Shown: positions 1-64,000 of the stretch, piece after piece
Numbering within the stretch: the first letter of the stretch is position 1
Layout of the letters: each line of letters begins with the position of its first letter
IMG/VR virus record: IMGVR_UViG_3300042402_002641
Coordinates: 62,001-126,000 of that record
Reading direction: 5' to 3' (one strand)
DNA length: 64,000 nucleotides
Position numbers and translations under genes: made by a program
Notes under the pieces: generated by a model
Told to the model about the DNA's origin: nothing
Seen by the model: the letters and a program-made list of their open reading frames with translations, nothing else
Databases searched by the model: none

Positions 1-993
1 ATTCTGATCAAAGACATGCGAGCTGGATTCGGTGAAAAGTCAGTGAACTCTGTGGCCAAGAAAGCCAAGAAGCCCGAATACGCTGTGCCTGTGTTTGAAG
101 TCATGTTGGCACATGATGGTGCTAATCATGAAGGCAAGATCACAGGAAAAAAATTGGTAGAACCCAAGCTAGACGGAGTTCGTGTGGTCACTGTGGTTGA
201 CTTTGAAAGCCGCACAGTTGTGATGTATACCCGCAACGGCAAAGAACTTGTGAACTTTCCGCATATTGTTAAGGCATTTGAAGACAACCTAGATAACTTT
301 GCTCGTAGCTATGTTTTCGACGGTGAAGTGGTATCTACATCGTTCCAGGCCTTGATGAAAGAAGTACATCGCAAAGAAAATGCGCAGGCACAGGATGCCC
401 GACTGATGCTGTTTGATGTGATCCCTTTGTCGGAGTTCAAACTGGGTGAGAGTGCTATGGGGCAACGGCGGCGCAGTGCATTCTTGCGTGAAAACTTTTC
501 CAAGATATTTGCAGACTCAGGCTGCATCGACATCATCGCACAACGTGAATTTGATCTAGATGTGTTCACTGATGAGATCGAGTTCCGTGACTACAACAAG
601 CAGATGGTCACAGAGGGCTTTGAGGGTATCATGATCAAAGATCCCAACGGCAAATGGGAAGGCAAACGCAGCGTGGCCTGGCTCAAACAAAAGCCCTTTA
701 TTGAAGTCAGCCTTGAAATCACAGCAGTAGAAGAAGGCACAGGCCGGAATGAGGGCAGGCTAGGTGCTGTAATCTGTGCAGGGCGAGATGATGGCAAAGA
801 CATTCGAGTTAATGTGGGTTCGGGTTTCACAGATAGCGATCGAAAGGAATACTGGGAAGCTCGAGACAGCCTTCCGGGTCAGGTCATAGAAGTACGTGCA
901 GATGCTGTGACACAGAATCAAGACGGCACCTACAGCCTACGCTTTCCACGCTTTATGCGATTCCGTGGATTCAAGACCGGTGAAAAGATCTAA
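1..993 (+). CDS. ATP-dependent DNA ligase (5' truncated by window edge)
   Basis: KxDGxR motif (EPKLDGVR), DGEVV, EGIMIK, WLKQK, OB-domain VGSGF and LRFPRF; frame open from base 1. Confidence 0.93.
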   Translation: MLIKDMRAGFGEKSVNSVAKKAKKPEYAVPVFEVMLAHDGANHEGKITGKKLVEPKLDGVRVVTVVDFESRTVVMYTRNGKELVNFPHIVKAFEDNLDNFARSYVFDGEVVSTSFQALMKEVHRKENAQAQDARLMLFDVIPLSEFKLGESAMGQRRRSAFLRENFSKIFADSGCIDIIAQREFDLDVFTDEIEFRDYNKQMVTEGFEGIMIKDPNGKWEGKRSVAWLKQKPFIEVSLEITAVEEGTGRNEGRLGAVICAGRDDGKDIRVNVGSGFTDSDRKEYWEARDSLPGQVIEVRADAVTQNQDGTYSLRFPRFMRFRGFKTGEKI

Positions 994-1008
994 TAATTAA
1001 ATAAGCAA

Positions 1009-1590
1009 ATGAAAATAGCCATAACAGGACACACCAAGGGTATAGGCAAGGCCTTGGCTGATGCATACCAACGTCGCGGCCATGAAATTGTTGGTCTGAG
1101 CCGAACCAAAGGATATAATATCTATAGTATACTTAAATGTGCCGATCTAATCGAGTCCTGCGATATGTTTATAAACAATGCACAAGCAGGTTTTGCACAA
1201 ACAGAACTTCTGTTTGAAATTGCCAAAAGGTGGCAAGATACTCACAAACATATTGTGAATATATCGTCTGTAATAACACAACGATATTCAAGTAATTATG
1301 CAGGCTTTGAAGAGGTGCCTCTGTATGAAGTAGAGTTGTACCGTGTGCAGAAAGTTGCACTGGAAGAGGCTGTTATCCGAATCCGTAATACTAGGACCAA
1401 CCTTAAGTTAACCTTGGTAAGGCCAAGCAAGACGATAGCGGGGGGTGAGCCCGCCGCATCGTGGGCTGCGGAGATTAATAATTGGGCAGAAACTCTCGTG
1501 AAAATTTTTGAGACAGCAGCAGCATGTGATCTCATGATTCCAGAAATTTCGCTGACATCAACAATCAAGATAGATGTTGCCCCGATCTAG
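1009..1590 (+). CDS. Short-chain dehydrogenase/reductase-like protein
   Basis: ITGHTKGIG, FINNA, IVNISS, YxxxK (YRVQK). Confidence 0.8.
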   Translation: MKIAITGHTKGIGKALADAYQRRGHEIVGLSRTKGYNIYSILKCADLIESCDMFINNAQAGFAQTELLFEIAKRWQDTHKHIVNISSVITQRYSSNYAGFEEVPLYEVELYRVQKVALEEAVIRIRNTRTNLKLTLVRPSKTIAGGEPAASWAAEINNWAETLVKIFETAAACDLMIPEISLTSTIKIDVAPI

Positions 1591-1620
1591 AAATTTTTTA
1601 TTATGTTGAAAAGGATTTAA

Positions 1621-1899
1621 ATGCAGAACAATCTACCCCCGATCGCAAACAATGAAGAAGAAGCAGAGATCGCTCAGATACAGACTCTGTTAAACAATCA
1701 AAACGCTGTGAGTGCTGTGCAACAGCGGCTGGCCCTACAGCGGCAGCAGCCTTCCGCAGAGTTCTGTGAAGAATGTGGTGAATCTATTCCTCAAGCTAGA
1801 CGCGAATTGGTGCCGGGAGTTCAGATGTGTGTGCCCTGCCAGACCCTGTCAGAAAGATTCAAAGCCAACTATCGACAGCCTGGTGCGAGCACAGAGTAG
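1621..1899 (+). CDS. TraR/DksA C4-type zinc finger protein
   Basis: CEECGESIPQARRELVPGVQMCVPCQ. Confidence 0.88.
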   Translation: MQNNLPPIANNEEEAEIAQIQTLLNNQNAVSAVQQRLALQRQQPSAEFCEECGESIPQARRELVPGVQMCVPCQTLSERFKANYRQPGASTE

Positions 1900-2425
1900 T
1901 AGCTGAGCTCCACAGATTTTCCGGGTCTTGTTCTAATAGCCATTCAGGACCTAGGTTCTGTGCTACCAACCATGAATGCTGTTTCTGCCAGGGGCCATTA
2001 CCGTTGAGTTCAGCTGAGAGTTGGCCCTGCGTCCATGCACAGTAGCCCATGACTATTCTAAAATGTCTAGGAGTGTCACCATCTGCAATGCTGTGAAACA
2101 TGCTTTCTGATGAAGTCATTGCCCAGGCTGAGCTGATTATAGCAGTGTCATCAGTGACCCAATCTGTGCTGTGCAACATCCATAGGCTGTTAGTGCTAAC
2201 AGGACCGCCCCAGTAAACAGGTATGTCTGGAGGATTGATCACATCAATGTTGCTGTTTTCTAACACATCTCGTAGAGTGTGCGTGGTCAGTCTGTTCACA
2301 CACAAAGCAAAGGATCCTGAATCATGTTCATGTGTGAGCATTAGTACAGCACGGCGGAATCTAGTGTCCGGCATGGCCGGTGGTGCTATCAGTAGATCAG
2401 TACCGGATACTGAGATCATGACCAA
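1859..2425 (-). CDS. YqgE/AlgH family protein
   Basis: LLIAPPAMPDTRFRRAVL, VYWGGPV, GYCAWTQGQLSAEL, SWLVA. Confidence 0.88.
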   Translation of the reverse strand: MVMISVSGTDLLIAPPAMPDTRFRRAVLMLTHEHDSGSFALCVNRLTTHTLRDVLENSNIDVINPPDIPVYWGGPVSTNSLWMLHSTDWVTDDTAIISSAWAMTSSESMFHSIADGDTPRHFRIVMGYCAWTQGQLSAELNGNGPWQKQHSWLVAQNLGPEWLLEQDPENLWSSATTLCSHQAVDSWL

Positions 2426-2922
2426 TCAGGCAGGGGACCACCGTACTTCTTGCCCTTGATCTTTTTGCCTTTGACCGTGGTTCTTTCGCTGCCAATTTTG
2501 TGTGACTTGTTGCCATGTCGACCACGATAGCCCTGACTCTTGCATGAAGCCAACTGACTGGCTCCTAGAGCGTTATTGGGCTTGCCGCTGGTGCAAAGAG
2601 CACGGCTGGCAGGTTCTTCATCTACCGCTGCTTCACTGACCTTGGCATCATCACTGCCACTTACACCGTACATGATCTCATCGTTCAAAGGAAAGTCTAG
2701 ATCTAGAAAACGCTCGGGCAGTTCTGCAGTGTCAATGATGTAGTCCAACTCATCATCTGTGGGATGCTGTTTCATCAACACCTTGGCAGCTTCATCATGC
2801 CCATCTGCACGTTCCCAGATGTTGACGTCATAGTGTGTTTGGTACAGATGTGCCACAGCATCCATGACCTTGTGATAATCGCAGGTGAATATGTTTTCTG
2901 TGACTATTTCTCGAATTTTCAT
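2416..2922 (-). CDS. Hypothetical protein
   Basis: 168-aa ORF, MKIREIV start, basic C-terminus; overlaps neighbours. Confidence 0.6.
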   Translation of the reverse strand: MKIREIVTENIFTCDYHKVMDAVAHLYQTHYDVNIWERADGHDEAAKVLMKQHPTDDELDYIIDTAELPERFLDLDFPLNDEIMYGVSGSDDAKVSEAAVDEEPASRALCTSGKPNNALGASQLASCKSQGYRGRHGNKSHKIGSERTTVKGKKIKGKKYGGPLPDWS

Positions 2923-3158
2923 GCTAATTTTGCTCCGATCATTATGCAGCTGACCAAGAGATTTTTTAGATCCATGTCGTCTGCTTCTGCATTTAATTTA
3001 TCCGATTGGATAAGGTCTGCCATCAGAGCCTGGTATTCTGACTGTGAAATCGCACCCTGTTCTGCGGCTTGAGTGATTTCCAGGGCCATCTGTGCTCGTT
3101 GTTCTGCCCATGGTCTGCCACAGGTTGATAAAAATTGCAGTTGTTCTATCATCACCAT
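2919..3158 (-). CDS. Hypothetical protein
   Basis: 79-aa ORF coupled to neighbours. Confidence 0.55.
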   Translation of the reverse strand: MVMIEQLQFLSTCGRPWAEQRAQMALEITQAAEQGAISQSEYQALMADLIQSDKLNAEADDMDLKNLLVSCIMIGAKLA

Positions 3159-3532
3159 CTCCCTAGTATGACCTTACTGGCCCGTTCCGCCTGCTGTAGC
3201 AACAGTTTCTTTTTGATTTCGCAATAGGCTCGAGACCCTTCTTTACGTGTCTGCCATTCTTTAACTGTGCTCTGCATGGGCTCTATCACACGTAACACAT
3301 CCCGCTGTAGACTGCCCTTGGCCTCACTGTACAGTTCAAATCTGCGTAGATCTTCTGCCAACACCTGGACCTGAGTCAGCTGTGGTTCTAGGCAGTTGAT
3401 GCGTTCCGCACTGAGTCTGGCTGTGATGATATAGGCTGATTGATTGTCGTCCCAGAATGATGGTACCCACGACTGTAGAGTCGTACAGCCCGATAACAGC
3501 ACAGTGAGAATAACGCTGGCAATGATTTTCAT
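3152..3532 (-). CDS. Putative lipoprotein
   Basis: MKIIASVILTVLLSGC lipobox; start at 3532 lies 5 nt after a TAAATA box. Confidence 0.7.
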   Translation of the reverse strand: MKIIASVILTVLLSGCTTLQSWVPSFWDDNQSAYIITARLSAERINCLEPQLTQVQVLAEDLRRFELYSEAKGSLQRDVLRVIEPMQSTVKEWQTRKEGSRAYCEIKKKLLLQQAERASKVILGRW

Positions 3533-3589
3533 ATAAGTATTTACTTCTTTGATTGACAAACACTGTGAACCAGTGTATAGTGGTATAAT

Positions 3590-4420
3590 ATGAAAAAATT
3601 GCTGACTGTGATGCTATTGATCTTTGCTGCTGGTGCAGAATCTGCAGTGAGTCTAGCTGTCTACAACATCACAGAAGAACGTTGGCAGCACAGCGAAAAT
3701 CTTAATCAAACCAGACCCTTGGCCAGCCTGACCAAGCTGATGACAGTGATGGTGAGTCTAGACTCAGATCAGGATCTAGATCGTGTGATACCCCTGCCGA
3801 CAGCCAGTCCAAGACTCACACAGGGCACCTACACCCGTAGAACCCTGATCACGGCGGTCTTGGTTAGATCAGACAACAGCGCAGCAGAAGCTCTGGCACA
3901 GGCATACCCTGGGGGCCGTAGACAGTTCATACGTGAGATGAACCATAGAGCACAGGCCTTGGGCATGATGAACACACAGTTCGTGGATGCCAGTGGGCTC
4001 AGCAGTCAAAACAGAAGCACAGCCCATGACGTGATCACCATGATCCGAGCCGCAGATCTATACCCTGTGATTTCAGAGATCAGCACCAAGACGCAGGCAG
4101 ATCTAGAAGCAGGTCAGGGTCGCAGATTGAGAACCATCAGGATTGAAAACACCAACGCTCCCGTGTTGATTGAGTTTGATGGCATCACTGTGAGCAAGAC
4201 TGGGTTCACAGGGGCAGCAGGATGGTGCATGGGTCTACTGGTGGTCAAGGGCAGAACCAGATCAGCTGTGGTAATTCTAGGTGCTGACACACAGAGTCAG
4301 AGATTCCGCAGCATCAAAGCGATCATGCTGAACCACATCGCAGACACAGCGCCAGAACCACCAAAACCTGCATCACCCGGAGATCTCATAAGATCATGGA
4401 TGTCTACATGGAACTATTAG
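3590..4420 (+). CDS. Peptidase S11 (D-Ala-D-Ala carboxy/endopeptidase, PBP7-like)
   Basis: Signal peptide; SxxK (ASLTK), SxN (SDN), KTG motifs; upstream TTGACA-17-TATAGT. Confidence 0.9.
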   Translation: MKKLLTVMLLIFAAGAESAVSLAVYNITEERWQHSENLNQTRPLASLTKLMTVMVSLDSDQDLDRVIPLPTASPRLTQGTYTRRTLITAVLVRSDNSAAEALAQAYPGGRRQFIREMNHRAQALGMMNTQFVDASGLSSQNRSTAHDVITMIRAADLYPVISEISTKTQADLEAGQGRRLRTIRIENTNAPVLIEFDGITVSKTGFTGAAGWCMGLLVVKGRTRSAVVILGADTQSQRFRSIKAIMLNHIADTAPEPPKPASPGDLIRSWMSTWNY

Positions 4421-4427
4421 AGTCATT

Positions 4428-4961
4428 ATGAATATCCAAGGCCACCGACTGCAGGTCTCACTGCCCTACTTCACCGTTGATCTAGGCACGCACACACAGG
4501 CTCTGGATCTCGCACGACAGGCTCTAGCGGAACTGCGAGTAGAAGCGCCAAGTATAACCAGCAATGTAGCTGCAGACTATGTCAGCCCCTATGACAGTCA
4601 CAGGCGTAACACAAAACTCATGCCTGTGTGCGAACTGGCCAGAAACTGCTGCGAATATCTCACAGAAACTGTGCTGGGCCAGCGTCTAGAACTGCGTGTG
4701 ATCAATTGCTGGGTAGCAGACTACGGACCAGGTGATTTCACACACAGGCATGATCATTGGCCCATGCTGTTCAGCTGTGTGATCTATCTAGACTGTGATC
4801 ATCTCAGTGCACCTTTGATACTGGCCAACAATCATGAAGTCCAAGCCGAAACGGGCAGGATGGTGATCTTTCCAGGATGGGTAGAACATGAAGTCCTGCC
4901 CACTGCCAGTGCTCGTAGCTGTGTGGCAATCAATCTTGCTGCCATGTGGGATCGAGGTTGA
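4428..4961 (+). CDS. 2OG-Fe(II) oxygenase-like protein (TIGR02466-like)
   Basis: HxH (HRHDH), FSCVIY, IFPGWVEHEV, R-x-x-x-A-x-N. Confidence 0.8.
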   Translation: MNIQGHRLQVSLPYFTVDLGTHTQALDLARQALAELRVEAPSITSNVAADYVSPYDSHRRNTKLMPVCELARNCCEYLTETVLGQRLELRVINCWVADYGPGDFTHRHDHWPMLFSCVIYLDCDHLSAPLILANNHEVQAETGRMVIFPGWVEHEVLPTASARSCVAINLAAMWDRG

Positions 4962-5015
4962 CACCGCAGAAGATTTGTAGTATACTAGTGTTTTAAACTC
5001 CAGCCAAGAGGCCGT

Positions 5016-5738
5016 ATGAAAATCCCGCTGATCACAGTGATCTTGTTGTTGACGCTAGTCAGCCCAGCACGGGCCCTAGACCCTGAACACCTAGAAAAAA
5101 CCTGGCAACAGGCCAGGGTCTATGAGCCAGGATCGTGGTGGCCTAGAACTGCAGCGTCATATCGCTCTGAGCAAAAATACCCCGTGATCCTTTACTTCCA
5201 CGGCTGCGGAGGTATCAGCAGCAACAACGACATTCAGTGGGCAGAGTTCTTCAAGAGCCTGGGCTATTTGACAGTGATGCCCGACAGTTTTGCTCAGCCA
5301 GGCAGGGTCAACGGCTGTGATTGGAGAGCTAGACAAAGAGAAAGCTTTGAGACAGCACAGGTGAGGCTGAGAGAAGTAGAATTGGCTCTGACACGCATAA
5401 GGCAAACTGGCTGGAGCACGGGTCAAGTATTCCTTATGGGACACAGCCAGGGCGCTTGGGCCATCAGTGCAGTTAACACCGCAGACATCTCCGGTGTGAT
5501 ACTGAGCTCAATGAAATGCCAACAGGTACAGATCAATCCCACTGTGCCTATACTGCGAATTGGATATGTCAATGATCCCTGGATGCCCGTGAGCATACCC
5601 GAGTGCGGTGATCATGTAGAGCATCCCAGCTATGCTAGACTGTTTGTTGCAGGTCGTGAACACGAAACTGCCTACAGTAGAGAACTGAAGACAGCAGTGC
5701 AAGCGTGGCTGCGACAGCGCACAAGGCAGAGTCAATAG
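5016..5738 (+). CDS. Secreted alpha/beta hydrolase (dienelactone hydrolase-like)
   Basis: Signal peptide, HGCGG, GHSQG nucleophile elbow. Confidence 0.8.
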   Translation: MKIPLITVILLLTLVSPARALDPEHLEKTWQQARVYEPGSWWPRTAASYRSEQKYPVILYFHGCGGISSNNDIQWAEFFKSLGYLTVMPDSFAQPGRVNGCDWRARQRESFETAQVRLREVELALTRIRQTGWSTGQVFLMGHSQGAWAISAVNTADISGVILSSMKCQQVQINPTVPILRIGYVNDPWMPVSIPECGDHVEHPSYARLFVAGREHETAYSRELKTAVQAWLRQRTRQSQ

Positions 5739-5899
5739 GCCGCGAAGCGGCAGCGGCGCGACAGATTCCGCGATCTAGTAGAAGAAAAACCATAAAACTA
5801 GGCAAAGAATCAGGACGACAGCAAGGCCTATGACAAAGTCTCGGCTGGTGATTTCAGGTAAAGGTGCTTCATACATATGTGTTATGTATCCGCCCAGCA

Positions 5900-6112
5900 T
5901 CACACATACTCTAGAAGTGGCTGTCTACGAAGTTCTGGATAGCGTAGTATAAACCATGCGTGATAGGCACGAGGCACCCAAAAGTCTATGCTGTCTGCAC
6001 GTATGCTCAGTGAGCCGCCCCAGCTTTGTACATCACGCCATATGGTCTCTTCATCGTAGTCCAGCGTAAGATAGGTGTGATAACGATAGCAGTAGAGAGT
6101 TATATCAAACAT
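5900..6112 (-). CDS. Small hypothetical protein
   Basis: 70 aa from ATG 6112; overlaps upstream ORF. Confidence 0.55.
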   Translation of the reverse strand: MFDITLYCYRYHTYLTLDYDEETIWRDVQSWGGSLSIRADSIDFWVPRAYHAWFILRYPELRRQPLLEYV

Positions 6113-6288
6113 AGTAGAAGATAGGTTTTGGGATCGCAGTCTATGAGCACAATGTAACGATCTTCCCATACAGTGCTAAAACCGTCCGAATAATCTGAAA
6201 GCAGGTGTATGATGCGTATGGGGTCGCCAGCAGAAATGCGATCATTCAGGCGTTCAAGTTGTGTGATATCATAGTCCAGAGTGTACAT
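6100..6288 (-). CDS. Small hypothetical protein
   Basis: TAAATA-N5-ATG start. Confidence 0.55.
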   Translation of the reverse strand: MYTLDYDITQLERLNDRISAGDPIRIIHLLSDYSDGFSTVWEDRYIVLIDCDPKTYLLLCLI

Positions 6289-6375
6289 CTACATATTTAC
6301 GTGCGCTGCGCGAGCTCTAGAGATCAGTTACTGAGCTAAGACTGCCATAAACAGGGGGTTGCAGTAAATATTACT

Positions 6376-6546
6376 ATGAGCACAGTGTATGCTATTCGCA
6401 GTGATTGGGACCGTGAGGGCGAACGCTTCACTGTGTTACGTCACAATCGTGTAGTGATTATCACACGCAGTAGACAGATAGTGCGTGAATGGTTTCCCCA
6501 GATGTGGATGGATACTAGATCGATTCCCGATGTGGTTCTAGTATAG
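6376..6546 (+). CDS. Small hypothetical protein (56 aa, below ORF-track cutoff)
   Basis: TAAATA(6365)-N5-ATG; MSTVYAIRSDWDREGERFTV... Confidence 0.5.
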   Translation: MSTVYAIRSDWDREGERFTVLRHNRVVIITRSRQIVREWFPQMWMDTRSIPDVVLV

Positions 6547-7143
6547 TGTATAGGCCCCGCTGCAATGGATTACACAGTGTGCATACATATGCGTTTGTAC
6601 ACATAAATGCTCAGTAAGTGTGATTTACTGACCCCCACAGTGCGTGTAGAGGCCGCTGCGCTGGCCGTGAGAGGCAGAATGGTGTGGTTCTGTGTGACAA
6701 AGTGCAATAAAGTGTGGAATTGTGTGACCATTTGAGCATAGCCTCTCCAACCACAGTGATCTCAAAAAATTTTTGCATGATTTCTAGTGTGGGACTCTGT
6801 GTTTTCGCACCGTTCGCCACCATTTTGTCACCAGATCCCACCGAGTCCCTGACCGCGTACGGTGAGTCTACGGTGGCCCCGCTGCGTGAGATTCATGTGC
6901 GCACTGTACTAAGCAGTGGGATCACAGCTATATACTAGTATGATCTCTACACTGGCTATGCTGCCTTTCATCTTCATACTCACACACATAGCTGTTCAAG
7001 GTGATTCATACACAGTGAGATACCAGGCTAGGATCTGTGTCTTCTGTTATCTTGCGATCGCTGTGGCATTTTGGCTATAGGCCCCGCTGCTAGATATACC
7101 AAAATGCATTGACAGTACAGGACTTTGACTGTATAATATACAC

Positions 7144-7461
7144 ATGCTTAAGAAAAAGCTGTTATCTAGGAGCAGAGAATCCGTGACATTACCAGATGAA
7201 AGATACCGTGCAGTGCGGCACACAGAACAGTTTCTTCAACGACTAGCGGCTGGGGAATATCCCCGTGTGGCCAAGGCAGTTCGTGATGAAGCTAGAGCAT
7301 TGCTGCGACACTATCCTAATGGTTATGACATGGATCGTGCAGCGCGAGCCTGTCCTGATGTGTTTGTGGAACGCTATGAAGATCTGCACAGATTCGTCTT
7401 GCAGGCCCGTCGACTAGCTCCCACTGACGGAGGGGAACAGCAGCAGGAGATCACAGACTAA
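7144..7461 (+). CDS. Hypothetical phage protein
   Basis: Follows TTGACA(7109)-17-TATAAT; TLPDERYRAV...LLRHYP. Confidence 0.65.
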   Translation: MLKKKLLSRSRESVTLPDERYRAVRHTEQFLQRLAAGEYPRVAKAVRDEARALLRHYPNGYDMDRAARACPDVFVERYEDLHRFVLQARRLAPTDGGEQQQEITD

Positions 7462-7472
7462 GCAACAGTTTA

Positions 7473-7550
<78 letters not shown>

Positions 7551-7570
7551 CAACGCAGCAGCACAGCAAT

Positions 7571-7646
7571 CTGACCGTAGTTCAGGGGATAGAACAACAG
7601 CCTTCTAAGCTGTGGGTCGCTGGTTCGATTCCAGCCGGTCAGGCCA
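7571..7646 (+). tRNA. tRNA-Arg(TCT), encoded CCA
   Basis: Acceptor CTGACCG/CGGTCAG, anticodon arm ACAGC-CTTCTAA-GCTGT, T arm GCTGG-TTCGATT-CCAGC. Confidence 0.92.
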
Positions 7647-7933
7647 TTACAGCAGCAACAGCAGCAGAGAGAACGCACAGTGTACCGGCATCCCAATCCC
7701 ATGGATCCTCTAGATCCCTTTAAACGTTGGTATCGCCAGCTATGGCCCCTGCAGCGTGTGGGAGTGTGGATCTGCGCAGCTGTAGTGGTGTGGGCACTGC
7801 TGCTGTGGGTCACCATCTAACAGCAGCAACAGCAGCAGGGGCAGAGCGCAGCGAGATATCTGAGGAACCCTAAGGGTTCAAGGGTCTTTACATTTTGGTT
7901 GACAGAATGGTGAAATGGTGCTATAATTATAAC

Positions 7934-8272
7934 ATGAACTTAGAAAAGCCCACTCGTAAAAAGCGTCAAGACCGTACTCATATCATCTATGAGCTACGTG
8001 TCAACGGACTGTCTTACATAGGCGTCACTGCCAAGACTGAGACTACTATTAATAAGAGTGTTCTTGCTCGTGCAGCCAAGCACTTCTACAGAGCCAAGAA
8101 AGAGAACAAGGACTGGCTCTTGTGCCGGGCTCTGCGCTCGCTGAACGACAAGAGCGAGATAGAAGTACTTGTTCACGAAACACTCAGAGGCAAGGCAGCG
8201 GCACACCGGCGTGAGGTGGCTCTGCGCCGTGAAATTAACCCTGCGCTGAACACGGATGTTCGCGGGGACTGA
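7934..8272 (+). CDS. GIY-YIG domain protein
   Basis: IIYEL...SYIGVT, conserved R, E, and LN; ATG 6 nt after the -10 box (leaderless). Confidence 0.65.
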   Translation: MNLEKPTRKKRQDRTHIIYELRVNGLSYIGVTAKTETTINKSVLARAAKHFYRAKKENKDWLLCRALRSLNDKSEIEVLVHETLRGKAAAHRREVALRREINPALNTDVRGD

Positions 8273-8328
8273 TTGACAGCACAGCAGATTGGCACTATAA
8301 TTAACACATACACACAAAGGAGCGAGCA

Positions 8329-8517
8329 ATGTCATTATTCGATCAAGACTACAAAGTCATACAGGGTCTACAGCAACGCCTGGGCGGGTTGGGTCTCCTA
8401 GAGACTCTGACCTACATAGAGTCCAACACTGCTGAGTTCTCACTGCAGGAACTTCGCAGCTTTTACCACATCATGAGCGAGATGCGTCAGCTGTTCGCGC
8501 CTGCAGAAGCTGGTTGA
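8329..8517 (+). CDS. Small early protein
   Basis: Own promoter and AAGGAGCGAG RBS. Confidence 0.7.
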   Translation: MSLFDQDYKVIQGLQQRLGGLGLLETLTYIESNTAEFSLQELRSFYHIMSEMRQLFAPAEAG

Positions 8518-8569
8518 CAGCGTTGCAGAATGGTGCTATAATACACACATGTTAACAAAGGAGCGAACG

Positions 8570-8839
8570 ATGTCAGCATTAGCAAAGTTTATAGAACAGA
8601 AGAATCACTGGAACAGCTTCTTCAAGGGCGAGCAATACGAGATCGCTACACAGGCAGGGCGTCAACGTGTAGCAGATATGATCGACTCTGCACTTAGCCC
8701 AGAGAACCTTACCTGCGATGGCGAGCTGCCCAGGTCAGAAGTACAGCGCCGCTACCGAGAGCTGATCACAGCTGCCAAGCAGTTGAAGAAGTTGGACCCT
8801 TCAGTTACATTCTACGAATACTCAGAGGAGATTGCATGA
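8570..8839 (+). CDS. Early hypothetical protein
   Basis: Own promoter, AAGGAGCGAA RBS before ATG 8570; LSPENLTCDGE motif. Confidence 0.75.
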   Translation: MSALAKFIEQKNHWNSFFKGEQYEIATQAGRQRVADMIDSALSPENLTCDGELPRSEVQRRYRELITAAKQLKKLDPSVTFYEYSEEIA

Positions 8840-8997
8840 GACCCTACGAGTGTTTTTATCGTAATCAACGTTGCTCTGTAATGGCTGAGTCCAGCTACAG
8901 CGCACAGCAGAAAGCAGCCACGATATTCAAGGCACGTAAAAGCCATGAAGTGAGTGTGGTTTTAGCAGATGTTGTGGTTGACACAGCAGCAGTTTGA
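8836..8997 (+). CDS. Small early protein (53 aa)
   Basis: GAGGAG RBS, ATGA overlap with upstream stop. Confidence 0.55.
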   Translation: MRPYECFYRNQRCSVMAESSYSAQQKAATIFKARKSHEVSVVLADVVVDTAAV

Positions 8998-9039
8998 GCA
9001 TATAATATACACTTACACACACTAATAGGAGCGACGACT

Positions 9040-9489
9040 ATGGGAACACGATCAAGAGTAGGTGTCATGCATGGCACAGTCTGCAAGAGTGTCTACTGTC
9101 ACTACGATGGCTATCTAGAGTACACAGGCAAGCTGCTGCTTGACCACTACAACTCAGCAACAGCCAACGAGTTGGTAGCACGTGGAGACAACAGTGGAGT
9201 TCAGAAGTCCCTCGAGGACATGAACTTCTACACGGATCGTGGCGAAACCAATGTCAGCTGGCAGGTTGCGCACACCTTTGAAGAGTTCCTTGAGCAGGTC
9301 CACAACTGCGGGGGCGAGTACTACTATATCATGCGTGATGGTGAGTGGTACGCTGGCTCAGTCTACGGTGCCAAGGGCTTGGTCATGAATGGGTTGGTTC
9401 CCCTAGCAGAAGCTGTTGCTGCCAACACCATTGAGCAATTGACTGCAGAAACAACAGAAACCCAGATAGCACAAGTGTTATTCAAATAG
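9040..9489 (+). CDS. Early hypothetical protein
   Basis: MGTRSRVG...SVYCHYDGY; promoter plus AGGAGCGA RBS. Confidence 0.75.
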   Translation: MGTRSRVGVMHGTVCKSVYCHYDGYLEYTGKLLLDHYNSATANELVARGDNSGVQKSLEDMNFYTDRGETNVSWQVAHTFEEFLEQVHNCGGEYYYIMRDGEWYAGSVYGAKGLVMNGLVPLAEAVAANTIEQLTAETTETQIAQVLFK

Positions 9490-9554
9490 GGGTTGACAAC
9501 AGCCCCAAATGGTCGTATAATACACACATGTTAAACACAAATAGGAGCGAAACT

Positions 9555-10658
9555 ATGCAGATTATTCTTAGTGCAGGCAAGTACGGTAAGCCTAATCAAA
9601 TCTATGCAGGCATCCAATTGACCCTAGATCAGCCCTTTGTGAGCAGGCCCAAGGAGGGCTACGAAGGCTTCATCAAGGTGGTCAATGACGGAGCAAACAT
9701 CCGTGGCGGTGGCACCACCTGCGAAGTACTGTGCAATGAGGCTGACATCGAATATGTTACTAGTTCAACCCCCGTACCACAAGGAATCAGCATGCTGAAA
9801 GCACTGAAGAAGACTGCCAAGAACTCCGCAGAAGTCACGGACTTCACACAGGTCAAAGTGCCAGACGCTGTGGTTGCGCACGAGACAGACGAAGAGATCG
9901 TAGAGCGACTGCGCAATCGTTTCCAGGTCTTGCAGGACATGACCCAGGCAGTCAAAGAAGGTACTGTACGAGCAATGATCGTCACAGGCCCTCCGGGTGT
10001 AGGCAAGAGCTTCGGAGTTGAAGAAGTTCTGGGCAAACAGGATCTGTTCAATACACTGGGCAACAAGCGTCCCAAGTACGAGATCGTGAAAGGTGCTATG
10101 AGTGCCATTGGCCTCTACTCTAAGCTCTACCACTACAGTGAAAAGGGCAATGTCATCGTGTTTGATGACTGCGATTCAGTGCTGTTAGATGACTTGAGCT
10201 TGAACATTCTCAAGGCCGCTTTGGATTCTAGCAAGAAGCGTACTATCTCGTGGAACACTGATTCACGTATGTTGCGTTCAGAGGGAGTGCCTGACAGCTT
10301 TGAGTTCAAGGCAGGTGCTATCTTTATCACCAACATTAAGTTTGAGAATGTACGCTCTAAGAAGCTACAGGATCACTTGGCGGCACTAGAGTCACGCTGT
10401 CACTACGTGGATCTGCAGATGGACACAGACCGTGAAAAGGTCCTGCGTATCAAGCAGATCGTAGAAGATGGCATGCTGGACTCCTACGAGTTTGAGCCTG
10501 TGGTCAAGGACGAAGTCGTAGACTTTATCGTAGAGAACCGTTCAAAGATGCGTGAGTTGAGCCTGCGTACGGTGCTGAAGGTAGCTGATCTGCGCAAGAG
10601 CTTTGCTACCAATTGGAAAGGCATGGCAGAAGTCACTGTGATGCGGGGAGCACGATAA
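9555..10658 (+). CDS. AAA-family P-loop ATPase
   Basis: Walker A GPPGVGKS, Walker B VIVFDDCD, arginine finger ALESR; RBS AGGAGCGAA places start at 9555. Confidence 0.85.
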   Translation: MQIILSAGKYGKPNQIYAGIQLTLDQPFVSRPKEGYEGFIKVVNDGANIRGGGTTCEVLCNEADIEYVTSSTPVPQGISMLKALKKTAKNSAEVTDFTQVKVPDAVVAHETDEEIVERLRNRFQVLQDMTQAVKEGTVRAMIVTGPPGVGKSFGVEEVLGKQDLFNTLGNKRPKYEIVKGAMSAIGLYSKLYHYSEKGNVIVFDDCDSVLLDDLSLNILKAALDSSKKRTISWNTDSRMLRSEGVPDSFEFKAGAIFITNIKFENVRSKKLQDHLAALESRCHYVDLQMDTDREKVLRIKQIVEDGMLDSYEFEPVVKDEVVDFIVENRSKMRELSLRTVLKVADLRKSFATNWKGMAEVTVMRGAR

Positions 10659-10888
10659 TGGCAGGGTGCCAATATCTGGGTCCGGAATACGACCCTCACA
10701 GACACAGAGGGCCCACGCCCTTCTGTGGTGCTGAGACCATTCAGGGCAAGAGCTACTGTCACGATCACTACTACGTGGTCTACAAGAAGGGCACAGCAGT
10801 CAACGGCAAGAAGCGTGAGAAGGCTGTGGACCAAGAGATCGCTGAGCTTAAACGCCAGCAGGAGTTAGAGGAGATAGATAATGTTTGA
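10658..10888 (+). CDS. GcrA C-terminal-domain-like zinc-binding protein
   Basis: CQYLG...P.FCG.....GKSYCHDHY..VY resembles GcrA C-terminal CxWPxG..FCG....PYCxxH...Y. Confidence 0.55.
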   Translation: MAGCQYLGPEYDPHRHRGPTPFCGAETIQGKSYCHDHYYVVYKKGTAVNGKKREKAVDQEIAELKRQQELEEIDNV

Positions 10889-11081
10889 TAGCATGCTGAA
10901 GATTGGGCTAGCCATAGTGTTGATAGTGGTCTTGTTGGCCATTGGACCCTGGTTAGTGATTTGGGCTCTGAATACACTGTTCCCCCTGTTGGCTATCCAG
11001 TTCACGTTTTGGACTTGGTGTGCTGTGGTGATCCTGGGCACGTTCTTTCGAGCGAATGTGTCTGTAAAACGGAAGGATTGA
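10881..11081 (+). CDS. Small membrane protein
   Basis: Two hydrophobic segments; GAGGAG RBS. Confidence 0.65.
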   Translation: MFDSMLKIGLAIVLIVVLLAIGPWLVIWALNTLFPLLAIQFTFWTWCAVVILGTFFRANVSVKRKD

Positions 11082-11163
11082 GGTTGCAGATGATCTGTGA
11101 TTCATGTATTATTAACTAATGCTGAAGAACAGATAATCAGCTGTTAACAAAGGAAACTTAAAA

Positions 11164-11436
11164 ATGAAGAGATTCAATCCAGAAACAAAGACTTTCAAGG
11201 TCTTCCACGCACTGTACAAAGGTGCTGCTCTTACCCAAAGCCAAGCTGAAAAGCGTTTTGGTGTCAAGAACTTGGCTGCAGAAGCCAGCCGTATCCGCCA
11301 AGCAGGCTACGCTGTTTATTCAAACAGCCGCACAGCTGGCAACGGCGTAACAGTCACAGAGTATGTGATGGGCACACCTAGCCGTGAAATCGTAGCACTT
11401 GGTTACAAAGCCAAGAGCATGGGCATCACAGTCTAA
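11164..11436 (+). CDS. Winged-helix/HTH-like small protein
   Basis: LTQSQAEKRFGVKNLAAEASRIRQAGYAVY HTH-like pattern followed by a beta wing. Confidence 0.6.
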   Translation: MKRFNPETKTFKVFHALYKGAALTQSQAEKRFGVKNLAAEASRIRQAGYAVYSNSRTAGNGVTVTEYVMGTPSREIVALGYKAKSMGITV

Positions 11437-11463
11437 GCAGTTGTTTCTCGACCCTAAGGGTCG

Positions 11464-11536
11464 TTCAAAGAACAAGCCGATTCGCTCCCGGGGCGTTCTT
11501 TGGAGGGTGTTGTAGAAATACAACACCCTTTTTCTT
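11464..11536 (+). ncRNA. Candidate 3'-UTR sRNA copy 1: hairpin with loop AUUCGCUCC, then intrinsic terminator
   Basis: TTCAAAGAAC/GTTCTTTGGA outer stem, CCG/CGG inner stem, loop 11480-11488; terminator AGGGTGTTGTA-GAAA-TACAACACCCT-TTTT. Confidence 0.6.
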
Positions 11537-11750
11537 TGGCCGGCACTCCCAAAAAGAGGTTGACAGATTGGATACATAGTGTTATAATACACACATGAAC
11601 AAGCAAGGAGTGAACCAAATGGCATTCAATTACGAAAAATACTACGCAACTCTTTTCCGTAAGCGTGGTTACCACCTAATCAACGGTGTGTGGTACTACG
11701 ATGCAGAAGGCAAGTACCAAGTTTACAACACAGCATCCTAAGGAGTGACT

Positions 11751-12383
11751 ATGCAATTCACTGCTGAACAAGTTTGGGCCTGTGCTGCTGCTGCGCAGCG
11801 TATCAACGAAGGCTACTTCAAAGAAGATCAATGGGACACAGCTGAGGCTGGAGTCAAGATCAAGACCGCCAACAAGCTCTTGGTCAAAGATTGGCTTCGC
11901 ACCAATGACTACTCCCAGATCACTGCTGCAGATACTGCAGAGGGGATCCGTGCTCGTAACCATTTCAAATCTTACACTCTACTGGCCATAGCTGGCAGAC
12001 TCAACGAGTTCCAAGAGACTGCAATGAAGCTGGCAGCCAAAGAAGAGTTCACAGGTCGCGATATGTATGATTTCGCTGTGATCTCATGCTTGCCTTCAGT
12101 GTCTGTGCGTGATGCTGCGAACGCGGAACTCAAACGCGAGATCTATACCTCAGAACAGCTCCACGGAGCTGAAGGGGATAGGATCCAAGGTGAAGTCACT
12201 GTGATCAACACCCGTTTCAATCCTGACTACAACAAGCACAAGATCCGGGGTCGCATGGGCGAGAGCTTCGTGGACTTTTGGTTCGGGTCTGCTCTAGAAG
12301 GCACAGTAAAGATCAAGGCCAAGATCAAGAGCCAACGTGGCGATAAAACAACACAGCTAAACTATGTGAAAATACTTGGTTGA
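11751..12383 (+). CDS. Early hypothetical protein, possible C-terminal OB-like domain
   Basis: AGGAGTGA RBS; beta-rich C-terminus ending TQLNYVK. Confidence 0.7.
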   Translation: MQFTAEQVWACAAAAQRINEGYFKEDQWDTAEAGVKIKTANKLLVKDWLRTNDYSQITAADTAEGIRARNHFKSYTLLAIAGRLNEFQETAMKLAAKEEFTGRDMYDFAVISCLPSVSVRDAANAELKREIYTSEQLHGAEGDRIQGEVTVINTRFNPDYNKHKIRGRMGESFVDFWFGSALEGTVKIKAKIKSQRGDKTTQLNYVKILG

Positions 12384-12461
12384 CAAAGAGCGAAATTGGT
12401 GTTATACTTATGACACTGAGAGATTAATTGTTTTAACTGTTCTAACTAGCGAGGTCTTAAT

Positions 12462-13547
12462 ATGGCAAAAGCACAAGATATTTCCGTCCGTCAAGTTGGC
12501 CCTAAGGGTGCCAAGAAGGCGATCCGACACGCAATCAAGATGCGTCGTCCAACATTCCTCTGGGGTCCTCCAGGCATTGGCAAATCAGATCTCGTCAAGC
12601 AGATCGGTGATGACGCTGGTCGTGAGGTCATTGACGTTCGCCTGGCTCTTTGGGAACCCACAGACATCAAGGGCATCCCTTATTACAATGCAGAGCAGGG
12701 CAAGATGGTTTGGGCTCCTCCTGCAGAACTGCCCACTGATGCAGACTCTAAGGCAATCATCTTCCTAGATGAATTGAACTCTGCACCTCCAGCAGTCCAG
12801 GCCGCGGCCTATCAGTTGATCCTGAACCGCCGTGTTGGCACATACCATTTGCCCAAGGGCGTGGATGTTGTGGCCGCAGGTAACCGCGAAGGTGACCGTG
12901 GTGTCACATACCGTATGCCTGCTCCGTTGGCTAACCGTTTCATCCACTTGGAAATGAAAGTGGACTTTGATGACTTCCAAGACTGGGCTACTTTGCACAA
13001 GGTGCATCCAGAGGTTGTGGGTTATGTGGGTTTTGCCAAGCAGGACTTGTATGACTTTGATCCTAAGAGTTCCTCTAAGGCGTTTGCAACTCCACGCTCG
13101 TGGGTGTTCGTTAGCGATCTACTGTCAGATGATGACTGCGACAACGACACATTGACAGCACTGATCGCAGGTGCTATTGGTGACGGCTTGGCTTCTAAGT
13201 TCATGGCTCACCGCAAGATCGCAGGCAAACTGCCCAAGGCTGGTGACATCCTCGACGGCAAGGTCAAGGACCTGCAGATCAAGGAAGTGTCAGCGATGTA
13301 TTCTTTGACTGTTAGCCTGTGCTATGAGCTCAAGGACCGTGCAGAGAAGAAGGCTAAGAACTGGGACGATATGGCAGACTGCTTCTTCCGCTACATGATG
13401 GATAACTTCCCAACTGAGTTGGTTGTGATGGGTGCCAAGACCGCGCTCACCAACTATGACTTGCCCTTGGACGCTACTAAGATGAAATCCTTCGATGAAT
13501 TCCACAAGCGTTTTGGTAAGTATGTTTTGAGTGCCATGGAGAATTAA
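12462..13547 (+). CDS. MoxR/dynein-related AAA+ ATPase
   Basis: GPPGIGKS, IIFLDELN, AAGNR, PAPLANRF, TPRSW. Confidence 0.9.
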   Translation: MAKAQDISVRQVGPKGAKKAIRHAIKMRRPTFLWGPPGIGKSDLVKQIGDDAGREVIDVRLALWEPTDIKGIPYYNAEQGKMVWAPPAELPTDADSKAIIFLDELNSAPPAVQAAAYQLILNRRVGTYHLPKGVDVVAAGNREGDRGVTYRMPAPLANRFIHLEMKVDFDDFQDWATLHKVHPEVVGYVGFAKQDLYDFDPKSSSKAFATPRSWVFVSDLLSDDDCDNDTLTALIAGAIGDGLASKFMAHRKIAGKLPKAGDILDGKVKDLQIKEVSAMYSLTVSLCYELKDRAEKKAKNWDDMADCFFRYMMDNFPTELVVMGAKTALTNYDLPLDATKMKSFDEFHKRFGKYVLSAMEN

Positions 13548-13564
13548 GACCTCGCCCATGGCCG

Positions 13565-13602
13565 GGCTACGGGCTCCTCAGGGTTCGTAGCCCACCTTTT
13601 TT
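13565..13602 (+). terminator. Intrinsic terminator
   Basis: GGGCTACGGGCTC-CTCA-GGGTTCGTAGCCC then T tract. Confidence 0.7.
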
Positions 13603-13658
13603 GGTTGACAGGTGTGTAAATAGATGCTATAATATACACATACTAAGGAGAGCGACTA

Positions 13659-14867
13659 ATGGACCCAATCATAGAGAAACTAACAACTGCTAGAGTAGGA
13701 CTGTTGCTCAAAGCACCGTTCTTCGGCAACATGGCAACTCGTATGAAGTTGATTGATGCTTCAGACTGGTGCCCTACCGCCGCAACCAACGGTCGTGACT
13801 TCATGTATAACAAGAAGTTCGTAGAGAAACTTTCTGTTAAGAAACTAGAGTTCCTGTTCGCACATGAGATCTGTCATGCCGTATTTGATCACTTTGGTCG
13901 TTTAGGTTCGCGTATTCCACAACTGGCGAACATCGCACAGGACTACGCTGTGAACCAGATCCTGGTAGATGAACGCATTGGTGAGAAGATCACTGAGGTA
14001 AAAATCTGCTATGACGCCAAGTATCGTGGATTGGCCTGGGAAGAGATCTATGACGAGCTCTTCGAAAAAGCAGAGAAGATCCCTATGGAACAACTGCTGG
14101 CACAACTAGGTGATCTCCTAGACGAGCACATCAAAGAAGAAGAAGGTGCTGGCTCGGGTGGTGGTGACAAGACCAAAGACGGCAAGGGCAAGCCCTCGTT
14201 GACTAAAGAAGAAGCCGAACAGATCCGCGATGAGATCAAGAACGCCATGATCCAAAGTGCCGCGGCCGCTGGTGCTGGTAAGGTGCCCGCAGGTATCCAA
14301 CGCTTGATCAAGAACTGGACTGAGCCTAAGATGGACTGGCGCCAGTTGGTGCAACAAGAGATCCAAAGCATTGTTCGCAATGACTACTCCTTTCAGCGTG
14401 TGAATCGCAAGAGTATGCACAGTGGTGCTATCTTGCCAGGCATGAAAGAAGCAACTACCATTGACGTGGCAATCTCAATCGATATGTCAGGTTCTATCGG
14501 TGATGAAGATGCAACTGCATTCCTCAGCGAGATCAAGGGCATCATGGACCAGTACGAGGACTTCAAGATCAACCTGTGGTGCTTTGACACCGATATCTAC
14601 AACTGGAAACAGATCACACACGACGAAGCTCATGAACTGGTAGAATATGAGCCACAGGGCGGCGGTGGCACAGACTTCGAAGTCAACTGGACCTTCATGG
14701 AAGAGAATGGTATCCAGCCCAAGAAGTTCATCATGTTCACAGACGGCTACCCATGTGGCGGTTGGGGCAACGAGGACTACTGCGACACGATCTTTATCGT
14801 CAAAGGCAATGAGAAAGCAGAAGCACCCTTTGGGCAGACTGTGATCTATGAAAAAGAGGCGGCGTGA
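13659..14867 (+). CDS. vWA domain plus putative metallopeptidase (DUF2201-like), partner of the MoxR ATPase
   Basis: TAATNG, HExxH (AHEICH), MIDAS DMSGS, GGGGTDF, FTDG. Confidence 0.88.
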   Translation: MDPIIEKLTTARVGLLLKAPFFGNMATRMKLIDASDWCPTAATNGRDFMYNKKFVEKLSVKKLEFLFAHEICHAVFDHFGRLGSRIPQLANIAQDYAVNQILVDERIGEKITEVKICYDAKYRGLAWEEIYDELFEKAEKIPMEQLLAQLGDLLDEHIKEEEGAGSGGGDKTKDGKGKPSLTKEEAEQIRDEIKNAMIQSAAAAGAGKVPAGIQRLIKNWTEPKMDWRQLVQQEIQSIVRNDYSFQRVNRKSMHSGAILPGMKEATTIDVAISIDMSGSIGDEDATAFLSEIKGIMDQYEDFKINLWCFDTDIYNWKQITHDEAHELVEYEPQGGGGTDFEVNWTFMEENGIQPKKFIMFTDGYPCGGWGNEDYCDTIFIVKGNEKAEAPFGQTVIYEKEAA

Positions 14868-15436
14868 TTGGAGTGCCAGGGGTTGTGGCTTTTCTGCCAC
14901 AGGCCCCGCTGCTTACGTGTGCGTGTAACCTATCGGTTGACATCTAGGCAGATTGGTGTTATAATATAGACATATTAACAGAGAAGGAGCGGTAATGATG
15001 GAACTGATTTTAGCATTCGTAGCAGGTATGATCGTAATGGACGTGATGTGGGCCTGGCGCATGGGCATCCCCCAGATGCTGTGGTATCGCTTCCGTAATC
15101 GCAACAACCCCCAACCTAACTTTGATCAGGAGTAATCATGATGAGTCATCTCGTAGCATTCTTCCTTGGAATCTTCGTGGCAACTGTGGGCATCACAGGT
15201 GTGGCCAGTGTGGCAGACAAGGGCGTTAATCAAGTTCAACAGGTAATGAAAGAGGCAGCTAAATGAGCAAGATGGCAGATCTCACATACGATATCGAGCA
15301 ACTGTACATTGAGGGCCATTCGCCTAGGATGATCTCAATCATGCTGGAGTGCCCCATTGAACAGGTTTATGGATGGTTAGAAGAAGTAGGCCTTGATCCC
15401 GAAGACTACAGCCCGCATGCCACTATAAATAGTTAG

Positions 15437-15763
15437 ATGAGCAAGTTAGAGTTCCTAGCAAGGCCCTTGGTGGCCTTTGATCCCTACAACAAGGATCACA
15501 GACGCTACTACGCAGAGTTCCTTGAACTCGGCGGTTGGGGTCGCTGCCCTGTGAGGTTCATCTGCCCAGAAGACACTGGCTTTGATCTGCCTACTATGAT
15601 ACAACGTAGTTTGATCAGCTACTACATCGATCGTGAGTTCGGCGGGGGAAAGTTGGCTCGTGACCGATCAGACATGCTGCGCCGCAAGGCCGACGCTCTC
15701 TACAAAGAAGCGGGCAAACTGCGCATTGAATCTAAAGCTCTGCTAAAACCCAGGCGGTCATAG
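15437..15763 (+). CDS. Hypothetical protein
   Basis: TATAAATA-N5-ATG start. Confidence 0.65.
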   Translation: MSKLEFLARPLVAFDPYNKDHRRYYAEFLELGGWGRCPVRFICPEDTGFDLPTMIQRSLISYYIDREFGGGKLARDRSDMLRRKADALYKEAGKLRIESKALLKPRRS

Positions 15764-15839
15764 GGTCTTTAGACATATCGGTTGACAGATTGGCGACTTG
15801 GTGCTATACTATAGGTATAGTGAATAACAAGGAGCGAAG

Positions 15840-16106
15840 ATGTATCTACCATTACTAACTGAAAAAGAACAAAAGGCTGTGGTCCGCGCACTGCGTGGCT
15901 GGCAGTTTATCCGTAAAAATCACGGTAGCCTGTTCGATCGTGGTTCAGCAGACAGCTACTACGGTCGTTCACGTATTCCACACTACGGCGGCGTTGGTGG
16001 TGACTCTGGACCTAGGGTCGAAGTCACTGATGCCAAGAGCGTGGCTGAATACATGGCTGGCTATGATGAAAACGAACAATTTGGTGACAAGAAAGACTGG
16101 CGCTGA
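15840..16106 (+). CDS. Early hypothetical protein
   Basis: Promoter plus AAGGAGCGAA RBS; HGSLFDRGSADSYYGR. Confidence 0.7.
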   Translation: MYLPLLTEKEQKAVVRALRGWQFIRKNHGSLFDRGSADSYYGRSRIPHYGGVGGDSGPRVEVTDAKSVAEYMAGYDENEQFGDKKDWR

Positions 16107-16441
16107 TGGAGGCTCTACGTGAAATCACAGAATGGACGGGTGTTGAGTATCGCAGTCCCAACCACGACTACCTATTGGACGGTGACAAGATCATTGCTTA
16201 TCGCCCCTGGGGCACTGCAGAGATCCGTGTGCTCCGGTCAGGTATTAAGATCGACCGTCGCGGCCGGAAGTTCGTCAAATTGGATCCAAACCCCTTTAAT
16301 CTCATAGAAAGTAAATCAAATGCAATCACAGTCACTGGTTCTAAAGGTCAAGTCTATTCGGTCGATGCAGAAGCCCATACCTGTACCTGTCCAGGGTTCC
16401 AATTTCGAGGTGCCTGCAAACACCTGGCAAGCCATGGTTGA
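16106..16441 (+). CDS. SWIM zinc finger protein
   Basis: CTCPGFQFRGACKH. Confidence 0.8.
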   Translation: MEALREITEWTGVEYRSPNHDYLLDGDKIIAYRPWGTAEIRVLRSGIKIDRRGRKFVKLDPNPFNLIESKSNAITVTGSKGQVYSVDAEAHTCTCPGFQFRGACKHLASHG

Positions 16442-16521
16442 ACGCATGATGTCAGGCAAATGATTGGTTGACATTTTGGCTAACCTGTGCTATAATATAC
16501 ACATACTAAGGAGAGCGAGCA

Positions 16522-16710
16522 ATGACAGTTAAGTTTGAAGATCTGCGTGAAGGTTCTGTGGTCATAGTGCGTGGTGCGTTTGGCACAGGCCCTGAAGAGC
16601 GTGTTAAGGTTGAAGGCTTGGACAGGGACATTAAGAATGGCTACCCTGGCATTGACTACAACGGTTCTTGGGCCTACTTGGACCAGGTAGTGCGTGTGGT
16701 GCAATACTAA
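16522..16710 (+). CDS. Small early protein
   Basis: Promoter plus GGAGAGCGAG RBS. Confidence 0.65.
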   Translation: MTVKFEDLREGSVVIVRGAFGTGPEERVKVEGLDRDIKNGYPGIDYNGSWAYLDQVVRVVQY

Positions 16711-16931
16711 TGAAGAAGTTCACCTTTTGGCGTAATGCCATCATATCAGAACTCTACGTGGTTGATGCGGCAACTGAAGAACAAGCACGTGAGATGCTGC
16801 AGAATGGGGAAGTGGAAGTGTTCAATGAGGAATGGATAGATTGGGCCACGGACGATTTCGAACTTGAGCACGTGGAAATCATTGACCCTTTGTATAGAAT
16901 GGTAAAAGACTATGACACCGCAGGAACATGA
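16710..16931 (+). CDS. Small acidic protein
   Basis: TAATG coupling; VDAATEEQAREM. Confidence 0.6.
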   Translation: MKKFTFWRNAIISELYVVDAATEEQAREMLQNGEVEVFNEEWIDWATDDFELEHVEIIDPLYRMVKDYDTAGT

Positions 16932-17111
16932 ATACATTCGTAGAGCTGTAGAGGCCCTGGAGAATCCCGAGATCACTCCCATGACACAGCGAAAGATCCT
17001 AAGGACCATGGAACAGATCTGTGGCAAAAATGCCACACTGATTGAACAGAAATTGGTTGACACAGTCGAAGATCGGTTGTATAATAGTAATACTTAAACA
17101 AAGGAGCGAAT

Positions 17112-17741
17112 ATGCCTAATTGGTGTTCAAATCATATCACGGTGCGTGGCACCGACCCTGTGGCAATCAAACGATTGGCTGATGCGTTTGATGCGGGTGA
17201 GTTCTGCGGTACGGTAGTGCCTATGCCAGAAGAACTCAACATCACCTCAGGCCGCCTGGGCGATGGTGTTGAGCAGGCTGAACTAGAGGCCAAGAGTGCG
17301 GCCAACCTAGAGAAGTATGGTTATGCCAACTGGTATGACTTCAATGTGGCCAATTGGGGCACCAAGTGGGAAGTCGGTGGCGATGGCAGCACAGCAGAGA
17401 TCGAAGATGATGGCTTGAGCTTCTCTGCACCCTTTGAATCAGCCTGGTCGCCACCGATTGGAGTCTGTGAGGCCCTGGTTGAACAGGGCTTTGAAGTCAC
17501 TCTTTACTACTACGAACCCGGCATGGGCTATGTGGGCAAGTGGGAGGATGGCATCGACGACTGCTACGAGTATGGTGGTGAGAAAGCCGCTACAGTTCGA
17601 GCTGCCATCGGTGATGAGCTGGACGACATGTTCGGCATCTCAGAGTCCATGGCTGAATACGAAGCAGAGAACGAAGAGGAAGAACTCACAGAATGGATCA
17701 AGGACGGTGTTGAACAGAAGAAGGCTTTGATCGCACTATGA
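17112..17741 (+). CDS. DUF1281/YubB-like ferredoxin-fold protein
   Basis: MPNWCSN, WYDFNVANWGTKW, FESAWSPP, YYEPGM; RBS AAGGAGCGAAT. Confidence 0.75.
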   Translation: MPNWCSNHITVRGTDPVAIKRLADAFDAGEFCGTVVPMPEELNITSGRLGDGVEQAELEAKSAANLEKYGYANWYDFNVANWGTKWEVGGDGSTAEIEDDGLSFSAPFESAWSPPIGVCEALVEQGFEVTLYYYEPGMGYVGKWEDGIDDCYEYGGEKAATVRAAIGDELDDMFGISESMAEYEAENEEEELTEWIKDGVEQKKALIAL

Positions 17742-17997
17742 GAACCTTGAAGTTCCAATTTGAAGTGATCTGTGCCTCAGAGGGCACAGCTGACGAAACC
17801 TTGGTTGAATCAATGATTGATTTGGCCATGCAAGATCTGGTCTATGACGACGAGTTTATCGTGGCCCTAGGCGAGAAAGAGAGTGTCACCATCCGCGTGT
17901 CTAGATTGGACAAATGAATGGTTGACATTTAGGGTAGCCGATGCTACTATTATAACATGCTGATTGGCATATTTTTACACACACAGGAGTAATTGAA

Positions 17998-18300
17998 ATG
18001 AGTACAGAGAAGAAGTTTGCGGTTGCTGGAGTTAGCACACTCGACGGCAAGACCAAGGTGCGTTTTGCCAATGATACCATGCGTATCAAGATCTTGGGCA
18101 AGAACGGCCACACAGATGTCAACCTCGTGGATCTTCCACGTGAAATGACCAAGGCTGAGATCGCTCAGCACATGGTCGAGGTTGGCTTTGGCAAGGGCAA
18201 TGCAGCTATCGAAGCTGCCATCGCCTACGTAGCCAAGAAAAATCCTGCACCCAAGCAGGTCAAGGCCACTGTCGCGAAGACAGAGGCTGTGGTTGCCTGA
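17998..18300 (+). CDS. Conserved-looking hypothetical phage protein
   Basis: FAVAGVS...KVRFAND..RIKIL.KNGHTDV; own promoter; RBS AGGAGTAA. Confidence 0.7.
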   Translation: MSTEKKFAVAGVSTLDGKTKVRFANDTMRIKILGKNGHTDVNLVDLPREMTKAEIAQHMVEVGFGKGNAAIEAAIAYVAKKNPAPKQVKATVAKTEAVVA

Positions 18301-18367
18301 TCCGATTCGCTCCCGGTAATCAGCAACCTTGATAGAGACCCTACTAACACTAGGGTCTCTTTTTTTT
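18291..18367 (+). ncRNA. Candidate 3'-UTR sRNA copy 2: hairpin with loop AUUCGCUCC, then intrinsic terminator
   Basis: GGTTG/CAACC, CTGA/TCAG and CCG/CGG stems, loop 18305-18313; terminator AGAGACCCTA-N7-TAGGGTCTCT-T7. Confidence 0.6.
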
Positions 18368-18426
18368 GGTTGACATTTTGGCTAAAGTGCGTTATAATTG
18401 CTACTTACACACACAAGGAGCCCACA

Positions 18427-18678
18427 ATGTTTACAAACTGCATAGCCTACGCAAAGTTAGTTTACAACAAAAAACTTAACGCATACAAAATGCAGATTGC
18501 ATTTAATGTACACAAAAAGTTAGTAGGCACTAACTACAAATATTTGTTTCCTGTACAAAGCAAATGCAACTATGTTAGCGGGGACTTACTTGCAGAAAAT
18601 TTAGAAGCAGAAGTGCAACGCACTGTGGCTTTTGCACAACAAAACTTGCGTACAACACAAATTGTAATAGTAGACTAA
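18427..18678 (+). CDS. Early hypothetical protein (TC-depleted island)
   Basis: Promoter at 18370, AAGGAG RBS, ATG 18427. Confidence 0.7.
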   Translation: MFTNCIAYAKLVYNKKLNAYKMQIAFNVHKKLVGTNYKYLFPVQSKCNYVSGDLLAENLEAEVQRTVAFAQQNLRTTQIVIVD

Positions 18679-18763
18679 GTTGTAGGGCCTTTACAGCACA
18701 CACTTGCATTTTGGACAGGTGTGTGCTATAATTGTTTTTTAAACACAGCATTAGGAGCGAACT

Positions 18764-19135
18764 ATGCAAGCAACGACATTTAACGTAAGCGACAAGCTAA
18801 CACTGGTAAGCACAGACACAGACACAGACAGCGTTAGCACAACATACAACTGTAACGTAGAAGTGCAACTAGCAGGCGACAGCATATGGGACTGCGAGCT
18901 AGAGGCAGTTACAGTTACAAGCATACACATACACGAGAACTTTTGGGAAGACACAAGCACAGTACACATTGCAGTTTGCTACAACGTAGACGGTGTAGAC
19001 GGCAGTGAAGTAGAGGGCAGCTGGCGTATGTATACAGACAGCGGCTTTGAAGAGGCTGTTAGTGCTTTGCTAGGCACAGACGTTAGATTTACGGAGCAGG
19101 GAATGCAAGACGACGGCTTTGCGAGCATGGAATAA
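18764..19135 (+). CDS. Highly acidic early protein (TC-depleted island)
   Basis: AGGAGCGAA RBS; D/E-rich; YTDSGFE...FTEQGMQ. Confidence 0.75.
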   Translation: MQATTFNVSDKLTLVSTDTDTDSVSTTYNCNVEVQLAGDSIWDCELEAVTVTSIHIHENFWEDTSTVHIAVCYNVDGVDGSEVEGSWRMYTDSGFEEAVSALLGTDVRFTEQGMQDDGFASME

Positions 19136-19200
19136 AAACAACAGCACACTTGCATTTTGGATGTAAGTGTGCTATAATACATTTTTAAAGAAAGCACTAG

Positions 19201-19341
19201 ATGAAAACAGCAACTAAACAAAAAATTGACAGCTTAATGCTACAGCTACAAGACTTGTTAGAGGACGAGTACAGCGAACATGACGCTATACAGACAGCGT
19301 TTAACGACCTAGCTATTGCGCTAGACGATGTTGTAAATTAA
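19201..19341 (+). CDS. Small acidic helical protein (46 aa, TC-depleted island)
   Basis: MKTATKQKIDSLMLQLQDLLEDEYSEHDAIQTAFNDLAIALDDVVN; own promoter. Confidence 0.55.
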   Translation: MKTATKQKIDSLMLQLQDLLEDEYSEHDAIQTAFNDLAIALDDVVN

Positions 19342-19431
19342 CAACACAGGGGTGTAGGCCCCGCTGCTTAAGGGGTTGACGCAGCCCCCTTTTGGCAGTA
19401 TAATGAACACATACACACACAGGAGCACTCC

Positions 19432-19722
19432 ATGAACATCACCCAGATCAACTCAGCCATCATGCAAGGCCAATTCACCAACGATGAACTAACCTCTGTG
19501 ATCGATGCGGTCAAGTTTGCTCGAGCACGACTCAACAGAGAGGTCAAGAGCGGCCTGATGGTGGGAGACAATGTGGAGTTTACATCCAGCAAGACTGGAC
19601 GGGCCATGCGTGGGTTCGTAACCAAAGTAGCCATCAAGTATGTCACTGTGAACACGGGTGCAGGCCTTTGGCGAGTGCCGGCCAACATGCTGACTCGGGT
19701 AAAAGAGTCAGAGCTGGCGTAA
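19432..19722 (+). CDS. Early hypothetical protein (SH3-like C-terminus)
   Basis: VGDNVEF...GFVTKV..KYVTV...WRVPANML; promoter plus RBS. Confidence 0.7.
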   Translation: MNITQINSAIMQGQFTNDELTSVIDAVKFARARLNREVKSGLMVGDNVEFTSSKTGRAMRGFVTKVAIKYVTVNTGAGLWRVPANMLTRVKESELA

Positions 19723-19726
19723 ATAC

Positions 19727-20107
19727 ATGATGCTAGAACTTGTTATCGTATTCGCTCTGGGGTGGATCTTAGGCTGGAAGATCAATGATGCTCTAAGAAC
19801 CGCTGCCATCAAAGCCCTACTCAAAGAACTGGGAGTCACTGACCAGGATCTCCGGGCAGCCGCAGCTCGAAACGGCATTGAAATCTCAGCGGCCCCTGAC
19901 ACAGCAGCTGATGAAACTGTGGTGGAAGTCAAGCTGGAACAGCACGGGGGGCAGATCTTTGCTTACCGCAAGAGTGATGACACATTCTTGGCTCAGGGCA
20001 CAGACAGAGATTCTCTGATCGAGCGATTGAACCAGACCATGCGGCCCTGTAGGATCTTGATCGACAAAGAAGACGGCGCTGATCTGTTGCAGAAAAACAA
20101 CACCTAA
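19727..20107 (+). CDS. Membrane-anchored hypothetical protein
   Basis: N-terminal hydrophobic helix; TAAATA upstream. Confidence 0.65.
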   Translation: MMLELVIVFALGWILGWKINDALRTAAIKALLKELGVTDQDLRAAAARNGIEISAAPDTAADETVVEVKLEQHGGQIFAYRKSDDTFLAQGTDRDSLIERLNQTMRPCRILIDKEDGADLLQKNNT

Positions 20108-20147
20108 ATTGGTTGACAGTTTGGCAGTTCAGTGTTATAATACACAC

Positions 20148-20384
20148 ATGACACAAACACAAATAGACAACACCCTACAGTGGACCGGAGCAGCGGCCAT
20201 CATCGCCATGCACGTACTCAACGCAGCAGGCCCCGAGGCTTATCCCTGGAACATCATCGCAGCTTTCATCGGAACTGTTGCATTCCTTTCATGGACCATC
20301 CGTGTGAGAAACCTGCCGCAGTTCACGGTAAACGTGGTAGCATTAGCCATAGGCTTTGTAGGGTTATATCGAGCGTTTGGTTGA
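20148..20384 (+). CDS. Small multi-pass membrane protein
   Basis: Three hydrophobic segments; ATG 6 nt after TATAAT. Confidence 0.65.
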   Translation: MTQTQIDNTLQWTGAAAIIAMHVLNAAGPEAYPWNIIAAFIGTVAFLSWTIRVRNLPQFTVNVVALAIGFVGLYRAFG

Positions 20385-20416
20385 CACATTGGCGTTTTGG
20401 TGTTACAATAGATACA

Positions 20417-20630
20417 TAGACAGTTAGGAAAGAGCAAAAGGTTACCTACACCGTTAGGTACTTAGAGGGTTAGGACAGTGGCGACGGTCACGCTCAATCT
20501 AGGTACATGAAACAGGGCAGTGATGCTCGGAGAAGCGGCGGATCTTGTAGGCAGTAATGACGGTACAAGCCCTTGTGGAGACGGTCCCTGGGGTAGACTA
20601 CATGTTCCTTTGCTTTTTCCCAACTGTCTA
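20417..20630 (+). ncRNA. Unidentified structured ncRNA (~215 nt)
   Basis: Dedicated promoter TTGACA(20381)-17-TACAAT; ~24-bp closing helix 20417-20441/20607-20630; several internal helices; no RBS-led ORF. Confidence 0.65.
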
Positions 20631-20702
20631 ACAGCCAGGTTGACAACTAGCCAAATTAGTTGTATAATAGACACATACAAACAAACATTAGGAGCGAACC
20701 CA

Positions 20703-21086
20703 ATGACTAAAGTAAATTATGACCGTTTTGCCTCGTTTGACATTAACGAGTGCTGTGACCACTTTGATAGCGAGAAACAGAGCAACTGGAAGAAGATCGG
20801 CAAGTTCATCGTAGCAGATGGACAAGAGTACGCCCACATTATGGAAACAGAGTTCGACTTTGAAGACGTGGGTAGTGGCGAGTACGAGGCCTTTGACGCA
20901 GGTGTTAAGTATGCCCTTACTAAGATGAACATTGCCTTTGAGGCAGCAGGTTTGGACCTACAGATCTGCGAGGTAGACCTTGTAGAGAGCATGGGCTTTA
21001 TGATGGTACGTTGCGATGACGAGCCCGAGGACTTTGTCAAGCGTGTGATGAAGAAGCCCGTGATGATGGTAGACAGCTGGATTTGA
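20703..21086 (+). CDS. Acidic early protein
   Basis: Promoter at 20640 and AGGAGCGAA RBS place start at 20703. Confidence 0.72.
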   Translation: MTKVNYDRFASFDINECCDHFDSEKQSNWKKIGKFIVADGQEYAHIMETEFDFEDVGSGEYEAFDAGVKYALTKMNIAFEAAGLDLQICEVDLVESMGFMMVRCDDEPEDFVKRVMKKPVMMVDSWI

Positions 21087-21176
21087 TAGAGTGCCAAAGT
21101 TCAACCCGCCACTAGACCCTGCAACTCGCCTGGGCACTTCGCGGGTTGACACTGAGGCTTTATTCAAGGATGTGAC

Positions 21177-21413
21177 ATGGGTTGGGTAGTCTACGATGAG
21201 AAGTCGGGTCATATGCAGAAGTACTACAAATTGGCTTCTACAGCCAAGCGGATCTGTACTCAGCACAACACTGAGAGAGAATACGATTTCTACACATATC
21301 GTGCTCAATCCACGTGGTCCTTCTGCAGCTACAGGGACTACGAAGGGGTCTTGATGGGACTTAGAGGGGATGCTCTAAAGATGTGGCAGTTCTGCAACAC
21401 TGAAATTGGTTGA
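21177..21413 (+). CDS. Hypothetical protein
   Basis: AAGGA RBS; stop overlaps next -35 box. Confidence 0.6.
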   Translation: MGWVVYDEKSGHMQKYYKLASTAKRICTQHNTEREYDFYTYRAQSTWSFCSYRDYEGVLMGLRGDALKMWQFCNTEIG

Positions 21414-21583
21414 CACTTTGGTAGATCGGTGCTATACTAGAGACTAAGTTAAACAAAAGGAGCGGACTATGTTGAAACTGATCGGAATCGCGGCTGTGGC
21501 CTACATTGGTTGGGTAACTGGCTTGATACAGGCCACCTTGATGATCACTGCAGGCGTATTGATCGCCATTGCTGGAGTCTAAC

Positions 21584-21784
21584 ATGGCCTACAGAATAGT
21601 CAACGATGTGCTCCAGGGATACGGACCGCGAAAGGGTCTCGAGGGGCCGTTCAACATCGGTGGTCGCCCACTCTACTACGATGCCCGAGAGGGCAGCTAC
21701 TGGGATCCCCGCACGGATTTCTACGTGGATCAATCAGAGGTCAACTACCTGCACAACGAACTCATGCGAATCATGGGTGGTTGA
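21584..21784 (+). CDS. Small hypothetical protein
   Basis: GLEGPF...LYYDAREGSYWDPRTDFYV. Confidence 0.65.
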   Translation: MAYRIVNDVLQGYGPRKGLEGPFNIGGRPLYYDAREGSYWDPRTDFYVDQSEVNYLHNELMRIMGG

Positions 21785-21841
21785 CAGTTTGGCTAAAAGA
21801 TCGTATAATACGTACATACACACAGCAACTAGGAACACACA

Positions 21842-22174
21842 ATGAAACTGCTGATCACCACACAAGTCTACGAGAACTACGGTGCCCACGATTGGGACGG
21901 AGTTGGCGCATGCCCACAGTACTGGAAGGCCAAAGGCGGTTCAGACTATGTGATCCGGAACATCAACGTGAATCAAGTCACTGAGACTGTGATGGCTGTG
22001 CGTGGCCAGATCGAGCAGGACAATGACGCCTTCCGCGAGTCAATCATCGATTGGAGCATAGTCTCCGATGATGCGCTCACAGAGTTTGAGCAGAGCCAGT
22101 TGGCCTACGAAGGCGTGATCCGTTATGCTTCCAAAGAGATCCAGCCTGCGGACCCAGTCTACTACGGCGCCTAA
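21842..22174 (+). CDS. Hypothetical protein
   Basis: TQVYENYGAHDWDG..CPQYWKAKGG; own promoter. Confidence 0.7.
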   Translation: MKLLITTQVYENYGAHDWDGVGACPQYWKAKGGSDYVIRNINVNQVTETVMAVRGQIEQDNDAFRESIIDWSIVSDDALTEFEQSQLAYEGVIRYASKEIQPADPVYYGA

Positions 22175-22242
22175 AGTGGTTGACAATTTGGCTAAAAGAC
22201 CGTATAATTAACACATACACAAACACTCACAGAAAGACACAA

Positions 22243-22428
22243 ATGACAACCAAACAAGCCATGTTCGTATTCGTAGCAGGACTGCTTCTCACACTGGCTG
22301 CTGTAGGCGGTGTAGAGCACAGCGTGGACAACGAGCAACTCACAGGTAGTCTGCTGTTGGCAGTGATAGGACTGCTGGGCATGTATGCGGGCACCCTGGG
22401 TTTCCGTAACGCAGATCTCTATGATTGA
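22243..22428 (+). CDS. Small membrane protein
   Basis: Two hydrophobic segments; own promoter. Confidence 0.6.
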   Translation: MTTKQAMFVFVAGLLLTLAAVGGVEHSVDNEQLTGSLLLAVIGLLGMYAGTLGFRNADLYD

Positions 22429-22473
22429 CAGCTGGGACAGAACCTAGTATAATACACACACAAGGAGCAGACT

Positions 22474-22824
22474 ATGACCAAATCAGTCGAGATTTTTATT
22501 GTTGAAGCTGCACATCAAAAGGCCCTGGCCGCAGCTGAGCAGGCCGCACGGGCATTCGCAGACCGGCACATGAACGGTCAAGACGGGGGCCCCTGTGGCT
22601 TTTCATGGGTAGACGTCTACGGTGTTCGCTCAAACTCCAAGCTGGGACAAGCACTGAAGTCTGTGGGCTTCGCCAAGAGCTACACAGGAAGCCTGCAACT
22701 GTGGAACCGTTGGTGGCAAGGTCAATCAGTGGACGCAGGTGAGCATGGTGCCACTGCCTACGCCACTGTGCTGAAACAAGAGCTGGGCCTTGACAAGATC
22801 TACAGTGGTTCACGTTTAGACTAA
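22474..22824 (+). CDS. Hypothetical protein
   Basis: GPCGFSWV...SRLD; promoter plus AAGGAG RBS. Confidence 0.7.
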   Translation: MTKSVEIFIVEAAHQKALAAAEQAARAFADRHMNGQDGGPCGFSWVDVYGVRSNSKLGQALKSVGFAKSYTGSLQLWNRWWQGQSVDAGEHGATAYATVLKQELGLDKIYSGSRLD

Positions 22825-23389
22825 GGTACGCAATGACTATCACTATACACGGACTCACGGTTAGACAGCAGCAGCTCTGCGAGTTGATGTGGTCATGCAG
22901 GGACATTGAGCAGGTCAGGACTCTGATCCGTGCCCTGCCCACAGTGGAAGATCAGCAGAGTGCCAACACGCTGATGCAGGTGATCGTACACGAAACACTA
23001 GAAGATGAAGGAGCTCTCAATGACTATGCCGAAGCTGCTGCTGGCGTTATTGATCGCGTTCGCAGCCGTTAGCACAGTGGGCTGCGCTACGTATGATCGT
23101 AGGGATGCTGCTTGGGATCCCAAACCTGGTGTCAACCTATTCGATCAGATCCCCAACGAGATCGCAGCCAGCCGTCGCTGCTGTGGACATCTCAAGACCT
23201 GTGCTCCGGGACAGACTCCGAGGTGTTGAGAAGGTGATGGAGGGGCTGGGGCCGACCGGTATAGTACTGTATGTGTATACTGTAGTTTACAGTTGGTATG
23301 GTCTAGAATCACCACCCAAGAAACATAAGTACTTCCCACTAATTTTTTGCACAGCAATTTTTAACCATTCCTAACTCTTTTTCCGCACT

Positions 23390-23659
23390 ATGAATCATCA
23401 ACTAACCCATAGAGACATTGCTGGATCACATCTCTCACCCGGAGATCACTGTCTAGTCACTGAACACAATAGACTCATTCTAGCTCGTGTCATACAGATC
23501 TATGACAGCAGTAATCAAGTCAAACTACAGCCGTTAAAGAGCTCTGCAGGTGGCCGCAGATCTACACCCTCACAAAAAACCATTCGCAGAGAGTGCTACA
23601 ATGTATATAGGATCGCAGACACAGAGATCACAATCAGCATTCTCAGAGGCGCTGTGTAA
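23390..23659 (+). CDS. Hypothetical protein
   Basis: 89-aa ORF. Confidence 0.5.
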   Translation: MNHQLTHRDIAGSHLSPGDHCLVTEHNRLILARVIQIYDSSNQVKLQPLKSSAGGRRSTPSQKTIRRECYNVYRIADTEITISILRGAV

Positions 23660-23757
23660 ATCACCACTGGGACTACTCAAGTACTGCCCTAAATTTTTTT
23701 GCGCAGTATTTTTTTCCCGCTAGCATCCCATTCTGCTAGGTTAGCATAATTACATAT

Positions 23758-23967
23758 GTGTTACAATACTACATTCTAAATCAAGATCCTAGGGCTCTAG
23801 AAGTGTTTGACTTTATTCGTCAGCACAGTCTAGCAGTGGAAGTACATCTTAATCGCACACGCTTTTGGATAGCCAAAGACTCGTCAGTGCTCACAGAGTT
23901 TGTGTTACGCTTCGCAGACTCATGTCCCCCAGTAGATTCCAACCTAGATCCTATCACTGGTCTATAA
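23758..23967 (+). CDS. Small hypothetical protein
   Basis: TAATTA-N5-GTG; resembles 5900..6112. Confidence 0.55.
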   Translation: MLQYYILNQDPRALEVFDFIRQHSLAVEVHLNRTRFWIAKDSSVLTEFVLRFADSCPPVDSNLDPITGL

Positions 23968-23974
23968 ATACTTC

Positions 23975-24178
23975 ATGAGACTCTTTTACTCTACGCTTAC
24001 TCTAGCACCTGCACCCTTGTTTCTACTTGGAACGATTTGGAGTATATTCAACATCACGCACACTGCTACATGCGGCTCGCACAGTTGGGAAATGCCCGTG
24101 ATGTGGTTTGTGATGTTTCTAGCACACTCAGTGAGTTGGGTCATGTGGCTGCAACAGCGAAACTTTACCCGGAATTGA
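23975..24178 (+). CDS. Small membrane protein
   Basis: TATAAATA-N4-ATG; hydrophobic. Confidence 0.6.
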   Translation: MRLFYSTLTLAPAPLFLLGTIWSIFNITHTATCGSHSWEMPVMWFVMFLAHSVSWVMWLQQRNFTRN

Positions 24179-24367
24179 AAAACAGCAGTGGTATGCGCCC
24201 TGCAACACTGCCCATGATTCCCAATAGCAGATTTCCAGCAAATCCTGTCTGTCCGTGGGCATCCACACTAGATCACAGATCTTGATCACACCTCGAGGAC
24301 CCTGTATGGTCACAGTGGTGTTATATTCTCCAGTAGTGGTCAACAGTGTCAGCATGTAAATACTTAT

Positions 24368-24592
24368 GTGCTGATAGCGTACCTAGAACCATTTCAAGCA
24401 CCGCAGGTTTCATTGTTGATCACCTGGCGGGATGCGGTATCTTATTGGCCCAGATCTTCTATACATTTCGAACTCGCAGACTCAGCCGTGGTCACAGATT
24501 GGTGGCTGCTGTTTTCCAATCCCGTATTCGCTGACATATGGCTCATAAAGTATCCAGAACACAGTCGTATTATACGCACTTTATTCGACTGA
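24368..24592 (+). CDS. Small hypothetical protein
   Basis: TAAATA-N5-GTG. Confidence 0.55.
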   Translation: MLIAYLEPFQAPQVSLLITWRDAVSYWPRSSIHFELADSAVVTDWWLLFSNPVFADIWLIKYPEHSRIIRTLFD

Positions 24593-24673
24593 AAAATCTG
24601 CGCTTCTGCTTCGCAAAAAAAATTTGCGCTGCGCTTCGCCGAGTAAATACCTGACCATTACCAAGGAGTCGCA

Positions 24674-24925
24674 ATGATCGCATTCTTACAGCGTGTTTTC
24701 CGCAGTGACCAACATGATATAGAGCTAACCGAAGGACTCTACGCAGATCAATATCCCGAATCAGATGATCCCCGTAACATCAGAGCAGAAATTAGACGCA
24801 GTTATCGAGCTCGTTGGACTGAACCCAATCGCTCACCGCTGACTCATCCTTGGCTGTTTGATCCCTGTGACCCACCTCGGGGATGGCGTTACGATCCCTA
24901 TTACGAATGTTGGATACAGCTATGA
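24674..24925 (+). CDS. Hypothetical protein
   Basis: AAGGAG RBS; PPRGWRYDPYYECW. Confidence 0.6.
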   Translation: MIAFLQRVFRSDQHDIELTEGLYADQYPESDDPRNIRAEIRRSYRARWTEPNRSPLTHPWLFDPCDPPRGWRYDPYYECWIQL

Positions 24926-25275
24926 TCACGACCACTCAATTAATCGCTGCTAATCTCGCAGCATTGTGTCTATTATATTTGGTCTATAATCACATCACAT
25001 TCGCTAAAATACAGGCCTGCTACAAGATGTGGTTTACTCGTGAATACTGGACTGACTACAACACAGTGGAATTTCTATCCTGGACTGCCAAGGCTGCGAT
25101 CATTATTCCGGGCTTGATTTTTGGCGTCAGCATATGGTGGCTGTTCTTCTTTACTCTGGCAACGTCATTGACTCTGATATGGGCCAGCGAAAAGAAACTG
25201 TTGCCCACATTGGTAGGATTTAATACTATTTGGGTGTGGATATCTTGCATGGTGCTGGCACAGCATTTGATATAA
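24922..25275 (+). CDS. Membrane protein
   Basis: Multiple hydrophobic segments; ATGA overlap. Confidence 0.6.
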   Translation: MITTTQLIAANLAALCLLYLVYNHITFAKIQACYKMWFTREYWTDYNTVEFLSWTAKAAIIIPGLIFGVSIWWLFFFTLATSLTLIWASEKKLLPTLVGFNTIWVWISCMVLAQHLI

Positions 25276-25283
25276 ATATTCGT

Positions 25284-25493
25284 ATGAGCGAACAATATCT
25301 ATTACCCATGGCCCGCAACACTCGCACAGGACAGACTGTGAAAACACAGGATCTATCTGGATTGAAATACACTCTCAACCAACGAGCTCTGGCAGACATC
25401 GCAGCTGACCAATGTGCAGAGAAAATGACAGCTAGAACCGGTGACGTCTGGCAGGGCTTTGTGCAGATCTACACTCCCCGCCCTCGCAGCTAA
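25284..25493 (+). CDS. Small hypothetical protein
   Basis: TATAAATA-N5-ATG. Confidence 0.6.
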   Translation: MSEQYLLPMARNTRTGQTVKTQDLSGLKYTLNQRALADIAADQCAEKMTARTGDVWQGFVQIYTPRPRS

Positions 25494-25931
25494 TTATCTG
25501 TAGAGATAGTTCACGGTGGTTTCGTTTTCTTGGAAAACTTCTGCGCCGTTCTTGAGGTGGAATTTACGAGCCATTTCAGTCTTTGGGCTCAGAGTCACAT
25601 AGGTAGTGACTTCGGGTCGTTCCAATTTGATTTCGGCCTGTGCTTCTTCTATCAGCCTGCGACCCGCACCCTGTGCATAACTCCAAATGGTATAGAATAC
25701 CGCAGTGTTGGTGTTGACCACAGTGTCAGCTAGATCCTCCACGGTTTTTGGTATCATTTCCAGAAACTTCACGCAGGTCACTGCCAGGGGTTGATCGTTG
25801 TCATCTTTGAGCACAAAGATTTTGCTGTTGGCGTTCACACGCTGTTCTGCTGGGATCTCTGGACGCACAGGATCGTCTTTGATCAGGGCAAGAAAATTAT
25901 CACTGAGATCCTGTATTACATGTAGCATCAT
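25494..25931 (-). CDS. GNAT-fold protein (malonyl-CoA decarboxylase-like motifs)
   Basis: TAVFYTIWSY, GAGRRLI, YVTLSP, A..FH.KNGA. Confidence 0.6.
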   Translation of the reverse strand: MMLHVIQDLSDNFLALIKDDPVRPEIPAEQRVNANSKIFVLKDDNDQPLAVTCVKFLEMIPKTVEDLADTVVNTNTAVFYTIWSYAQGAGRRLIEEAQAEIKLERPEVTTYVTLSPKTEMARKFHLKNGAEVFQENETTVNYLYR

Positions 25932-26051
25932 GGCGTCCTTTACTGGGTATTTATATCTTGGCTAATAAACCATATATTGACATGGTTTATCATTGACTGA
26001 GTAAATATTTTACTGTATACTGGTAGTATAGTCAACCACAAGGAGTTCAAA

Positions 26052-26750
26052 ATGTTTGGAACAAATTACACAGGCGGCGCTGTCCTGAATTATAGAAGCG
26101 CCGAAGAAATCAACTCGGCCATGGGCAGAGTCTACGGCCACATGAGTCTAGCAGTTATTGTCAGCATGTTGGTAAGTTACTGGATCGGTACCAGTCCAGA
26201 ACTTCTTCAGTTCTTTTTCACAGGAGTGTTGAAGTGGATCGTGATATTCGCACCATTGGCTGCGGTGTTTGCAGTCAGTTGGATGTTGGCTACAAACCCC
26301 AGTAAATCTGTAGCACAGTTGTTGCTGCATGGGTTTGCTGCTTTGATGGGACTGAGTTTCTCTATGATCTTTGCGGTGTTTAATATGGGATCGATTGTGT
26401 CAGCATTTATGGGTGCAGCTGTCTTGTTTGCTGTGATGAGCGGCTACGGTTATTTTACCAAGACCAGTCTCGACAGCCTAGGAAAATTCCTGTTTGTGGG
26501 ATTGATAGCTGTGATAATTGCCAGTGTGATTAATATCTTTATTGGATCAACTGTGATGCAGATGGTGATCTCATCCCTAGCGATTCTGGTATTTCTAGGA
26601 CTTACTGCCTACGACACACAGCAGATTCGTCAACAACTGATGGTAGAAACTTCACCCGCTGCGGAAGTCCGAGGAGCACTGAGTCTTTACATGGACTTTA
26701 TCAATCTGTTCCTAAATCTTCTACAGTTGTTTGGGGATCGTAAAGAATGA
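26052..26750 (+). CDS. Bax inhibitor-1/YccA family membrane protein
   Basis: About seven TM segments; TAYDTQ, ALSLYMDFINLF. Confidence 0.92.
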   Translation: MFGTNYTGGAVLNYRSAEEINSAMGRVYGHMSLAVIVSMLVSYWIGTSPELLQFFFTGVLKWIVIFAPLAAVFAVSWMLATNPSKSVAQLLLHGFAALMGLSFSMIFAVFNMGSIVSAFMGAAVLFAVMSGYGYFTKTSLDSLGKFLFVGLIAVIIASVINIFIGSTVMQMVISSLAILVFLGLTAYDTQQIRQQLMVETSPAAEVRGALSLYMDFINLFLNLLQLFGDRKE

Positions 26751-28270
26751 ATATAACCATAGTTGGTGGTGGTACGGCTGCGTGGACCGCAGCCGCATTT
26801 CTGATCCGCAATCGACCGCAACACACCTATACCATTATCGAAAGTTCCAGCATCAAGACCATTGGTGTAGGCGAAGCTGCAACAGGTATGCTCAGTGGTT
26901 TGATACAGCAGTTAGGTATCGATAAATGGGAGTTTATGCAGAGAACAGATGCCTTGCCTAAGTTGGCGATAGATTTTCAAAATTGGAGAGGCGACGGCGG
27001 TAGATATCTTCATCCCATCGACAGCAGTTTTTCTTCTAACAGTTTCATAGATTACACTGTTTATCATTCAGTGGCTGCAAATCAAAGTCTTTCCTCAACC
27101 AGCCGAAACAACATGCTGGTTGATTTGGGTCTCAGCAATATCGCATGGATCAACAATCAATTTGAAGAAATGGGCAGTCTCACATGGGTAGTTGACCCTG
27201 CAAAGCTGGCAGACCTCCTTAGAGAATATTGTATCAGCGAAAATGCCATAGTGATAGATACCACAGTAGATGAAGTTGTGATAGAAAATGGATACGTAAC
27301 TGGACTTGTAACTGACCTCGGAACTCTTACTGCAGATCTGTTTATTGACTGCACTGGCAGTGCCCGAGTTCTGTCTTCTAAATTAAACTCCAAATGGATC
27401 AGCTATGAAAAATATCTGCCAGTGAACAAGGCCATACCGTTTCGTCTAGAATACGATACCGCAGATCGCGAATCCACAGTGACCTGCAGAGCCATGAACA
27501 ACGGATGGATGTGGGCAGCTCATACTAGACACAGAATCGGTAGAGGCTATGTGTACAGCGATCGATTTGCTTCGACTGAAGATATTCTACAAGAACTCGA
27601 AGAACATTTTCAACAAAAAGTAATACCAATTAAAACCATTGATTTTGATACCGGAGTTTGTGAATCATCATTTAACGCCAATGTGTTAACGTTGGGACTA
27701 GGTGCTGGGTTTCTTGAACCCATGCAGGCTACCAGCATACATGCTAGCCTAGTGCAAATCAGCGACTGGGCCAATCTATGTCTCAGCGGCAGTGTTGAAG
27801 CCACTGTGGATCCCGTTGTTGCCGCAGTTTATAATTCAAGAGTTAACAATTTATACAAGGACATGATGGAATTTGTGGCCATACACTATGCCACAGATAG
27901 ACAAGACACAAAATTTTGGAAATTTGTCAAGGAGGAATTAGATCGTCCTGATAAGGTCAAAGAAATGATTGCTCTAGCCAAGAAAAGACTAATTAGAAAT
28001 GATGATTTTGCACAGTATCTAGGATCAGCCGGAGCTCCGTTATGGATCTATTCAATGGCTGGACTAGGACTGTTTGACCCAGAAGTATGCAGGCGTGTTC
28101 TGACAGAATACAATTACAATTTTGATCATATCCAGGGAATCAAACAGGCACATCTTGAAGAAATTTTAAAATATAAAAATCAAATCTTTACACCTACAGA
28201 TCTAAATAATTTTTTAAAAAATAGTGTAAAAATCAAAGATGGTAATTTTGAATTGAAAAAACATGATTGA
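26747..28270 (+). CDS. Tryptophan-halogenase-family flavoprotein
   Basis: VGGGTAAW, IGVGEA, K in DALPKLAIDF, DLFIDCTG, GWMW, GFLEPMQATSI. Confidence 0.88.
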   Translation: MNITIVGGGTAAWTAAAFLIRNRPQHTYTIIESSSIKTIGVGEAATGMLSGLIQQLGIDKWEFMQRTDALPKLAIDFQNWRGDGGRYLHPIDSSFSSNSFIDYTVYHSVAANQSLSSTSRNNMLVDLGLSNIAWINNQFEEMGSLTWVVDPAKLADLLREYCISENAIVIDTTVDEVVIENGYVTGLVTDLGTLTADLFIDCTGSARVLSSKLNSKWISYEKYLPVNKAIPFRLEYDTADRESTVTCRAMNNGWMWAAHTRHRIGRGYVYSDRFASTEDILQELEEHFQQKVIPIKTIDFDTGVCESSFNANVLTLGLGAGFLEPMQATSIHASLVQISDWANLCLSGSVEATVDPVVAAVYNSRVNNLYKDMMEFVAIHYATDRQDTKFWKFVKEELDRPDKVKEMIALAKKRLIRNDDFAQYLGSAGAPLWIYSMAGLGLFDPEVCRRVLTEYNYNFDHIQGIKQAHLEEILKYKNQIFTPTDLNNFLKNSVKIKDGNFELKKHD

Positions 28271-28868
28271 TTATAATAAAGGCATTCATCCTCAGAGTGG
28301 GATTACCTATACTGTAGAAAAAGACATAGTAATTACTCCTTTTTGGACCGAGGAGTTTTGTAAAGAACTTGTTGATCTTGCAGAAAGTAACTGTGACAGA
28401 TTCTCAGGTCATCAACAAAAAAATGTAGATGGATCTGCAATGGGCTACGATGCCCTTTATTTTTCTAATCTAAGTTTTTATCTGTTTGAAGATTATACCA
28501 AACACTATGCCAAAGATCTATTTCCAATTATAAAAAAAGTTTGGCCTTATACCAGAATCACAGGCTGGCAAAGTCCTTTTATCTTGAAGTACAGCAACAA
28601 TGGTAAACGTCATCTTAGTCCCCATCATGATCTAAGTGAATTGTCTTGGAATATAAAATTGAATGATAATTACAGTGGGGCTGAATTGCGATTTCCAAGA
28701 CAGGGAATAGATAATAAAGATATTCCAATAGGGCATATGATGCTTTGGCCTAGCACCGTAACCCACTATCATGAAGTTCCTAACCTTATTTCTGGAGTAA
28801 AATACAGTGTTACTGGGTGGACCTGGCCTAGTGGAGCAGAGCATTGGGCTGGAATAAAAAATGTCTAA
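28263..28868 (+). CDS. 2OG-Fe(II) oxygenase (prolyl/lysyl hydroxylase-like)
   Basis: LSPHHD (HxD), LNDNYSGAELRF, THYHEV, GVKYS. Confidence 0.85.
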   Translation: MIDYNKGIHPQSGITYTVEKDIVITPFWTEEFCKELVDLAESNCDRFSGHQQKNVDGSAMGYDALYFSNLSFYLFEDYTKHYAKDLFPIIKKVWPYTRITGWQSPFILKYSNNGKRHLSPHHDLSELSWNIKLNDNYSGAELRFPRQGIDNKDIPIGHMMLWPSTVTHYHEVPNLISGVKYSVTGWTWPSGAEHWAGIKNV

Positions 28869-29490
28869 AATTATAAAAAAAGAAATATTAAGATTGTTTC
28901 CTAGTCTAGTGTTCAAGGGATCAATAGATGATCACACAGTTATCGATCGTGCCAGCGAACACGTGAATACCTTAAAAAAATCTAAGATTGGATCGCTCAC
29001 TAGAGAAAAATTTACCACCCAAGATAATTTGCATGAATTACCTCAGTTTACGGAATTGACTGAAATTATCCTAGAAGAAACCAGTCAGGTATTAGACTTT
29101 TATGCGGTAGTCAGAGAAAGTCATTACATTACCAATATGTGGGCGCACAGCACTTCCAACGGACATAGACACGCTACACACATACATCCTAACAGCTACT
29201 TGTCCGGTATTGTTTATCTCAAAACACCTGCTAATTGTGGTAACACAATATTCATTGATCCAAGAAACGGATCAACTATGATTCATCCAGACTTCAGCGA
29301 ACAGAACTATTTTAACATGGATTCATTTATACATAGTCCCGAAAAAGGAGTAATACTTATTTGGAATAGCTGGTTGCCTCACACAGTTGATCAAAGTTCT
29401 GTTCTAACTGACGAAGAACGTGTGGTTATTGCATTTAATATTATGATAAAAGGTTCTGTTCAACGTAAGAGTGAACAGATTGTTTTCTAA
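28861..29490 (+). CDS. 2OG-Fe(II) oxygenase (TIGR02466-like)
   Basis: HIHPNSYLSGIVY, WNSWLPHTV, RVVIAFN. Confidence 0.85.
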   Translation: MSKIIKKEILRLFPSLVFKGSIDDHTVIDRASEHVNTLKKSKIGSLTREKFTTQDNLHELPQFTELTEIILEETSQVLDFYAVVRESHYITNMWAHSTSNGHRHATHIHPNSYLSGIVYLKTPANCGNTIFIDPRNGSTMIHPDFSEQNYFNMDSFIHSPEKGVILIWNSWLPHTVDQSSVLTDEERVVIAFNIMIKGSVQRKSEQIVF

Positions 29491-30206
29491 TCTAAGACGT
29501 TTTGTTGAGCAGTTTCTAAACTAAGTTCTTTATCTTCTAATTCTCTAATCTTCTCAGAAATTTTATCAATAAGGCCTAGGTTGCGCAGAATCTTAAACAC
29601 AAGATTTTCTACACTCCATTCTCCTGCACGATCCAGTCCGGCCTTGCGCATTTCTGTGATACGTTCTTTGACTCTACGAAGACGTTCAAGATCTTGACTG
29701 AGTAAGGCAGTTTCCATGTCGTGGACCATGGAATCTTTTTTGCGTTCTACTGCACTGTCATCTACTTCCGGTTTGATTTTCTTAGGTTCAACCAGCCATT
29801 GATCTTTAGCTATGCTAAACACACCAGTGCTGTGGTGTTCTTCCTGCTCGCCCTGTACATAACATTCCACAGGCAGTCCTCGCACAGTGATCGTATGCTG
29901 TTCGGCCCAGAGTGCCTTTTTGGCGTTGTAGAGTTCACGTTCTGCGTCAGTGACTGCGCCTTTAACGATTAGATGAAGGTCTAGATCTGAGTGCTGAGTC
30001 CAGGTATAATTGGCATTTGATCCAGTTATGGTATAGTCTACAACCGGCAGATCTATGCCTATGAATTTTTCAAAGGCCTCTGCTATATCCTGCAGTTTTG
30101 TGCTGACTTCTAGATCCAGTTCTCCGTTGTGCCAGAGTTTTGGATTCAATCGGCGATTTACCGTGACCAGCTGTGATGATGATTCTTCAAGTTCTCTTAG
30201 ACGCAT
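29487..30206 (-). CDS. Nucleotidyltransferase-domain protein
   Basis: GS...DxD motif (TGSNANYTW..SDLDLH); TAAATA-N4-ATG. Confidence 0.7.
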   Translation of the reverse strand: MRLRELEESSSQLVTVNRRLNPKLWHNGELDLEVSTKLQDIAEAFEKFIGIDLPVVDYTITGSNANYTWTQHSDLDLHLIVKGAVTDAERELYNAKKALWAEQHTITVRGLPVECYVQGEQEEHHSTGVFSIAKDQWLVEPKKIKPEVDDSAVERKKDSMVHDMETALLSQDLERLRRVKERITEMRKAGLDRAGEWSVENLVFKILRNLGLIDKISEKIRELEDKELSLETAQQNVLD

Positions 30207-30209
30207 CCA

Positions 30210-30446
30210 TTATTTAGCCCACATTAAGTGGTAAGCAGTGATCAACTCGGTGTTATAGAATTCTGCTACTAACCTGCAGTACATATCTGTACGTTCTAAG
30301 ATCAGTTGACACTGCGAGCGATCCTGCTTTAACAGCCAATTAGTGTGATCTACTCCTATGGTTTTATGCACCTTGGGCCAATCAATTTCAATGTTTTCGC
30401 CCTCGTTGGGCAGCCACTTTAACAGCTCAATCTTAGATGTCTTCAT
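30210..30446 (-). CDS. Small hypothetical protein
   Basis: 78-aa ORF coupled to helicase. Confidence 0.55.
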   Translation of the reverse strand: MKTSKIELLKWLPNEGENIEIDWPKVHKTIGVDHTNWLLKQDRSQCQLILERTDMYCRLVAEFYNTELITAYHLMWAK

Positions 30447-31869
30447 CTATGTTCATACCATTTAGAATCTCACGTAGTTTTGTGCCTTCTACATTGGCTC
30501 GTACCTTGGCCACAGGAGCTCCTTGCGCAGGATCAATTTCACCTGTAACAGGATCTATTCTCTGCAGGTCTGTCTTGCGTTTGATCTGTTCAATGATACT
30601 GGTGCTGCCGCGACTGGCGTTGTTTTGTGTGTCTTGTTCATCTTCTGGTAGATCTGAAATCTTTAGACTGTCTATATTAAATTCTAGATCAATCTTTTGA
30701 CCTACACCTGAACTGGATCTTGTCTTCATTAATTGCAGTTGATAGCGGCCACGCTCACGCATGGCTCTAGATGTAAAGATACCAAACACATTATCTGCAG
30801 TTTGGATCTTACTCAATCCGCCTGAGATATGGCTGTGATCGAATTCCACTTCTTCTACGGCACCTCGATTTAACTGTGCCGCGGTCACACACAGCACCTG
30901 TTTTTCCATAGCCAAGTTGCGTATTTCTTCAGATACATATTTGTCTTTGACGAAGAGATTCTCCGCGGAGATCTTTTTACCTATAGGCATCAGCAAGTCC
31001 ATGTAATCTATCAACAACACGTCGATGGGTTTACCGCATTTGATTTCATATTCTTTGACATAGGCTCGTATGTCATTGACTGTTTTACCCGAAGGCATAT
31101 ATTTAATCTGCAGCTGTCCCGCCTTCTTGCCGATCATCTTGACCTTCATTTCTACATCATCGAGATCACGGAAAATCTCTCTGGTGGGTACTCCAGTGAT
31201 CATAGAATCAATCCGCATACTGACTAGTGCTTCTGAAAGTTCCAGAGTCAGATAAACCACGTTAAGCCCCTGCAGAGCCCAATTCACTCCCAGATTGGCC
31301 AAGAACAGACTTTTGCCTGCACCCGATCCCCCTGCAAAAATATTCAGCTCGCCTCGGTTCATACCGCCAAATAGCTTACGATCCATGCAGGGCCAACCTG
31401 TAGAGATCTGACCGTTCTTGTCTTTGAGACCCATAAGCCTGCCTCGGGGATCTTCAAAGTAGTCTGTGCCCATGTCTCTGGCCAGTCCTATCTGTACTGC
31501 AGTCTTGATCAGTGTTTCCACTTCACCGTAGTTATGTTTTTCTAATAGATCTGCAGACGCAATGATAGCACGTTCGATGGCTTTATGACGTGTGAATGAT
31601 TCAAACTCATCCATGAGCCATTCTAGATGTCCATCTTTGACTATATCTGGTCTTTTGAGATCTAGTCTGCATGATGCATTAACCATGTCATATTCTGGCA
31701 GCACTGTGTACTGTTTGGCATATTCATTAATGAACTCTGCGGCGTCCTGCAGTTTGCGATCAAATAGGCTGTGATCAAATATACCTTGACAGCGTACAAA
31801 TACTTCTGCATCTGACAGCATTAGTTCAAGATATAATTTTTGTACTTCGTATCCGTAGTCTTTTATCAT
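30433..31869 (-). CDS. Replicative DnaB-like helicase (T4 gp41-like)
   Basis: GGSGAGKS, LELSE, LIDYMDL, TAAQLNR, MKTRSS. Confidence 0.93.
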   Translation of the reverse strand: MIKDYGYEVQKLYLELMLSDAEVFVRCQGIFDHSLFDRKLQDAAEFINEYAKQYTVLPEYDMVNASCRLDLKRPDIVKDGHLEWLMDEFESFTRHKAIERAIIASADLLEKHNYGEVETLIKTAVQIGLARDMGTDYFEDPRGRLMGLKDKNGQISTGWPCMDRKLFGGMNRGELNIFAGGSGAGKSLFLANLGVNWALQGLNVVYLTLELSEALVSMRIDSMITGVPTREIFRDLDDVEMKVKMIGKKAGQLQIKYMPSGKTVNDIRAYVKEYEIKCGKPIDVLLIDYMDLLMPIGKKISAENLFVKDKYVSEEIRNLAMEKQVLCVTAAQLNRGAVEEVEFDHSHISGGLSKIQTADNVFGIFTSRAMRERGRYQLQLMKTRSSSGVGQKIDLEFNIDSLKISDLPEDEQDTQNNASRGSTSIIEQIKRKTDLQRIDPVTGEIDPAQGAPVAKVRANVEGTKLREILNGMNIDEDI

Positions 31870-31875
31870 AGTTTA

Positions 31876-32823
31876 TTATACACTGATCTCTAGGTGTTTT
31901 GCAACACCAAAATTATAGTCCCACACACGTTGTTTTGTATGATATAGCACTGCACCTATACTAGAACTAGGATCTCCAGGATTAGGTAAGGTCCATCGAT
32001 ATTTAAACATGGGCTCAACTATTTTTTTATTGGCCAAGCTATTCATAGCACAACCACCCATATAGACTAATGTATCTGTGCCCACAGCAGATCTAGCCAT
32101 AGTCATTATCAATGAAATTTGTTCTTCAAACACACGCTGCACTGCGGCGGCAATGTCCCATCGATCTCGATCGCTGGAAATTGGTTCATTCCAATTTGTT
32201 ACCCCTCGATGAAAGTTATAGGTCACTGCTAACACACCACCGAAATAAGATCTAATTTTATTATAGTATCTGTTGGAATCACCTAGCACACTGTCCTGTT
32301 GCAGTTTATATTCTTCTAGTATAGGTTGGTAACCAATTAATTTTGTAAATGCAGAATAAAACAATCCAAGACTATGAGGATAATCTCGTCCCCAGATTTT
32401 TTTTAATTCTCCGTGCCGGCCTTCCCAGATGCTTGCGCATTCAAATTCTCCTATGGCATCTAGCACCACGATTGCACAATGATCAAAAGGACTGGTATAA
32501 TACCCTGCAGCTGCATGACTAGCATGATGCGGAGTATATCTTAGATCGGCGTACTGCGTTTTGATTTCTTTGATATAAGTTGACGGTATGTCACTAAAAT
32601 CAAAAACTCTGTCCCATTGACCTGCAGTAAATTGTCGTAACTTTTTCAACCAAGGACGTTCGTACCAAAATATTGTGCTAGGACCGCCGTAGTTAAATGC
32701 ACTATGAATGATCTTTGTATCTAATCGATCACTGACTGAATGTTCAAGCATCGATAGTCTGCCATCAGAAAAAACAGCCAGACTACTGCCATGATTAAGA
32801 GCGTTAATTCCCCAAGTAATCAT
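31876..32823 (-). CDS. Carbamoyltransferase N-terminal (Kae1-like) domain, NodU/CmcH family
   Basis: HHASHAA, VLDAIGE, PHSLGLFYS, GGCAMNS, PGDPSSSIGA. Confidence 0.85.
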   Translation of the reverse strand: MITWGINALNHGSSLAVFSDGRLSMLEHSVSDRLDTKIIHSAFNYGGPSTIFWYERPWLKKLRQFTAGQWDRVFDFSDIPSTYIKEIKTQYADLRYTPHHASHAAAGYYTSPFDHCAIVVLDAIGEFECASIWEGRHGELKKIWGRDYPHSLGLFYSAFTKLIGYQPILEEYKLQQDSVLGDSNRYYNKIRSYFGGVLAVTYNFHRGVTNWNEPISSDRDRWDIAAAVQRVFEEQISLIMTMARSAVGTDTLVYMGGCAMNSLANKKIVEPMFKYRWTLPNPGDPSSSIGAVLYHTKQRVWDYNFGVAKHLEISV

Positions 32824-32916
32824 TTGTAGATAAACGGATCACGTTTTCTCAACTCAGCAAGTCTTTTCTTAAATCGCCTGTGTTCTTGAAACTTGGTCCA
32901 AGGCCACAGCAGTATT

Positions 32917-33948
32917 TCAACTATTTTCTTTATCATATTCTAACCTCTGTAATTTATGTTCTTGTTGTTGTTTAGCCATTTTAATTTTTATCTGGCCTCG
33001 CTGTGCAGTTTTAATAGCATCTACTATCACAAATAATTGACCGTAACGCTGTACAGCATCTGCTACATCTTTAATCTCCGGATCCCAATTTGGCATTGCT
33101 ATGCTCCAATCTAGTTCAGCTGCACGATCAAATAATATTAGACCCGCAGCGTCTTGATCCGGTATCACAATAACTTCTGCTCCTAGACTATTGATTATCC
33201 TTGCCTGTTGTTCAGCGATTTCATTGGTTAGTAGTGCAACACCCCCCACCGCTAGAGCGTCGAACGGTCCTTCACAGACAAGTATATACTTCTGTTCTTC
33301 CAGCTGACGATCAAAGTTGAATACAAAATGCGGATGTTGATCTGATAGATATTTTGGCTTTCCGTCGATGATTTTACGAGCAGTATTGCCTACTATGTGT
33401 CCCTGCCATCTAAAAGGCAAAATAACACGATTTTCGTATCCTGGGCTAGGACTCCAGTAAAAATCGCCGTTGTAGGGGTCGTAGCCGCGGTTTACAACAT
33501 AAGAAATCACCGGTTCTAACAAAATAGACACTTCTTTGAAATATTCGCTGTTTACCCAGTCTAACAAGGGCATTGCACCCTCCGGCAGTTCTTTATCTGT
33601 AAATGCGACCTGTATTATAGACGGTGATGGACGATAAGCTTCGCCTTCGGTTTTCATCGCTTCAAACACTAATTCTTTCACAGTATCTTCACTAGCACCC
33701 ATCCAACGACTCAGCGTTTTCATCTTTTCTCCAAACGGAGAACCGGGTTGCCAACCAGTAGTAAATTTACAGTTAAAACAGTTATAGACTATGCTGTCGC
33801 CATCAAAACGAATACCAGCTCGTTTGCGTGTATCCGATTTATGTCCTCTATGATGACAGCAGGGTGCGTTAAACGACGTCCAACCGGAAGGACTGTGTTT
33901 GGCACGAGGAGGTAATAGAGTACTGAACTTGTCCACAACGAGAGTCAT
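32917..33948 (-). CDS. DNA primase (T4 gp61-like)
   Basis: Zn finger (PCC..YNCFNC), TOPRIM CEGPFDA and PDQD, KDVAD. Confidence 0.9.
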   Translation of the reverse strand: MTLVVDKFSTLLPPRAKHSPSGWTSFNAPCCHHRGHKSDTRKRAGIRFDGDSIVYNCFNCKFTTGWQPGSPFGEKMKTLSRWMGASEDTVKELVFEAMKTEGEAYRPSPSIIQVAFTDKELPEGAMPLLDWVNSEYFKEVSILLEPVISYVVNRGYDPYNGDFYWSPSPGYENRVILPFRWQGHIVGNTARKIIDGKPKYLSDQHPHFVFNFDRQLEEQKYILVCEGPFDALAVGGVALLTNEIAEQQARIINSLGAEVIVIPDQDAAGLILFDRAAELDWSIAMPNWDPEIKDVADAVQRYGQLFVIVDAIKTAQRGQIKIKMAKQQQEHKLQRLEYDKENS

Positions 33949-33960
33949 ACATACAGTATA

Positions 33961-34788
33961 CTATCTGTAAAGGATCTTGTCAACTGTTCCTGTGTTTGCA
34001 GTGGTTGGTACATGCTTGATTCTAAACCAATTGTACTTGCCCACGACGTTTTTGTATTTGGCAGTGGTTAAATCTACGGTAGCCACAGTGGCCCATTTGG
34101 ATTCTCTTGGAGTAGCACCCTGAGTGTCTAGACTGCCCTCGATGGTGACTGTGCCTTGATAGTTGTTTGTGGTATAAAATTGGAACGTGTGTGTGGAATT
34201 AGCGGTATTCAGCGTAGGTCTTGCATCTATGATTTGGCTGACGAAAAACTTAGGGGTCTCATCTCCCTGAGTGAATGGGTTGGTATAATTAAACGTATCT
34301 ACTAGCACACTGGGTTCTACATCACCATATACATCACCACTGATCTCTAGTGTACCTACTGTATCATACTGTGCATCTACGTACATAGGCGTCTTGGATG
34401 TGACCCTGTAATCTGTGGAATCTACGGTAGTACGGATTTCTTTAATAATGCTGTAGTTATAGAACCCATTGTCAAAGTCCATAAGTTCAGTCTCAGTAAG
34501 AGTCACAGTGACCTTGCCTGTGGCAAGATCCATGGCTGTGAAATCTTTCTGCATGACTAAATCTTTGGTGTCTCGGCTAACGAGGTTAAATACCAAAGTA
34601 CTACCAACGATGTTACTAGCCTTTTGATCTGCGTTACGAACCTGGATGTCTATGCGATTATCAACACCACGAAATATTTTTAGATTGCGATTATACACTT
34701 TACGATACCTCTCTGTTGACCAAGCGTCCATGGAACTGGTAAAAACATCTAACTTATTTGAGTATAAATAAACTGGATTAAATTGCAT
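33961..34788 (-). CDS. Putative virion structural protein
   Basis: Beta-rich T/V composition; upstream TAAATA. Confidence 0.5.
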   Translation of the reverse strand: MQFNPVYLYSNKLDVFTSSMDAWSTERYRKVYNRNLKIFRGVDNRIDIQVRNADQKASNIVGSTLVFNLVSRDTKDLVMQKDFTAMDLATGKVTVTLTETELMDFDNGFYNYSIIKEIRTTVDSTDYRVTSKTPMYVDAQYDTVGTLEISGDVYGDVEPSVLVDTFNYTNPFTQGDETPKFFVSQIIDARPTLNTANSTHTFQFYTTNNYQGTVTIEGSLDTQGATPRESKWATVATVDLTTAKYKNVVGKYNWFRIKHVPTTANTGTVDKILYR

Positions 34789-34819
34789 ACATTAACGGAC
34801 CTTTAGCATTATTTATCGA

Positions 34820-35191
34820 ATGAGAATATCAACTAACCTACAAGAAAACTTTCCGTTCATCAGCGTTATCAACCACGTAAATCACGAATATGTTGGTATA
34901 ATCATCAACCAAGATGCACAGGTTACCAGTATCTACGACTACAGTAGTATTCGCACCGATCTCGAAAAACAGCAGTTTTTAGAATTCGGCGAAACTTGGT
35001 GGTGGGAATCAAATAGACAGATTCCTATCAATATCTTTCTAGCTAAAGAATTATCAATTTTCCGTTACGTAGTTAAGACCTTTGCTACCAAAGACGTCAA
35101 AGTGCTGTTTGGTCCCTGCACCAGTCTCAATGACATCATAGTCAAACGAGTCAAGCGTAAATCAATCACACTGATTAGAAAGATCTCTTAA
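34820..35191 (+). CDS. Hypothetical phage protein
   Basis: WWWESNRQIPINIFL. Confidence 0.65.
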   Translation: MRISTNLQENFPFISVINHVNHEYVGIIINQDAQVTSIYDYSSIRTDLEKQQFLEFGETWWWESNRQIPINIFLAKELSIFRYVVKTFATKDVKVLFGPCTSLNDIIVKRVKRKSITLIRKIS

Positions 35192-35948
35192 ATCGATCCA
35201 ATAATATTTTTTGTGTTTCTTCATTTTTTTTAGCAGTCAACGACCATATTTTACATGATAGGTCTTTGTTTCCTAGAAACTTTTCTATTTGAGTTAAGTT
35301 TAAGAAATCGATAGATGTTGTATCTTCTGATTGCATAGCTATAGATATACACACTTGATCTAATGCATACATATTTGCTCGTTCATACTTAGGCATTTCC
35401 TCGTGAATACTTTCAAAGTTAATTTGTGACAATCTAGAATAATATTCTTCGATAATCTTCCGAAGAAAATCTTTCCTATCTTTAGATATTAATAAAAAAT
35501 TTGCACCTGTTTGTTTCCACAGATTGTCTTTGTACTCAGGATAATATAAAACACCTAATTTATAATTTTGCAGTGATATTTTTTCATTGAATATGATATC
35601 TGCATCTGTAACATATGCAAGATCTATTAAATTTTTAGAAAACAAATAATCTGTAATGAAGTATCTTGAAGTGAAATAATAACTTTTCAATTTATAAAAA
35701 TTAACATCGGTATTTATAACTTCACAAGAGATAGAAAGATCAATAGACAACTGTAAATCTAAAACTTTGCTTAAAAATTCATCCGAGACATTGATAAAAT
35801 GAATATGGACATCTTGATTAAGTTTATCACAAGATAATAGATTATAAAATCCGTAGTTTTGAAAATAGTTTTGGTCACACTGGAAAACTACAACATTTTT
35901 TGAAATAGGCTTTTTAATTATCTGAATATTCTTAAAGAATTCGTGCAT
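35175..35948 (-). CDS. Putative GT-A glycosyltransferase
   Basis: YFTSRY, DxD (TDADIIF), LDQ; AT-rich. Confidence 0.55.
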   Translation of the reverse strand: MHEFFKNIQIIKKPISKNVVVFQCDQNYFQNYGFYNLLSCDKLNQDVHIHFINVSDEFLSKVLDLQLSIDLSISCEVINTDVNFYKLKSYYFTSRYFITDYLFSKNLIDLAYVTDADIIFNEKISLQNYKLGVLYYPEYKDNLWKQTGANFLLISKDRKDFLRKIIEEYYSRLSQINFESIHEEMPKYERANMYALDQVCISIAMQSEDTTSIDFLNLTQIEKFLGNKDLSCKIWSLTAKKNEETQKILLDRFKRSF

Positions 35949-36504
35949 GCTTGGCCCAGTCACGATACTCTATGATGTTAAAGTCGATATCATTGTTTAC
36001 ATACCAGGTTTCAAAATGACATTCGCCATACCATGATTTTCTTCTCCGCATTGTGAATACATTATTAACTGCGATTTTATAACCTTTGGATGTAAGAAAA
36101 TCAGTCGCATTATCAATCGTTTTTACAAAGGCTCTTTCTTCTCTCCAGTACTCGTCGTGTTCAAATGTAATACAATCAAACTCTATTCCTTGATTGATTA
36201 TGTTCTTTAATGCTAACAAAGTAAGTTCTGGAGGGTTGATATCGCAACTGAGATATCCGTATCTTAGAATATTTTGATACTTAAAATTTACAGCATCTTG
36301 ATAATAGCATTTATTTCTTCGTTTGTAGAGCCATTCTTTTTCAAATTTATTGTCTAATTCTATACTGAATCCGGTCCAGGCGTTTTCTTCGAGTAGCAAC
36401 GTGTTGCTATATTTAGAAGGATCGGCTGCTCCTATTTCGATGTATGAATTACGTTTCGAAACTTGAAGTGCAAATATATCTTGTCCTACTTGAGAATAGT
36501 GCAT
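35932..36504 (-). CDS. FkbM-like methyltransferase
   Basis: YSQVGQD, YIEIGA, SNTLLLE..WTGFSIE, ITFEHD. Confidence 0.75.
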   Translation of the reverse strand: MHYSQVGQDIFALQVSKRNSYIEIGAADPSKYSNTLLLEENAWTGFSIELDNKFEKEWLYKRRNKCYYQDAVNFKYQNILRYGYLSCDINPPELTLLALKNIINQGIEFDCITFEHDEYWREERAFVKTIDNATDFLTSKGYKIAVNNVFTMRRRKSWYGECHFETWYVNNDIDFNIIEYRDWAKHARIL

Positions 36505-36505
36505 G

Positions 36506-37084
36506 TTAATAATATCCGTAGCTGATGCTTTCACAGATTAAATTCATCTGCACTACGATGGCTACAGCATAGGCAGTAGCGTGACTTTTCTTAAAGTAGT
36601 ACTCGTCAGTCTCTGGTTTCGTCCAAACTTCTTTCATTATCTCCGTCCAAGTCCGGCCAATCAAATGCCTCTTGGCTGGCCGTATCATGGCAAGGACCGC
36701 AGCTAATTGTTCCACGGAAGTAGGGCAACATTGTTTCAGAATTGCACCATGGCCATTCAAATGAAATAACAGATCGACGAACTCTTGTTGTTGAAGTAGA
36801 TCCCATAGAGGCTCCTGATTCATTAATTCCACTAGATGCGCTTCATCGCGAACACCTTTGTAGATACCAACATTTAAAAAATCTATCTTGAAATATCCTT
36901 GCGTTTCTGCTTGATCATAGGGCACAGCACAGACATTGACCTCAGCATTTACTGGAACTGCGTGAAAATACACACCGGTATTGTGTTTGACCAATTGACC
37001 GCTATCTACACGACTGGCTCTGATATGTCGGAACAGATCAAGTGCAGAATCTCTATCAACGAAGTCTATGTCAATGTCAGGCAT
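36506..37084 (-). CDS. Minimal DNA polymerase III alpha (DnaE)-like catalytic fragment
   Basis: MPDIDIDF, KHNTGVYF, GYFKIDFL, LAMIRP, FKKSHATAYA. Confidence 0.8.
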   Translation of the reverse strand: MPDIDIDFVDRDSALDLFRHIRASRVDSGQLVKHNTGVYFHAVPVNAEVNVCAVPYDQAETQGYFKIDFLNVGIYKGVRDEAHLVELMNQEPLWDLLQQQEFVDLLFHLNGHGAILKQCCPTSVEQLAAVLAMIRPAKRHLIGRTWTEIMKEVWTKPETDEYYFKKSHATAYAVAIVVQMNLICESISYGYY

Positions 37085-37085
37085 G

Positions 37086-37286
37086 TTAGTTCCAAATAAA
37101 TTCTAGATCACCCTGTGCGATCTTACGCCACTGACTAGGCCCCGGAGTTGCGTACGGAGTGTATACTTCGCCGGTCTCTTGATCAATCAGCATGTATTTT
37201 TGCGGGCACTTGGTCTTGATAGTGAGTATCACTGGGATTTCCAGTTCCTCGACTTGTTCTCCGTTTTTTAAAGTTCTAGGCATCAA
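37086..37286 (-). CDS. Small hypothetical protein
   Basis: TKCPQKYMLIDQETGEVY. Confidence 0.55.
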   Translation of the reverse strand: MMPRTLKNGEQVEELEIPVILTIKTKCPQKYMLIDQETGEVYTPYATPGPSQWRKIAQGDLEFIWN

Positions 37287-37510
37287 TGCATCCTTGTGGT
37301 TTCAAACAACAGCAATGGCAATGTTTCTGCAAGAAATTCTGCGTAAGCTTCAGCATCTTCTACATCTGCAAAATTAGTAAACTTTACATAAACAGAAGGT
37401 TCTTCATCACTGGTGCACATCACTTCTATCTCAATATCTTCGTCTGAAATAAAAGTTTCATTCTCAGCTAGTTCTTCCGGAATTTCTTCTACCTTGAGTT
37501 TTTTTGGCAT
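37283..37510 (-). CDS. Small acidic protein
   Basis: Coupled ORF. Confidence 0.6.
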   Translation of the reverse strand: MPKKLKVEEIPEELAENETFISDEDIEIEVMCTSDEEPSVYVKFTNFADVEDAEAYAEFLAETLPLLLFETTRMH

Positions 37511-38193
37511 TACAGTATCTTAGCCTCCTTGATGACATCACGTACCAGTTCTAGGTCTGCAGGCAATTCTTTAAATCTACGCAGCCAGAATTGTGGATCG
37601 ATCACTGGGCCAACTATGGCTAACTGTTCGTCATTCATCTTTTGCAGCATGGTCTTGCCTTCTCGAGTATTTAACAGGATCCAAGGAGAGATCAATCCCT
37701 CCTTGATATCATGTGTGGCACGGTTGAGATTCACATAGGCAAAATAGTGTTCCCAAGTACTGTTATTCTTTTCACTCCAGGCCATCATGTTTTGTATGGT
37801 TCTTTGTATGGCTCCGTCGGCTGGTTCGATCTTGATCAATTCGCTGATGTATGAATCGTATAACTCATCACGACACCAATGATCCAGTTTGACTCCGCTC
37901 TTGATCACAAAGTCAACGAATCTTTCAGGATAGATGGGCGCAGTATTGATCATGAAACTGCCAAACTTTACAAATGCAGTATAGTACGGACTGGCAGCAA
38001 ATTCGTCAAAGGTCTTGGTGCCTTTGGATTTTTGTGTGAGATCGTAGAATCGTTGAAAGGTGATTAATCCCATCTGTACATGTCGTTCATTTTGTCCGAG
38101 ATGACGACGTTTCTGTTCGCAGACATGCACAAACAGAGTCTTTTCCTTGGCAAATAGTTTACTGCAATATTCGCACTTAAAGTTTAAGTCCAT
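37510..38193 (-). CDS. C2H2-like zinc finger hypothetical protein
   Basis: FKCEYCSKLF..EKTLFVHVC. Confidence 0.7.
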   Translation of the reverse strand: MDLNFKCEYCSKLFAKEKTLFVHVCEQKRRHLGQNERHVQMGLITFQRFYDLTQKSKGTKTFDEFAASPYYTAFVKFGSFMINTAPIYPERFVDFVIKSGVKLDHWCRDELYDSYISELIKIEPADGAIQRTIQNMMAWSEKNNSTWEHYFAYVNLNRATHDIKEGLISPWILLNTREGKTMLQKMNDEQLAIVGPVIDPQFWLRRFKELPADLELVRDVIKEAKIL

Positions 38194-38656
38194 GGATCTG
38201 CTTTTTGTCCCAACCAAGGTTCTCACAGTACTGTTTGATTTCTTGATCTGTGGTGATTTCTGCCAGTGTTTCAATGTCTGCTCGCTTCATGTTAGGAAAA
38301 TGTTCTGCAATAAATTCTTCCTTTTTGTTCTTGCGTGTTTTCAAAGGAATCCATTCGTGGAAGTGTGCTTTCTTAGATTCATGACTGCAGAGACACAGCG
38401 TCTGCCATACTAACTGCGGATGCTGTTGTATGTCTGCCCAATGCTTGTTATAGTATTCATTGACTGTGAGTAGATAGTGTTCTTGCAGTTCTGAGCTTGA
38501 GGATTTAACCGAACTGATATAGCGATTGAGATTCCAGAAATCGCCTTTGATTTCTTTTCGGCCATCGTCTGTGGCCGCATCCCAAAGTTCTTTGACTCCC
38601 ATATCTACTGCAGGAATCATATCTTTGAATAGGTCTACGTGTTTATTTTTTCCCAT
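38177..38656 (-). CDS. Hypothetical protein (possibly clamp-loader small subunit-like)
   Basis: Helical 159 aa in replication block; family assignment weak. Confidence 0.4.
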   Translation of the reverse strand: MGKNKHVDLFKDMIPAVDMGVKELWDAATDDGRKEIKGDFWNLNRYISSVKSSSSELQEHYLLTVNEYYNKHWADIQQHPQLVWQTLCLCSHESKKAHFHEWIPLKTRKNKKEEFIAEHFPNMKRADIETLAEITTDQEIKQYCENLGWDKKQIHGLKL

Positions 38657-38903
38657 GATCTTTGCTTAGATGATATAATATTTTAACACGTTCTATGGCT
38701 TCTTGTAAAGTGGGATTCGTCCGAGATTCTCTTAAAATATCTTTCCATGTATTTTCTAATTCATAATTGATGGTTATATTTTCATTAAACGGATCGATGT
38801 ATTTTCCAATCATCTTTCGTTCTGTCTTGCCTGCTTCTCTAGCATAGATTTCCGTGCCGTTGCGTTCGTAGATATAGGTTGCTCCAGGGGTTAGTGATCC
38901 CAT
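38643..38903 (-). CDS. Hypothetical protein
   Basis: LTPGATYIYER...LQEAIERVKILYHL. Confidence 0.6.
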   Translation of the reverse strand: MGSLTPGATYIYERNGTEIYAREAGKTERKMIGKYIDPFNENITINYELENTWKDILRESRTNPTLQEAIERVKILYHLSKDHGKK

Positions 38904-38904
38904 A

Positions 38905-39639
38905 TTAACTCTTTAATATTTCTTGAGCAATAGTTGAAAACCAACGTTTTCTACTATTGCCTTTGAAATCTAAAAATATCGCAGTTTTACTATAGCCTGC
39001 GGAACTTTTTTTCACACCAAATACAAATTCTTCTGAGTAGTTAAAAAATTTAAATTTTAAACCGCAAGATTCGTGCAATGACGATTGCCCCGGAAGTAGT
39101 CGTGGTAGTTGATATTTTTCCTCTAAAACTGATTGAATACTTATCTGATCACCTAACCAAGATTTTTCTAAAGAAGCTAGTTTATAAAACGCATCGGTTC
39201 TTTCTTGAAAAAAAGATATAATTTTTTCTTTATTTCCAAATTCTGTATTAACTAACACCACAGTGTTATTCACTTCGCCACCGTTCCACAATATACCAAT
39301 ATCAAAATCTTCTTTAAAGAAGTCGTCAAGATTTCCAGATATTAGATGATCGGCACCACATAGAACTATTTTTCCTTCTGATTGTTTGACGAGAGCTAAA
39401 TTAGACAACACTAACGATTCCATGATGTTACAAGATTCTAAATCGGTTCTAAAACTCTCCCCAGATTCTAGTTTTATGTTTGTGGCTGTATCAGTGGCAA
39501 GAATAAATTTTCCGATCGGATTAAATTTTTTAAATGTTTTTTCTAAAGAATAAAGTGCGTTCTCATAGTCAAATTCTTGAGTTAGATTGGGATTAGGGGA
39601 GTCTAAAATATGTTTATAAAAGGCAGCTAGAATTGTCAT
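38905..39639 (-). CDS. Putative glycosyltransferase
   Basis: GADHL, FDIGI, VNNTV, WLGDQ, FKGN. Confidence 0.55.
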   Translation of the reverse strand: MTILAAFYKHILDSPNPNLTQEFDYENALYSLEKTFKKFNPIGKFILATDTATNIKLESGESFRTDLESCNIMESLVLSNLALVKQSEGKIVLCGADHLISGNLDDFFKEDFDIGILWNGGEVNNTVVLVNTEFGNKEKIISFFQERTDAFYKLASLEKSWLGDQISIQSVLEEKYQLPRLLPGQSSLHESCGLKFKFFNYSEEFVFGVKKSSAGYSKTAIFLDFKGNSRKRWFSTIAQEILKS

Positions 39640-40654
39640 GAATTATCTCTATAACAGATTTATAATCTACACCTGGATAGATTGGTAGACTTACTTGTTT
39701 GCTAGATACCCAGTCAGTCACTGGTAAAGAATAAGGTGCTCGATATGCTGTTAGCCTGTGCACCGGAACTGGATAATGCATTTTTAAGTCAAGTTTAGAT
39801 TTAACATCTGCAATCAATTTTTCTCTATCATTAACTAGGATAGGATAGATATGATAACTATGGTTTGAATTCTTAGTCGTTACATATGAAAAATGTTTGT
39901 TATATTCGGCTGCAATTTTTCTTTTTTCTTCTAGAACAGAATCAAAATTCTTTAATTTTATTCTTAAAAATTCAGCTTGTATATTGGCCATTCTGTAATT
40001 ATAACCAACATCGTTGTCGTCCCATTGTCTTACCTTATACATGAATTTATATAAATTTTCATCGTCGGTAACCACGCATCCTGCATCGCCCAGCGCCCCA
40101 AGCCCTTTTCCTGGATAGAAACTAAAAGTTCCTAGATTGCCGAATGTTCCAACATGTTTATTGTTTAATGTAGTACCGTGTGCTTGGCTGCAATCTTCAA
40201 TAACTGGAATATTCTTTTCAGCAGCAATGGCATTGATTAAATCCATTGCTGCGGCATTACCATATATGTGAACTGGCAATATACATTTTGTTTTTGATGT
40301 AACGGCGTTACGAAGACTATCAGGATCCATGGTAAATGTTTCCTTATCAATGTCGACATAAACAGGAGTTGCACCACAATACTTGATTGCTGCCGCAGTA
40401 GCCCTAAAAGTATGTGACACAGTGATAACTTCATCCCCTGGACCTACTCCTAACGATAACAATGCTAGATGTATTGCAGATGTTCCGTTTGACACAGCTA
40501 CGCAATATTTTGCACCGACATAATTGGCAAATTCCTCTTCAAATTTTTCAGTACCAAATACATAGTTACCACTCCTGATAACAGATTCTGATTTTTGAAT
40601 TAACTCATCTAATACACTTTCGTGTATTTCTTTAAAACTGTAAAAAGGGATCAT
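39614..40654 (-). CDS. DegT/DnrJ/EryC1/StrS PLP sugar aminotransferase
   Basis: SNGTSA, GDEVI, EDCSQAHG, SFYPGKGLGALGDAG. Confidence 0.93.
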   Translation of the reverse strand: MIPFYSFKEIHESVLDELIQKSESVIRSGNYVFGTEKFEEEFANYVGAKYCVAVSNGTSAIHLALLSLGVGPGDEVITVSHTFRATAAAIKYCGATPVYVDIDKETFTMDPDSLRNAVTSKTKCILPVHIYGNAAAMDLINAIAAEKNIPVIEDCSQAHGTTLNNKHVGTFGNLGTFSFYPGKGLGALGDAGCVVTDDENLYKFMYKVRQWDDNDVGYNYRMANIQAEFLRIKLKNFDSVLEEKRKIAAEYNKHFSYVTTKNSNHSYHIYPILVNDREKLIADVKSKLDLKMHYPVPVHRLTAYRAPYSLPVTDWVSSKQVSLPIYPGVDYKSVIEIIHDNSSCLL

Positions 40655-41556
40655 AGTACCCACTCCATAATTTTTTTGGCTGTATATATGCTAGTTAGCG
40701 GTTGTGATCTAGATTCTATACATTTTAGAAAATGTGTTCTTCCTGTATATAATGCTTCTGCGGTTCCAACTTTTGGAGCCAACATATCACCTAGTTGATT
40801 AGCGTTGAAATCCGGATTTATTTCTCCGGTAGAATAAATTTTAATTTTGTCAAGATCAATATCGTCGTAGACAACACTGTTCTTATCCCCAGTTAGTATA
40901 ATTTGTCTCTTTTTTACCGGACTAACCCAATTACAATTTGTTGTGGTGGTAAATCCGTTGGTAAATTTTAAATTGACAATTACTTGATTTGCTTTATCAT
41001 TGATATGATTGTTTTTAATGATTGTCCTATCTTTTAATTCTAGATCAGGGTAAAGATAATTTACAATACTTAAATCATGAATGGCAAGATCTAGCAAAGC
41101 ATCAACATCACTTTGAAATAGTCCTAGACTAATTCTAGTGCTATCGTAATATATTGGTTTGCCAATATCAATGTTTTTTAATTGTTCTACAGCAGGATTA
41201 TAGCAAAATGTATGATCAACAAAAATAATATTCTTTGTTTTTTCAGATTCTCTAATAAGATTATTAATCTGATCTAAAGTTTCGCAAGCTGGTTTTTCAA
41301 TCCAGAGATCTTTTCCTTTTGCCAGAGACTGTAAAGCAATATCGTAGTGTGTATTTGCTTTAGTAGCAATTACAACTGCTTTGATTCCCTGGTGTTCTAA
41401 TGCAGATTCCAGTGATGTGTATGTTGTAATTGCAGGATATAAAGATTTTGCAATTTCTAATTTTTTAATATCTGCGTCACATACTGCTGTTAATTCTTTG
41501 CTAAAGTTCCTAGCTAAATTTTTACCCCAATAACCATATCCTACTAATAAAATCAT
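40651..41556 (-). CDS. Gfo/Idh/MocA NAD-dependent sugar oxidoreductase
   Basis: GYGYWG, EKP, DHTF, DLAIHD. Confidence 0.9.
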   Translation of the reverse strand: MILLVGYGYWGKNLARNFSKELTAVCDADIKKLEIAKSLYPAITTYTSLESALEHQGIKAVVIATKANTHYDIALQSLAKGKDLWIEKPACETLDQINNLIRESEKTKNIIFVDHTFCYNPAVEQLKNIDIGKPIYYDSTRISLGLFQSDVDALLDLAIHDLSIVNYLYPDLELKDRTIIKNNHINDKANQVIVNLKFTNGFTTTTNCNWVSPVKKRQIILTGDKNSVVYDDIDLDKIKIYSTGEINPDFNANQLGDMLAPKVGTAEALYTGRTHFLKCIESRSQPLTSIYTAKKIMEWVL

Positions 41557-42248
41557 AAATATTTTCCTTGAGTTGGCCATACCCAGTCTTTTACTATAGT
41601 GCGTTTTGCAATAGTTGTCACTGCTGTTTTTGTCGGAACCGTTTTCCAGGTCATTAATTCGGGTTCTACAACACCATTCCTGCAGGTGTAAGTGGTTTTT
41701 AAAATTTCAAATCCGTTTTGCTGAAAGCCGTCAGTATGAACAATGGTTCCAAAATTCCAGTATCCGTGATTTAACTTGCTTATTGGCGCAGCAGTTATAA
41801 ATATTCCGTCTTTTTTAATAACCGAACAGATATTTTTAAATGCTTGTCCTACGTTAAAACAGTGCTCTAATGTCCCTGTGTCTATAACTAAATCAAATTG
41901 TTCAAAATATATATTTGATATCGGTTCATTTAAATCTACTAATGTTTCAATACCTCGATGAGAGATAAGATCAAAAATCTCAACGTCAAATCCAAAGTGT
42001 TTAAATATCCACAACGGGTCAAAGATTCGTGGCAAAGATGATTTATGCCAGGCTCGAACTGAATCGGCCATCGACTCCTCTGGAATATTTTTCACAAATT
42101 CTTGACCAAATATTGAGATGAGATGTTCCTCATCAACTAAAAAATCAGGATATCCCAAACACAAAACTTTTCGATTTTTTACGGTAGCCGGTAAATGATT
42201 TTTAACAACCTCGATAACGTCGTTGAAATAGCGATTATCTATGCCCAT
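41553..42248 (-). CDS. SAM-dependent methyltransferase-like protein
   Basis: DLNEP, FDLVIDTGTLEHCFN. Confidence 0.7.
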   Translation of the reverse strand: MGIDNRYFNDVIEVVKNHLPATVKNRKVLCLGYPDFLVDEEHLISIFGQEFVKNIPEESMADSVRAWHKSSLPRIFDPLWIFKHFGFDVEIFDLISHRGIETLVDLNEPISNIYFEQFDLVIDTGTLEHCFNVGQAFKNICSVIKKDGIFITAAPISKLNHGYWNFGTIVHTDGFQQNGFEILKTTYTCRNGVVEPELMTWKTVPTKTAVTTIAKRTIVKDWVWPTQGKYL

Positions 42249-42249
42249 T

Positions 42250-42669
42250 TTATTTTAACCTAACAGCAGGATTTCCTACGTATGTTCCAGGCTCTGTAAT
42301 GTTCTTTGTAACTACCGAGCCTGCACCAATAACAACGTCATCACAAATAGTCACAGGTAAAATAGAAGAATTGGACCCAACATACACTTTATTACCTAAT
42401 TTTGTTGGTAAAAATTCTTTAGATAATTTTCTATCAATAAACTTATCATTGATAAACATAACACCGTGACCAATAAAACAATCAGATCCTATCTCAACAG
42501 TTGAGCATATAAAACTATGACTCTGAATCCTAGTACGCTCTCCAATTATTACATCGTTTTGTATTTCAACAAATGGTCCTACAAATACTTCGTTTTGTAA
42601 GGTACATCCGTATAAATTTACAGGTTCGATAATTTTTACGCCGATTCCTTTTGTTACTTCATTGATCAT
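42250..42669 (-). CDS. Hexapeptide-repeat sugar N-acetyltransferase
   Basis: Left-handed beta-helix repeats, IGAGSVVTK, GNPA. Confidence 0.9.
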   Translation of the reverse strand: MINEVTKGIGVKIIEPVNLYGCTLQNEVFVGPFVEIQNDVIIGERTRIQSHSFICSTVEIGSDCFIGHGVMFINDKFIDRKLSKEFLPTKLGNKVYVGSNSSILPVTICDDVVIGAGSVVTKNITEPGTYVGNPAVRLK

Positions 42670-42672
42670 AAA

Positions 42673-43275
42673 TTATCCTAAAAGTTCTATCTCAGCTGTG
42701 ACTGATTTTTTGGCTTCGCTAACAATCTGTATAATTTTGAAACATTCCTCAAGAAATATCTCTCCAGTTTTTTTATTTTTTCTGAGGTCCACAATTATTC
42801 TAGTTCCGCTATGCGAATGTTTTTTAATTAGTGATGCGTAGGTAGAGACAGGATAGTGAAATCCACAAGATAACCAAGAAGTTATTAAATCAAACTTTAT
42901 ATCTGGCAACGTTAAGTTGTTACAGTCTATTAACGTGTAGTCTTTGGTACCTAATTTTTTTAGTTCGTCGTCTAATCTACAGAACGAATTATAATATAAA
43001 AACGTGTCTGCCGATTGATGATAGTTAACATCTTTAGATTTAGCATCCTTAGTCTGATTATTGCTTGCATCGCCGTCAATTAAATACAACGTTGTATTGT
43101 ATTTTACATTAAACATTCTAGATTCCCAAGCTAGTCCGCAGCCGATATCTAATATTGTCATTGGCTGAAATTTGAGATATGAGTCTAATGTATTAAAGTT
43201 GTTTTCTTTTATTTTTTGATAAGCAAAATCTTGCCATTCGTTACTCATCCAGTCTTGCGTAAATCTATCACTCAT
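42673..43275 (-). CDS. Class I SAM methyltransferase
   Basis: ILDIGCGLA, FDLITS. Confidence 0.78.
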   Translation of the reverse strand: MSDRFTQDWMSNEWQDFAYQKIKENNFNTLDSYLKFQPMTILDIGCGLAWESRMFNVKYNTTLYLIDGDASNNQTKDAKSKDVNYHQSADTFLYYNSFCRLDDELKKLGTKDYTLIDCNNLTLPDIKFDLITSWLSCGFHYPVSTYASLIKKHSHSGTRIIVDLRKNKKTGEIFLEECFKIIQIVSEAKKSVTAEIELLG

Positions 43276-43616
43276 TTCGAATATCCTACAGTTTCTCTAG
43301 AAATATCATCATGGTCAAATTCAGCCCAATACAATTCAAATGCAATGCAATCAGTAATTGCTTCAAACTGATGATATTCACCTGGAGCAACTTTTGTATA
43401 TTCACCTGCTCTCAACAAGGTCTCGTCGACTAAATCGTAATTGTTTTTCCACACACGAATGATCATTTCTCCAGACTCTACAAAGAACCCATTCCACTTA
43501 AATTTATGTTTGTGCTTGGAACACACACCACCTGCTGTGGCTTCGATGCGATGAAACTCTAATACACCGTTAGCCTCTAATAACTCTGTTTGACCCCATA
43601 CTTTTCCTGCTTTCAT
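43272..43616 (-). CDS. Cupin-domain protein
   Basis: SKHKH, PGEYHQF. Confidence 0.8.
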   Translation of the reverse strand: MKAGKVWGQTELLEANGVLEFHRIEATAGGVCSKHKHKFKWNGFFVESGEMIIRVWKNNYDLVDETLLRAGEYTKVAPGEYHQFEAITDCIAFELYWAEFDHDDISRETVGYSK

Positions 43617-43648
43617 ATTGCACCTTTTTAATTAACTGAGTATTTATT

Positions 43649-44155
43649 TCAAACTAACTTGTGTAGTTGCACAACTTCACTCTGCCTGCTAACTTCTTTG
43701 ACAAAAAACACACAAGGGGGATTCGGATCGTCATGCAAGGGCACAGTTAGCAACTGTCCGTTTTTCATCTTAGGAAAGTACCAGCGTACATCTTGGAAGA
43801 TGTTTATAATTTCTATGGGTAAAAAATCCGTCTTAAATCCCTTGATAGGATTAAACACCAGTGCATCAAATCCCCGTTCGTTGATACTGGTCAAGGGCAA
43901 TACTTCCGGGTCTAGTCCACATTCCTTATCGCCCACCACCATGCACCAATCTAAAGGCATCTGCACTTCGTGACCACCTATACGCAACAGTATTGCTGGC
44001 GAATTAAATGACTCTAGGAATATTAATGGCATGAAAAAGAAATCTGGTTCTTGAGGATTACTATTGTCTAATACTGAAAATCTAGTATCTTCATCTACTT
44101 CTTCTGGCAGTTCGTTGAGATCAAATGATCTATTGTTTAGTGTAAGTATTTTCAT
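43649..44155 (-). CDS. Hypothetical phage protein
   Basis: 168-aa ORF next to UvsW block. Confidence 0.65.
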   Translation of the reverse strand: MKILTLNNRSFDLNELPEEVDEDTRFSVLDNSNPQEPDFFFMPLIFLESFNSPAILLRIGGHEVQMPLDWCMVVGDKECGLDPEVLPLTSINERGFDALVFNPIKGFKTDFLPIEIINIFQDVRWYFPKMKNGQLLTVPLHDDPNPPCVFFVKEVSRQSEVVQLHKLV

Positions 44156-44793
44156 TTTAATTTTCCTAATATTACGTTTCGGTGATCGACATCCCATGAT
44201 AAAATGTCATACTTAAAATTGATCTTACAGAAATCAATTGCTCTGGTATCACCGTTTTCTTGTTCTACAATCAACAGAGGATTGTATTTCTTAATAGTAT
44301 TAACTGCACCTTGTAAAACATTTAATTCGTAACCGTCCACATCAATTTTAATATAATCAATATCTGAAAAATTAAATTCATCTATAGTGTATAGCTGTTC
44401 ATCATACCACTTTTCTTGCGGTATTTTTCCGGTGGTTATACTTCCGCCACCGCTTACTTTTATAATTTTATGCTCTTCACCTAACGCACATTTAAAATGT
44501 GTAATTTTAGATAGGTCGACATTTTTATGAAATAATTTTCTTCTTCGATAATCAAAACAAAAAACATGATTAAAATCTTTATGAAGATATCTTGTGTATT
44601 CCCCATCTCTACAACCAACATCTATGGCATTTCTTTTTTCTGTAATAAAAGGAAGACTAGCTACCCACGTTTTTTTACAATGGTGATTAGGAAATTCTTG
44701 TATACCATCTGGGCTAAAGAAAAAATCGGTATCGTACAACTCCCAGTTAAATGTATTTTTAGAAAACTGAGTAGGTTCAAAAGGATATATCAT
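44152..44793 (-). CDS. FkbM family methyltransferase
   Basis: AIDVG, IKIDVDGYELNVLQGA. Confidence 0.85.
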   Translation of the reverse strand: MIYPFEPTQFSKNTFNWELYDTDFFFSPDGIQEFPNHHCKKTWVASLPFITEKRNAIDVGCRDGEYTRYLHKDFNHVFCFDYRRRKLFHKNVDLSKITHFKCALGEEHKIIKVSGGGSITTGKIPQEKWYDEQLYTIDEFNFSDIDYIKIDVDGYELNVLQGAVNTIKKYNPLLIVEQENGDTRAIDFCKINFKYDILSWDVDHRNVILGKLK

Positions 44794-46244
44794 ATGTTTA
44801 CCTTGGTTACTGTAAAGGGATATTTGGCCTCTTTGTAATACTTCTTTCTTTCTGTGAGATGTCGTTTAGCGTACTTGCAGGTGGAGGTGATGTCCCAGAT
44901 TTCTACATGATCTTTGTCTTCTGCTTTTCTAATGCCTCGCCCAATGCTTTGTATAACGCGGACAAAGCTCTTTCCGGGCTCAAGAAGAACCAGATTAAAA
45001 ATCCTTGGAATATTAATACCCACAGCGGCCACACCATAAGTCGCCACAATAATCTTGCCATCACTTGTTTTAATTTCATCATACTCTTCCTTGCGGTCGT
45101 CTAGTTTCATACCGCCACTGACAAACACAGCATCGGGAATCAAGGCGATTAATTTGTTTCCTGTGTCAATCCTGTTAATCAACACCAAGGTGTTGCCGCT
45201 AGAGGATATGTTCTTAATTTTATTAGCAATCCACTCTAACCTTGTATCATCTGTGACCAAGAATGTGTATTCATCTTGGAAGGACGTGAACACTTCTACA
45301 TCTGTGGTCTGTAACACATTGATGTTTAATTGTGCCAGAACCCCTTTGTTCTGTAAGTCATGCGCACTCACTTGATTGATCACTGGACCGATACTGGCCA
45401 GTATGCCCTGATATTCCCAGGCTTCCTTAGGAACTGTACCTGTGAGTCCCCATCGTATGGCACAGTTCTTAAAGTTCTGTGTCAGCAGTTTAGTCAGCAC
45501 TTCGGCCTTGGCCTGATGTACCTCGTCTACGATCACTGCTACCACGTCCTCGCAGAATTCTGCCAGAGTCAGTGTGGCTTCGTCATGACTTTTCTTGTCT
45601 AAGATGTTGAGACTCTGCCAGGTACAGATGGTGTGGGTTCGCCCCAGTTCTTTTCTATCACCGAAATATACGCCAACATCTAATCCGAGATTTCGATAGT
45701 CCTCTTCAGTCTGCACTACCAGGCTCTTGTTGGGCACGATGATCATAGTGCGACCATAAGGTTCACATAAATGGCTCAACGTGGCAGTGGTTATAGTCTT
45801 GCCCGCTCCTGTGGCCACTTCTTGCAGGGCCTGTGGATTTTCTAAAAATTTGTTGATGACATCATATTGATAATCACGCAGCACAATGGGCTGACCTGCT
45901 TCGATATGTCCTTGCGGCCATGTTTTGCCCTGATCCGCCCAATAGGTTTCCGACACGGGTTGGAATGAAAATTTATGCAGCGATCTTAGATCTTCAATAT
46001 CTAACTCATAGCCCGAATCTTCGATGATAGGAAGGATCACATCTAGATGTGCGAGATATCCAGTGCCACCAATACCAAAATAGGTTTTAGTGCCATCCCA
46101 CCTGCCTAGTTTATATGCAGGCATGTGTCGAGCATAGGGAAGATCGTATTTTAATTTGTTTACGATCTTGCGACGAGTCTCCACGCTGAGACCTTCAAAT
46201 TTTACGTTGACTTCGTCTCGGATGATCAATTTACAGCTCGACAA
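44790..46244 (-). CDS. uvsW: SF2 DNA helicase, UvsW-like
   Basis: LRDYQ, ATGAGKT, DEVH, GLTGT, QSIGRGIR; probable TTG start. Confidence 0.9.
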   Translation of the reverse strand: MSSCKLIIRDEVNVKFEGLSVETRRKIVNKLKYDLPYARHMPAYKLGRWDGTKTYFGIGGTGYLAHLDVILPIIEDSGYELDIEDLRSLHKFSFQPVSETYWADQGKTWPQGHIEAGQPIVLRDYQYDVINKFLENPQALQEVATGAGKTITTATLSHLCEPYGRTMIIVPNKSLVVQTEEDYRNLGLDVGVYFGDRKELGRTHTICTWQSLNILDKKSHDEATLTLAEFCEDVVAVIVDEVHQAKAEVLTKLLTQNFKNCAIRWGLTGTVPKEAWEYQGILASIGPVINQVSAHDLQNKGVLAQLNINVLQTTDVEVFTSFQDEYTFLVTDDTRLEWIANKIKNISSSGNTLVLINRIDTGNKLIALIPDAVFVSGGMKLDDRKEEYDEIKTSDGKIIVATYGVAAVGINIPRIFNLVLLEPGKSFVRVIQSIGRGIRKAEDKDHVEIWDITSTCKYAKRHLTERKKYYKEAKYPFTVTKVNI

Positions 46245-47421
46245 TTTTTTGTCCTTTGGTTTCTGATGGTTTGATATCTCCAAGGTATATCACGCAAGGA
46301 TGGCTGTTAAACCAATCTCTAGTCATGATATTAGTAGGAGGAAATACATTGTTTGTTACTAACAGTGTAACATCATCTAGATCTTTAAACAACCATTTAG
46401 CTGGCCGCGATTCAAATATCAATAGTTTTCCTGTCTCTACCTTGCCGCCAACACCTGCTAACTTAATCCACTCATTGATGCCTGTGTCGCGATCCTTGTT
46501 ATCTCTAAAACACACCTTGATTTCATCCCTATTGATACCTTGTGCATCAGCGTCTGCCACAAACTGCTGTAACCAGGTCAGTGTGTCTCCGGCTCGATCT
46601 AACACCACTGCGGCCTTGCCTGTGATATTTTTATATAGGTAAAAAAATTTATCGTTGGATCTAATCCAAAAGCTGTTTTCTGCGTGGGCAGCTATTTTTT
46701 CATTGATATTTTTAGGTTGTCCACGATACGAATATCCCATGTGCTTGGCTCTAAGTAAATCTTTATCAGTCTCGCCTACACTGTGAAGATTGAACCACTG
46801 TTCGGCTTCAGCAGTGGCATTTACCAGTTGCACTCTATCATTGATGATATCCGACACTGGTAAAATTTCTTCCTGATTTTGCCAGATTTCTTCTACATCT
46901 GCTAACACATTTATAAAGGTATCATCTATTTCAAAATTATTTCGATTGGCAAATTCGTACAGTGCTATGAGATTGAAATCATAGAGATTCAATCGACGTA
47001 GTTTTTGATCTGCGTCCCAGTTGTTGAATCTGGTACTTGAAAGTTGATACGAATTTATCTGGTCATCAAACTCTTTTTTCAGCTGATAGGGAAATTTCAC
47101 ACAGACCTCAAGTTGGCCGGCAGCAGCTCGTTCTACATAGATTCTTTTAGTAAGGTCCAGTATGCGGAACGGTTGCTTCCACTGAAAATTTTTCACAGAG
47201 CCCGAATAATCTAATCCAGCCATCATGGCTGCGAGTTGATATTTTTCTAGAATTTTCACCACATAGTCAGCTTGATTTTTCGTCAGAGGTTCTTGCTGTA
47301 ATAGCTTTGTATAAAAACTTACCACAGGAGGATGATCCTGATGCTGCACGGTTACTTGACCAGAATCTACCAGTTGAAAAAACAGTTGAAATATATCTTC
47401 TGCGAATAATGATGATGACAT
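46231..47421 (-). CDS. Hypothetical protein
   Basis: 396 aa; TTGACT-17-TATACT-N6-ATG. Confidence 0.65.
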   Translation of the reverse strand: MSSSLFAEDIFQLFFQLVDSGQVTVQHQDHPPVVSFYTKLLQQEPLTKNQADYVVKILEKYQLAAMMAGLDYSGSVKNFQWKQPFRILDLTKRIYVERAAAGQLEVCVKFPYQLKKEFDDQINSYQLSSTRFNNWDADQKLRRLNLYDFNLIALYEFANRNNFEIDDTFINVLADVEEIWQNQEEILPVSDIINDRVQLVNATAEAEQWFNLHSVGETDKDLLRAKHMGYSYRGQPKNINEKIAAHAENSFWIRSNDKFFYLYKNITGKAAVVLDRAGDTLTWLQQFVADADAQGINRDEIKVCFRDNKDRDTGINEWIKLAGVGGKVETGKLLIFESRPAKWLFKDLDDVTLLVTNNVFPPTNIMTRDWFNSHPCVIYLGDIKPSETKGQKIVEL

Positions 47422-47452
47422 TACACTAGTATACGTTGTTGTAATCAGTAAG

Positions 47453-48286
47453 TCAAGTGATTTTTGATATTAATCTGGCTAATGGAATGCCCTGGCTGAT
47501 TTCAACCACGGTCCATTCAGTGTGACACAGCCTCAAAAACCATTCATCTCTATTTGGCATGACTGGAGTTTCTATTTGATCCCAAGTGATAGACAAATCC
47601 GAGGCCAAACTAGTAGAATCACACAGCACAGGTACGCCTTGTATAGCAGCCTGGACTGCAGGACCACTGTTGTGATTGATCACACAGTGATAATTGTAGA
47701 AAATATCAAAATCGTCATAGCTGCCCGATATCAATCGAGGACGTTCTAAGGTCACACCTGGTATATCTACATCAAACAATGATCTAGGATGTGGTCTCAC
47801 TATGATTTTTCGTTGAGATTTAGCCTGTATCTGTTTCACCGTGTTTTCAACCCAGGTTTTCATCGGAGGCATACCTTCCCATTGCAGGCTATGACTGTGT
47901 TGACACGCTATGAGTATGTCTAGCCGTTGATCAGATCTTCTATCTCTCAGATCAACACCTAATTTTTTTGGTCGATCAGCATCGAGATCCGAGTTGTTGG
48001 CAAACTCTCCGAGATTATTGATATGATTCAGTGAAATTCGCCATGTGTGATTTCTACGTAGGTTGCCCACTTCGATGATGATCACTGGTTTTTTGATATT
48101 TCTACACTGATAGTAGACTTCACGGTTTGGACTCATCCTGCCAGACCATAACACTGACCAAATCACTGCTACATCCTCGTGTTCATCGACTATGCTATGA
48201 CCGAGAGACTGTGCTCCTTGTGCAAACGCATCAAAGATTGGTTGGCTGTTCAGGGCACCGTATTGGCGATATAATTTGAAGCGCAT
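47453..48286 (-). CDS. Capsule-polysaccharide-synthesis-like (GT-B-like) protein, paralog 1
   Basis: IIVRPHP, NHNSGPAVQAAIQGVP. Confidence 0.6.
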   Translation of the reverse strand: MRFKLYRQYGALNSQPIFDAFAQGAQSLGHSIVDEHEDVAVIWSVLWSGRMSPNREVYYQCRNIKKPVIIIEVGNLRRNHTWRISLNHINNLGEFANNSDLDADRPKKLGVDLRDRRSDQRLDILIACQHSHSLQWEGMPPMKTWVENTVKQIQAKSQRKIIVRPHPRSLFDVDIPGVTLERPRLISGSYDDFDIFYNYHCVINHNSGPAVQAAIQGVPVLCDSTSLASDLSITWDQIETPVMPNRDEWFLRLCHTEWTVVEISQGIPLARLISKIT

Positions 48287-48321
48287 CTAATATAATAAAT
48301 AACTGTGTATTTAATGAGATT

Positions 48322-48720
48322 ATGGCCAAGTTCGCAAAAAGATTAAGAAAATTATCCGGTTACACAGAAAACGCCTTGGTTGTAGGCACGGCGTTCGGAA
48401 ATCTCGACCAATTATTGGAGATCTATACTAATGTGTTTGTTGTGGATGATGAACCACCATCCGCAAAAGCAAGAAATCTCATCTACAAAGAAAATTTCAA
48501 TGATCTAAATGTGTTGACACAGGTTGGTGCTATATTCATCGACCTAGATAAGATTGATCAATTAGAAATCCTGGAAGATTTTTGGCAAAGGCACAAGTCG
48601 ACTATATTCGTCGAAGGCAACGATTGCATACTTAGACATCTATCTAAGCCATTATTTAAAACAGGGTGGCAGTGTACCAGTTTACAGGGAATTTATCACG
48701 TATGGGAAAAGATAAAATGA
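48322..48720 (+). CDS. Hypothetical protein
   Basis: 132 aa, divergent TAAATA promoter pair at 48296-48313. Confidence 0.6.
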   Translation: MAKFAKRLRKLSGYTENALVVGTAFGNLDQLLEIYTNVFVVDDEPPSAKARNLIYKENFNDLNVLTQVGAIFIDLDKIDQLEILEDFWQRHKSTIFVEGNDCILRHLSKPLFKTGWQCTSLQGIYHVWEKIK

Positions 48721-49550
48721 AAATAGCAGTGGTTACAACCTTCCACGAAGAAGGTCTTAGAAAATATGGTCAAAGAATGATCAACACATTCTGTGAAAAC
48801 TGGCCTGCTGAGGTGAAATTGCATATCTATCCTGAATCATGTAATCCCGCCATACGCGATCACAGTCATGTCACACTAAAAAGGTTAGAAGAAATTCCAG
48901 AACTCATGGCATTCAAAGAACGTTGGCAAAATGTTCCCAAGGCTAATGGAGATGTTTCGGCAGACCCTATAAGATCTCGAAGAAAAGACGCAGGCAAGGG
49001 ATTTAAATGGCATGCTGTGAGATTTGCACACAAAGTCTATGCTATTTTTCACTGTGCTCAAGAAACTGATGCAGATATATTGATATGGATGGACGCCGAT
49101 ACTATATGTCATAGTCCTATCACTGTACAGGACCTGCATAGAATGATCCCCATAGATAGTGAACTGTGTTATCTGGGCAGAAAAGGAAAATATTCAGAAT
49201 GCGGTCTGTATGCCATGAATCTAAGATCTCCGAACATACAAAATTTTCTAAAAGAATTCCAACGTATGTATGATGATGCCGAACATGGAATTTTTCTTCT
49301 TGAAGAATGGCATGACAGTTTCGTGTTTGATGCTGTTCGTGTAAAGTTTCCACAGATGCGTCAGTTAGATTGGGCGGCACATCTACATAACCTAAAACCT
49401 CATCCACACAGCAGCACAGGTGAAGGCCATCCTCTGATTAACAGCGAGTGGGGTGCATGGTTAGATCATCTAAAAGGTTCAAGAAAGAATCTTGGTCGCA
49501 GCAAACAAGAAGATTTGAAGGTGCAGCGTGACGAAGCGTATTGGCGCTAG
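48717..49550 (+). CDS. Glycosyltransferase-like protein
   Basis: AVRFAHKV, WMDAD, EWHDSFVFD, HLKG. Confidence 0.7.
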   Translation: MKIAVVTTFHEEGLRKYGQRMINTFCENWPAEVKLHIYPESCNPAIRDHSHVTLKRLEEIPELMAFKERWQNVPKANGDVSADPIRSRRKDAGKGFKWHAVRFAHKVYAIFHCAQETDADILIWMDADTICHSPITVQDLHRMIPIDSELCYLGRKGKYSECGLYAMNLRSPNIQNFLKEFQRMYDDAEHGIFLLEEWHDSFVFDAVRVKFPQMRQLDWAAHLHNLKPHPHSSTGEGHPLINSEWGAWLDHLKGSRKNLGRSKQEDLKVQRDEAYWR

Positions 49551-50473
49551 ATATATTTCTTAAAGAATTGCCAAGCTTCACCGGAACGCAGTTCATTGAA
49601 ATTCCAATGACACATTGCGATGCGTTCAATCCATGATTGTCTATCTGGCATCTCGGGATTTTCTAACAAACTAAGATCAGTATTGGCCACACCGTATGTC
49701 TGACTGTGTTGTGGGACTGGATCTGTGATGAATGCTGGAACTCCCTCGATCAAACTGGCTACACTAGGACTGCTGTTGTAAACCACAGTGGCCCATGCGT
49801 GCCTTAGATCATCGATTAATCTTTCATTGACACTAACATGCACATTCTTGTGATTAATTTTTAAAATCGATTTAATTTTTTTGTCTCCTGGATGAGTTCG
49901 CACGATGATAGGACGTTTTCTACTGTGTTGCCTAATCTGTGCAATGGTTTGATCTAACCATGTCTGCACACTAACTCCTCCCATGCTCCACCCGCCATGT
50001 CTTTGCAGACAGATCAATATATGATTGCCCTGTGCTCTCCACGGTTTAAGACTGATGTTGAGATCTTGGCTTATTTTTGACCAACGAGTAGAATCAATAT
50101 CTTGATCAAAATAAAATCCTGTGGTCGGAAACACTCCGTCGAAACTATATCTTAGATAGGTTTTGGTATTAGTTGGATCTGCGTATAGAAAAAGATTACT
50201 GTCTACAATAAGGCTTCGACGATTTGTTTTTTTCTGTAAATTCACAGCATCTTGTCTTAATTGCAAATGAGCTGCAGATTTGCCATGTTCATGCACAAAC
50301 CCCTGTATCAATGCAACATCACAAGATATCGCATTCATTCCTTGATGCTGTATAGCAGTATCACCGGATGCACGAACTCCTTGACAGAAATTATCTAAAA
50401 TCAGAGGCTTTTCTAGATTCCGATTATTAGGCGGAATTCCAGCATAGTAGGCCACAGCAGTGAGATTAGACAC
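49547..50473 (-). CDS. GT-B-like paralog 2
   Basis: IIVRTHP, YNSSPSVASLIEGVP. Confidence 0.6.
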   Translation of the reverse strand: MSNLTAVAYYAGIPPNNRNLEKPLILDNFCQGVRASGDTAIQHQGMNAISCDVALIQGFVHEHGKSAAHLQLRQDAVNLQKKTNRRSLIVDSNLFLYADPTNTKTYLRYSFDGVFPTTGFYFDQDIDSTRWSKISQDLNISLKPWRAQGNHILICLQRHGGWSMGGVSVQTWLDQTIAQIRQHSRKRPIIVRTHPGDKKIKSILKINHKNVHVSVNERLIDDLRHAWATVVYNSSPSVASLIEGVPAFITDPVPQHSQTYGVANTDLSLLENPEMPDRQSWIERIAMCHWNFNELRSGEAWQFFKKYI

Positions 50474-51560
50474 CGTGATAACGCCTCACGATATCTAAGG
50501 CAGTGCCGTCCATTAATTCATCAAAGGTGAATTGGCAATAGCTGAGCCAGGCCAACCAATCTCCCAGAGGTCCATAATATAGATCGTTAATCTCGTTTAG
50601 ATTGCTCTTTGTCACAGGATTACTCACATGCTTGTTCAAGGTAATAGCAGGAACTCCTGCCCATATAGATTCTATAGCACTATTGGAATTGATACTAACA
50701 GTGCAGTAGTAATCGCCGGTTAATAGTTGTTGATATAGGCTGGTTCTAGTTTTTTTATTTGTTTTCGATCTAAATTCAATAGGGCGATCTGTGTATTTTT
50801 TCAACTCGTCTGCTACCTTCTGTCCCCAAGATTTAGCCTCCACATGCATTATACCGGCAGCAAATTCTCCAGGTTCGACAATTAAAATTTTAGAGCCATC
50901 GTGTCGCCACGGTCTAGGAAAACTAGGGAAGATATCTAATCGATTTACTGGTGCTACAAAATTACGATTGAAATGTAAATGATTTCTTACTAGTCTATGC
51001 CACTTCTTATTGGGCTCTATAAAATTAGTGTACCCGCTGTCAATAAACCAAAAAGGCAGATCGTGATCTATTTTATTAACAAGTATCTGTTCGTTGCCCA
51101 CGGTGTTACGCAGAAGACAATCTTCTTCCACTGAATCAAAATGTCTGCGTCTCATCATTTCTGCGACTGGATCGATTTGAAGCCCTACAGTTTTAATAAA
51201 ATTTTGTTTTGGATGGAATTTATAGAGTTCTAATATCTGTTCTTCTCCTAGTCTATCTATGAGAACATCTATGTGTTGATGTATATTTTTATAAAAATAT
51301 TCTTTGTGATTGCTGATCTGTTGATTTATCAAATCCATCCATGCTTTGAGATCTTTGCGAATTCCCTGAGTGATCTTTTGTTTGATTTTATCTCTATGTT
51401 TTTCTAAATTGAATCTAGGTTTATTTTTTGTTTCGATAATCCAATGAATCATTCCAGCAGTATGGCGCTCGTCAAATTCAATGTGTTTGCAGGCATCCGA
51501 GACATTGACCAATTCAATCAAAAATCTAGCGATTTCTTTGTCGTTAAGTAGCAGTTTCAT
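50466..51560 (-). CDS. GT-B-like paralog 3
   Basis: IDSGY, WHRLVRN, NSNSAIESIWAGVP, YCQF. Confidence 0.6.
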   Translation of the reverse strand: MKLLLNDKEIARFLIELVNVSDACKHIEFDERHTAGMIHWIIETKNKPRFNLEKHRDKIKQKITQGIRKDLKAWMDLINQQISNHKEYFYKNIHQHIDVLIDRLGEEQILELYKFHPKQNFIKTVGLQIDPVAEMMRRRHFDSVEEDCLLRNTVGNEQILVNKIDHDLPFWFIDSGYTNFIEPNKKWHRLVRNHLHFNRNFVAPVNRLDIFPSFPRPWRHDGSKILIVEPGEFAAGIMHVEAKSWGQKVADELKKYTDRPIEFRSKTNKKTRTSLYQQLLTGDYYCTVSINSNSAIESIWAGVPAITLNKHVSNPVTKSNLNEINDLYYGPLGDWLAWLSYCQFTFDELMDGTALDIVRRYHGV

Positions 51561-52323
51561 TTAATATTTTCCATGCTGTGCCATTGGCCATTTCTTCTTG
51601 GGTGAATTGGCCATATGCCAACCAGTGGCATTGTTTCATCATAGTTTCTTGTGAAGGCCTATAAAGATTCTTTAACATTGAAAGATCAGTAGATGCTAAC
51701 GGTGAAGCTGCACAAGGTACACTGACAAAAGCCGGTATACCATAAAGTACACTTTCTAATGACGCAATGCTGTTAAACGACACCGTGGCATATACTCCGG
51801 AATCAAAAGCGGAGTAAATGGAATATCCGTGATTTCTTTCGCTTCTTGATCCTTTAACTCTAACCTCAATGGGGAGATTGGAGTAGATCTTTATTTTTTC
51901 TGTGGTTTCTTCAATCCACTGTTCACAATCAATATCATAGTATCTGCAGGCCTTAGGATTAGGTAATACCAATAGTATTTTCTTGTTGTAGTTTTTCCAA
52001 CCAGACCACTGCAGTCTAGGATCTTGTTTGACTAATCTTTGCCATCTATCTGACGGCATATGCTGTGATACACTATGCTGCAGGTCATTTTTAACTACTC
52101 TATGCCACAGTTTTTTACCAGAAGTATTGCCTATACTAGGAAAATTTCCTAGATATCCTGTGTCTATATAATAAAAATCTCTTTTATTTTTTTGACATTC
52201 AACTATTTCACTTTTGCTAGTAACGCCTCGAACCACCATCGGTTTATTGTTGTCAGCCATATCCACAGTACAAACGCCGTTGGATCCATTTACCAATGAT
52301 TCTTCTAAAGATAAATCTTTCAT
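51544..52323 (-). CDS. GT-B-like paralog 4
   Basis: IDTGY, WHRVVKN, FNSIASLESVLYGIP, AYGQF. Confidence 0.6.
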   Translation of the reverse strand: MKDLSLEESLVNGSNGVCTVDMADNNKPMVVRGVTSKSEIVECQKNKRDFYYIDTGYLGNFPSIGNTSGKKLWHRVVKNDLQHSVSQHMPSDRWQRLVKQDPRLQWSGWKNYNKKILLVLPNPKACRYYDIDCEQWIEETTEKIKIYSNLPIEVRVKGSRSERNHGYSIYSAFDSGVYATVSFNSIASLESVLYGIPAFVSVPCAASPLASTDLSMLKNLYRPSQETMMKQCHWLAYGQFTQEEMANGTAWKILNETAT

Positions 52324-53114
52324 GATTTTAATAACATTTCTATGGCTTTGCCGTTGCGCAATTCGCTGTTGTGGAATTGACCGTAGGCCAAATGGCAGGC
52401 CCATTGATAAACTTCATCGCTGTCTGGGTAACAAGGAGTTTCTATCAAAGAAAGATCCTGCAGTCCCATTGGCTCAGCTGCATTAGTTGGTGCTAGGGTA
52501 AACACTGGAATGCCGTGAAACACAGATTCTACAGCAGCCACACTGTTAAAAGTCACAAGTGCGAACACATCGTCATCTAATGCTTCCTGTAGTGTGTTGT
52601 GCTGTATTCTATCTATGCGTTTGGCCGCACGATCCCTGATTTCTATAGGCCTGTCAGTGTGTTTACGGATAGTGTCAACGGTATTCTGCAGCCATAGATC
52701 CATGTCGTAGTCGTAGAATCTCATTGGCTTATCATCAGGCTTTGCGATTAATATTTTAGATCCTGTTTTTTTCCAAGGTGAAATTGTTTTCTTAAAATTC
52801 TTAAATCTGTCATCAGATCTTGGTACGACATGTTTGTGTTGTAGATCGTTCTTTACAATTCTGTGCCAATACTTCCAACCATTAGGATTACTGGCAGTTA
52901 TCTCGTTGCCAAAGTATCCTGTGTCTACGTAGTAAAATGTTCTACCATCGGCTAAACAACGATGTATGATTTTTTTCTTGAGTATGCCTCTAAGCACAAT
53001 AGGTTCAGAACTGGCATCATAATCGAAGTCGTTGGTATTGGTGACTTTTTTACCACAACCCTGTGCCAACATATTAATATAGGGATCCTGGCCGTCTTTG
53101 CTGAGGAAGATCAT
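52320..53114 (-). CDS. GT-B-like paralog 5
   Basis: VDTGY, WHRIVKN, FNSVAAVESVFHGIP, AYGQF. Confidence 0.6.
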   Translation of the reverse strand: MIFLSKDGQDPYINMLAQGCGKKVTNTNDFDYDASSEPIVLRGILKKKIIHRCLADGRTFYYVDTGYFGNEITASNPNGWKYWHRIVKNDLQHKHVVPRSDDRFKNFKKTISPWKKTGSKILIAKPDDKPMRFYDYDMDLWLQNTVDTIRKHTDRPIEIRDRAAKRIDRIQHNTLQEALDDDVFALVTFNSVAAVESVFHGIPVFTLAPTNAAEPMGLQDLSLIETPCYPDSDEVYQWACHLAYGQFHNSELRNGKAIEMLLKS

Positions 53115-53758
53115 TTTTTAATTCTAATTGAACATTGCATATGTCTGCTTCGCAGCAAGGGTTCGAATTCTCGATCGTATTCAATTACCCATTCTTTTAA
53201 TGCTTTAAATTCACCGTGTTGCCATTCTAGATATATTTCGTGACCGCCCCAAGGATACAATTCGTCGAAAAGTATAATTGTGCCTGGTACGATAAACGGA
53301 TTTAACATAGTTAAAATATCTCTAGCACTCGAATAAAGATCGCTGTCAATATGAATGAATTTTATTTCAGATTGATTATTCTGTATCCATTGAGGCAATG
53401 TTTCTTTAAAAAATCCTTTTACTAATTTAACATTCTTACCAAATTTAGGTAGCTCATCAATACGAAAATGGCCTTTTGGATGGGAGGGTTCTGTTTTAGA
53501 AATCGTAAACCAATCTTCAGGTAACCCCTCGAAGCTATCGAATCCCCATACTACTTCAGAGGGAAAATGATTCGATATCATTCTAAGGCTTTTTCCTTTC
53601 CATACACCAAATTCTAAAATTGATCCACTTATCATTGGCAGATCTAAAACTTGATATAGGTGCCATTTTCTATCAATACTCACTCCTTCATACTCTTCAT
53701 CTATAACTGTGAAATTATCTAGAAAATTTTCTGAAAAATTAAATTTATTTGTAATCAT
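53111..53758 (-). CDS. TylF/MycF-like O-methyltransferase
   Basis: LEFGVWKG, GFDSFEGLP, VKGFFKETL, HIDSDLYSS, FDE. Confidence 0.85.
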   Translation of the reverse strand: MITNKFNFSENFLDNFTVIDEEYEGVSIDRKWHLYQVLDLPMISGSILEFGVWKGKSLRMISNHFPSEVVWGFDSFEGLPEDWFTISKTEPSHPKGHFRIDELPKFGKNVKLVKGFFKETLPQWIQNNQSEIKFIHIDSDLYSSARDILTMLNPFIVPGTIILFDELYPWGGHEIYLEWQHGEFKALKEWVIEYDREFEPLLRSRHMQCSIRIKK

Positions 53759-54432
53759 AGTCCGTGCTGTAGACAGTAGTCAGTGTAGATGCGTTCTCGG
53801 TGCCATTCGTCACCCATCGGAGTAGTAGCAAAATCATGAAAGCTAGGAGTTCCTAGAGTGTAATGTAGTAATTTTGCTCCAGGGTTGGCACCGTACTCGT
53901 CGGGTAGCCAATTCCATTCGATGGGTAATTGTCCCACTAGATTAGCATCTAACCATGTGAATCTGTGCAAGGTAGCACCGGTAGCAGACTGTATAAAATC
54001 GGTAGTTACAGATCGGTTAGCAGGATGTCCGCAATTCCAAAGTATCACACTACTCCAATTTTTACAAGGATAATTTTCATTTTTAGAACCGAGATATTTT
54101 TCAGTCATTTTAGTTTTATAATCATGTTTGACAACCATAACTGCTTTTGACTCGTCTCGTAGTGCCCATAGTTTTTCAATGTCATCACGCAACAGCATGT
54201 CTCCATCCATAAATATTGCCCAACCCTTGTATTCCATGAGATGAGGAACAAGGAAACGACTATAGATAAAATGATTACTGCCATCTGTGTGCTGTTCTTT
54301 ATAGTCTTTTAATATGTTTAGAGCTAATGGTGATATCGATACTGGCTGGCTTGAATGTCTAATGATACTATTCGTGCATACATGGTATGCTATGGCTTCC
54401 CGAGGATCGTATCCGATAAAAATTGGTATCAT
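53755..54432 (-). CDS. Glycosyltransferase (GT8-like)
   Basis: FIGYDPRE, FIYSRF, FMDGDM, KNWSS, WNWL, HYTLGTP. Confidence 0.8.
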   Translation of the reverse strand: MIPIFIGYDPREAIAYHVCTNSIIRHSSQPVSISPLALNILKDYKEQHTDGSNHFIYSRFLVPHLMEYKGWAIFMDGDMLLRDDIEKLWALRDESKAVMVVKHDYKTKMTEKYLGSKNENYPCKNWSSVILWNCGHPANRSVTTDFIQSATGATLHRFTWLDANLVGQLPIEWNWLPDEYGANPGAKLLHYTLGTPSFHDFATTPMGDEWHRERIYTDYCLQHGL

Positions 54433-55193
54433 AATCTTTCTATATCCTCTTCTATGCACTGATCTCCGTATTGTATTTCTACAACTTTCAGAGGCTGGTC
54501 GGTTTCATTGCATAATTTATGCCATTGATGTTGGTTAATATGTATGTGTTGAAATCGAGTAAACTCGCCTAGCAGGTCCATATCTGTAGATTTGTCGACG
54601 GTATAGACAGTGGCTGTGCCTTCAGATACAAACCAATGTTCTGCTCGATTTTGATGGCGTTGCATACTGAGACAGGTCTTAGGTAGTACTGTAAGTTCTT
54701 TGACCTTAACTTCTCGATCTTGTTCATGCAATACCCGATAGTAGCCCCAGGCCCTACCAATCTTAGGAGCCTTCCATTCTTCTAATATCCACGAACTAGA
54801 ATTGGCCTTGTTAAATCCGCCAACACCGAATGCAAATTCAAGATGGTTATCTTCAAATTCCATCTCTGGTATATTAGCATCTGTGCGATCGCCGCCATTG
54901 GCAAACACAATCTTATGATCTGGCCATGTCTGCCTGGCTAACTTTATAGCCTGTTTGGCGCTGCCATCATCGTCATTAAACTCTAAAACAAAATCTACAT
55001 CTTTGATATTTTTGACGATATTCATGCGTTCGTCCCAAGGCATAAATGCTCGGCCTTTTTTACGAACTAACCACGCATCAGAATTAACACCAACAACTAG
55101 CGTGTCTCCTAATTGTTTTGCTGCACGAAAGTAGGCGATGTGCCCGGAGTGTAGAGGATCAAATCCTCCTGTGACAAGTACTAAGGTTTTCAT
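54429..55193 (-). CDS. Cytidylyltransferase fused to mannose-6-phosphate-isomerase-type cupin
   Basis: GGFDPLHSGH (HxGH), ANGGDR, SSS; RAWGYY, SMQRHQNRAEHW, EIQYG..EEDIER. Confidence 0.85.
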   Translation of the reverse strand: MKTLVLVTGGFDPLHSGHIAYFRAAKQLGDTLVVGVNSDAWLVRKKGRAFMPWDERMNIVKNIKDVDFVLEFNDDDGSAKQAIKLARQTWPDHKIVFANGGDRTDANIPEMEFEDNHLEFAFGVGGFNKANSSSWILEEWKAPKIGRAWGYYRVLHEQDREVKVKELTVLPKTCLSMQRHQNRAEHWFVSEGTATVYTVDKSTDMDLLGEFTRFQHIHINQHQWHKLCNETDQPLKVVEIQYGDQCIEEDIERL

Positions 55194-55220
55194 GCAGATA
55201 TTTATCTGCACATATAATGA

Positions 55221-56189
55221 CTAACTTAAAAGATTGGCTTGATAATATGAGGAATTTTTCAACCATTGATAATAACGTTCGAAACCTTCCTCTATGTCTA
55301 TCTTAGGATCAAATCCGAAATCTTGCCGTGCAGCAGAAATGTCTAAGGCACCGCGACTAGGAAAATCTTGATCTTTATCACCGATAGCAATACTACCATT
55401 GCCAACTAATTCCACCGCTAATTGTGCGGCTGCGTACAAGGTTTTACTATGGCTTTTGGTTATATTGTATGTTTTGTTTTTGGTCTTTTCACTTAACAAT
55501 GCCTGTACTATACCCTGGGCTGCGTCGTCAACGTAGGTGAAATCTAAAGTTTCATGAATGCCGTTTACCTTTAATACACCGCCTCTCATGGCAGTAAGCA
55601 GAAACTTTGAAATAACACGATCCTCAACATCTAATGGTCCATACACCGCACTAGGTCTAAAGATAGTATGATCGATACCTTTACGTTGGTAATCTCTCAC
55701 CAACCACTCGCCTGCCAACTTCATTATACCGTACTGACCCTGTGGACGGCAAACAGCATCTTCTTTGACATAATCTTTAAAATCACCATAGACCATACTG
55801 GAGCTGGCATACAGGAATCTCGGACATTGGTATTTCACACTGGCCTCTAATAGGTTCAGTAGTCCTTCACTCATAACTTTAGCGCCTTGCGCAGGATCAG
55901 CATTGACTACTTTTTGCCGGGGAAATGATGCTAGATGTATAACTGCTGAGGGTCGATAGTGTCTAAACAACCATTCTACACTATCTCTTTCGCTGATGTC
56001 AACGCGATGTATTTTATCAGTTGTGATTAAGTTTAATCTTTGAGAAATTAGATAATCGATTTCAGCCTGAGGTATAATACCGTAGTTGGTTCTAGTGTCA
56101 GTAATTACCACTTGTTCACCAAGATCTTCTAATTTCTTAACTACGTGGTGGCCTATTAATCCTAGGCCACCAGTTACTAAAATTGTCAT
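55221..56189 (-). CDS. NAD-dependent epimerase/dehydratase
   Basis: TGGLGLIG, ASSSMVYG, YGIMK, DFTYVDD. Confidence 0.9.
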   Translation of the reverse strand: MTILVTGGLGLIGHHVVKKLEDLGEQVVITDTRTNYGIIPQAEIDYLISQRLNLITTDKIHRVDISERDSVEWLFRHYRPSAVIHLASFPRQKVVNADPAQGAKVMSEGLLNLLEASVKYQCPRFLYASSSMVYGDFKDYVKEDAVCRPQGQYGIMKLAGEWLVRDYQRKGIDHTIFRPSAVYGPLDVEDRVISKFLLTAMRGGVLKVNGIHETLDFTYVDDAAQGIVQALLSEKTKNKTYNITKSHSKTLYAAAQLAVELVGNGSIAIGDKDQDFPSRGALDISAARQDFGFDPKIDIEEGFERYYQWLKNSSYYQANLLS

Positions 56190-56641
56190 AGAGTAGCGTC
56201 TTCTAGTCCTGCGGTTCTAAGTTTGACGATATTACTCAACTGCCATTGCTTGATATCTAAGGCTTTGATAATGCCTAGCCATTTATTGCGTAGCAGAGCA
56301 AAGTCATTGATGATCTTTTCAAAATCTACAACATCAGCTTCACCTTCCACAAACTTTTCACAGTCTCTGGAACTGAGCTGACGTTGATAGTTTTCGAGAT
56401 ATTTACGAAAGTGTTGACTACGAAGTCTACGAAGTTCGATATTGAGATATTCTAGGATACCCTCAATTTCTTGCAATTGATTGAACCGAGTTTCTACGAT
56501 GCCAGGCATCTGCGCAGAGGCTTTCTCGATGCTTCCCGTTACACGGACATCTTGTTTTGCTGAAAGTAATTCAGCTTCATAATAGGCCACGGCATCGGGA
56601 ATATTCGAAATATCCTTGGAAACTCGATCATACCAATTCAT
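56186..56641 (-). CDS. uvsY: UvsY-like recombination mediator
   Basis: Helical ~150 aa near uvsX; KYLENY, ALDIKQWQLSNIVKLR.AG. Confidence 0.65.
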   Translation of the reverse strand: MNWYDRVSKDISNIPDAVAYYEAELLSAKQDVRVTGSIEKASAQMPGIVETRFNQLQEIEGILEYLNIELRRLRSQHFRKYLENYQRQLSSRDCEKFVEGEADVVDFEKIINDFALLRNKWLGIIKALDIKQWQLSNIVKLRTAGLEDATL

Positions 56642-56869
56642 TTATTCCTCGTCGTCTTCGTATTCTTCTTCGATTTCCTCACCATCAATAGCATATTCGA
56701 TGGCATCGTCTAGATAGGGATCTACTCCTTGCAGTGACTCTAACACAGAGTCTTTGATACCGTGGTCTAATAGTGTGTTAACAAAATCAGCGGCAACATC
56801 AGCTCGTTGTTTTTCTGGAATATGACCAATCACTACATTCCATATATCGGCGATTAAATCTTCTTTCAT
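56642..56869 (-). CDS. Small acidic protein
   Basis: 75 aa between uvsX and uvsY. Confidence 0.6.
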   Translation of the reverse strand: MKEDLIADIWNVVIGHIPEKQRADVAADFVNTLLDHGIKDSVLESLQGVDPYLDDAIEYAIDGEEIEEEYEDDEE

Positions 56870-57945
56870 TCGGCTTCCTCCAAGTCTGGTTCAACTGTAG
56901 TAGTTATCTCAGAAATGGATTTTTCACCGTGTTTTGATACATCTGCCATGGCCTTGTCAAGACCGAGATTGTCATTGCGTTCCCAAGCCTTGCGGAATTG
57001 TTTAATGATCTCGCCATCGGCAGTGGTATAGACTAGGCTGTTTCCTTCTTTCTTGAGCATGCCTTTGGCTTCGAACAGGTCGACCAGTCCACTATATGGA
57101 TTCATACCTGTTTCATAAGGAATCTTCACCTGCACTGATTCAAAAGGTTTAGCATATCGTGTTTTCATAACCTTGCAAGCAGCACGGATACCTTTGACCT
57201 CTGAAATCTTGTTACCGTCTTCGTCTTCTTTGAGTTTCAGCTTACGCATGGCCACTACGATTGAACTGGCGTAGATAAAACCCTGACCACCGCTGATCTT
57301 GTCATCTGGATCAAACATGTCTTGGCTGGCATAGGTATGATTAGTACACACCAAACCGATATTAAGACTACCAAACATGTTCACACAGTTGCGAACCAGT
57401 GCCGTAAGTGCTTTGGGCTTACGGCCCATGTCACCTTTGAGATCCCCGGCTTCAAACTGATTAACATCCGTGGGAGTCAGTAACATTCCAAGACTGTCTA
57501 TCACGAACAAGATCTTAGGACGTGTGGCTTCATCCATGGATTTATATTCTGCTACGAACTCCACGATGGTCTTGGCCACATCATCGATCATGGCCATGTT
57601 CAACTTCATCAATTTATCTTCTGAAGTGTCTACGCCTAAGGCTTCTAGCCAATCTTTATCTAAGGCGTTTTCTGTGTCAATCAATATAGGAAATATGCCC
57701 GATGCCTGTGCGTTCTTGACCAAGTTACCGGCACAGATAAAACTCTTGCCTGCACCAGACTCACCAGCAAACACAGTGACCTTACCTAGGGGAATACCTT
57801 TGTAAAAATCTCCACTGATCAAATAGTTCAGTGCGAAGTTGTTGGTTGAGATCCAGTCTACTGGATCATTGAAGCCAATACTAAGTCCTTCGATGCTCTT
57901 AGTAATTGACTTTCTAAATTTAGAAATATCAAATGCTTTTGCCAT
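56866..57945 (-). CDS. uvsX: RecA-like recombinase UvsX
   Basis: GESGAGKS, DTENA, VIDSLGML, NHTY, SGGQG. Confidence 0.93.
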   Translation of the reverse strand: MAKAFDISKFRKSITKSIEGLSIGFNDPVDWISTNNFALNYLISGDFYKGIPLGKVTVFAGESGAGKSFICAGNLVKNAQASGIFPILIDTENALDKDWLEALGVDTSEDKLMKLNMAMIDDVAKTIVEFVAEYKSMDEATRPKILFVIDSLGMLLTPTDVNQFEAGDLKGDMGRKPKALTALVRNCVNMFGSLNIGLVCTNHTYASQDMFDPDDKISGGQGFIYASSIVVAMRKLKLKEDEDGNKISEVKGIRAACKVMKTRYAKPFESVQVKIPYETGMNPYSGLVDLFEAKGMLKKEGNSLVYTTADGEIIKQFRKAWERNDNLGLDKAMADVSKHGEKSISEITTTVEPDLEEAE

Positions 57946-58012
57946 ATTATTATCCTGTGATGAGAAGAACTCGGGCGTAAGAACTACGTCTCATTGGCCC
58001 GAGCCGTGTTAA

Positions 58013-58993
58013 TTACTGCTTTTGACGATTGCGAATCATTGCAAGAATATCTTGCGCACGACTAGCACCTTCTGCGGTTGCTGCTGCTGGTGCTGCTGGT
58101 GTTGCAACAGGAGCGGCCTTTGGAGCAGGAGCATCATCTGCATCTTCATCAACTGGTGCTGCACGAGCAGCGACCTTGTTAGGATCGCCAGTGGCCTGTC
58201 CCATGCCTGCTGGTTTGAAATATTGACCCCAACGATCCATATCGTAGGCTTCGCCATCTACAGATGCTTCAAACATCTCTTTCATGACCTTGAGCTCAAC
58301 ATCTGTGGGCTTCTTAGGAAGGAACCCACTTAGATCAAAAAGTCCGTGACTGTCAATGGCTGATTTTTCAACATCGCTCAAAGCACGTTCTCTGCGGCTC
58401 CACTTTGATGTAGAGTAGTCAGCAAATCCGCCTTTAGATGTCTTAGCAATACGGAAGTCTAGACCTTTCAGGAAGTCTGTTGGCAGTTCATCTAGTTCTG
58501 GATCCATCAATGCCGAGCGGATGATGTTGTAGATCTGAGGACCAATGATAAATCTACGGATTGGATTTTCTGGAATCTTATCTTCCTTGATTGGATCTTC
58601 AACTACAAAACCTTGGAAAATGTATGAACGTTTTTTCCAATACTTACGACCCATTTCTTCTAGTGATTTGTCCTTGAACCAACCACGTACCTCTGCTAGG
58701 ATCGGGCAAACTGTACCGTCGTTGTACATTTCAACGCAAGGGACTTGCACTTGAACTGGACGACTGTCTGTTTCACCTTTGATACCTGCGAACGGCAATT
58801 TGATCATTGCTCGTTCTACCCAGAAAAATGTGTTGTTGGGATTACCGTCGGGTAGCAAGCGAATTACTGCTTCCTTACCTTCCTGCATGTTCCAGTGTGG
58901 GTAAATTGCGTTGTCTCCACCGCCGGTGGATTGTCCTGTGGACTTTGATTGTGCTTCTTGAAGTTTAGCACGGATTTCTGATAATGTAGCCAT
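58013..58993 (-). CDS. Single-stranded DNA-binding protein (T4 gp32-like)
   Basis: IRLLP, CPI, YWKKRSY, GFADYSTS, acidic/Ala-rich tail; AAGGAGG RBS. Confidence 0.85.
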   Translation of the reverse strand: MATLSEIRAKLQEAQSKSTGQSTGGGDNAIYPHWNMQEGKEAVIRLLPDGNPNNTFFWVERAMIKLPFAGIKGETDSRPVQVQVPCVEMYNDGTVCPILAEVRGWFKDKSLEEMGRKYWKKRSYIFQGFVVEDPIKEDKIPENPIRRFIIGPQIYNIIRSALMDPELDELPTDFLKGLDFRIAKTSKGGFADYSTSKWSRRERALSDVEKSAIDSHGLFDLSGFLPKKPTDVELKVMKEMFEASVDGEAYDMDRWGQYFKPAGMGQATGDPNKVAARAAPVDEDADDAPAPKAAPVATPAAPAAATAEGASRAQDILAMIRNRQKQ

Positions 58994-59303
58994 TTTAAAT
59001 GCCTCCTTGTGTTATGCCTAAAATGTTTATATGCCTTATGCACATGTTTTATTATGCGCTTTTTATTTATCAAGGTCAATGATTATCTATGTGTTTTTTG
59101 ATTTTGTTTTGCCAAAAGAAAAAGTGGGTCAAGCCCACTTTTCCTTATACTTGGCCAGTGCCAGTTGTCTTGCTCGCCATAATCTCCATACTACGTAATC
59201 AGATAGATCATCATCTACTATCTCGCCAAACTTGCGTGACTGGAGATTACGACCAAAAACAATCTCATCATCTATGACAAGACTGTTTTGTTCTAGATCA
59301 AGA

Positions 59304-59510
59304 TTACTTAGCTGCTGGCTTTGCGTCTGCCTTAGCTGCGTCTTTCTTAGCAGGTTCACTTTTGGCAGGCTTCTTTTCGTCCTTCTTGGCATCTGCTTTA
59401 GCTGGAGCGGCAGCAGGAGCGGTTGGCTTGGCTTCTTCTTTCTTGGCAGGTGCCTGAGCAAATGCTGATACTGCGAACAACGATGCTACTACGATTGCGA
59501 TTGATTTCAT
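59304..59510 (-). CDS. Small secreted Ala/Lys/Pro-rich protein
   Basis: Signal peptide MKSIAIVVASLFAVSAFA, then low-complexity PAK/KKD repeats. Confidence 0.7.
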   Translation of the reverse strand: MKSIAIVVASLFAVSAFAQAPAKKEEAKPTAPAAAPAKADAKKDEKKPAKSEPAKKDAAKADAKPAAK

Positions 59511-59600
59511 TTTAAAGTTTCCTTTAGTTATATACAGAAAACTATCTGTATACTATATATAACGTCTTTGTGCGTATTTTCGTTTACATTTGATTTAGCC

Positions 59601-59625
59601 AAAAGAAAGGGCACCGAAGTGCCCG
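59601..59625 (-). terminator. Intrinsic terminator
   Basis: Minus strand GGGCAC-TTCG-GTGCCC-TTTCTTTT. Confidence 0.75.
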
Positions 59626-59644
59626 ATCTAACTGCGACGAAACT

Positions 59645-61684
59645 TTAATAGCCTGCTAATTCTCTAATACGAGCCAGTTCTGCGATCTGTGGATCTTGTT
59701 GTTGTGGAGCCATGCGTTCGACCATTTTGCGAGCAACCATTTCTGCCTGTTCACCAAACTTCTTGCCTACCATAATAACGACGCCTTCTGGGCCTTTGGG
59801 GAATGTACCTGAATCACGATCATAGAAGCTGTGAATAAATTCTGCTAATTCTTGTACGTTCATTTTAGACTGCATGCCTCGCTGTGCTAGTGCTCTAGCA
59901 CTATCTTGACCTGTGCGGTTTGGATTATTGGGCTTTTTAAAATTTGACTTTTCATCGTCATCAGTATCCCAAGGAGGAGATTTTTCATCATCCTTTTCGT
60001 TATCAGCTTCGCCCATACCTAGTTCTTTCTTTCTACGTGCTAGCCCAGCGGAACTCGTTGGCGATTTTGTTTTTTCATCTTCGAGATCCTTCAAAGTCAG
60101 TGGATCATCACCTTTCTGTTTGCGTAGATATGCAGGAACATCACTTTTATTTGGGCCGCCGGCCTGCGTAGATTCCTGTGGCACTGGTTCTTCTGCAGGC
60201 ACAGCCGCTGCTGCCGGATCAACTGCTACTGGTTCTTCTTCCGGGGCAGTTTGGTCACCTCCTTGGGCTGCTTCCGGCTCTGTTACCATATCACCAAAAT
60301 CCAACTGCTCTAGTATTTCTGGAGCATTGAGTTGTAGCCAACTCTGTATCTGTTCGCGCATATCTGTGTCAGAATCTTCGACTGACAGTTCTTTGATTCT
60401 TTTGTATAACTCAGGATCTTCAATTATGCCTTTGAGACTCTCTATAGCATTCGTACCATCTACACCTGCTGGAAAAGGTTGGCTGACCAATTCCTGTAGT
60501 TCCTGTACTGCTGTTGCCTGTTCATCTGGATCTTCTGAAGTAATAGCCGATGCTTCTCCAAGACCCATAACCCATGATTCAAACTGATCAAATGGATCGT
60601 AGGCATCTTCACTTACTTCAAGATCTTCGTTGGCTATTTCTTCTTGTGTCATTGCGACTATGTCGTCGTAGCCTATGGTGTTTCCTTCTTTCATCAGTCT
60701 ATACAACACAGGAAACACTGATGCGATATCTTCTTTGAATGATTTTACAGTGAATTTTTCTTTGAAATCTTCTACCACGTCCTGTGGAATTTCTTCACTG
60801 TCATAGGCCTGGAAGTTTTCTTTATATGCTTCATAATGGCTCTGTTTGCTCAGTGCCTTGATCTGCTCACGCAGTTGATTTAGATATGCGGTTGATCTTT
60901 CCACGACTGAATTAGTGTCCGAGTTCATTAGATCGTTGCGTACCACATAGTTGCCGAAACTTTTTAACTGTGCGATTTCTTCGCTCATGCCAATGATGCT
61001 TTTGCCTAGATCGTCATAGGGAACTCCGCCATTGGCCACATGTCGTTGCATGGCTCTTGCACCTGCTAGATGGATGAACGGATATTTAAATCTTTCACCG
61101 TCTTGATTTTCCACAAACAAGGCGCCGATGTGGCGTGTTCTTGCACCAGGTTGATTTTCATCCATGACCGCTTGATTGTGTTTGATAATCAATCTAGTAT
61201 CCATTAGTTTTTGGTAGCTCATGGTTCTGCTGCCATACATGTTGCTTTCTGCCATCATACTTTCTCCGACTGGTTTTTGTATAGTGTTCTGCTTGGTCTG
61301 CTTGGGCTGTGAGTTCTGCACTAGAAATTCGTAGTCCCTGCGATCCAGATTATCTTTGGCAATGTCTCTGGTATCGAAACTCAGCAGTCTGCGTTTAGCG
61401 AACTGGCGTAGTTCTTTGAGAAACCCGTACCAATTGACCTTTTGTTTTTCATCCATACCTTCAGAAATACCGTGGCTGAAATACACCTTCATCGAGTTAG
61501 GCTCTGCAAGACTGATACTGACATGTCCTATGGGGGTCTTTCCTTCCATGTAGTCAAAATCAAAAAATCGAGCTTCTTCAGGATTAATGGTAATTTCCCC
61601 GGTTTCCGCGCCTAGTTTAAGGCCAGAAAAGCGGCTGCGTACCTTGTAGAATAAATCTGTTGCTATGTTATTTCTTGCGTCCAT
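59645..61684 (-). CDS. Large acidic hypothetical protein, probably virion/head-associated
   Basis: 679 aa downstream of terminase; TAAATA-N5-ATG; ends ELARIRELAGY. Confidence 0.6.
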   Translation of the reverse strand: MDARNNIATDLFYKVRSRFSGLKLGAETGEITINPEEARFFDFDYMEGKTPIGHVSISLAEPNSMKVYFSHGISEGMDEKQKVNWYGFLKELRQFAKRRLLSFDTRDIAKDNLDRRDYEFLVQNSQPKQTKQNTIQKPVGESMMAESNMYGSRTMSYQKLMDTRLIIKHNQAVMDENQPGARTRHIGALFVENQDGERFKYPFIHLAGARAMQRHVANGGVPYDDLGKSIIGMSEEIAQLKSFGNYVVRNDLMNSDTNSVVERSTAYLNQLREQIKALSKQSHYEAYKENFQAYDSEEIPQDVVEDFKEKFTVKSFKEDIASVFPVLYRLMKEGNTIGYDDIVAMTQEEIANEDLEVSEDAYDPFDQFESWVMGLGEASAITSEDPDEQATAVQELQELVSQPFPAGVDGTNAIESLKGIIEDPELYKRIKELSVEDSDTDMREQIQSWLQLNAPEILEQLDFGDMVTEPEAAQGGDQTAPEEEPVAVDPAAAAVPAEEPVPQESTQAGGPNKSDVPAYLRKQKGDDPLTLKDLEDEKTKSPTSSAGLARRKKELGMGEADNEKDDEKSPPWDTDDDEKSNFKKPNNPNRTGQDSARALAQRGMQSKMNVQELAEFIHSFYDRDSGTFPKGPEGVVIMVGKKFGEQAEMVARKMVERMAPQQQDPQIAELARIRELAGY

Positions 61685-61695
61685 AAGTATATTTA

Positions 61696-63282
61696 TCAAA
61701 GGCCCATGCTAACAAAGATTGGCATAGGCATGCTTTCTTCGGAGACTTTTTCAGTCATTTTATCGTAGATCTGTGGATCCCAATCAGCTAACACATCGGC
61801 CATGCGTATGATTAACAGTGTGCTGGATACGAGATCGTCGTGTTCACCGCTTTTGGCCTTGAAACCCAACCCTGTGGCCACAAAGGTCTTGAGTTCTGAA
61901 ATCAAGGGCTTTGATTTCAAACTCATTTTATTAGTTTCGATGAGATTTTTTAACTGACTGCAGGCAGTGATCTTTGAACGGTGCGTGGTGTTGAACCCTT
62001 TTCGGAACTTGCGTATGTGTCCTTTGCGTATAGGTTCGCTGAGAAACAGACCGTAGAAGTTTTCTTCGCCTATGTCGTTGATCACTATCAACGCAGCTTC
62101 ACCGAGGCTGTTGTTTTCCACTGAATAATAGATCTGCGGTACACCGCCCTGTTCTTCTCCACGGTCGTGTATGTATCTCAGTATTTCCCGCATGTGTTTG
62201 ACCTGCTGCTGCACTGGAGTCTGGTTATGATGCCATTCTGCTACCTGAGTCATCGTAGGCATTTCATAGACCTGTATAGCACCATAATCTCCACCAGTGC
62301 CTAGGCTGGGATCTAGAGCCACTAGATAAGTGGCCTTGTAGTCTACGTCCTTGTACCAGCGTGTCTGTCCCATGGTCATCACAGGATCTGAGCCGGCGAG
62401 CTCAACCAGTTTCACAGAGTTGATTAGGGTTTCATCAAAAATCAAGAATTCGCATTCAAACTCACGGCGGAAACGTTCTTCACCAATTTTAGATCTTTCT
62501 TGGTTGGCCCAGGCATCATCTCGATCTGGATGCTCCGACCAATGAGCTGTATATGAAGCAAATCCGTTTTGTCCTACATCAGCTTCGTTACCAAACTCAT
62601 CAAATTTTTTGTTAGCCTCGGCCCATATCAACGCAAACTGATCTTCGTCTGAGTTTGGGGTTGATGTGATTATACACTTACCGCCAGTGGCTAGTGTAGG
62701 GCTTAATGCAGTCCAGAATTCTTTGGCCTTTTCGGGAGGTTGCACGAACGCAAACTCATCGCAGTAGATCAATGAAAGAGATTTACCACGACCAGTGTTT
62801 TCTGTTGTAGTTGTGGCCTGTATCCTAGCACCGTTGTCATATTCAATGGTGTTTCTATTATATGAATACACACCTGCACGTATGAAGTCTGGTAGATTTT
62901 CGTAGCCAAATCGATATCTATCCATGATGTCTTTGGCACCTTCATATTTGTGGGCAGCTATCAATACCTGACAGTCTGGTATGAACATGGTGTACCAAAG
63001 CAGATAGCCAGTAGCACAGGTGGTCTTGCCCATCTGGCGAGGCAGCATGGCTATACACTGTCTATTGGTGTGTATGCTTTTTATCAATCTTTCTTGATAT
63101 TCGTAGGGTTCGAAATTAATAGCGCCACGAGTTGGATGCTGTATCTTTAAAAAATTGGTGCAGAAATACAAAGGTCCTGTAACAGGATCCAAGCAGGCTT
63201 CAAGATGCTTGACCTCATCCATTGTGTATTTGGTCTGAGCGTGAGCCTTTTTAATCAGTACGCCGTCGAGTGATTTTCCCAT
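61696..63282 (-). CDS. Terminase large subunit (T4 gp17-like)
   Basis: YEYQ, PRQMGKT, GRGKS, YCDEFAFV, ITSTPN, nuclease LDPS.G.G.D, HDDLV. Confidence 0.95.
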   Translation of the reverse strand: MGKSLDGVLIKKAHAQTKYTMDEVKHLEACLDPVTGPLYFCTNFLKIQHPTRGAINFEPYEYQERLIKSIHTNRQCIAMLPRQMGKTTCATGYLLWYTMFIPDCQVLIAAHKYEGAKDIMDRYRFGYENLPDFIRAGVYSYNRNTIEYDNGARIQATTTTENTGRGKSLSLIYCDEFAFVQPPEKAKEFWTALSPTLATGGKCIITSTPNSDEDQFALIWAEANKKFDEFGNEADVGQNGFASYTAHWSEHPDRDDAWANQERSKIGEERFRREFECEFLIFDETLINSVKLVELAGSDPVMTMGQTRWYKDVDYKATYLVALDPSLGTGGDYGAIQVYEMPTMTQVAEWHHNQTPVQQQVKHMREILRYIHDRGEEQGGVPQIYYSVENNSLGEAALIVINDIGEENFYGLFLSEPIRKGHIRKFRKGFNTTHRSKITACSQLKNLIETNKMSLKSKPLISELKTFVATGLGFKAKSGEHDDLVSSTLLIIRMADVLADWDPQIYDKMTEKVSEESMPMPIFVSMGL

Positions 63283-63296
63283 ATGTTTATTTAATG

Positions 63297-63324
63297 AAAA
63301 AAATAGGCTCCGGAGAGCCTATTT
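63297..63324 (-). terminator. Intrinsic terminator
   Basis: AATAGGCTC-CGGA-GAGCCTATT hairpin with T tract on minus strand. Confidence 0.75.
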
Positions 63325-63340
63325 GGATATGTAGATATAA

Positions 63341-64000
63341 TTAAGTTGTTGGCAGAGTGGTACCGTCTATAGCAGTCACTGTGACATCTGTGTGAGCTGC
63401 TTTTGGAGTAATGGGTGCTTTCACTGTCAATACTGCTTGTGTTTCAGCGCCTTGTGTTCCGTCATAGACTCTGTAACTCCTAGTGAATATGTCGCCTGCC
63501 CCAACTGCTGTACTAACATCGGTCACATAATCTTGATAGCCTTTGGTGATACCACGAACCACTAATTCTTCAATAGCCAACGCAGTTGTGCTGGTAGTAG
63601 TAGCTGAGCCTAATGTTTCGTGATCTGAATTTTTAGCAACACCACCTGTGGTTCTGCCTTCTGCGATCAAGAAATTTTGTACGTTGCCCAACACAAAGGC
63701 ATCTCTGTCATACTGCACGGTAAATGTTAGAGTAACTGTGACATCGTCTGCATTATCTAATGCGCTTGGGCCTGTAGATTCTAATTCTTCTATGTCTAAG
63801 ATTCTAAAATCACCACCACGACCTAGATTTTCTAAAATTCCTTGCCAGCGTAGATTGCCTCGCGCTCTGCGTTGACCGTTAGCTAATGTAGTGTTTTGTG
63901 TTGCAAATGCACTGCTGTCTCTGGTTTCTACACCGCCTGCATCTGTGTCAGCTGCTGTGCTGGAATATCCTGAGAGATCGATCACAACACGGTATAGGCC
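63341..64000 (-). CDS. Putative virion structural protein (5' truncated by window edge)
   Basis: T/A/V-rich; frame continues to window end. Confidence 0.55.
   Translation of the reverse strand, partial: GLYRVVIDLSGYSSTAADTDAGGVETRDSSAFATQNTTLANGQRRARGNLRWQGILENLGRGGDFRILDIEELESTGPSALDNADDVTVTLTFTVQYDRDAFVLGNVQNFLIAEGRTTGGVAKNSDHETLGSATTTSTTALAIEELVVRGITKGYQDYVTDVSTAVGAGDIFTRSYRVYDGTQGAETQAVLTVKAPITPKAAHTDVTVTAIDGTTLPTT

Follow-up and report, generated by a model that had tools for sequence, protein, structure and literature searches.

Several described systems silence phage or bacterial messages at the ribosome-binding site. In phages P1 and P7 the c4 RNA acts on icd-ant, and in P22 a comparable role belongs to sar. 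These antisense RNAs mask a ribosome site and are made from the operon of their own target, each as a small structured RNA whose exposed recognition bases are complementary to a ribosome site plus neighbouring specificity bases. Bacterial small RNAs with C-rich or anti-SD seed loops and many targets (e.g. S. aureus RNAIII, or alpha-proteobacterial aSD-motif sRNAs such as mmgR) are built as a hairpin with a CUCC-containing loop followed by an intrinsic terminator. In T4, on the other hand, the early ribosome sites share an 11-nt site beyond GGAG that is read by a protein nuclease, RegB, together with S1; its consensus is GGAGAAUAAAA, in which GGAG is followed by an A-rich 7-mer from which C is almost excluded (PMC1702504). 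Here we describe a class-specific extension of early ribosome sites, AGGAGCGAA, in an uncultured jumbo phage with a 280-kb genome, known only from lake metagenomes, which matches, base for base, the loop of two conserved RNA hairpins in the same region. This match suggests (albeit does not prove) an RNA switch on early-gene translation.

We analyzed a window of 64,000 nt (positions 62,001 to 126,000 of the IMG/VR record IMGVR_UViG_3300042402_002641). An earlier note, based on the sequence alone, had pointed out that GGAGCGA and related variants lie just upstream of the start codons of its early genes, and this observation is confirmed at every coordinate. The heptamer occurs 10 times in the window against 4.07 ± 1.84 in shuffled sequences (0 of 100 shuffles reach 10). 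Eight copies are on the + strand, 2–5 nt before an ATG that opens an ORF and behind near-consensus sigma-70 promoters, whereas the other two are reverse complements located inside hairpin loops. The coordinates of all features are collected in the table.

Features of the early region (window coordinates; loop positions are given with their hairpins)
Position	Strand	Feature	Start codon	Remarks
7109..22453	+	Early array		23 sigma-70-type promoters (17 perfect TTGACA-N17-TATAAT), each followed by a conserved start region AnACACAT(A/G) and a short CA-rich leader
8319..8325	+	Tag GGAGCGA	ATG at 8329	
8560..8566	+	Tag GGAGCGA(A)	ATG at 8570	
9028..9034	+	Tag GGAGCGA	ATG at 9040	
9544..9550	+	Tag GGAGCGA(AA)	ATG at 9555	AAA ATPase
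11466..11502	+	Hairpin A		In the 3' UTR of the winged-helix gene 11164-11436; outer stem, 3x3 internal loop, CCG/CGG stem, 9-nt loop AUUCGCUCC at 11480-11488
11502..11540	+	Intrinsic terminator		Directly after hairpin A
11607..11613	+	Variant GGAGUGA	ATG at 11619	
11742..11748	+	Variant GGAGUGA	ATG at 11751	Most orthologues have GGAGCGA
13647..13655	+	Variant GGAGAGCGA	ATG at 13659	DUF2201 peptidase/VWA; variant kept in all orthologues
14986..14992	+	Variant GGAGCGG	ATG at 14995	Variant kept in orthologues
15831..15837	+	Tag GGAGCGA(A)	ATG at 15840	
16510..16518	+	Variant GGAGAGCGA	ATG at 16522	
17103..17111	+	Tag GGAGCGAAU	ATG at 17112	Full 9-nt complement of the loop
18291..18328	+	Hairpin B		5' arm overlaps the stop codon of gene 17998-18300; same core, loop AUUCGCUCC at 18305-18313
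18334..18368	+	Intrinsic terminator		Directly after hairpin B
18754..18760	+	Tag GGAGCGA(A)	ATG at 18764	
20691..20697	+	Tag GGAGCGA(A)	ATG at 20703	
21459..21465	+	Variant GGAGCGG	ATG at 21469	

To assess whether the motif is specific for the early class, as the note had proposed to check, we compared the -20..-1 regions of all starts, using our own gene calls for the 280-kb genome. GGAGCGA was found at 8 of 37 early starts against 3 of 301 others (Fisher p = 1.3e-6), and the loose pattern GGAG(AG)?[CT]G[AG] at 13/37 against 5/301 (p = 2e-10). Other genes use AAGGAG(A)/AAGGA sites with A or T after GGAG, and late genes of the same phage use AAGGAGA-type sites. The claim of the note that the motif is absent from ribosome sites outside the array holds for the window, but in the whole genome there are three exceptions (starts at genome positions 9260, 126042 and 3694, all on the - strand). 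The enrichment is repeated in an independent 353-kb relative (98% complete), where 8 of its 16 GGAGCGA sites lie in the early promoter array.

The analysis was further extended to 80 related metagenomic loci, in which 427 of 650 distinct promoter-leaders have a GGAG site. The next base is C in 78% of these and the one after it is G in 78%, although G is rare in the leaders. The gap between GGAG and ATG is 5–8 nt in 403 of the 427 leaders and in all 14 sites of the window, consistent with the position of a canonical Shine-Dalgarno site. The conserved bases of the extension, however, are not those that pair with the canonical 16S 3' end (..CACCUCCUUA): the C, G and A after GGAG face C, A and C of this tail, which is here assumed to be that of the host. 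In 9 ortholog families C, G and A are 93, 92 and 81% conserved, respectively, against 41–72% for leader positions, so that the tag is better conserved than the rest of the cassette. On the other hand, only C and G of the extension stand clearly above the A-rich background, and the ninth pair (U) is present in only about 14% of leaders.

Each of the two hairpins sits at the 3' end of an early transcription unit directly before an intrinsic terminator, the usual build of a 3'-UTR-derived small RNA. Two of the three strong + strand terminators in the array follow a hairpin, and the terminators are also present in relatives. The hairpins fold with z-scores of -3.5 and -4.4. A total of 66 distinct instances with different outer stems was found; seven of 9 outer pairs show compensatory changes, and 0 of 500 shuffles reach the observed covariation score. 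The core CCGAUUCGCUCCCGG (a 15-nt apex) is essentially invariant, with one compensatory CUG/CAG stem. The loop AUUCGCUCC, invariant across the clade, is the exact complement of GGAGCGAAU and contains a UUCG of the U-turn type. Duplexes of the loop with tagged ribosome sites are -13 to -16 kcal/mol, as compared to only -6.5 to -8.6 kcal/mol for the canonical anti-SD. A third conserved complement, of 12–13 nt, occurs at the ribosome site of a late csgF-like gene elsewhere in the genome. This site, CCGGGAGCGAAUCG-AUG, gives -25.8 kcal/mol and is kept down to 57% protein identity while its flanks change; it is also the third model hit in a 98%-complete relative. In contrast, the hairpin-bearing genes 11164 and 17998 never carry the tag in 44 and 27 distinct orthologous leaders, respectively.

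A comparison with the described systems shows both parallels and differences. As in c4 and sar, the putative regulator is a small structured RNA transcribed with its presumed targets, and its loop contains a YUNR-type U-turn motif, as in fast-pairing antisense RNAs. However, one loop would here address a whole class of 10–20 early genes through a shared SD extension, in a lytic jumbo phage rather than in an immunity circuit. There is no Rfam match at gathering score, and hence no homology to c4: only two tRNAs reach this score in the window, and the hairpin regions give sub-threshold, chance-level hits. With RNAIII and mmgR the hairpins share the general build, and one-to-many targeting of ribosome sites would also explain an invariant seed, but the seed extends beyond CUCC into UUCG, which matches only tagged sites, so that host mRNAs would be spared. 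The weak matches to the mmgR (18.4 bits against a gathering score of 41) and RefA9 models rest on the terminator. The T4 system likewise has a class-specific signature at early GGAG sites that could allow early-gene shut-off, but the site here is GGAGCGAA, with C right after GGAG, the opposite of the RegB/S1 site.

Overall, the reading that we favor, with a probability of about 50%, is that the tag is the shared target of an antisense hairpin RNA that masks early ribosome sites. In this view, host RNA polymerase transcribes the early genes from about 23 near-consensus promoters, yielding mRNAs with very short, CA-rich and probably unstructured leaders, whose AGGAG pairs with 16S rRNA in the usual way, whereas CG(AA) serves as a class-specific address complementary to the loop over 8–9 nt. 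As early transcripts accumulate, the hairpin RNA would pair with tagged ribosome sites, in trans or with the first cistron of its own operon, out-competing the weaker 5-bp pairing with 16S and lowering translation of tagged genes (a feedback shut-off of the early class). Early genes without the tag, including those that carry the hairpins, would escape, and the csgF-like gene would be the strongest target. The analysis establishes the motif, its class specificity, its conservation beyond descent, the structure of the hairpins and the complementarity, while the pairing of the RNAs in the cell, the accumulation of the hairpin as a discrete RNA and a repressive effect on translation are all inferred. 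The loop never varies wherever the hairpin exists: a scan of viral contigs for the hairpin frame with a free 5' half of the loop returned AUUCG in every true hairpin (other matches were unrelated GC-rich sequence), leaving no natural loop–tag covariation to exploit. Full pairing inside a 9-nt loop is sterically limited unless the 3-bp stem opens, and cofold energies of hairpin RNA with leaders did not separate tagged from untagged ones, as the method cannot model loop pairing. The region is present in lake metatranscriptomes, albeit as assembled contigs that provide neither ends nor abundances and do not exclude DNA carry-over.

The interpretation offered by the earlier note is thus partly supported. 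Its claims that CGA(A) is not explained by canonical anti-SD pairing, that it is specific for the early class and that it is more than cassette duplication all hold. Of the two mechanisms it had proposed, reading by the hairpin RNAs gains real comparative support, whereas a RegB-like nuclease gains none.

Among the alternatives, the one that survives best, although unlikely, is that a protein (e.g. a RegB-like endonuclease or a RegA-like translational repressor) reads the tag on single-stranded RNA and the hairpins have an unrelated role. The T4 precedent (PMC1702504) and the fact that most early proteins here have no assigned function speak in its favor. Profile searches for the RegB (PF10715), RegA, Hfq and CsrA families returned no match in the genome, although the RegB and RegA controls did not give a signal either and the record is 79% complete. 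The C that follows GGAG in 78% of leaders is almost excluded from RegB/S1 sites, and this reading would leave to chance the exact 9-nt complement in an invariant loop and the 12–13 nt complement at the csgF-like gene.

It is about as unlikely that the extension tunes initiation on the ribosome itself, by limiting the SD helix to 5 bp, favoring S1 binding or matching ribosomes that carry the phage's own bS21, with a coincidental hairpin match. The phage does encode a bS21 homolog (66.7 bits), which is widespread in the clade, and the leaders are CA-rich and short. However, any non-G base would limit the helix, yet specifically C and then G are conserved, and strongly expressed late genes such as the tail sheath use GGAGAAAA-type sites. 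Early genes must be translated before phage bS21 is made, and the bS21 gene lies outside the early array with an ordinary upstream region. The loop complementarity also stays unexplained.

Still less likely is a DNA operator: an early DNA-binding protein, for example the winged-helix product of 11164-11436, would bind GGAGCGAA just downstream of early start sites and shut the promoters off, the hairpin and csgF-like sites being further operators in the opposite orientation. As complementary RNA motifs are the same double-stranded DNA site, a DNA-level reader is not formally excluded, and the winged-helix gene sits next to hairpin A and is the best-represented part of the region in the RNA runs. 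On the other hand, the distance from the -10 box to the motif varies from 13 to 23 nt while the spacing to the ATG is fixed at SD distance, all tags share the orientation of transcription, and the site is asymmetric and unrepeated. At the hairpins, selection clearly acts on RNA structure, with compensatory stem changes around an unpaired loop. Finally, a functionless tag inherited by repeated duplication of one promoter-leader cassette is largely refuted, since, even though these units form repeat families that are 60–87% alike over 40–64 nt, most of that identity lies in the -35 box, -10 box and start-site positions, leaders differ in length and sequence and drift across orthologs while C and G stay, and genes with a variant tag in this genome have the exact tag in most relatives (the table marks variants that are kept).

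A broader form of the favored reading, which we hold tentatively and consider somewhat less likely than not, is that the tag and the loop form a phage-private SD/anti-SD pair, in which a single 9-nt RNA loop would address the whole early class, plus one late gene, through an extension that host mRNAs lack (an RNA-only counterpart of the protein-based early shut-off of T4). A more radical variant, in which the loop acts as an adaptor together with ribosomes carrying phage bS21 to activate tagged mRNAs, is very unlikely. If true, the favored mechanism would be a natural example of addressed translation control, with a short extension of the ribosome-binding site marking a temporal gene class for one regulatory RNA. 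It would explain how a widespread, uncultured clade of freshwater jumbo phages ends its early phase without a recognizable RegB or RegA, and would supply a compact orthogonal tag/anti-tag pair for synthetic biology. The promoters and ribosome sites are E. coli-like, which makes the idea accessible even though the phage and its host are not in culture.

With respect to distribution, a near-identity DNA search against cultured phages gave no match, and the distant cultured relatives PA5oct and Phosso have neither tag nor hairpin in the homologous region. No hairpin hit was obtained in a more distant 282-kb relative, whose contig starts only at the end of the early array. A search with the bS21 homolog, aimed at inferring the host, returned only proteins of the phage clade. 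GGAGCGA appeared depleted outside ribosome sites (3 non-site copies in 1.2 Mb), but same-composition controls showed that all GGAG-containing 7-mers are equally avoided, so that the depletion is not specific. A 17-nt complement inside the tail-sheath gene encodes a conserved DAPGANP peptide and varies at synonymous sites in distant relatives, and is therefore probably fortuitous.

The 280,019-bp viral record of which the window forms bases 62001-126000 is classed as linear in IMG/VR and estimated by CheckV to be 79% complete. Near-identical DNA occurs in many lake-water metagenomes, whereas no cultured phage matches at the DNA level, and at the protein level the nearest cultured phages are distant jumbo phages (PA5oct, Phosso, Atu_ph07 and Rak2-like phages, at 27-44% identity). 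The GC-richer block at 7.1-22.5 kb of the window (49% GC against 35-44% further on) carries 23 sigma-70-type promoters on the + strand, of which 17 are perfect TTGACA-N17-TATAAT, each followed by a conserved start region AnACACAT(A/G) and a short CA-rich leader. This is a host-polymerase early region. Coordinates of the features discussed here are collected in the table.

The earlier note had described GGAGCGA, with a few variants, as an extended ribosome site just upstream of the start codons of early genes; every coordinate it gave is correct, and its observation holds. The heptamer occurs 10 times in the window against 4.07 expected, a number that none of 100 shuffles reached. All eight copies on the + strand lie 2-5 nt before an ATG, while the two on the - strand fall within hairpins (see below). 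Using our own gene calls for the whole genome, the heptamer was found in the -20..-1 region of 8 of 37 early starts and of 3 of 301 others (p = 1.3e-6), and with the variants listed in the note included the counts become 13/37 against 5/301 (p = 2e-10). The remaining genes use AAGGA or AAGGAG(A), with A or T after GGAG.

To distinguish selection from common descent, we searched with the DUF2201 protein of the early region and recovered 80 related viral contigs at 73-100% protein identity. On their early strand CGA follows GGAG at 491 of 1338 candidate ribosome sites. Among 650 distinct promoter-leader units 427 have a GGAG site, in which the following base is C in 78% and the next is G in 78%, although G is about 7% elsewhere in the leaders; on the other hand, A at +3 and +4 (51% and 55%) barely exceeds the A-rich background. 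For nine genes whose orthologues mostly carry the tag, the leaders differ in length and sequence (41-72% agreement with the family consensus), while C, G and A after GGAG agree at 93, 92 and 81%. Genes with a variant in this genome, such as GGAGUGA at 11742, have the exact tag in most relatives, whereas other genes keep their own variant throughout (GGAGAGCGA at 13659 and GGAGCGG at 14995), and three core genes (11164, 12462 and 17998) never carry the tag. The pattern is repeated in a 353-kb relative that is 98% complete, where eight of the 16 GGAGCGA sites lie in the early array. Recent duplication of a promoter-leader cassette, which the note had named in advance as an outcome that would count against its reading, is therefore not the explanation.

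Canonical pairing with 16S rRNA does not account for the extension either. Against the canonical 16S tail (the established sequence, taken here in place of that of the host) only AGGAG pairs, and the following C, G and A face C, A and C. The late genes of the same phage, read by the same ribosomes, do not use the extension. Predicted anti-SD duplexes for the tagged sites are -6.5 to -8.6 kcal/mol.

The two - strand copies of the motif lie in the 9-nt loops of two hairpins, A and B, both with the apex CCG-AUUCGCUCC-CGG and each followed directly by a strong intrinsic terminator; only three strong + strand terminators exist in the array. The loop is the exact complement of GGAGCGAAU. Across the clade we found 66 distinct instances at the two orthologous sites, with different outer stems. 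In the 32 sequences of site A, 7 of 9 outer pairs show compensatory changes, cells that form a pair are 89.8% against 75.8% in shuffles, and none of 500 shuffles reached the observed covariation score. In contrast, the 15-nt apex is essentially invariant, with one compensatory CUG/CAG stem. The loop contains UUCG, a YUNR-type U-turn motif that would stack CGCUCC for pairing. Hairpin B begins 2-4 nt after the stop codon of the upstream gene in all relatives. No Rfam family matched at gathering score.

A covariance model of the hairpin identified four places in the genome. The third is the antisense of the ribosome site of a csgF-like secreted protein, CCGGGAGCGAAUCG-AUG. This 12-13 nt complement of the hairpin apex is kept in relatives down to 57% protein identity while the flanks change, and it is also the third hit in the 353-kb relative. 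The predicted duplex is -25.8 kcal/mol, against -13 to -16 for tagged early sites and about -6 for typical sites. The ribosome site, GGGAGCGAAUCG, lies in the loop of a 5' hairpin and mirrors the early hairpin apex, so that two fully complementary 9-nt loops could kiss. The gene lies behind a TAAATAC motif. In fact, (A/T)TAAATA(C/T), located 20-35 nt before start codons, is the most enriched upstream word of non-early genes (ATAAATA 16 against 1.4 expected); it resembles the T4 late promoter TATAAATA and occurs before the tail sheath and other structural genes. The fourth place, a 17-nt perfect complement of hairpin A (loop plus 3' stem) inside the tail-sheath gene, encodes the conserved peptide DAPGANP and drifts at synonymous sites in distant relatives, and was discounted.

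Coordinates and strands of the features in and around the early region and elsewhere in the genome (L082, L085 and L086 are labels of sequence pieces of the record)
Feature	Position	Strand	Remark
GC-rich early block against the following genes	window 1-26000 against 28000-56000	+ against mostly -	sharp change, 46-51% against 34-43% GC
19-nt element, four copies	window 6546-6564, 7073-7091, 14895-14913, 19350-19368		core AGGCCCCGCUGC
tRNA-Met (CAT) and tRNA-Arg (TCT), with two CAGCAGCAACAGCAGCAG-type repeats just downstream of them	window 7473-7646, 7649-7680, 7820-7851		head of the early array
Apparent leaderless early genes	window 7899-7936 and 20113-20150		ORFs from 7934 and 20148
Start-site ATG preceding an SD-led start	window 8549, 9528, 11595		in frame and open
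Winged-helix gene	window 11164-11436		just upstream of hairpin A
Hairpin A	window 11466-11502
MoxR-type AAA ATPase followed by DUF2201 metallopeptidase/VWA protein	window 12462-14867
DUF2201 protein used as query	window 13659-14867
Hairpin B	window 18291-18328
csgF-like secreted protein	L085:1018-1513 (genome 8778-9273)	-
Complement at the csgF-like ribosome site	genome 9261-9273		third covariance-model hit
bS21 homologue	L082:1456-1692 (genome 15421-15657)	-	79 aa
17-nt complement in the tail-sheath gene	L086, genome 133550-133566	-	fourth covariance-model hit

The simplest account of an SD extension that 16S cannot read, and of an invariant structured loop that is its exact complement, is RNA-RNA pairing. 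The layout of a hairpin plus terminator is suggestive of a 3'-UTR-derived small RNA, and one seed facing many targets would explain why neither side drifts. The likely effect would be a masking of early ribosome sites, that is, a feedback shut-off comparable in logic to T4 RegB/RegA and in mechanism to the P1 c4 or P22 sar antisense RNAs. Action in cis, on the first cistron of each hairpin's own operon (9555 and 17112 both carry the tag), is equally possible. While our analysis establishes that the tag is real, specific to the early class and under selection, the pairing, the small RNA and the repression are all inferred. Public RNA runs represent the region only as assembled contigs, without RNA ends or abundance. 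The best-represented part of the region in these metatranscriptomes is the winged-helix gene, with up to 68% of its sampled words found in river and lake RNA runs, against 8-24% for the 6-kb stretch. The interpretation offered in the note, that the tag is read either by the hairpin RNAs or by an RNA-binding protein or nuclease, is partly supported: its hairpin hypothesis is the best-supported explanation, with a probability of about 0.5, and would represent a new form of antisense control of ribosome sites.

Other explanations appear less likely. A RegB-like nuclease is disfavored, as profile searches of the genome (a record 79% complete) returned no RegB, RegA, Hfq or CsrA family match, although the RegB and RegA controls gave no match either, and C after GGAG is almost excluded from the RegB/S1 site of T4. 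A role at the level of the ribosome itself, possibly involving the phage's own bS21, does not explain the specific CG or the loop. The encoded bS21 homologue scores 66.7 bits to PF01165 and has about 3800 close relatives in metagenomes, all of the top hits belonging to this phage clade. A DNA operator read by the adjacent winged-helix protein cannot be formally excluded, since complementary RNA is the same duplex DNA; however, the motif keeps SD spacing and not promoter spacing, and the hairpins are clearly under RNA-structure selection.

In the apparent leaderless early genes the ATG sits 6-7 nt after TATAAT, at the predicted start site. Clade-wide, a start-site ATG preceding an SD-led start is in frame in 51 cases against 9 out of frame, and 75 promoters have only the start-site ATG. 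The MoxR-type ATPase and DUF2201 pair of the early region is conserved in many jumbo phages (785 phage records match). Of the four copies of the 19-nt element, three (7073, 14895 and 19350) sit 20-40 nt upstream of an early promoter.

Follow-up and report, generated by a model that had tools for sequence, protein, structure and literature searches.

Several described systems regulate translation at the ribosome-binding sites of sets of mRNAs or of single phage operons. In the anti-Shine-Dalgarno (aSD)-loop sRNAs of alpha-proteobacteria, alpha-r14/NfeR1 and also AbcR and MmgR, several hairpins each display an identical, ultraconserved C/U-rich motif in the unpaired loop, on stems that differ in sequence, and these motifs pair with about 8 nt of the translation initiation region of many mRNAs and block ribosome binding (PMC10746234). 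The loops of the c4 antisense RNA of phages P1 and P7 pair with complementary sites around a ribosome-binding site of a phage mRNA and block translation, with loop and target sequences differing in step between related phages, which gives heteroimmunity (PMC12197685; PMC8198154). In phage T4, a class of early mRNAs is shut off through their translation initiation regions by two proteins: RegA, which competes with the ribosome on about 30 mRNAs, and the endoribonuclease RegB, which together with S1 reads an extended Shine-Dalgarno motif, GGAGRAYARAA, shared by early genes (PMC3014915). In the 3' UTR-derived sRNAs of enterobacteria of the CpxQ, SroC and DapZ type, a conserved seed lies just upstream of the intrinsic terminator of the parental mRNA.

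Here we describe hairpins at the ends of early transcripts of an uncultured lake jumbo phage and many aquatic relatives, whose conserved loops are the exact complement of a lineage-specific extension (tag) of the ribosome-binding site on many of the phage's own early genes. The locus was analysed in a window of 64,000 nucleotides (IMG/VR record IMGVR_UViG_3300042402_002641, positions 62,001 to 126,000), with the rest of the 280-kb genome, which is about 79% complete, and related viral contigs used for comparison. The data point to RNA-based control of a whole tagged gene class, although no experiment has yet shown pairing or repression.

Anti-tag hairpins and tagged ribosome sites

The 15-mer CCGATTCGCTCCCGG occurs exactly twice in the window, and no other match with up to two mismatches is present, against a chance expectation of 0.03. 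Each copy caps a hairpin that is associated with a stop codon and is followed at once by an intrinsic terminator (Table 1). The outer stems of the two hairpins are unrelated in sequence. The fold of hairpin 2 is exceptional relative to shuffled sequences (z = -3.45), whereas the isolated hairpin 1 is less so (z = -1.35). The first-pass annotation had described two hairpins with an identical CCG/CGG-closed 9-nt loop on outer stems that differ but pair, each between a stop codon and a terminator, a loop that is the reverse complement of the extended ribosome site of the early genes, and two host genes whose own ribosome sites lack GGAGCGA. The observation is confirmed: every one of these sequence-level statements held. 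The second stop codon lies inside the 5' arm of hairpin 2.

Table 1 Positions, within the window, of the hairpins, their host genes and the tagged ribosome sites.
Feature	Position	Strand	Description
Shorter and variant tags	8319–8325	+	GGAGCGA(G) of gene 8329–8517; a similar shorter tag, GGAGCGA(C), at 9028–9034 for gene 9040–9489; the variant GGAGAGCGA precedes genes 13659 and 16522
Tagged ribosome site	8560–8567	+	GGAGCGAA of gene 8570–8839; duplex with the loop -13.1 kcal/mol
Promoter, tagged ribosome site and AAA-ATPase gene	9493–10658	+	Perfect sigma-70-type promoter 9493–9521; GGAGCGAA at 9544–9551; true start 9555; first gene of the operon that ends with hairpin 1
Host gene 1	11164–11436	+	90-aa winged-helix protein (HTH_39); last gene of the operon that starts at promoter 9493; ribosome site untagged; stop codon 11434–11436
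Small extra hairpin	11449–11463	+	CGACCC-UAA-GGGUCG, between the stop codon and hairpin 1; function unknown
Anti-tag hairpin 1	11464–11504	+	Outer stem 11464–11473 with 11495–11504; 3x3 internal loop; closing stem CCG/CGG 11477–11479 with 11489–11491; loop AUUCGCUCC 11480–11488; 15-mer 11477–11491
Intrinsic terminator 1	11505–11537	+	10-bp G+C-rich stem and GAAA loop (11505–11528), then a U run
Tagged ribosome site	15831–15838	+	GGAGCGAA of gene 15840–16106
Tagged ribosome site	17103–17111	+	GGAGCGAAU of gene 17112–17741; full 9-nt complement of the loop; best duplex, -14.3 kcal/mol
Host gene 2	17998–18300	+	100-aa protein with no family match; own promoter 17922–17950 (10 of 12 consensus positions); ribosome site untagged; stop codon 18298–18300
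Anti-tag hairpin 2	18291–18328	+	Closing stem 18302–18304 with 18314–18316; loop AUUCGCUCC 18305–18313; 15-mer 18302–18316; stop codon of host gene 2 in the 5' arm
Intrinsic terminator 2	18334–18367	+	10-bp stem (18334–18360), then U8
Tagged ribosome site	18754–18761	+	GGAGCGAA of gene 18764–19135
Tagged ribosome site	20691–20698	+	GGAGCGAA of gene 20703–21086

The motif GGAGCGA occurs ten times in the window against 4.1 expected, and none of 100 shuffles reaches ten. Eight copies are plus-strand ribosome sites, and the other two are the hairpins read on the opposite strand. The octamer GGAGCGAA is the commonest 8-mer upstream of starts and marks eight genes of the genome, six of them in the early region, which has 15 perfect TTGACA-N17-TATAAT promoters. 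Host gene 1 has no promoter of its own, and belongs to an operon whose first gene carries the tag.

The early region is built from very similar promoter-leader cassettes with ACACACAU-type leaders, and all four genomic copies of the 13-mer lie on the same DNA strand. These features would fit a DNA-level origin, either as a mobile terminator-promoter cassette, as in the promoter-early stem-loop cassettes of T4-type phages, or as an inverted remnant of a duplicated leader kept by recombination. However, similarity to the leaders is limited to the 8–9-nt loop, the stems covary to keep pairing while their sequence changes, and the loop motif changes together with the tag between lineages (below). 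We consider this explanation very unlikely.

Conservation of the hairpins in related phages

Loss of the loop in relatives, or its occurrence there without GGAGCGA ribosome sites, had been set out in advance as grounds for rejecting the proposed link, and the comparison came out in favour of it. In about 90 related viral contigs the top of the hairpin is conserved while the stems change with compensating substitutions. The invariant core is the 7-nt loop UUCGCUC, which is kept in both 3' UTR families at 70–85% protein identity. Hairpin 1 is conserved in relatives L001–L080 (our numbering of the related loci) with compensating outer stems, and hairpin 2 is conserved after the homologues of host gene 2 (L082–L115) with covarying closing and outer stems.

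A set of 62 distinct hairpins from relatives folds with the loop exposed, on stems of 11–17 bp of very different sequence. In 27 hairpins of the gene-1 type, all four proximal outer pairs show changes on both sides, with 31 compensatory cells against 9.4 ± 3.1 in shuffles (0 of 500), and the slid controls collapse. The closing stem covaries from CCG/CGG to CUG/CAG, UCG/CGA or UUGG/CCAA, and the A.C position flanking the loop covaries to G-C or A-U. Single-base loop variants, CUCGCUC in L106 and UUCGCUU in L104, are not matched by changed tags in the flanks examined. In some relatives tandem copies occur, and in some the loop sits on the terminator hairpin itself.

Co-variation of loop and tag between lineages

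Relatives with a different ribosome-site tag, GAGGGCA(A), carry two to four hairpin loops with GCCCUC at the syntenic position, after the homologous AAA-ATPase, at a density of 10.3 per kb against 0.13 per kb elsewhere. Among non-redundant UTRs, 64 of 67 loci with the GAGCGA tag have UUCGCUC and none has GCCCUC, whereas 31 of 35 loci with the AGGGCA tag have GCCCUC and none has UUCGCUC. A third case, which had been predicted, was found where expected, in a lineage with the tag AGCGAGG and CCUCGCU in the UTR. As the two clear alleles are two lineages, the number of independent co-variation events is small (two to three), and the third case shares the core GCGA with the first and is not fully independent. 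In a motif-blind test, 25–36% of ribosome sites have a perfect complement of at least 7 nt in their own 3' UTR, against 3–6% in three controls. The same orthologous ATPase gene carries the lineage's own tag in each lineage.

An extended target, C(C/U)GGGAGCGAAUCG, is conserved before the start of a 160-aa gene while its leader diverges. The predicted loop-tag duplex has an energy of -12 to -14 kcal/mol, whereas the same site with a typical 16S tail gives -7.6 kcal/mol. The number of strong predicted targets is not exceptional against composition-preserving shuffles of the loop (17 real targets, against a shuffle mean of 5.6 and a maximum of 32), because any CUCC-containing loop hits Shine-Dalgarno sites.

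The CUCC within the loop is an anti-Shine-Dalgarno core, and GGAGCGAAC resembles the 5' strand of helix 24 of 16S rRNA in many bacteria, a resemblance that was not itself tested. The loops might therefore act on host Shine-Dalgarno sites or 16S rRNA rather than on phage mRNAs. The host is unknown, the loops match the phage's own lineage-specific tags and the other two tag types do not share the rRNA resemblance; this possibility appears remote.

Proposed mode of action

We read the two hairpins as the seed-bearing part of a regulatory RNA embedded at the 3' end of early transcripts, each consisting of the hairpin and the adjacent intrinsic terminator, about 70–100 nt. In this model, the exposed loop UUCGCUC(C) and part of its closing stem would base-pair with an 8–14-nt tag, (CC)GGGAGCGAA(UCG), that overlaps the Shine-Dalgarno core and spacer of a set of the phage's own mRNAs, mostly early genes driven by sigma-70-type promoters plus at least one gene elsewhere in the genome. 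Pairing would compete with the 30S subunit and most likely lower translation of the whole tagged class as the structured 3' RNA accumulates. We hold this reading with moderate confidence. The structure, the invariance of the loop, the complementarity and the co-variation of tag and loop between lineages rest directly on the sequences, whereas pairing in vivo, repression rather than protection or activation, release of a separate RNA and the timing are inferred. There is no experimental or end-resolved RNA evidence, and only assembled metatranscriptome contigs were examined. One of them spans positions 11316–11558; such contigs show presence in RNA libraries but carry no information on 5' or 3' ends, and speak neither for nor against a discrete stable 3' fragment made by processing or from an internal promoter. 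Tag and anti-tag are both made in the early region at the same time, so a simple late switch needs differential stability.

The first-pass annotation had proposed that the phage may switch off translation of a tagged class of early genes with one seed sequence. This interpretation is supported in that a functional link between the loops and the tagged sites is well supported by comparative evidence, while repression, the release of a fragment of about 75 nt and the temporal switch-off of early genes remain inference. It needs correction on two points. The system is not unique to this phage, but is a family trait of an aquatic phage clade with at least two clear alleles. In addition, the element is anchored to the 3' end of an AAA-ATPase transcription unit whose own first ribosome site is tagged, so self-regulation in cis is a live possibility.

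An element working only in cis would pair with the tagged ribosome site of the first gene of its own mRNA, or with that of the next gene in read-through transcripts, giving autoregulation, insulation of read-through or protection of the 5' and 3' ends rather than regulon-wide control in trans. In all lineages examined the element sits at the 3' end of the AAA-ATPase unit, and that ATPase's own ribosome site carries the lineage's tag; in relatives the anti-tag element follows this ATPase directly. In GAGGGCA-type lineages the first anti-tag follows the stop codon at once, and whole-intergenic folds pair it with the next gene's tagged site. The gene after hairpin 1 in the phage studied here has GGAGUGAA, a match with one G-U pair. 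However, hairpin 2 sits on a monocistronic mRNA with an untagged ribosome site, and the next gene has only GGAGC. Moreover, many tagged genes have their own promoter and no anti-tag in cis, and a distant gene on the other strand keeps a conserved 12–14-nt complementary site. An exclusively cis-acting element is therefore considered unlikely.

Comparison with known systems

Two near-identical hairpins after early genes and before terminators recall lambda nutL and nutR, and strong conservation of the closing stem is typical of protein sites. The hairpin could thus be a nut/boxB-like antitermination site or an operator for a phage RNA-binding protein, with the tag recognized by a protein such as a RegB-like nuclease and the complementarity between the two incidental. 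This alternative seems improbable, as incidental complementarity cannot explain three lineage-specific matched pairs. The loop, UUCGCUC, is 7–9 nt long and not a GNRA-like pentaloop, and no boxA-like element is conserved beside it. Nor does the hairpin mimic a tRNA T-arm, which has a G53-C61 closing pair and a T-loop UUCRANY with A58: the major form closes with A.C, the loop has C where A58 would be, and no tRNA was called there.

The T4 RegA/RegB system is a functional analogue, of which the RNA proposed here would be a counterpart. The T4 effectors are proteins, whereas the recognizer proposed here is an RNA loop. No homologue of RegA (PF01818) or RegB (PF10715) was found in the genome, although this is weak evidence given its incompleteness and a search without a positive control. 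As in the 3' UTR-derived sRNAs of enterobacteria, the seed lies at the mRNA 3' end and shares the mRNA's intrinsic terminator, but processing or an internal promoter is not shown here, and the targets are the phage's own tagged genes.

The element shares with c4 loops that are complementary to a ribosome-site region of a phage mRNA and that change together with their target between related phages. c4 controls one operon (icd-ant) of a temperate phage and is processed from the same transcript upstream of its target. Here, many separately transcribed genes share the tag, the RNA sits at a 3' end before a terminator, and the phages look lytic and jumbo. No Rfam family, including that of C4, is matched at its gathering score; the best sub-threshold match is RF00519, at 18.4 bits against a cut-off of 41.

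As in alpha-r14/NfeR1, an identical conserved C/U-rich motif lies in unpaired loops on stems that differ in sequence, and relatives with tandem hairpins plus a terminator hairpin have the same layout; repression of several mRNAs by the motif was not assayed here. In contrast to these sRNAs, the element is phage-encoded and embedded in an mRNA 3' UTR rather than being an independent gene. Its motif is not the generic CCUCCUCCC, but an anti-Shine-Dalgarno core plus a lineage-specific extension that matches a private tag on the phage's own genes.

The genome and its early region

The window is part of a single viral record of 280,019 bp with 41.8% G+C, which is rated about 79% complete and whose DNA occurs in many lake-water metagenomes. 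No close relative exists among deposited phage genomes, and protein matches of 41–45% identity point to PA5oct-like and other jumbo phages. In the closest cultured phages, which are of the PA5oct type, the homologue of the AAA-ATPase discussed below lies in a tight operon without any hairpin element.

This is a classical early region and possesses 15 perfect TTGACA-N17-TATAAT promoters and six near-perfect ones, all on the plus strand, which is unusually dense. Each is followed by a CA-rich leader of 25–35 nt, and these leaders are nearly uniform and begin A(U/C)ACACAU. Only three strong plus-strand terminators occur in this region, two of which are those behind the hairpins. The third follows a MoxR-like AAA gene, and its stem contains GCUCCUC but not the anti-tag. 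Gene 11164 has no promoter of its own and ends an operon whose first gene encodes the AAA-ATPase. The true start of the ATPase gene is the one with the tagged ribosome site, whereas the mechanical open reading frame starts at an ATG inside the leader. Gene 17998 has its own promoter, matching 10 of 12 consensus positions. Two phage tRNA genes lie at the start of the early region, and relatives carry three tRNAs near the same ATPase.

Positions of the features of the locus and of related sites
Feature	Reference	Position	Strand	Detail
Early region	window	7100–22400		
Stretch of dense promoters	window	7109–22453	plus	
tRNA genes	window	7473–7646		Met (CAT) and Arg (TCT)
Tags GGAGCGAAC	window	8560, 18754, 20691		
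Operon promoter	window	9493	plus	First gene encodes the AAA-ATPase
AAA-ATPase start	window	9555		Mechanical open reading frame starts at 9528
Gene 11164 (gene 1)	window	11164–11436		Stop lies 28 nt upstream of hairpin 1
Contig from an RNA library	window	11316–11558		
Hairpin 1	window	11464–11504		
15-mer, first copy	window	11477		Exact
Sub-threshold match to RF00519	window	11477–11544		
Third strong terminator	window	13564–13593	plus	
Gene 17998	window	17998–18300		Stop lies inside the 5′ arm of hairpin 2
Hairpin 2	window	18291–18328		
15-mer, second copy	window	18302		Exact
Ribosome site of a 160-aa gene	genome	9260	other strand	
GUAAAUACUA motif	genome (locus L206)	9262–9300	minus	About 20 nt upstream of the tagged ribosome site of the 160-aa gene
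Tail-sheath copy of the 13-mer	genome	133551–133565		Locus L207, 8552–8566
Extra UUCGCUCC or tandem hairpins after gene 1	relatives L042 and L046; L011	about 3280–3300; 3310 and 3339		

Structure and conservation of the hairpins

The 15-mer CCGATTCGCTCCCGG occurs at two positions in the window, and no other sequence in the window comes within two mismatches, against a chance expectation of 0.03. The observation made in the first-pass annotation held, as folding yields the two hairpins that it described. In each, CCG/CGG closes the loop AUUCGCUCC on an outer stem unrelated in sequence to that of the other, and a strong intrinsic terminator follows at once. A scan of this genome for further hairpins of this class found none beyond the two.

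Homologues of both host genes were found in 125 viral contigs. The 13-mer GATTCGCTCCCGG, or a variant of one or two bases, is present in the 3′ UTR of most of them, although the proteins are only 70–85% identical. Persistence of the loop on variable stems in related phages had been set out in advance as a check, and this is what was observed: the flanks differ widely yet still pair, and 62 distinct hairpins fold with the loop exposed on stems of 11–17 bp. In an ungapped alignment of 27 gene-1-type hairpins, all four proximal outer pairs show changes on both sides, with 31 compensatory cells against 9.4 ± 3.1 in shuffles (0 of 500), and the signal collapses when the partners are slid. The closing stem covaries as well, to CUG/CAG, UCG/CGA and UUGG/CCAA. 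The A and C that flank the core become G-C or A-U in several lineages, and the invariant unit is therefore the 7-nt loop UUCGCUC. This is a structured RNA element with a sequence-constrained loop. Some relatives carry an extra UUCGCUCC just 5′ of the hairpin, or two hairpins in tandem after gene 1.

No Rfam family reached its gathering score in the window or in three related loci. A weak match was obtained only to RF00519 (suhB/mmgR; 18.4 bits against a cut-off of 41), an sRNA of alpha-proteobacteria that carries an anti-Shine-Dalgarno loop, a property not checked here.

Records that lack a hairpin after gene 1 have the element directly after their ATPase, where it forms a tandem of one hairpin plus a terminator hairpin, both topped by CCG-AUUCGCUCC-CGG or by CUG..CAG. 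The element therefore belongs to the 3′ end of the ATPase unit. In the sublineage of the window a small winged-helix gene lies between the two, and a second copy follows gene 17998.

More than 20 metatranscriptome runs contain the stretch with gene 1 and its hairpin, and one contig from an RNA library spans 11316–11558. These data are assemblies selected with that stretch and give neither transcript ends nor comparable depth.

The ribosome-site tag

In a rough gene call of 392 genes, GGAGCGAA is the commonest 8-mer in the 25 nt before starts. GAGCGAA occurs 21 times in the genome, as expected by composition. Eight of these copies are ribosome sites, and six of the eight lie in the early block. 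Ten of about 22 first genes behind consensus promoters carry GAGCGA. In relatives some sites keep GAGCGAA while losing GGAG, so the extension itself is conserved. The tag GGAGCGAAC resembles the 5′ strand of 16S rRNA helix 24, which in many bacteria reads GGGGAGCGAACAGG. The resemblance was not tested; the other tag types do not share it, and it is probably due to chance.

The 13-mer occurs four times in the genome. One copy is the ribosome site of a 160-aa gene on the other strand, where C(C/U)GGGAGCGAAUCG before the start is conserved in relatives while the leader upstream diverges. It represents a conserved site that pairs with the loop and the 3′ half of the closing stem. The conserved GUAAAUACUA motif upstream of this site, seen in relatives L288–L308, may be a promoter that is not of the sigma-70 type. 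Another copy lies in the tail-sheath gene, and the sheath mRNA contains a 13-nt perfect complement of the hairpin top within the codons for the conserved peptide D-A-P-G-A-N-P. The CCG and GGA codons are nearly invariant in relatives and GCG is kept in about two thirds of them, but the synonymous sites are only partly conserved; this copy could be an internal target or a decoy, or it could be chance.

The loop-tag duplexes have predicted energies of −12 to −14 kcal/mol, compared with −7.6 kcal/mol for the same site with a typical 16S tail. The number of strong predicted targets is not exceptional against shuffled loops, because any CUCC loop hits Shine-Dalgarno sites.

Covariation between loop and tag

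The key result is that loop and tag change together between lineages. More distant contigs of the same collection use another extended ribosome site, (A/C)GAGGGCAA(A/U), and right after the stop of the homologous AAA-ATPase gene they carry hairpins whose loops show the complement of that site. This was confirmed in 80 further loci around that ATPase. The region of 150–280 nt behind the gene contains two to four hairpins with (U)GCCCUC in the loop, the last of which is usually the terminator itself, and the motif is 77 times denser there than in the rest of the loci (10.3 against 0.13 per kb). The orthologous ATPase gene carries whichever tag its lineage uses.

Loop motifs in non-redundant UTRs, by ribosome-site tag of the locus
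Tag in the locus	Distinct UTRs	UTRs with UUCGCUC	UTRs with GCCCUC
GAGCGA	67	64	0
AGGGCA	35	0	31

A prediction was then tested, namely that a contig whose ribosome sites read AAGCGAGGUA should carry the complement after its ATPase. This contig has CCUCGCU 8–17 nt after the stop, although the case shares the core GCGA with the first type and is not fully independent. A further lineage (L166–L205, in which the ATPase is 62–64% identical) has ribosome sites of the form UAGGCAAA(A/C) without a clear Shine-Dalgarno core, and has no UTR element after the ATPase. Two relatives with single-base loop variants, L104 and L106, showed no matching change of tag.

A test that names no motif measured the share of ribosome sites having a perfect complement of at least 7 nt in the 110-nt UTR of their own locus, together with three control comparisons.

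Share of ribosome sites with a perfect complement of at least 7 nt in the UTR
Comparison	Gene-1/2 loci	ATPase loci
Own UTR against own ribosome sites	25%	36%
Own UTR against sites of the other group	6.4%	6.1%
Reversed UTR against own sites	4.8%	4.7%
Opposite strand of the UTR against own sites	2.7%	3.6%

Local co-occurrence of hairpin and tag among relatives, which had likewise been proposed beforehand as a test, was also examined. GGAGCGA made up 34% of GGAG-type ribosome sites in loci with the hairpin, against 3.4% in loci without it, and a tree test on gene 1 followed. Both were rejected as evidence: the records without the hairpin do carry the element elsewhere, after their ATPase, so the contrast reflects only early versus other genome regions, and the tree test had only three independent pairs.

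Discussion

The complementary sequences, the selected display of the hairpin and the lineage-specific matching are best explained by RNA–RNA pairing between the 3′-terminal loops and the tagged ribosome sites. The interpretation in the first-pass annotation, that one seed sequence may switch off translation of a tagged class of early genes, is supported as regards this link; the complementarity, structure and matched alleles were observed directly, whereas pairing is inferred from them and repression is what occlusion of the Shine-Dalgarno core predicts. The RNA could act as the whole mRNA 3′ end or as a released fragment. Because the ribosome site of the ATPase is itself tagged, part of the effect may be autoregulation in cis, but cis action alone does not explain hairpin 2, the many separately transcribed tagged genes or the distant conserved site. 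Readings of the element as a protein-binding site, as a DNA cassette or as directed at host targets do not explain the matched alleles.

A bolder reading, which is not excluded but is offered only tentatively, is that a clade of aquatic jumbo phages uses a private, co-evolving translational code, in which each lineage marks a regulon of its early genes with its own extension of the Shine-Dalgarno sequence and controls them all with matching loops on a 3′-terminal RNA. In this view, divergence of the tag/anti-tag pair between lineages would insulate co-infecting relatives from each other, or let them interfere with each other, as a lytic-phage counterpart of P1/P7 heteroimmunity.

Temporal shut-off of early genes is a core problem for every large lytic phage, and the textbook solutions in T4 are the proteins RegA and RegB. 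An RNA-only solution with a short programmable tag would be a new regulatory logic for phages. It would also explain why early leaders in this clade are so uniform, and would give a natural set of at least two orthogonal tag/anti-tag pairs, directly testable in E. coli reporters and usable in synthetic biology. Moreover, it would show that regulatory RNA–target pairs can be found in uncultured viruses purely from covariation between a 3′ UTR loop and ribosome sites.

To our knowledge, and in agreement with the first-pass annotation, a phage regulon defined by a private ribosome-site tag with matching 3′ UTR loops has not been described; literature searches returned no such system. The architecture equals that of the NfeR1-type sRNAs, in which identical anti-Shine-Dalgarno loops on differing stems pair with about 8 nt at translation start regions (PMC10746234). 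T4 reaches the same end with proteins, and RegB reads an extended Shine-Dalgarno motif on early genes, but no homologue of RegA or RegB was found here, which is weak evidence because the genome is about 79% complete and the search had no positive control. The phage precedent is c4 of P1 and P7, whose loops pair around a ribosome site and differ in step with their targets between the two phages.

Follow-up and report, generated by a model that had tools for sequence, protein, structure and literature searches.

A phage early-gene cassette nearly devoid of pyrimidine-C dinucleotides on its sense strand, consistent with escape from a putative single-strand effector

The analysed window is a 64,000-nt stretch of a freshwater jumbo phage (positions 62,001 to 126,000 of IMG/VR record IMGVR_UViG_3300042402_002641), and it contains a run of small early genes, 18361-19428, whose plus strand is almost free of the dinucleotide 5'-YC (TC and CC). 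The tract appears to be an early-gene cassette of the promoter-early stem-loop (PeSL) kind in which the whole transcribed sense strand, UC and CC in RNA, has been cleared of YC; relatives of these purged genes are purged in dozens of related phages. The evidence supports selection, not chance or ancestry, as the cause of the depletion. With confidence just short of even, the cassette mRNAs are considered to be immune by sequence to a putative single-hit, single-strand YC-specific effector.

The plus strand of 18361-19428 carries a single TC (observed/expected ratio, o/e, 0.02 by dinucleotide count), located at position 18549 in a TTT|CCT Phe-Pro junction, and 13 CC (o/e 0.31); as CC is missing altogether from 18688 to 19308, ORF 18764-19135 is without it. 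Taking the plus strand of the surrounding early region as reference, 55.5 TC and 47.4 CC are expected, which gives Poisson probabilities of 4e-23 for one TC or fewer and 4e-9 for 13 CC or fewer. GA (58; o/e 0.71) and GG (44) are present and the depletion is therefore strand-specific; TT, AC and GC have o/e values of 1.61, 1.60 and 1.71. The original prediction, made from the letters alone, had described the lone TC, scarce CC that is absent from ORF 18764-19135, the presence of GA and hence a strand-specific bias, serine encoded by AGY only (16 of the 16 Ser codons) and two very acidic products (ORF2 and ORF3, ORF1 being basic); each of these holds in the counts, and the effect is stronger than it had stated.

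A gap scan of the whole phage record (280,019 bp) finds that the gaps at this locus, 880 bp for TC and 620 bp for CC, are the longest for any of the 16 dinucleotides, the next-longest gap anywhere in the record being 325 bp. A globally TC-poor genome, which had been named at the outset as a refuting condition, is not what is found, as TC has an o/e of 1.02 in the window. When ORF1, ORF2 and ORF3 are recoded with the codon usage of their neighbours (5000 draws), the mean number of TC is 11.8, 16.6 and 6.4 and the minimum 4, 6 and 1, against 1, 0 and 0 observed; the proposed composition control thus leaves TC far below expectation in all three ORFs, and amino-acid or codon composition fails to explain the purge. 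The record holds only one other long tract, a GR-free stretch at genome positions 185476-185632; this was rejected as a second cassette, being a Lys/Glu/Ala-rich stretch within a large protein.

Table 1. Features of the YC-poor tract and its borders (window positions).
Feature	Position	Strand	Description
Intrinsic terminator of upstream gene	18335..18368	+	Hairpin with 9-bp arms (18335-18343, 18351-18359) and T8 run; RNA fold z = -4.35
Cassette promoter P1	18370..18398	+	TTGACA, 17-nt spacer, TATAAT, TG-extended -10; spacer without YC
ORF1	18427..18678	+	83 aa, pI 9.4, ATG at 18427
Promoter P2	18695..18732	+	TTGCAT at 18704, TATAAT at 18727
ORF2	18764..19135	+	123 aa, pI 4.05; 0 TC, 0 CC, no proline
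Promoter P3	19143..19178	+	TTGCAT at 19150, TATAAT at 19173; inside 8-bp inverted repeat (19143-19150, 19166-19173); z = -2.94
ORF3	19201..19341	+	46 aa, pI 4.05; one CC (19308), no TC
Closing GC-rich hairpins and short T run	19349..19399	+	Fold, motif counts
First post-cassette gene	19432..19722	+	96 aa, YC content normal

The upstream terminator forms one edge of the YC-free tract, since the last normal TCs (18356 and 18358) lie inside it; at the downstream edge TC is back at 19429. Each cassette gene has a sigma70-type promoter inside a stem-loop, as in PeSL, and the hairpin folds have z from -1.9 to -4.4. The P1 type of promoter recurs in 47 viral contigs; a 9-bp inverted repeat (18695-18703, 18719-18727) without YC in either arm surrounds P2, and the arms of the promoter stems co-vary across loci, for example as a GCGC-type versus a CACAC-type stem. 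ORF1, which has homologues in loci L058-L068, retains three YC, in a GCC codon at 18446 that is found at the same place in two homologues and in the TTT|CCT at 18549-18551. ORF2 serves as the anchor gene of the cassette, and its C-terminal part contains a conserved motif around TEQGMQDDG; ORF3 belongs to family 7, which is present in 5 loci. The closing hairpins hold a conserved 10-mer, GGCCCCGCTG (19357-19366), together with most of the residual CC of the tract, and run into the first part of the promoter (19376-19404) of the gene that follows. ORF1, ORF2 and ORF3 (83, 123 and 46 aa) are likewise called by gene callers in public assemblies.

The avoided unit is 5'-YC, most strictly YCA, and not TC alone as the original prediction had it. 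Over 40.4 kb of pooled cassette cores TC has an o/e of 0.032 and CC of 0.088, all TC and CC being avoided regardless of context; A after YC is avoided in addition (13% versus 52%). Residual YC is spread over all three codon phases, and codon junctions and UTRs are purged too, in keeping with the earlier claim that the depletion crosses genes, junctions and intergenic DNA; tRNA, codon or ribosome-dependent causes are thereby excluded. The density of YC is 2.6/kb in CDS versus 10.9/kb in intergenic sequence, and this cleaner state of the CDS fits a hit within coding sequence being what matters. At the codon level NYC, TCN and CCN are at or near zero while NRC is kept, and Ser codons are shifted to AGY. 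ACC is replaced mainly by ACA (from 0.35 to 0.63 of Thr codons, ACT going from 0.31 to 0.25) and GCC mainly by GCA (from 0.35 to 0.59 of Ala codons, GCT going from 0.30 to 0.23). As TC and CC are nearly absent from the sense strand, the cassette proteins are almost proline-free, with 14 Pro in 10,865 cassette codons versus 3.7% in the flanks; proline falls to about 0.1-0.3% of cassette-protein residues.

Conservation of the depletion in homologues, which had been put forward as a check, is observed across the family of ORF2: a homologue with 0 TC and 0 CC is present in about 46 of 54 loci, at protein identities of 37-86%. The YC-free state runs throughout the family tree with YC-bearing members scattered, a pattern needing ~4 changes, and the purge has been lost independently a few times (at L045, L050, L053 and L057). 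Because the YC-free state is kept over the whole ORF2 tree with scattered exceptions, each new YC is considered to be selected against; selection against every single YC is expected of a single-hit effector and not of a cooperative binder. The cassettes themselves contain 1-10 small genes from ~20 or more protein families, in shuffled order and over up to 2.8 kb (0.5-2.8 kb). The region is hypervariable, with strain variants that skip the cassette seen in metatranscriptome contigs; in a freshwater metatranscriptome library, X1, contigs cover the cassette, which is compatible with its transcription, these being assembled contigs, which display neither cleavage ends nor editing and in which DNA carry-over is possible.

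It is scarcely credible that YC is not under direct selection, the pattern being instead a compositional accident, a donor signature, a transcription-associated mutation bias, or a by-product of PAM, restriction-site or UV-photoproduct avoidance. Some type I CRISPR systems use CC and TTC as PAMs, and (6-4) photoproducts form at TC/CC; either would suit such an origin, as would the enrichment of TT in cassettes (o/e 1.3-1.6). These points are set against deep conservation with independent losses, sharp edges at transcription-unit boundaries, replacement codons that end in A, the removal of proline and a genome that as a whole is not TC-poor. PAM or restriction-site avoidance is rejected as it would require both strands; UV-photoproduct avoidance is rejected because the template strand, on which such lesions matter, has a normal YC content, and because the main dimer site, TT, is enriched.

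Upon inversion of a cassette or of a gene, the purge moves with the coding strand. A minus-strand cassette (locus L039, 6430-7277) has 4 GA+GG where 58 are expected, and 31 TC+CC; two homologous genes in opposite orientation, at 3933-4277 (+) of L047 and 6515-6866 (-) of L039, both lack YC on the respective sense strand. The edges of the purge are sharp and lie at the upstream terminator and the closing hairpins, i.e. at the boundaries of the transcription unit. Flanking early genes have normal YC, and YC-normal genes occur at cassette ends under the same promoter type (e.g. in L109, L084 and L105); it is certain genes, and not a class of promoter, that the purge singles out. In a few cassette genes GA and GG are avoided as well, either on the sense strand or on both; this avoidance is beyond a single YC-reading RNA effector.

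The phage record is 79% complete and includes the T4-type core genes for a Terminase_6N large terminase, a RecA/UvsX-like and a DnaB-like protein. The nearest cultured relative is jumbo phage PA5oct (54%); PA5oct has T4-like core genes and stands outside Tquatrovirinae, and a scan of its first 50 kb (1-50 kb) found no YC-free tract. In the 79%-complete record no match was found to TGT/DpdA or QueC (positive controls 14/14 genomes), to dCMP deaminase/deaminase and thymidylate-synthase families, to C5 and N6/N4 methyltransferase families, or to barnase/T1 RNase; the DarT family search matched neither the phage record nor any control genome and is uninformative.

These searches bear on protection of the template strand, in which a bulky G modification of virion DNA in GA/GG (e.g. 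7-deazaguanine) would hinder the unmodified host RNA polymerase, so that the genes first read from parental DNA would keep a GR-free template. The 7-deazaguanine motif of phage CAjan is reportedly GA/GGC. Such an explanation is very improbable, even though the cassette template strand is by construction without GA and GG, one blocked site would be enough, providing the single-hit logic, and sites lying between genes, ahead of the next promoter, would do no harm. The enzymes that it calls for (TGT/DpdA, QueC, a thymidylate-synthase-type hydroxymethylase, C5 or N6/N4 methyltransferases) are unmatched in the 79%-complete 280-kb record; the modification would block the adjacent early genes, which share these promoters, and it gives no reason for YCA to be avoided further on the sense strand.

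The reader of YC could also act on DNA, as a YC-preferring cytosine deaminase, a dC-specific endonuclease or a DarT-type ADP-ribosyltransferase that attacks the non-template strand in the bubbles or R-loops of very strongly transcribed genes. The strand specificity does track transcription, and one DNA-level reader is simpler than two RNA-level readers for the few genes that are YC-free on both strands. T4 endonuclease IV is a dC-specific ssDNA endonuclease with a 5'-TCA preference, and APOBEC-type deaminases have TCA/CCA hot spots; YCA as the worst site recalls both. A DNA-level effector is nonetheless improbable, as damage in the flanking YC-normal early genes would be equally harmful to the genome; with those genes under the same promoters, purging 1-3 kb would not protect the phage DNA. 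Furthermore, no difference between coding and intergenic sequence is predicted and one is seen. The DarT-type TNTC reading and the TC-preferring deaminase offered by the original prediction fit poorly: a TNTC-type site needs no loss of every TC and CC, and a mutational footprint of a deaminase is contradicted, as it would leave C-to-T codon shifts, whereas the lost NYC codons become mainly A-ending, not T-ending, and the same promoter type drives YC-normal genes. The 79%-complete phage record has no deaminase match and likewise none to DarT, the latter from a search without a positive control.

Evasion of the terminator Rho offers an exact match in specificity, as each of its primary binding clefts binds a 5'-YC dinucleotide, U or C 5' and C 3' with purines excluded (PMC12360218). 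A YC-free transcript cannot load Rho, and transcription would run through the whole cassette even if translation were uncoupled; the cassettes are transcripts with almost no 5'-YC, their C is kept in RC contexts only, and Rho is nearly universal, which would account for the conservation in a clade of phages whose hosts are probably diverse. Rho evasion is, however, considered unlikely. Rho loads cooperatively, on stretches of ~60-80 nt that contain several YC; losing the final one or two from a translated 370-nt ORF should make almost no difference, yet about 46 diverged homologues have none at all. Rho loads untranslated RNA, yet YC is four times as dense in intergenic as in coding sequence. 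The cleft gives no basis for the extra avoidance of A after YC (13% vs 52%), and early genes next to the cassette have ordinary YC levels under the same promoters.

A single-hit effector acting on single-stranded RNA best fits this set of observations, and the general form of the original prediction, i.e. expression that survives a single-strand reader of pyrimidine-C, is retained from it; its TC-only form is corrected and its DarT and deaminase variants are disfavoured. In the proposed mechanism the cassette mRNAs would be without the site of a ribosome-independent single-strand effector, one hit of which would kill a message; the putative effector would be an endoribonuclease or a CmdT-type RNA modifier, originating either as a host abortive-infection/toxin enzyme or as the phage's own host-shutoff enzyme. 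Once active, it would hit host mRNAs and other phage mRNAs, and the small cassette proteins, presumed takeover or counter-defence factors, would still be produced. RNA as the level of action, the existence of a YC-specific enzyme and the roles of the proteins are what we infer from these patterns. Residual YC is enriched neither in predicted paired RNA (pairing probability 0.57 versus 0.56-0.61) nor in the SD-ATG spacer, and so provides no direct RNA-level signature. A wider scenario is put forward more tentatively: freshwater bacteria or these jumbo phages may wield a new ssRNA YC-reading effector, which the phage clade would answer with dinucleotide-erased 'stealth' early messages at the price of proline-free proteins, and a second, CmdT-like effector would be indicated by the GA/GG purge of some genes.

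The cassette proteins match no known family or fold, and their counter-defence role is putative. Pfam and PHROG families gave no match for 13 cassette proteins, ORF1 included; tblastn against deposited phages returned zero matches, and an ESM Atlas search of the cassette proteins gave no lead. The AlphaFold model of ORF2 (pLDDT 88) has no fold match in PDB or AFDB; its matches are two viral models only, at TM 0.61-0.66. The ORF2 family comprises 882 clusters, and no Pfam domain occurs among ten multidomain proteins with the ORF2 domain.

If the RNA-level mechanism is true, an exact specificity (YC, worst YCA) is predicted for an enzyme acting on phage or host RNA, and about 20 families of small ORFan proteins in the cassettes are singled out as products that the phage needs at the time when that enzyme is at work. 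A simple compositional screen would then find such gene sets in any virus, and dinucleotide-free tracts would reveal, from sequence alone, both protected counter-defence genes and the specificity of RNA-targeting immune enzymes. The cassettes also provide a natural example in which nucleotide-level selection overrides protein-level selection.

Known cases of motif avoidance concern restriction sites, the sites of MazF and MqsR (GCU-poor transcripts escape MqsR) and the targets of APOBEC and ZAP. A literature search found no earlier account of a dinucleotide being erased almost completely, and on one strand only, across kilobases, and to our knowledge such erasure is undescribed so far. Phages neutralise Rho, e.g. 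through lambda N/Q and P4 Psu; these strategies use proteins or RNA elements, unlike removal of the ligand from the transcript, and, unlike rut logic, the cassette purge is stricter in coding than in untranslated sequence. The footprint of APOBEC3 in viruses is partial. Such a footprint is seen as TC depletion in papillomaviruses and other human viruses (PMC7449416, PMC4999249) and resembles the cassettes in that a virus genome is poor in a pyrimidine-C dinucleotide read by a single-strand-specific enzyme, putative in the case of the cassette; unlike it, the cassette depletion is near-total, confined to 0.5-2.8 kb, bound to the coding strand and without a C-to-T codon signature.

In architecture the closest relatives are PeSL, described as mobile promoter-early stem-loop cassettes in the hyperplastic regions of T4-type phages (PMC2839356, PMC4122927). 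The two share small ORFan genes each flanked by a stem-loop and a sigma70-type early promoter, a gene content that varies among close relatives and phages with T4-type core genes; unlike in PeSL, the -35 hexamer of the cassette lies within the stem-loop, neither arm of which has YC, and the PeSL abstracts mention no dinucleotide purge (PMC2839356, PMC4122927). In logic the cassettes resemble ACA-less mRNAs, which escape MazF: a short motif is missing from the sense strand of particular genes so that their messages outlast a sequence-specific RNase (PMC9102682, PMC5408214), and RNases of the MazF family can have near-dinucleotide sites, U/GN (PMC13107127). Unlike the ACA-less case, the cassette motif is a degenerate dinucleotide, YC, which falls at about 1 in 9 positions, and its loss alters both the codons used and the range of amino acids; the purge is natural, phage-borne, conserved in a clade and extends over whole multi-gene transcription units, with a cognate enzyme that is only putative. 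The nearest known type of effector is CmdTAC, an anti-phage defence reported to ADP-ribosylate GA dinucleotides in single-stranded mRNA and block translation; the portion of that paper searched does not mention a purged phage gene set (PMC11618068). CmdTAC reads GA, a dinucleotide that most cassette genes do contain, and the avoidance of GA and GG in a few of them could point to a second, CmdTAC-like effector; by its logic, a dinucleotide read on mRNA, CmdTAC stands closest to the enzyme that the YC-free cassettes would escape.

The plus strand at 18361-19428 contains a single TC, as predicted originally, located at 18549 in the TTT/CCT junction of a Phe-Pro pair; the same strand carries 13 CC, 58 GA and 44 GG. 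With the plus strand of the surrounding early region as baseline, the expectation is ~55 for TC (Poisson P of 4e-23) and ~47 for CC (4e-9). The source of the window is a 280,019-bp viral record of a jumbo phage with an estimated completeness of 79%; TC is normal genome-wide and the depletion is local. The longest gaps of any dinucleotide in the whole record, 880 bp for TC and 620 bp for CC, both lie here, the next-longest anywhere being 325 bp. The depletion also goes beyond amino-acid and codon composition: when the proteins of the three cassette genes ORF1 (18427-18678), ORF2 (18764-19135) and ORF3 (19201-19341) were recoded with the codon usage of neighbouring genes (5000 draws), TC always rose, with means of 11.8, 16.6 and 6.4 and minima of 4, 6 and 1 against the observed 1, 0 and 0. 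Every Ser codon is AGY, and two products are acidic (ORF2 and ORF3, pI 4.05), both as anticipated; the ORF1 product is basic. The reported depletion is thereby confirmed, and is extended by related loci.

TC is indeed depleted, but the avoided unit is pyrimidine-C (YC; TC or CC on the sense strand) rather than TC alone. In the strictly delimited cassette cores pooled from 37 related loci (40.4 kb), observed/expected ratios are 0.032 for TC and 0.088 for CC, with AC (1.61) and GC (1.76) enriched. Within cassettes ACC, GCC, GTC, ATC, TTC, CTC and all TCN codons each make up 0-2% of their own codon family; AAC, GAC, TAC, CAC, TGC, AGC and GGC are retained or increased. Pro accounts for 14 of 10,865 cassette codons versus 3.7% in flanking genes, and none of the 14 is CCA. 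The base following residual YC is A in 13% of cases versus 52% after AC or GC, which marks YCA as the worst word. Lost codons were replaced mainly by A-ending rather than T-ending synonyms, which disfavours C-to-T decay.

The depletion is kept among homologues of ORF2, collected from 54 loci in IMG/VR contigs of up to 400 kb (37-86% identity): ~46 have neither TC nor CC, and YC-free members still contain 22-40 GA and 13-27 GG. In the maximum-likelihood tree, YC-free members occur throughout the family; the YC-bearing ones (loci L045, L050, L053 and L057) are scattered, requiring ~4 changes. Zero YC held across such divergence indicates that single new YC sites are purged by selection; owing to this conservation, the purge is considered a product of selection. 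The ORF2 domain has a wide distribution, with 882 clusters (50% identity, E <= 1e-3); it also occurs within 250-990-aa proteins without any Pfam domain, and shares its fold with two viral models, M1HTR4 and A0A1J0F9Z3. Family and fold searches gave no functional assignment for any cassette protein.

YC-free tracts span 0.4-2.8 kb with 1-10 small ORFs each, whose order varies and whose products fall into over 20 protein families; the purge belongs to the cassette rather than to a single gene. Most cassette genes are preceded by their own sigma70-type promoter (TTGACA or TTGCAT, 17 nt, TG-extended TATAAT). The -35 hexamer of internal promoters lies in the loop of an 8-16-bp inverted repeat whose 3' arm extends into the extended -10; the arms co-vary between promoters, both using words without YC, and the repeat forms a palindrome at certain loci, giving TTGCAA on both strands. 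Possible roles for this hairpin are stabilising RNA 3' ends, forming a cruciform or providing a site for recombination. A motif like AGGGTTAT recurs after many cassette stop codons, the same place outside cassettes being occupied by the terminator 3' arm GTAGGGTCTTTTT; the cassette motif looks like a terminator minus its TC and T-run, and would favour read-through.

Coordinates of features in the window and in related viral loci (L handles, own coordinates)
Feature	Locus	Position	Strand	Remarks
Hairpin promoter	window	18695-18732		also in L013, L036, L047, L039
Hairpin promoter	window	19143-19178
Cassette	L036			10 genes, 2.8 kb, 6 TC + 8 CC
Cassette	L047			2.3 kb, 2 TC + 2 CC
Cassette	L039	6430-7277	-	promoters on minus strand; plus strand 4 GA+GG (58 expected), 31 TC+CC
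Cassette gene	L043	4561-4911	+	sense strand 2 GA (both Asp codons), 0 GG; ~34 GA+GG expected; 8 YC
Cassette gene	L039	6940-7182	-	no TC, CC, GA, GG; YC-free on both strands
Cassette gene	L039	7437-7688	+	no TC, CC, GA, GG; YC-free on both strands
AGGGTTAT-like motif	L013	4690-4700
AGGGTTAT-like motif	L036	4086-4096
AGGGTTAT-like motif	L062	5262-5272
GGCCCCGCTG 10-mer	window	6553-6562	+
GGCCCCGCTG 10-mer	window	6875-6884	+
GGCCCCGCTG 10-mer	window	7080-7089	+
GGCCCCGCTG 10-mer	window	14902-14911	+
GGCCCCGCTG 10-mer	window	19357-19366	+
GGCCCCGCTG 10-mer	relatives	L013 5620; L027 5409; L043 5755; L048 1859; L055 4424; L056 5751; L058 6387; L062 6449
tRNA-Met (CAT)	window	7473-7550	+	early region
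tRNA-Arg (TCT)	window	7571-7646	+	early region

The purge begins directly after the intrinsic terminator of the upstream gene (18335-18368) and ends at the GC-rich hairpins that close the cassette (19349-19399) and overlap the promoter of the next gene; TC reappears at 19429. Spacers of internal cassette promoters are YC-free, those of similarly built flanking promoters contain YC, and the first promoters of L033 and L037 have YC in the spacer, the tract starting past the -10 element. Among 38 promoters sampled independently, by promoter motif alone, the median YC downstream is 1.6 per 100 nt; at cassette ends the same promoter type drives YC-normal genes (L109, L084, L105 and L094), which ties the purge to particular genes, not to promoter class, expression time or transcriptional exposure.

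In freshwater metatranscriptome contigs, strain variants pass from 18357 to 20407 and from 18375 to 20662: the cassette and ~1 kb of the genes behind it are skipped, and short sequences replace them at the joints. Together with IMG/VR contigs that terminate at the cassette (L011, L012, L015, L025, L029, L048 and L051), these variants indicate a hypervariable locus. The cassette is covered by freshwater metatranscriptome contigs at word depths of 24-102, similar to other early genes; this is compatible with transcription, and assembled contigs are uninformative on cleavage.

The homologues at L039 6515-6866 (minus) and L047 3933-4277 (plus) are each YC-free on their own sense strand. The purge thus tracks the coding strand, which excludes replication, packaging, end resection and other causes bound to one fixed strand of the genome. 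A few cassette genes additionally avoid GA and GG; the two from L039 encode small, basic products without Gly, Asp, Glu or Pro, and that from L043 may show a second, purine-dinucleotide purge. Either a second RNA effector reads GA and GG, or both DNA strands matter for these genes. Modification of template-strand G in GA/GG contexts is a very improbable cause of the purge, as the record offers no enzymatic support for it.

YC density is 2.6/kb in coding versus 10.9/kb in intergenic sequence, making coding four times cleaner, which fits an agent whose hit counts within the message. The favoured explanation, tentative and at somewhat short of an even chance, is an RNA-level, single-hit, YC-reading effector of host or phage origin; its hit would matter inside the message, and RNA loss would be recoverable after the effector is neutralised, unlike DNA lesions. 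Effector evasion, the general idea of the original prediction, is retained as the best available reading; its candidates, DarT and a deaminase, are unsupported. No YC effector was found in the phage record (79% complete), and residual YC is not enriched in predicted RNA stems or the SD-ATG spacer. Causes based on tRNA, codons or a ribosome-dependent nuclease fail, since the purge is seen in every one of the three codon phases, across codon junctions, and in UTRs as well as between genes. The primary binding clefts of Rho read exactly 5'-YC (PMC12360218), and a YC-free transcript could be an escape from Rho; this is unlikely, as Rho loads on untranslated RNA, yet intergenic YC exceeds coding YC, the opposite of what is predicted, and with cooperative loading one or two YC left over in a translated ORF would be expected to be near-neutral, but are not. 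Single-stranded DNA damage at YC on the non-template strand is doubtful to the same degree: it predicts no coding/intergenic difference, yet one is observed, and YC lesions would be equally harmful in flanking early genes, which have the same promoters but normal YC, so that shielding 1-3 kb of DNA would not help.

The 10-mer GGCCCCGCTG occurs five times in the window, all on the plus strand, versus 0.04 expected; in diverged relatives it lies 15-60 nt past the last cassette gene, and further upstream in clusters of three. It is a conserved, strand-specific early-region element that may belong to a terminator or serve in processing or antitermination. The two tRNA genes adjoin the three-copy cluster in an otherwise ORF-poor stretch. 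Elsewhere, ~26700-42000 includes a low-GC segment (0.27-0.44, from ~28000) and encodes a Bax1-I family membrane protein, a Trp-halogenase-like FAD enzyme, two 2OG-Fe(II) oxygenases, a carbamoyltransferase N-terminal domain protein and a DegT/DnrJ/EryC1 sugar aminotransferase; the set has the look of acquired genes for modifying sugars or secondary metabolites.

The phage carries T4-type terminase, RecA-like and DnaB-like genes, and its closest cultured relative is Pseudomonas phage PA5oct (terminase identity 54%), whose first 50 kb, a long terminal repeat packed with small early genes, contain no YC-free tract. Cassette architecture is similar to the promoter-early stem-loop (PeSL) cassettes of T4-type hyperplastic regions (PMC2839356, PMC4122927). 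Reading at the RNA level has precedents: CmdT ADP-ribosylates GA in single-stranded mRNA (PMC11618068), a specificity echoed by the GA/GG avoidance of the L043 gene; MazF homologues with near-dinucleotide sites exist (PMC13107127); and messages without ACA survive MazF (PMC9102682, PMC5408214). The purge is an extreme form of motif avoidance, and a new one.

Follow-up and report, generated by a model that had tools for sequence, protein, structure and literature searches.

Phage tRNA clusters have been associated with orphan RNAs that are stable and structured, the precedents being T4 species 1 and 2, GOLLD and ROOL. The two T4 molecules (rnaC and rnaD) are stable non-coding RNAs of 119-139 nt whose function is unknown and which directly adjoin a same-strand tRNA gene in the phage cluster. 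GOLLD and ROOL are complex multi-junction RNAs of 500-800 nt, also without a known function, that were first seen in lake metagenomes; they occur in phages and prophages, are common in phage DNA and often lie beside tRNAs. Large structured RNAs with covarying helices and invariant junctions have repeatedly proved to be ribozymes, ligand sensors or ribonucleoprotein scaffolds, and new ones are rare. Two other systems are close in architecture: YrlA, a bacterial Y RNA-like molecule found in some phages (PMC4201824), in which the 5' and 3' ends form a long stem around a structured module, and the processing stems of rRNA operons, in which a helix of ~25 bp, free in sequence and with its pairing kept, flanks a conserved RNA, with tRNAs in the same transcript.

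Here we describe a virus-restricted structured RNA, widespread in IMG/VR (at least 118 contigs), that provides a third well-defined case of the link between phage tRNA clusters and orphan stable RNAs, beside T4 species 1/2 and GOLLD/ROOL. It resembles the T4 species, though not in size, as a non-coding RNA without a known function that can adjoin a same-strand tRNA, yet homology to them was rejected: a covariance model of the RNA (R1, described below), run with filters off over the T4 tRNA region (68000-75000), returned only noise, with a best score of 9.7 bits for a short hairpin elsewhere. T4 rnaC ends in a T-arm-like hairpin; neither a T-arm nor an acceptor-like end is seen in our RNA. As for GOLLD and ROOL, both are in Rfam and give no match here; our RNA is ~170-245 nt long, with an unrelated consensus. 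Like YrlA, it encloses a structured module in a long stem made of its own ends, but it lacks a match to the Rfam YrlA model and a T-arm or D-arm mimic, and its own genome (79% complete) yielded no match to Ro60/TROVE or RtcB, so that a Y RNA or YrlA identity was also rejected. The resemblance to rRNA processing stems extends to an abundant transcript of a relative (run X3, below) that lacks ~14 bp of the outer helix; unlike in those operons, the enclosed RNA is not ribosomal, and there are no cleavage data. No RNase III gene was found in the own genome (79% complete), hence a host enzyme would be needed for processing of the stem. The RNA occurs in two expression modes, as a unit of a tRNA array or in an early promoter cassette, so that its biogenesis and function could be tested directly with a cultured host-phage pair, and it could be relevant to the means by which tRNA-rich jumbo phages take over translation or protect it.

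A conserved structured RNA in an early promoter array

The window, i.e. the whole stretch of DNA that was analysed, comprises 64,000 nt (bases 62001-126000 of a 280-kb IMG/VR virus record, 79% complete). The terminase of this phage is of the T4-like type, with 54% identity to that of the Pseudomonas jumbo phage PA5oct, and is more distant from those of Phosso, CBB and GAP32. On the + strand, between 7109 and 22453, there are 18 perfect TTGACA-N17-TAYAAT sites (0.18 expected by chance), each heading a short cassette. One of these near-consensus promoters, at 20381-20409, has no RBS-led ORF and no credible gene behind it. Transcription is expected to start at ~20416-20417, 7-8 nt past the -10 element, which coincides with the start of a long closing helix. 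Nothing resembling a terminator was found between this helix and the next promoter at 20640, and the RNA and the next cassette are therefore not separated by one. A first-pass annotation, made from sequence alone, had claimed a promoter (TTGACA 20381, TACAAT 20404) without an RBS-led gene, a start (~20416) at the first base of the closing helix and a following promoter 10 nt after the 3' end; all three claims held upon a promoter scan and an ORF check, the helix having 23 bp and the next TTGACA starting 9 nt past it. The features of the window copy are:

20381-20409, + strand: sigma-70-type promoter of the RNA, with -35 TTGACA (20381-20386), a 17-nt spacer, extended -10 TG (20401-20402) and -10 TACAAT (20404-20409)
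20416-20632, + strand: structured non-coding RNA of 217 nt, end-to-end match of covariance model R1
20417-20441 (5' strand) with 20607-20630 (3' strand), + strand: P1 closing helix, 23 bp, one bulge and one mismatch
20440-20446, + strand: GGUUACC, invariant in 81 of 81 distinct homologues, reaching from the final pairs of P1 through the UUA junction into the first pairs of P2a
directly after the P1 5' strand, + strand: UUA junction strand, between P1 and P2a
20445-20450 with 20546-20551 (TGTAGG), + strand: P2a, long-range pairing
20451-20455 with 20537-20541 (GGCGG), + strand: P2b, long-range pairing
20458-20506, + strand: P3 hairpin, with an outer stem (20458-20470 with 20492-20506) and an inner stem (20478-20482 with 20487-20491)
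20507-20511, + strand: AUGAA junction strand from P3 to P4, A-Y-G-A-A and near-invariant in the family
20515-20528, + strand: P4 hairpin GGGCA-GUGA-UGCUC, variable in length in relatives and usually GNRA-capped
20554-20559, + strand: GUAAUG junction strand, UAAUG being invariant in the family
20559-20606, + strand: 3' domain, in which P6 (20559-20565 with 20599-20606) encloses hairpin P5
20569-20579 with 20585-20594, + strand: P5 hairpin, whose loop holds GACGG (20580-20584)
20640-20668, + strand: promoter of the next cassette (127-aa gene, ATG 20703), outside the RNA

Folded on its own, the segment 20416-20632 reaches -77.1 kcal/mol (z = -3.2), and none of 200 shuffles folds as well. The overall shape is that of a closing helix enclosing two multi-helix junctions. 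P3, capped by a GACG loop (20483-20486; GNCG across the family), and P4 lie inside P2, joined by UAGG, AUGAA and a short third strand (consensus YG) before the P2b 3' strand. The positions that do not vary in the family (GGUUACC, A, CC, UAGG, A-GAA, G--GG, U-G and UAAUG) are located at the two junctions, while the sequence of P1, the length of P4 and above all the 3' domain, the most variable of the family, do change; P1 differs in sequence between phages and retains its pairing. Two of the helices proposed in the first-pass annotation, GTACTTAGA/TCTAGGTAC and GTGGC/GTCAC, held and are backed by homologues. Three internal ones (TACCTA/TAGGTA, ACAGGGC/GCCCTTGT and CTTGTA/TACAAG) lacked support, and comparison of homologues replaced them with the long-range pairings CCTACA/TGTAGG and CCGTT/GGCGG, with GGGCA/TGCTC closed by a GUGA loop, and with a local pairing of GCCCTTG... 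around a GACGG loop.

Homologues were first obtained by fetching loci through the two flanking proteins, followed by blastn and nhmmer. An alignment of five sequences already contained 17 compensated pairs and was the source of model R1. We then scanned IMG/VR with a pattern made of the invariant motif GGTTACCNANNCCNNTAGG, N85-115 and TAATG, which matched at least 119 contigs; R1 confirmed 118 of the 119, the remaining one (L151) being a chance match. Together these give 87 distinct family sequences, window copy included. The family is defined by GGUUACC-N-A-NN-CC-NN-UAGG ... AYGAA ... UAAUG, with the long-range P2a/P2b pairing inside a closing helix, and the window copy qualifies: it matches R1 over the full length of the model and has all the invariant positions.

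Covariation in this family was strong. Across 81 distinct copies, 91.9% of 4637 pair cells were in standard pairing (64.4% in shuffles), 1206 cells were changed on both sides (372 in shuffles) and 55 of the 65 pairs showed compensatory changes. The covariation score was 0.559, compared to 0.160 in shuffles (none of 500 reaching 0.559) and 0.04-0.07 with slid partners. The 5' strands of P2a and P2b, for instance, show UA/AU, CG/GC and GC/AU swaps, and helix 7 is 100% paired. The alignment used here was fitted to the model structure, a bias in its favour, yet an independent MAFFT alignment showed the same swaps in P2a, P2b, P3 and P5; this and the slid-partner control argue that the signal is real. 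In an all-against-all mutual-information scan the top column pairs were almost all predicted pairs. The same scan gave no evidence of a pseudoknot, suggesting only a register shift in P4 and an extension of P6. The functional strand is the + strand, since R1 scores the window copy at 194.7 bits on + and 26.5 on -, and one U-G pair stays the same in all 81 distinct copies.

The only ATG ORFs of the element on the + strand have 16 and 24 codons, both without a Shine-Dalgarno sequence, and no ORF is conserved across homologues. These data show that the region encodes a conserved structured non-coding RNA and not a chance fold. A functional structured RNA occupying one cassette slot, with no assignable family, is what the first-pass annotation had proposed, and the proposal is supported by covariation, strand asymmetry, the absence of an Rfam match and the copies found in RNA libraries. 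Of the checks it had named, the covariation analysis on phage homologues (81 distinct copies) was strongly positive and the Rfam search, run on the window copy and three divergent homologues, gave no family match; a conserved translated small ORF, which it had given as a refuter, was not found.

The gene upstream of the RNA (within 20113-20384) encodes a 78-aa membrane protein. Its ATG, at 20148, lies 7 nt after a -10 hexamer (20136-20141) and has no RBS, and its mRNA is probably leaderless. Its stop codon falls within the -35 element of the RNA promoter, and its product has a weak, sub-threshold match to DUF6552 and nothing more. This gene is the commonest upstream neighbour of the RNA (32 of 85 loci). 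No informative Pfam or PHROG match was obtained for the 78-aa, 88/89-aa and 127-aa neighbour proteins, and no fixed protein partner gene was found across loci, the neighbours being ORFans that vary from one locus to another.

Distribution and relation to known RNAs

At the gathering threshold, Rfam 15 (4227 models) detected in the whole window only two tRNAs, located elsewhere. The element itself and three divergent homologues, searched with E values as permissive as 10, gave nothing above noise (9.7-13.4 bits, against cut-offs of 41-100). A blastn search with four variants against 50,697 cultured-phage records returned no match, and R1 found no real copy in five cultured jumbo phages (PA5oct, Phosso, CBB, XacN1 and Atu_ph07). 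Likewise, a pattern scan of the genomes of 185,579 species (one each) gave 21 matches, none of them confirmed and all due to chance. The genome of the window phage (79% complete) carries one copy. The exact window sequence is present in many lake and river DNA metagenomes of 2016 to 2024. The RNA family is thus likely to be confined to a clade of uncultured aquatic jumbo phages.

Several other identities were considered and dropped. A tRNA, tmRNA or tRNA-like nature was rejected, as ARAGORN calls the adjoining tRNAs and tmRNAs and never the element. So was 6S RNA, given that no 6S model matches and that the fold is branched with two junctions, not a long bubble-containing hairpin. Resemblances of single motifs to RNase P RNA, the SRP Alu domain (UGUAAU), the group I core (GACGGCAC), the T-box sequence, 16S helix 45, the hammerhead core and k-turn or loop E motifs were discarded because the helix order does not fit, the resemblances lack covariation and no model matches. 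For a retron, DRT or group II non-coding RNA, which would be expected beside a reverse transcriptase gene, the evidence is only partial: a protein-family scan covering the window neighbours and not the whole genome gave no match, the 25 largest clusters of neighbour proteins within 2.5 kb have a median length of at most 234 aa, and what lies directly beside the RNA is either a tRNA or a protein gene for 45-234 aa.

The family is absent from Rfam and from the literature consulted, and we consider it likely to be undescribed. The closest resource, likewise built on IMG/VR, lists 8,495 candidate structured RNAs (Fremin and Kyrpides 2023; PMC10690425), and its text describes no family with this structure, context or distribution. 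[quoted passage not shown] This pattern would fit the present RNA, and the two may be the same, though their identity is unverified.

Genomic settings and transcripts

The stand-alone early cassette described in the first-pass annotation turned out to be only one of the contexts of this RNA, for in about half of the relatives it is a unit of a tRNA array. According to ARAGORN, a same-strand tRNA lies within 10 nt of the RNA at 49 of 118 loci, and within 300 nt at 13 more. The arrays around it hold up to 31 tRNAs per locus in the DNA examined, with usual inter-tRNA spacers of 3-10 nt. Some copies fill a tRNA-to-tRNA gap exactly (Glu-RNA-Asp in L155, Ser-RNA-Ser in L112). Others lie behind two tandem promoters, so that in these array-type phages the RNA heads the tRNA operon. 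Genes for tmRNA are found in or beside the tRNA-rich loci, at 0.4-1.3 kb from the RNA in L159, L196 and L119. The remaining copies (51 loci) are far from tRNAs, in early promoter cassettes, often behind the gene for the 78-aa membrane protein and followed by varying small ORFan genes, with or without a promoter in between.

On the tree of the RNA, the context label switches at least 6-10 times. Close relatives differ in arrangement: the contigs of L025/L153, L028/L116 and L029/L106 contain the 127-aa gene that follows the RNA in the window, yet have the RNA in a tRNA array. Sister cores, e.g. those of L114 and L132, bear different P1 helices. From these switches and from the differing P1 helices on sister cores we conclude that the core is a portable module and P1 a context-specific adapter.

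Several traits of these loci were noted along the way. In L144, L160, L171 and L201, the 231-236 nt upstream of the RNA hold two tandem sigma-70 promoters, each with a terminator-like hairpin (AACCCTACA...TGTAGGGT) ~30 nt upstream and a conserved small hairpin after it. The tmRNA calls (ARAGORN) are in L110, L119, L159 and L196, with the tag ANDEQFALAA in several. The tRNA arrays of L144, L171, L140, L109 and others show recurrent tRNA-free gaps of ~80, 125-145, 190-205 and 250-450 nt, which might hold promoters or further non-coding RNAs. Where the promoter is absent (L040, L054, L034, L101-L102 and L123), a conserved hairpin (CGAGTTTAGAGACTCG or GAGAGTTTGGAGACTCT) and then CCTAAGCA precede the RNA; this hairpin could be a terminator or a processing signal. 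Finally, in L095, L103, L143, L149 and L167 the 3' part of the RNA, including the P1 3' strand, is itself the TTGACA-N17-TATAAT promoter of the next gene, which encodes an 88/89-aa protein.

The exact window sequence was found, in part, in six RNA runs. Matched to the window, run X1 has an exact contig of 103 nt and run X2 one of 143 nt, 103 nt of it on the element. In RNA libraries the depth for the window phage is 4-6 over the element and 2-5 over the flanking genes; as these values are close, DNA carry-over cannot be excluded for this phage. The copy of a relative, of the L114/L132 type, was found in a riverine metatranscriptome (run X3) as a 218-nt contig at a word depth of 134.6 vs 2-4 for flanking genes. 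Matched to window positions 20437-20560, this contig has its pieces permuted, and the first 30 nt (reconstructed with the help of L114) are identical to the last 30. The contig therefore closes into a branch-free cycle of 188 nt in which the 3' part of the RNA runs on into the 5' part; only ~12 nt separate the inner P1 strands, and ~14 bp of the outer helix are missing. No tandem or permuted DNA copy that could be the source of the cycle was found in IMG/VR and JGI metagenome contigs. At the least, this shows for the relative's copy an abundant discrete RNA with its ends inside P1, ~11 bp from the junction.

A bolder reading of the same contig is that the mature RNA is a covalently closed circle of ~188 nt, proof against exonucleases. 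Cleavage of P1 ~11 bp away from the junction would leave two juxtaposed ends, which would then be ligated. Resting on one metatranscriptome contig, this reading is improbable as it stands. It is equally possible that a linear RNA of 188 nt had its ends joined by an RNA ligase or a reverse transcriptase during library preparation, and the matter is undecided. No genes for Rnl1, Rnl2 or RtcB ligases were found in the own genome (79% complete), the search for Rnl1 being without a positive control.

How the RNA may be made and act

On balance we lean toward a stable RNA with a complex fold that acts in trans, and whose ends come from tRNA processing in the arrays and from the promoter and P1 trimming in the window phage. 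The structure of the RNA, its conservation, strand and contexts, and its presence in RNA libraries are shown; the processing route and an action in trans through junctions that bind a protein or a small ligand are inferred, and no partner has been identified. The functional part would be the core of ~170 nt built on the two multi-helix junctions, with the invariant unpaired GGUUACC, UAGG, AYGAA and UAAUG, and with peripheral hairpins carrying GNRA and GACG-type loops. The long P1 would be an adapter that joins and protects the ends and probably serves as a processing stem. Where the phage has a large tRNA array, the RNA would be transcribed together with the tRNAs, as a unit of their polycistronic transcript, and set free by the cuts that also release the adjacent tRNAs, i.e. 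those of RNase P on the downstream tRNA and the 3' processing of the upstream one. In the window phage, with two tRNAs only, the core would have been relocated into the early promoter array, where the host RNA polymerase would transcribe it from the first base of P1; without a terminator behind the RNA, its 3' end must be produced by trimming back as far as P1 or by a cut inside P1. Points against this proposal include the lack of an identified partner, the varying ORFan neighbours and the RNA-library depth for the window phage, close to that of its flanks; in addition, in a few relatives (L203 and L216) P1 has only ~4 bp and the core lies directly before an RBS, an arrangement that a cis-acting leader would also fit.

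The first-pass annotation had suggested a decoy, an antitoxin mimic, a 6S-like RNA or a ribozyme. The 6S-like option is unsupported and the others remain suggestions only. A ribozyme could cleave itself and help to cut the tightly packed tRNA transcripts, or act on tRNA precursors. HDV-like and hammerhead ribozymes beside phage tRNAs have been reported to cut tRNA transcripts, and the RNA does adjoin tRNAs with spacers of 0-5 nt; its invariant unpaired nucleotides cluster at the junctions and its peripheral helices are GNRA-capped, as in catalytic cores, and the cyclic 188-nt contig points to an abundant species with defined ends inside P1. Yet none of the known ribozyme families gives a match, not even at E up to 10, the size (170-215 nt) is far above that of known small self-cleavers and covariation reveals no pseudoknot. 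Moreover, the RNA is retained in phages with only 2 tRNAs and far from tRNAs, and spacers of 3-10 nt are general between the tRNAs of these arrays, so that abutment is not special to the RNA. On sequence evidence alone, we regard this explanation as unlikely.

Just as doubtful is a cis-acting leader or riboswitch-like sensor controlling downstream transcription or translation. In its favour, aptamers typically have highly conserved junction nucleotides enclosed by a closing helix; in L203, L216 and the L095 group the core either is followed by an RBS after 6-29 nt or extends into the next promoter, and in array phages the RNA often heads the tRNA operon just after two promoters. What would be expected of such an element, a fixed position before consistent genes together with an expression platform, is not seen. 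Downstream neighbours differ (88-aa, 127-aa and 78-aa families, tRNAs), in the window copy and at least 13 further distinct ones the RNA is separated from the next gene by a full consensus promoter, there is neither a terminator nor an RBS-sequestering platform, some copies sit between two tRNAs without a spacer, and the X3 contig is a discrete species. Two further alternatives were already disfavoured and are very unlikely. The first is an element acting at the DNA level (a small mobile element with terminal inverted repeats, or a signal for replication or packaging) in which the RNA fold would be incidental: the terminal inverted repeat of 23-25 bp and the repeated relocation do resemble a miniature mobile element, but the G-U pairs seen in the covarying internal helices, one of them an invariant U-G, would be A-C on the opposite strand, R1 scores the + strand ~170 bits higher, each genome has one copy, and it is P1 that varies with context and the core that stays, whereas transposon ends would behave the other way round. 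The other is a small protein encoded by the element, for which one could invoke the ATG ORFs of up to 53 codons in some homologues; against it, the window ORFs have only 16 and 24 codons and no RBS, the indels of homologues are not multiples of three and are located in loops, and substitutions are compensatory across helices, not synonymous.

By ARAGORN, the genome of the window phage has tRNA-Met, tRNA-Arg and one tmRNA call only, the latter outside the window (G000:C1:26573-27023). The two tRNAs and an HNH endonuclease gene (window 7473-7643 and 13659-14867) belong to the same early promoter array as the RNA. Further downstream, at 26747-28270, an ORF of 507 aa matches a PHROG family annotated as tryptophan halogenase (E = 1.3e-97), an unusual cargo for a phage.
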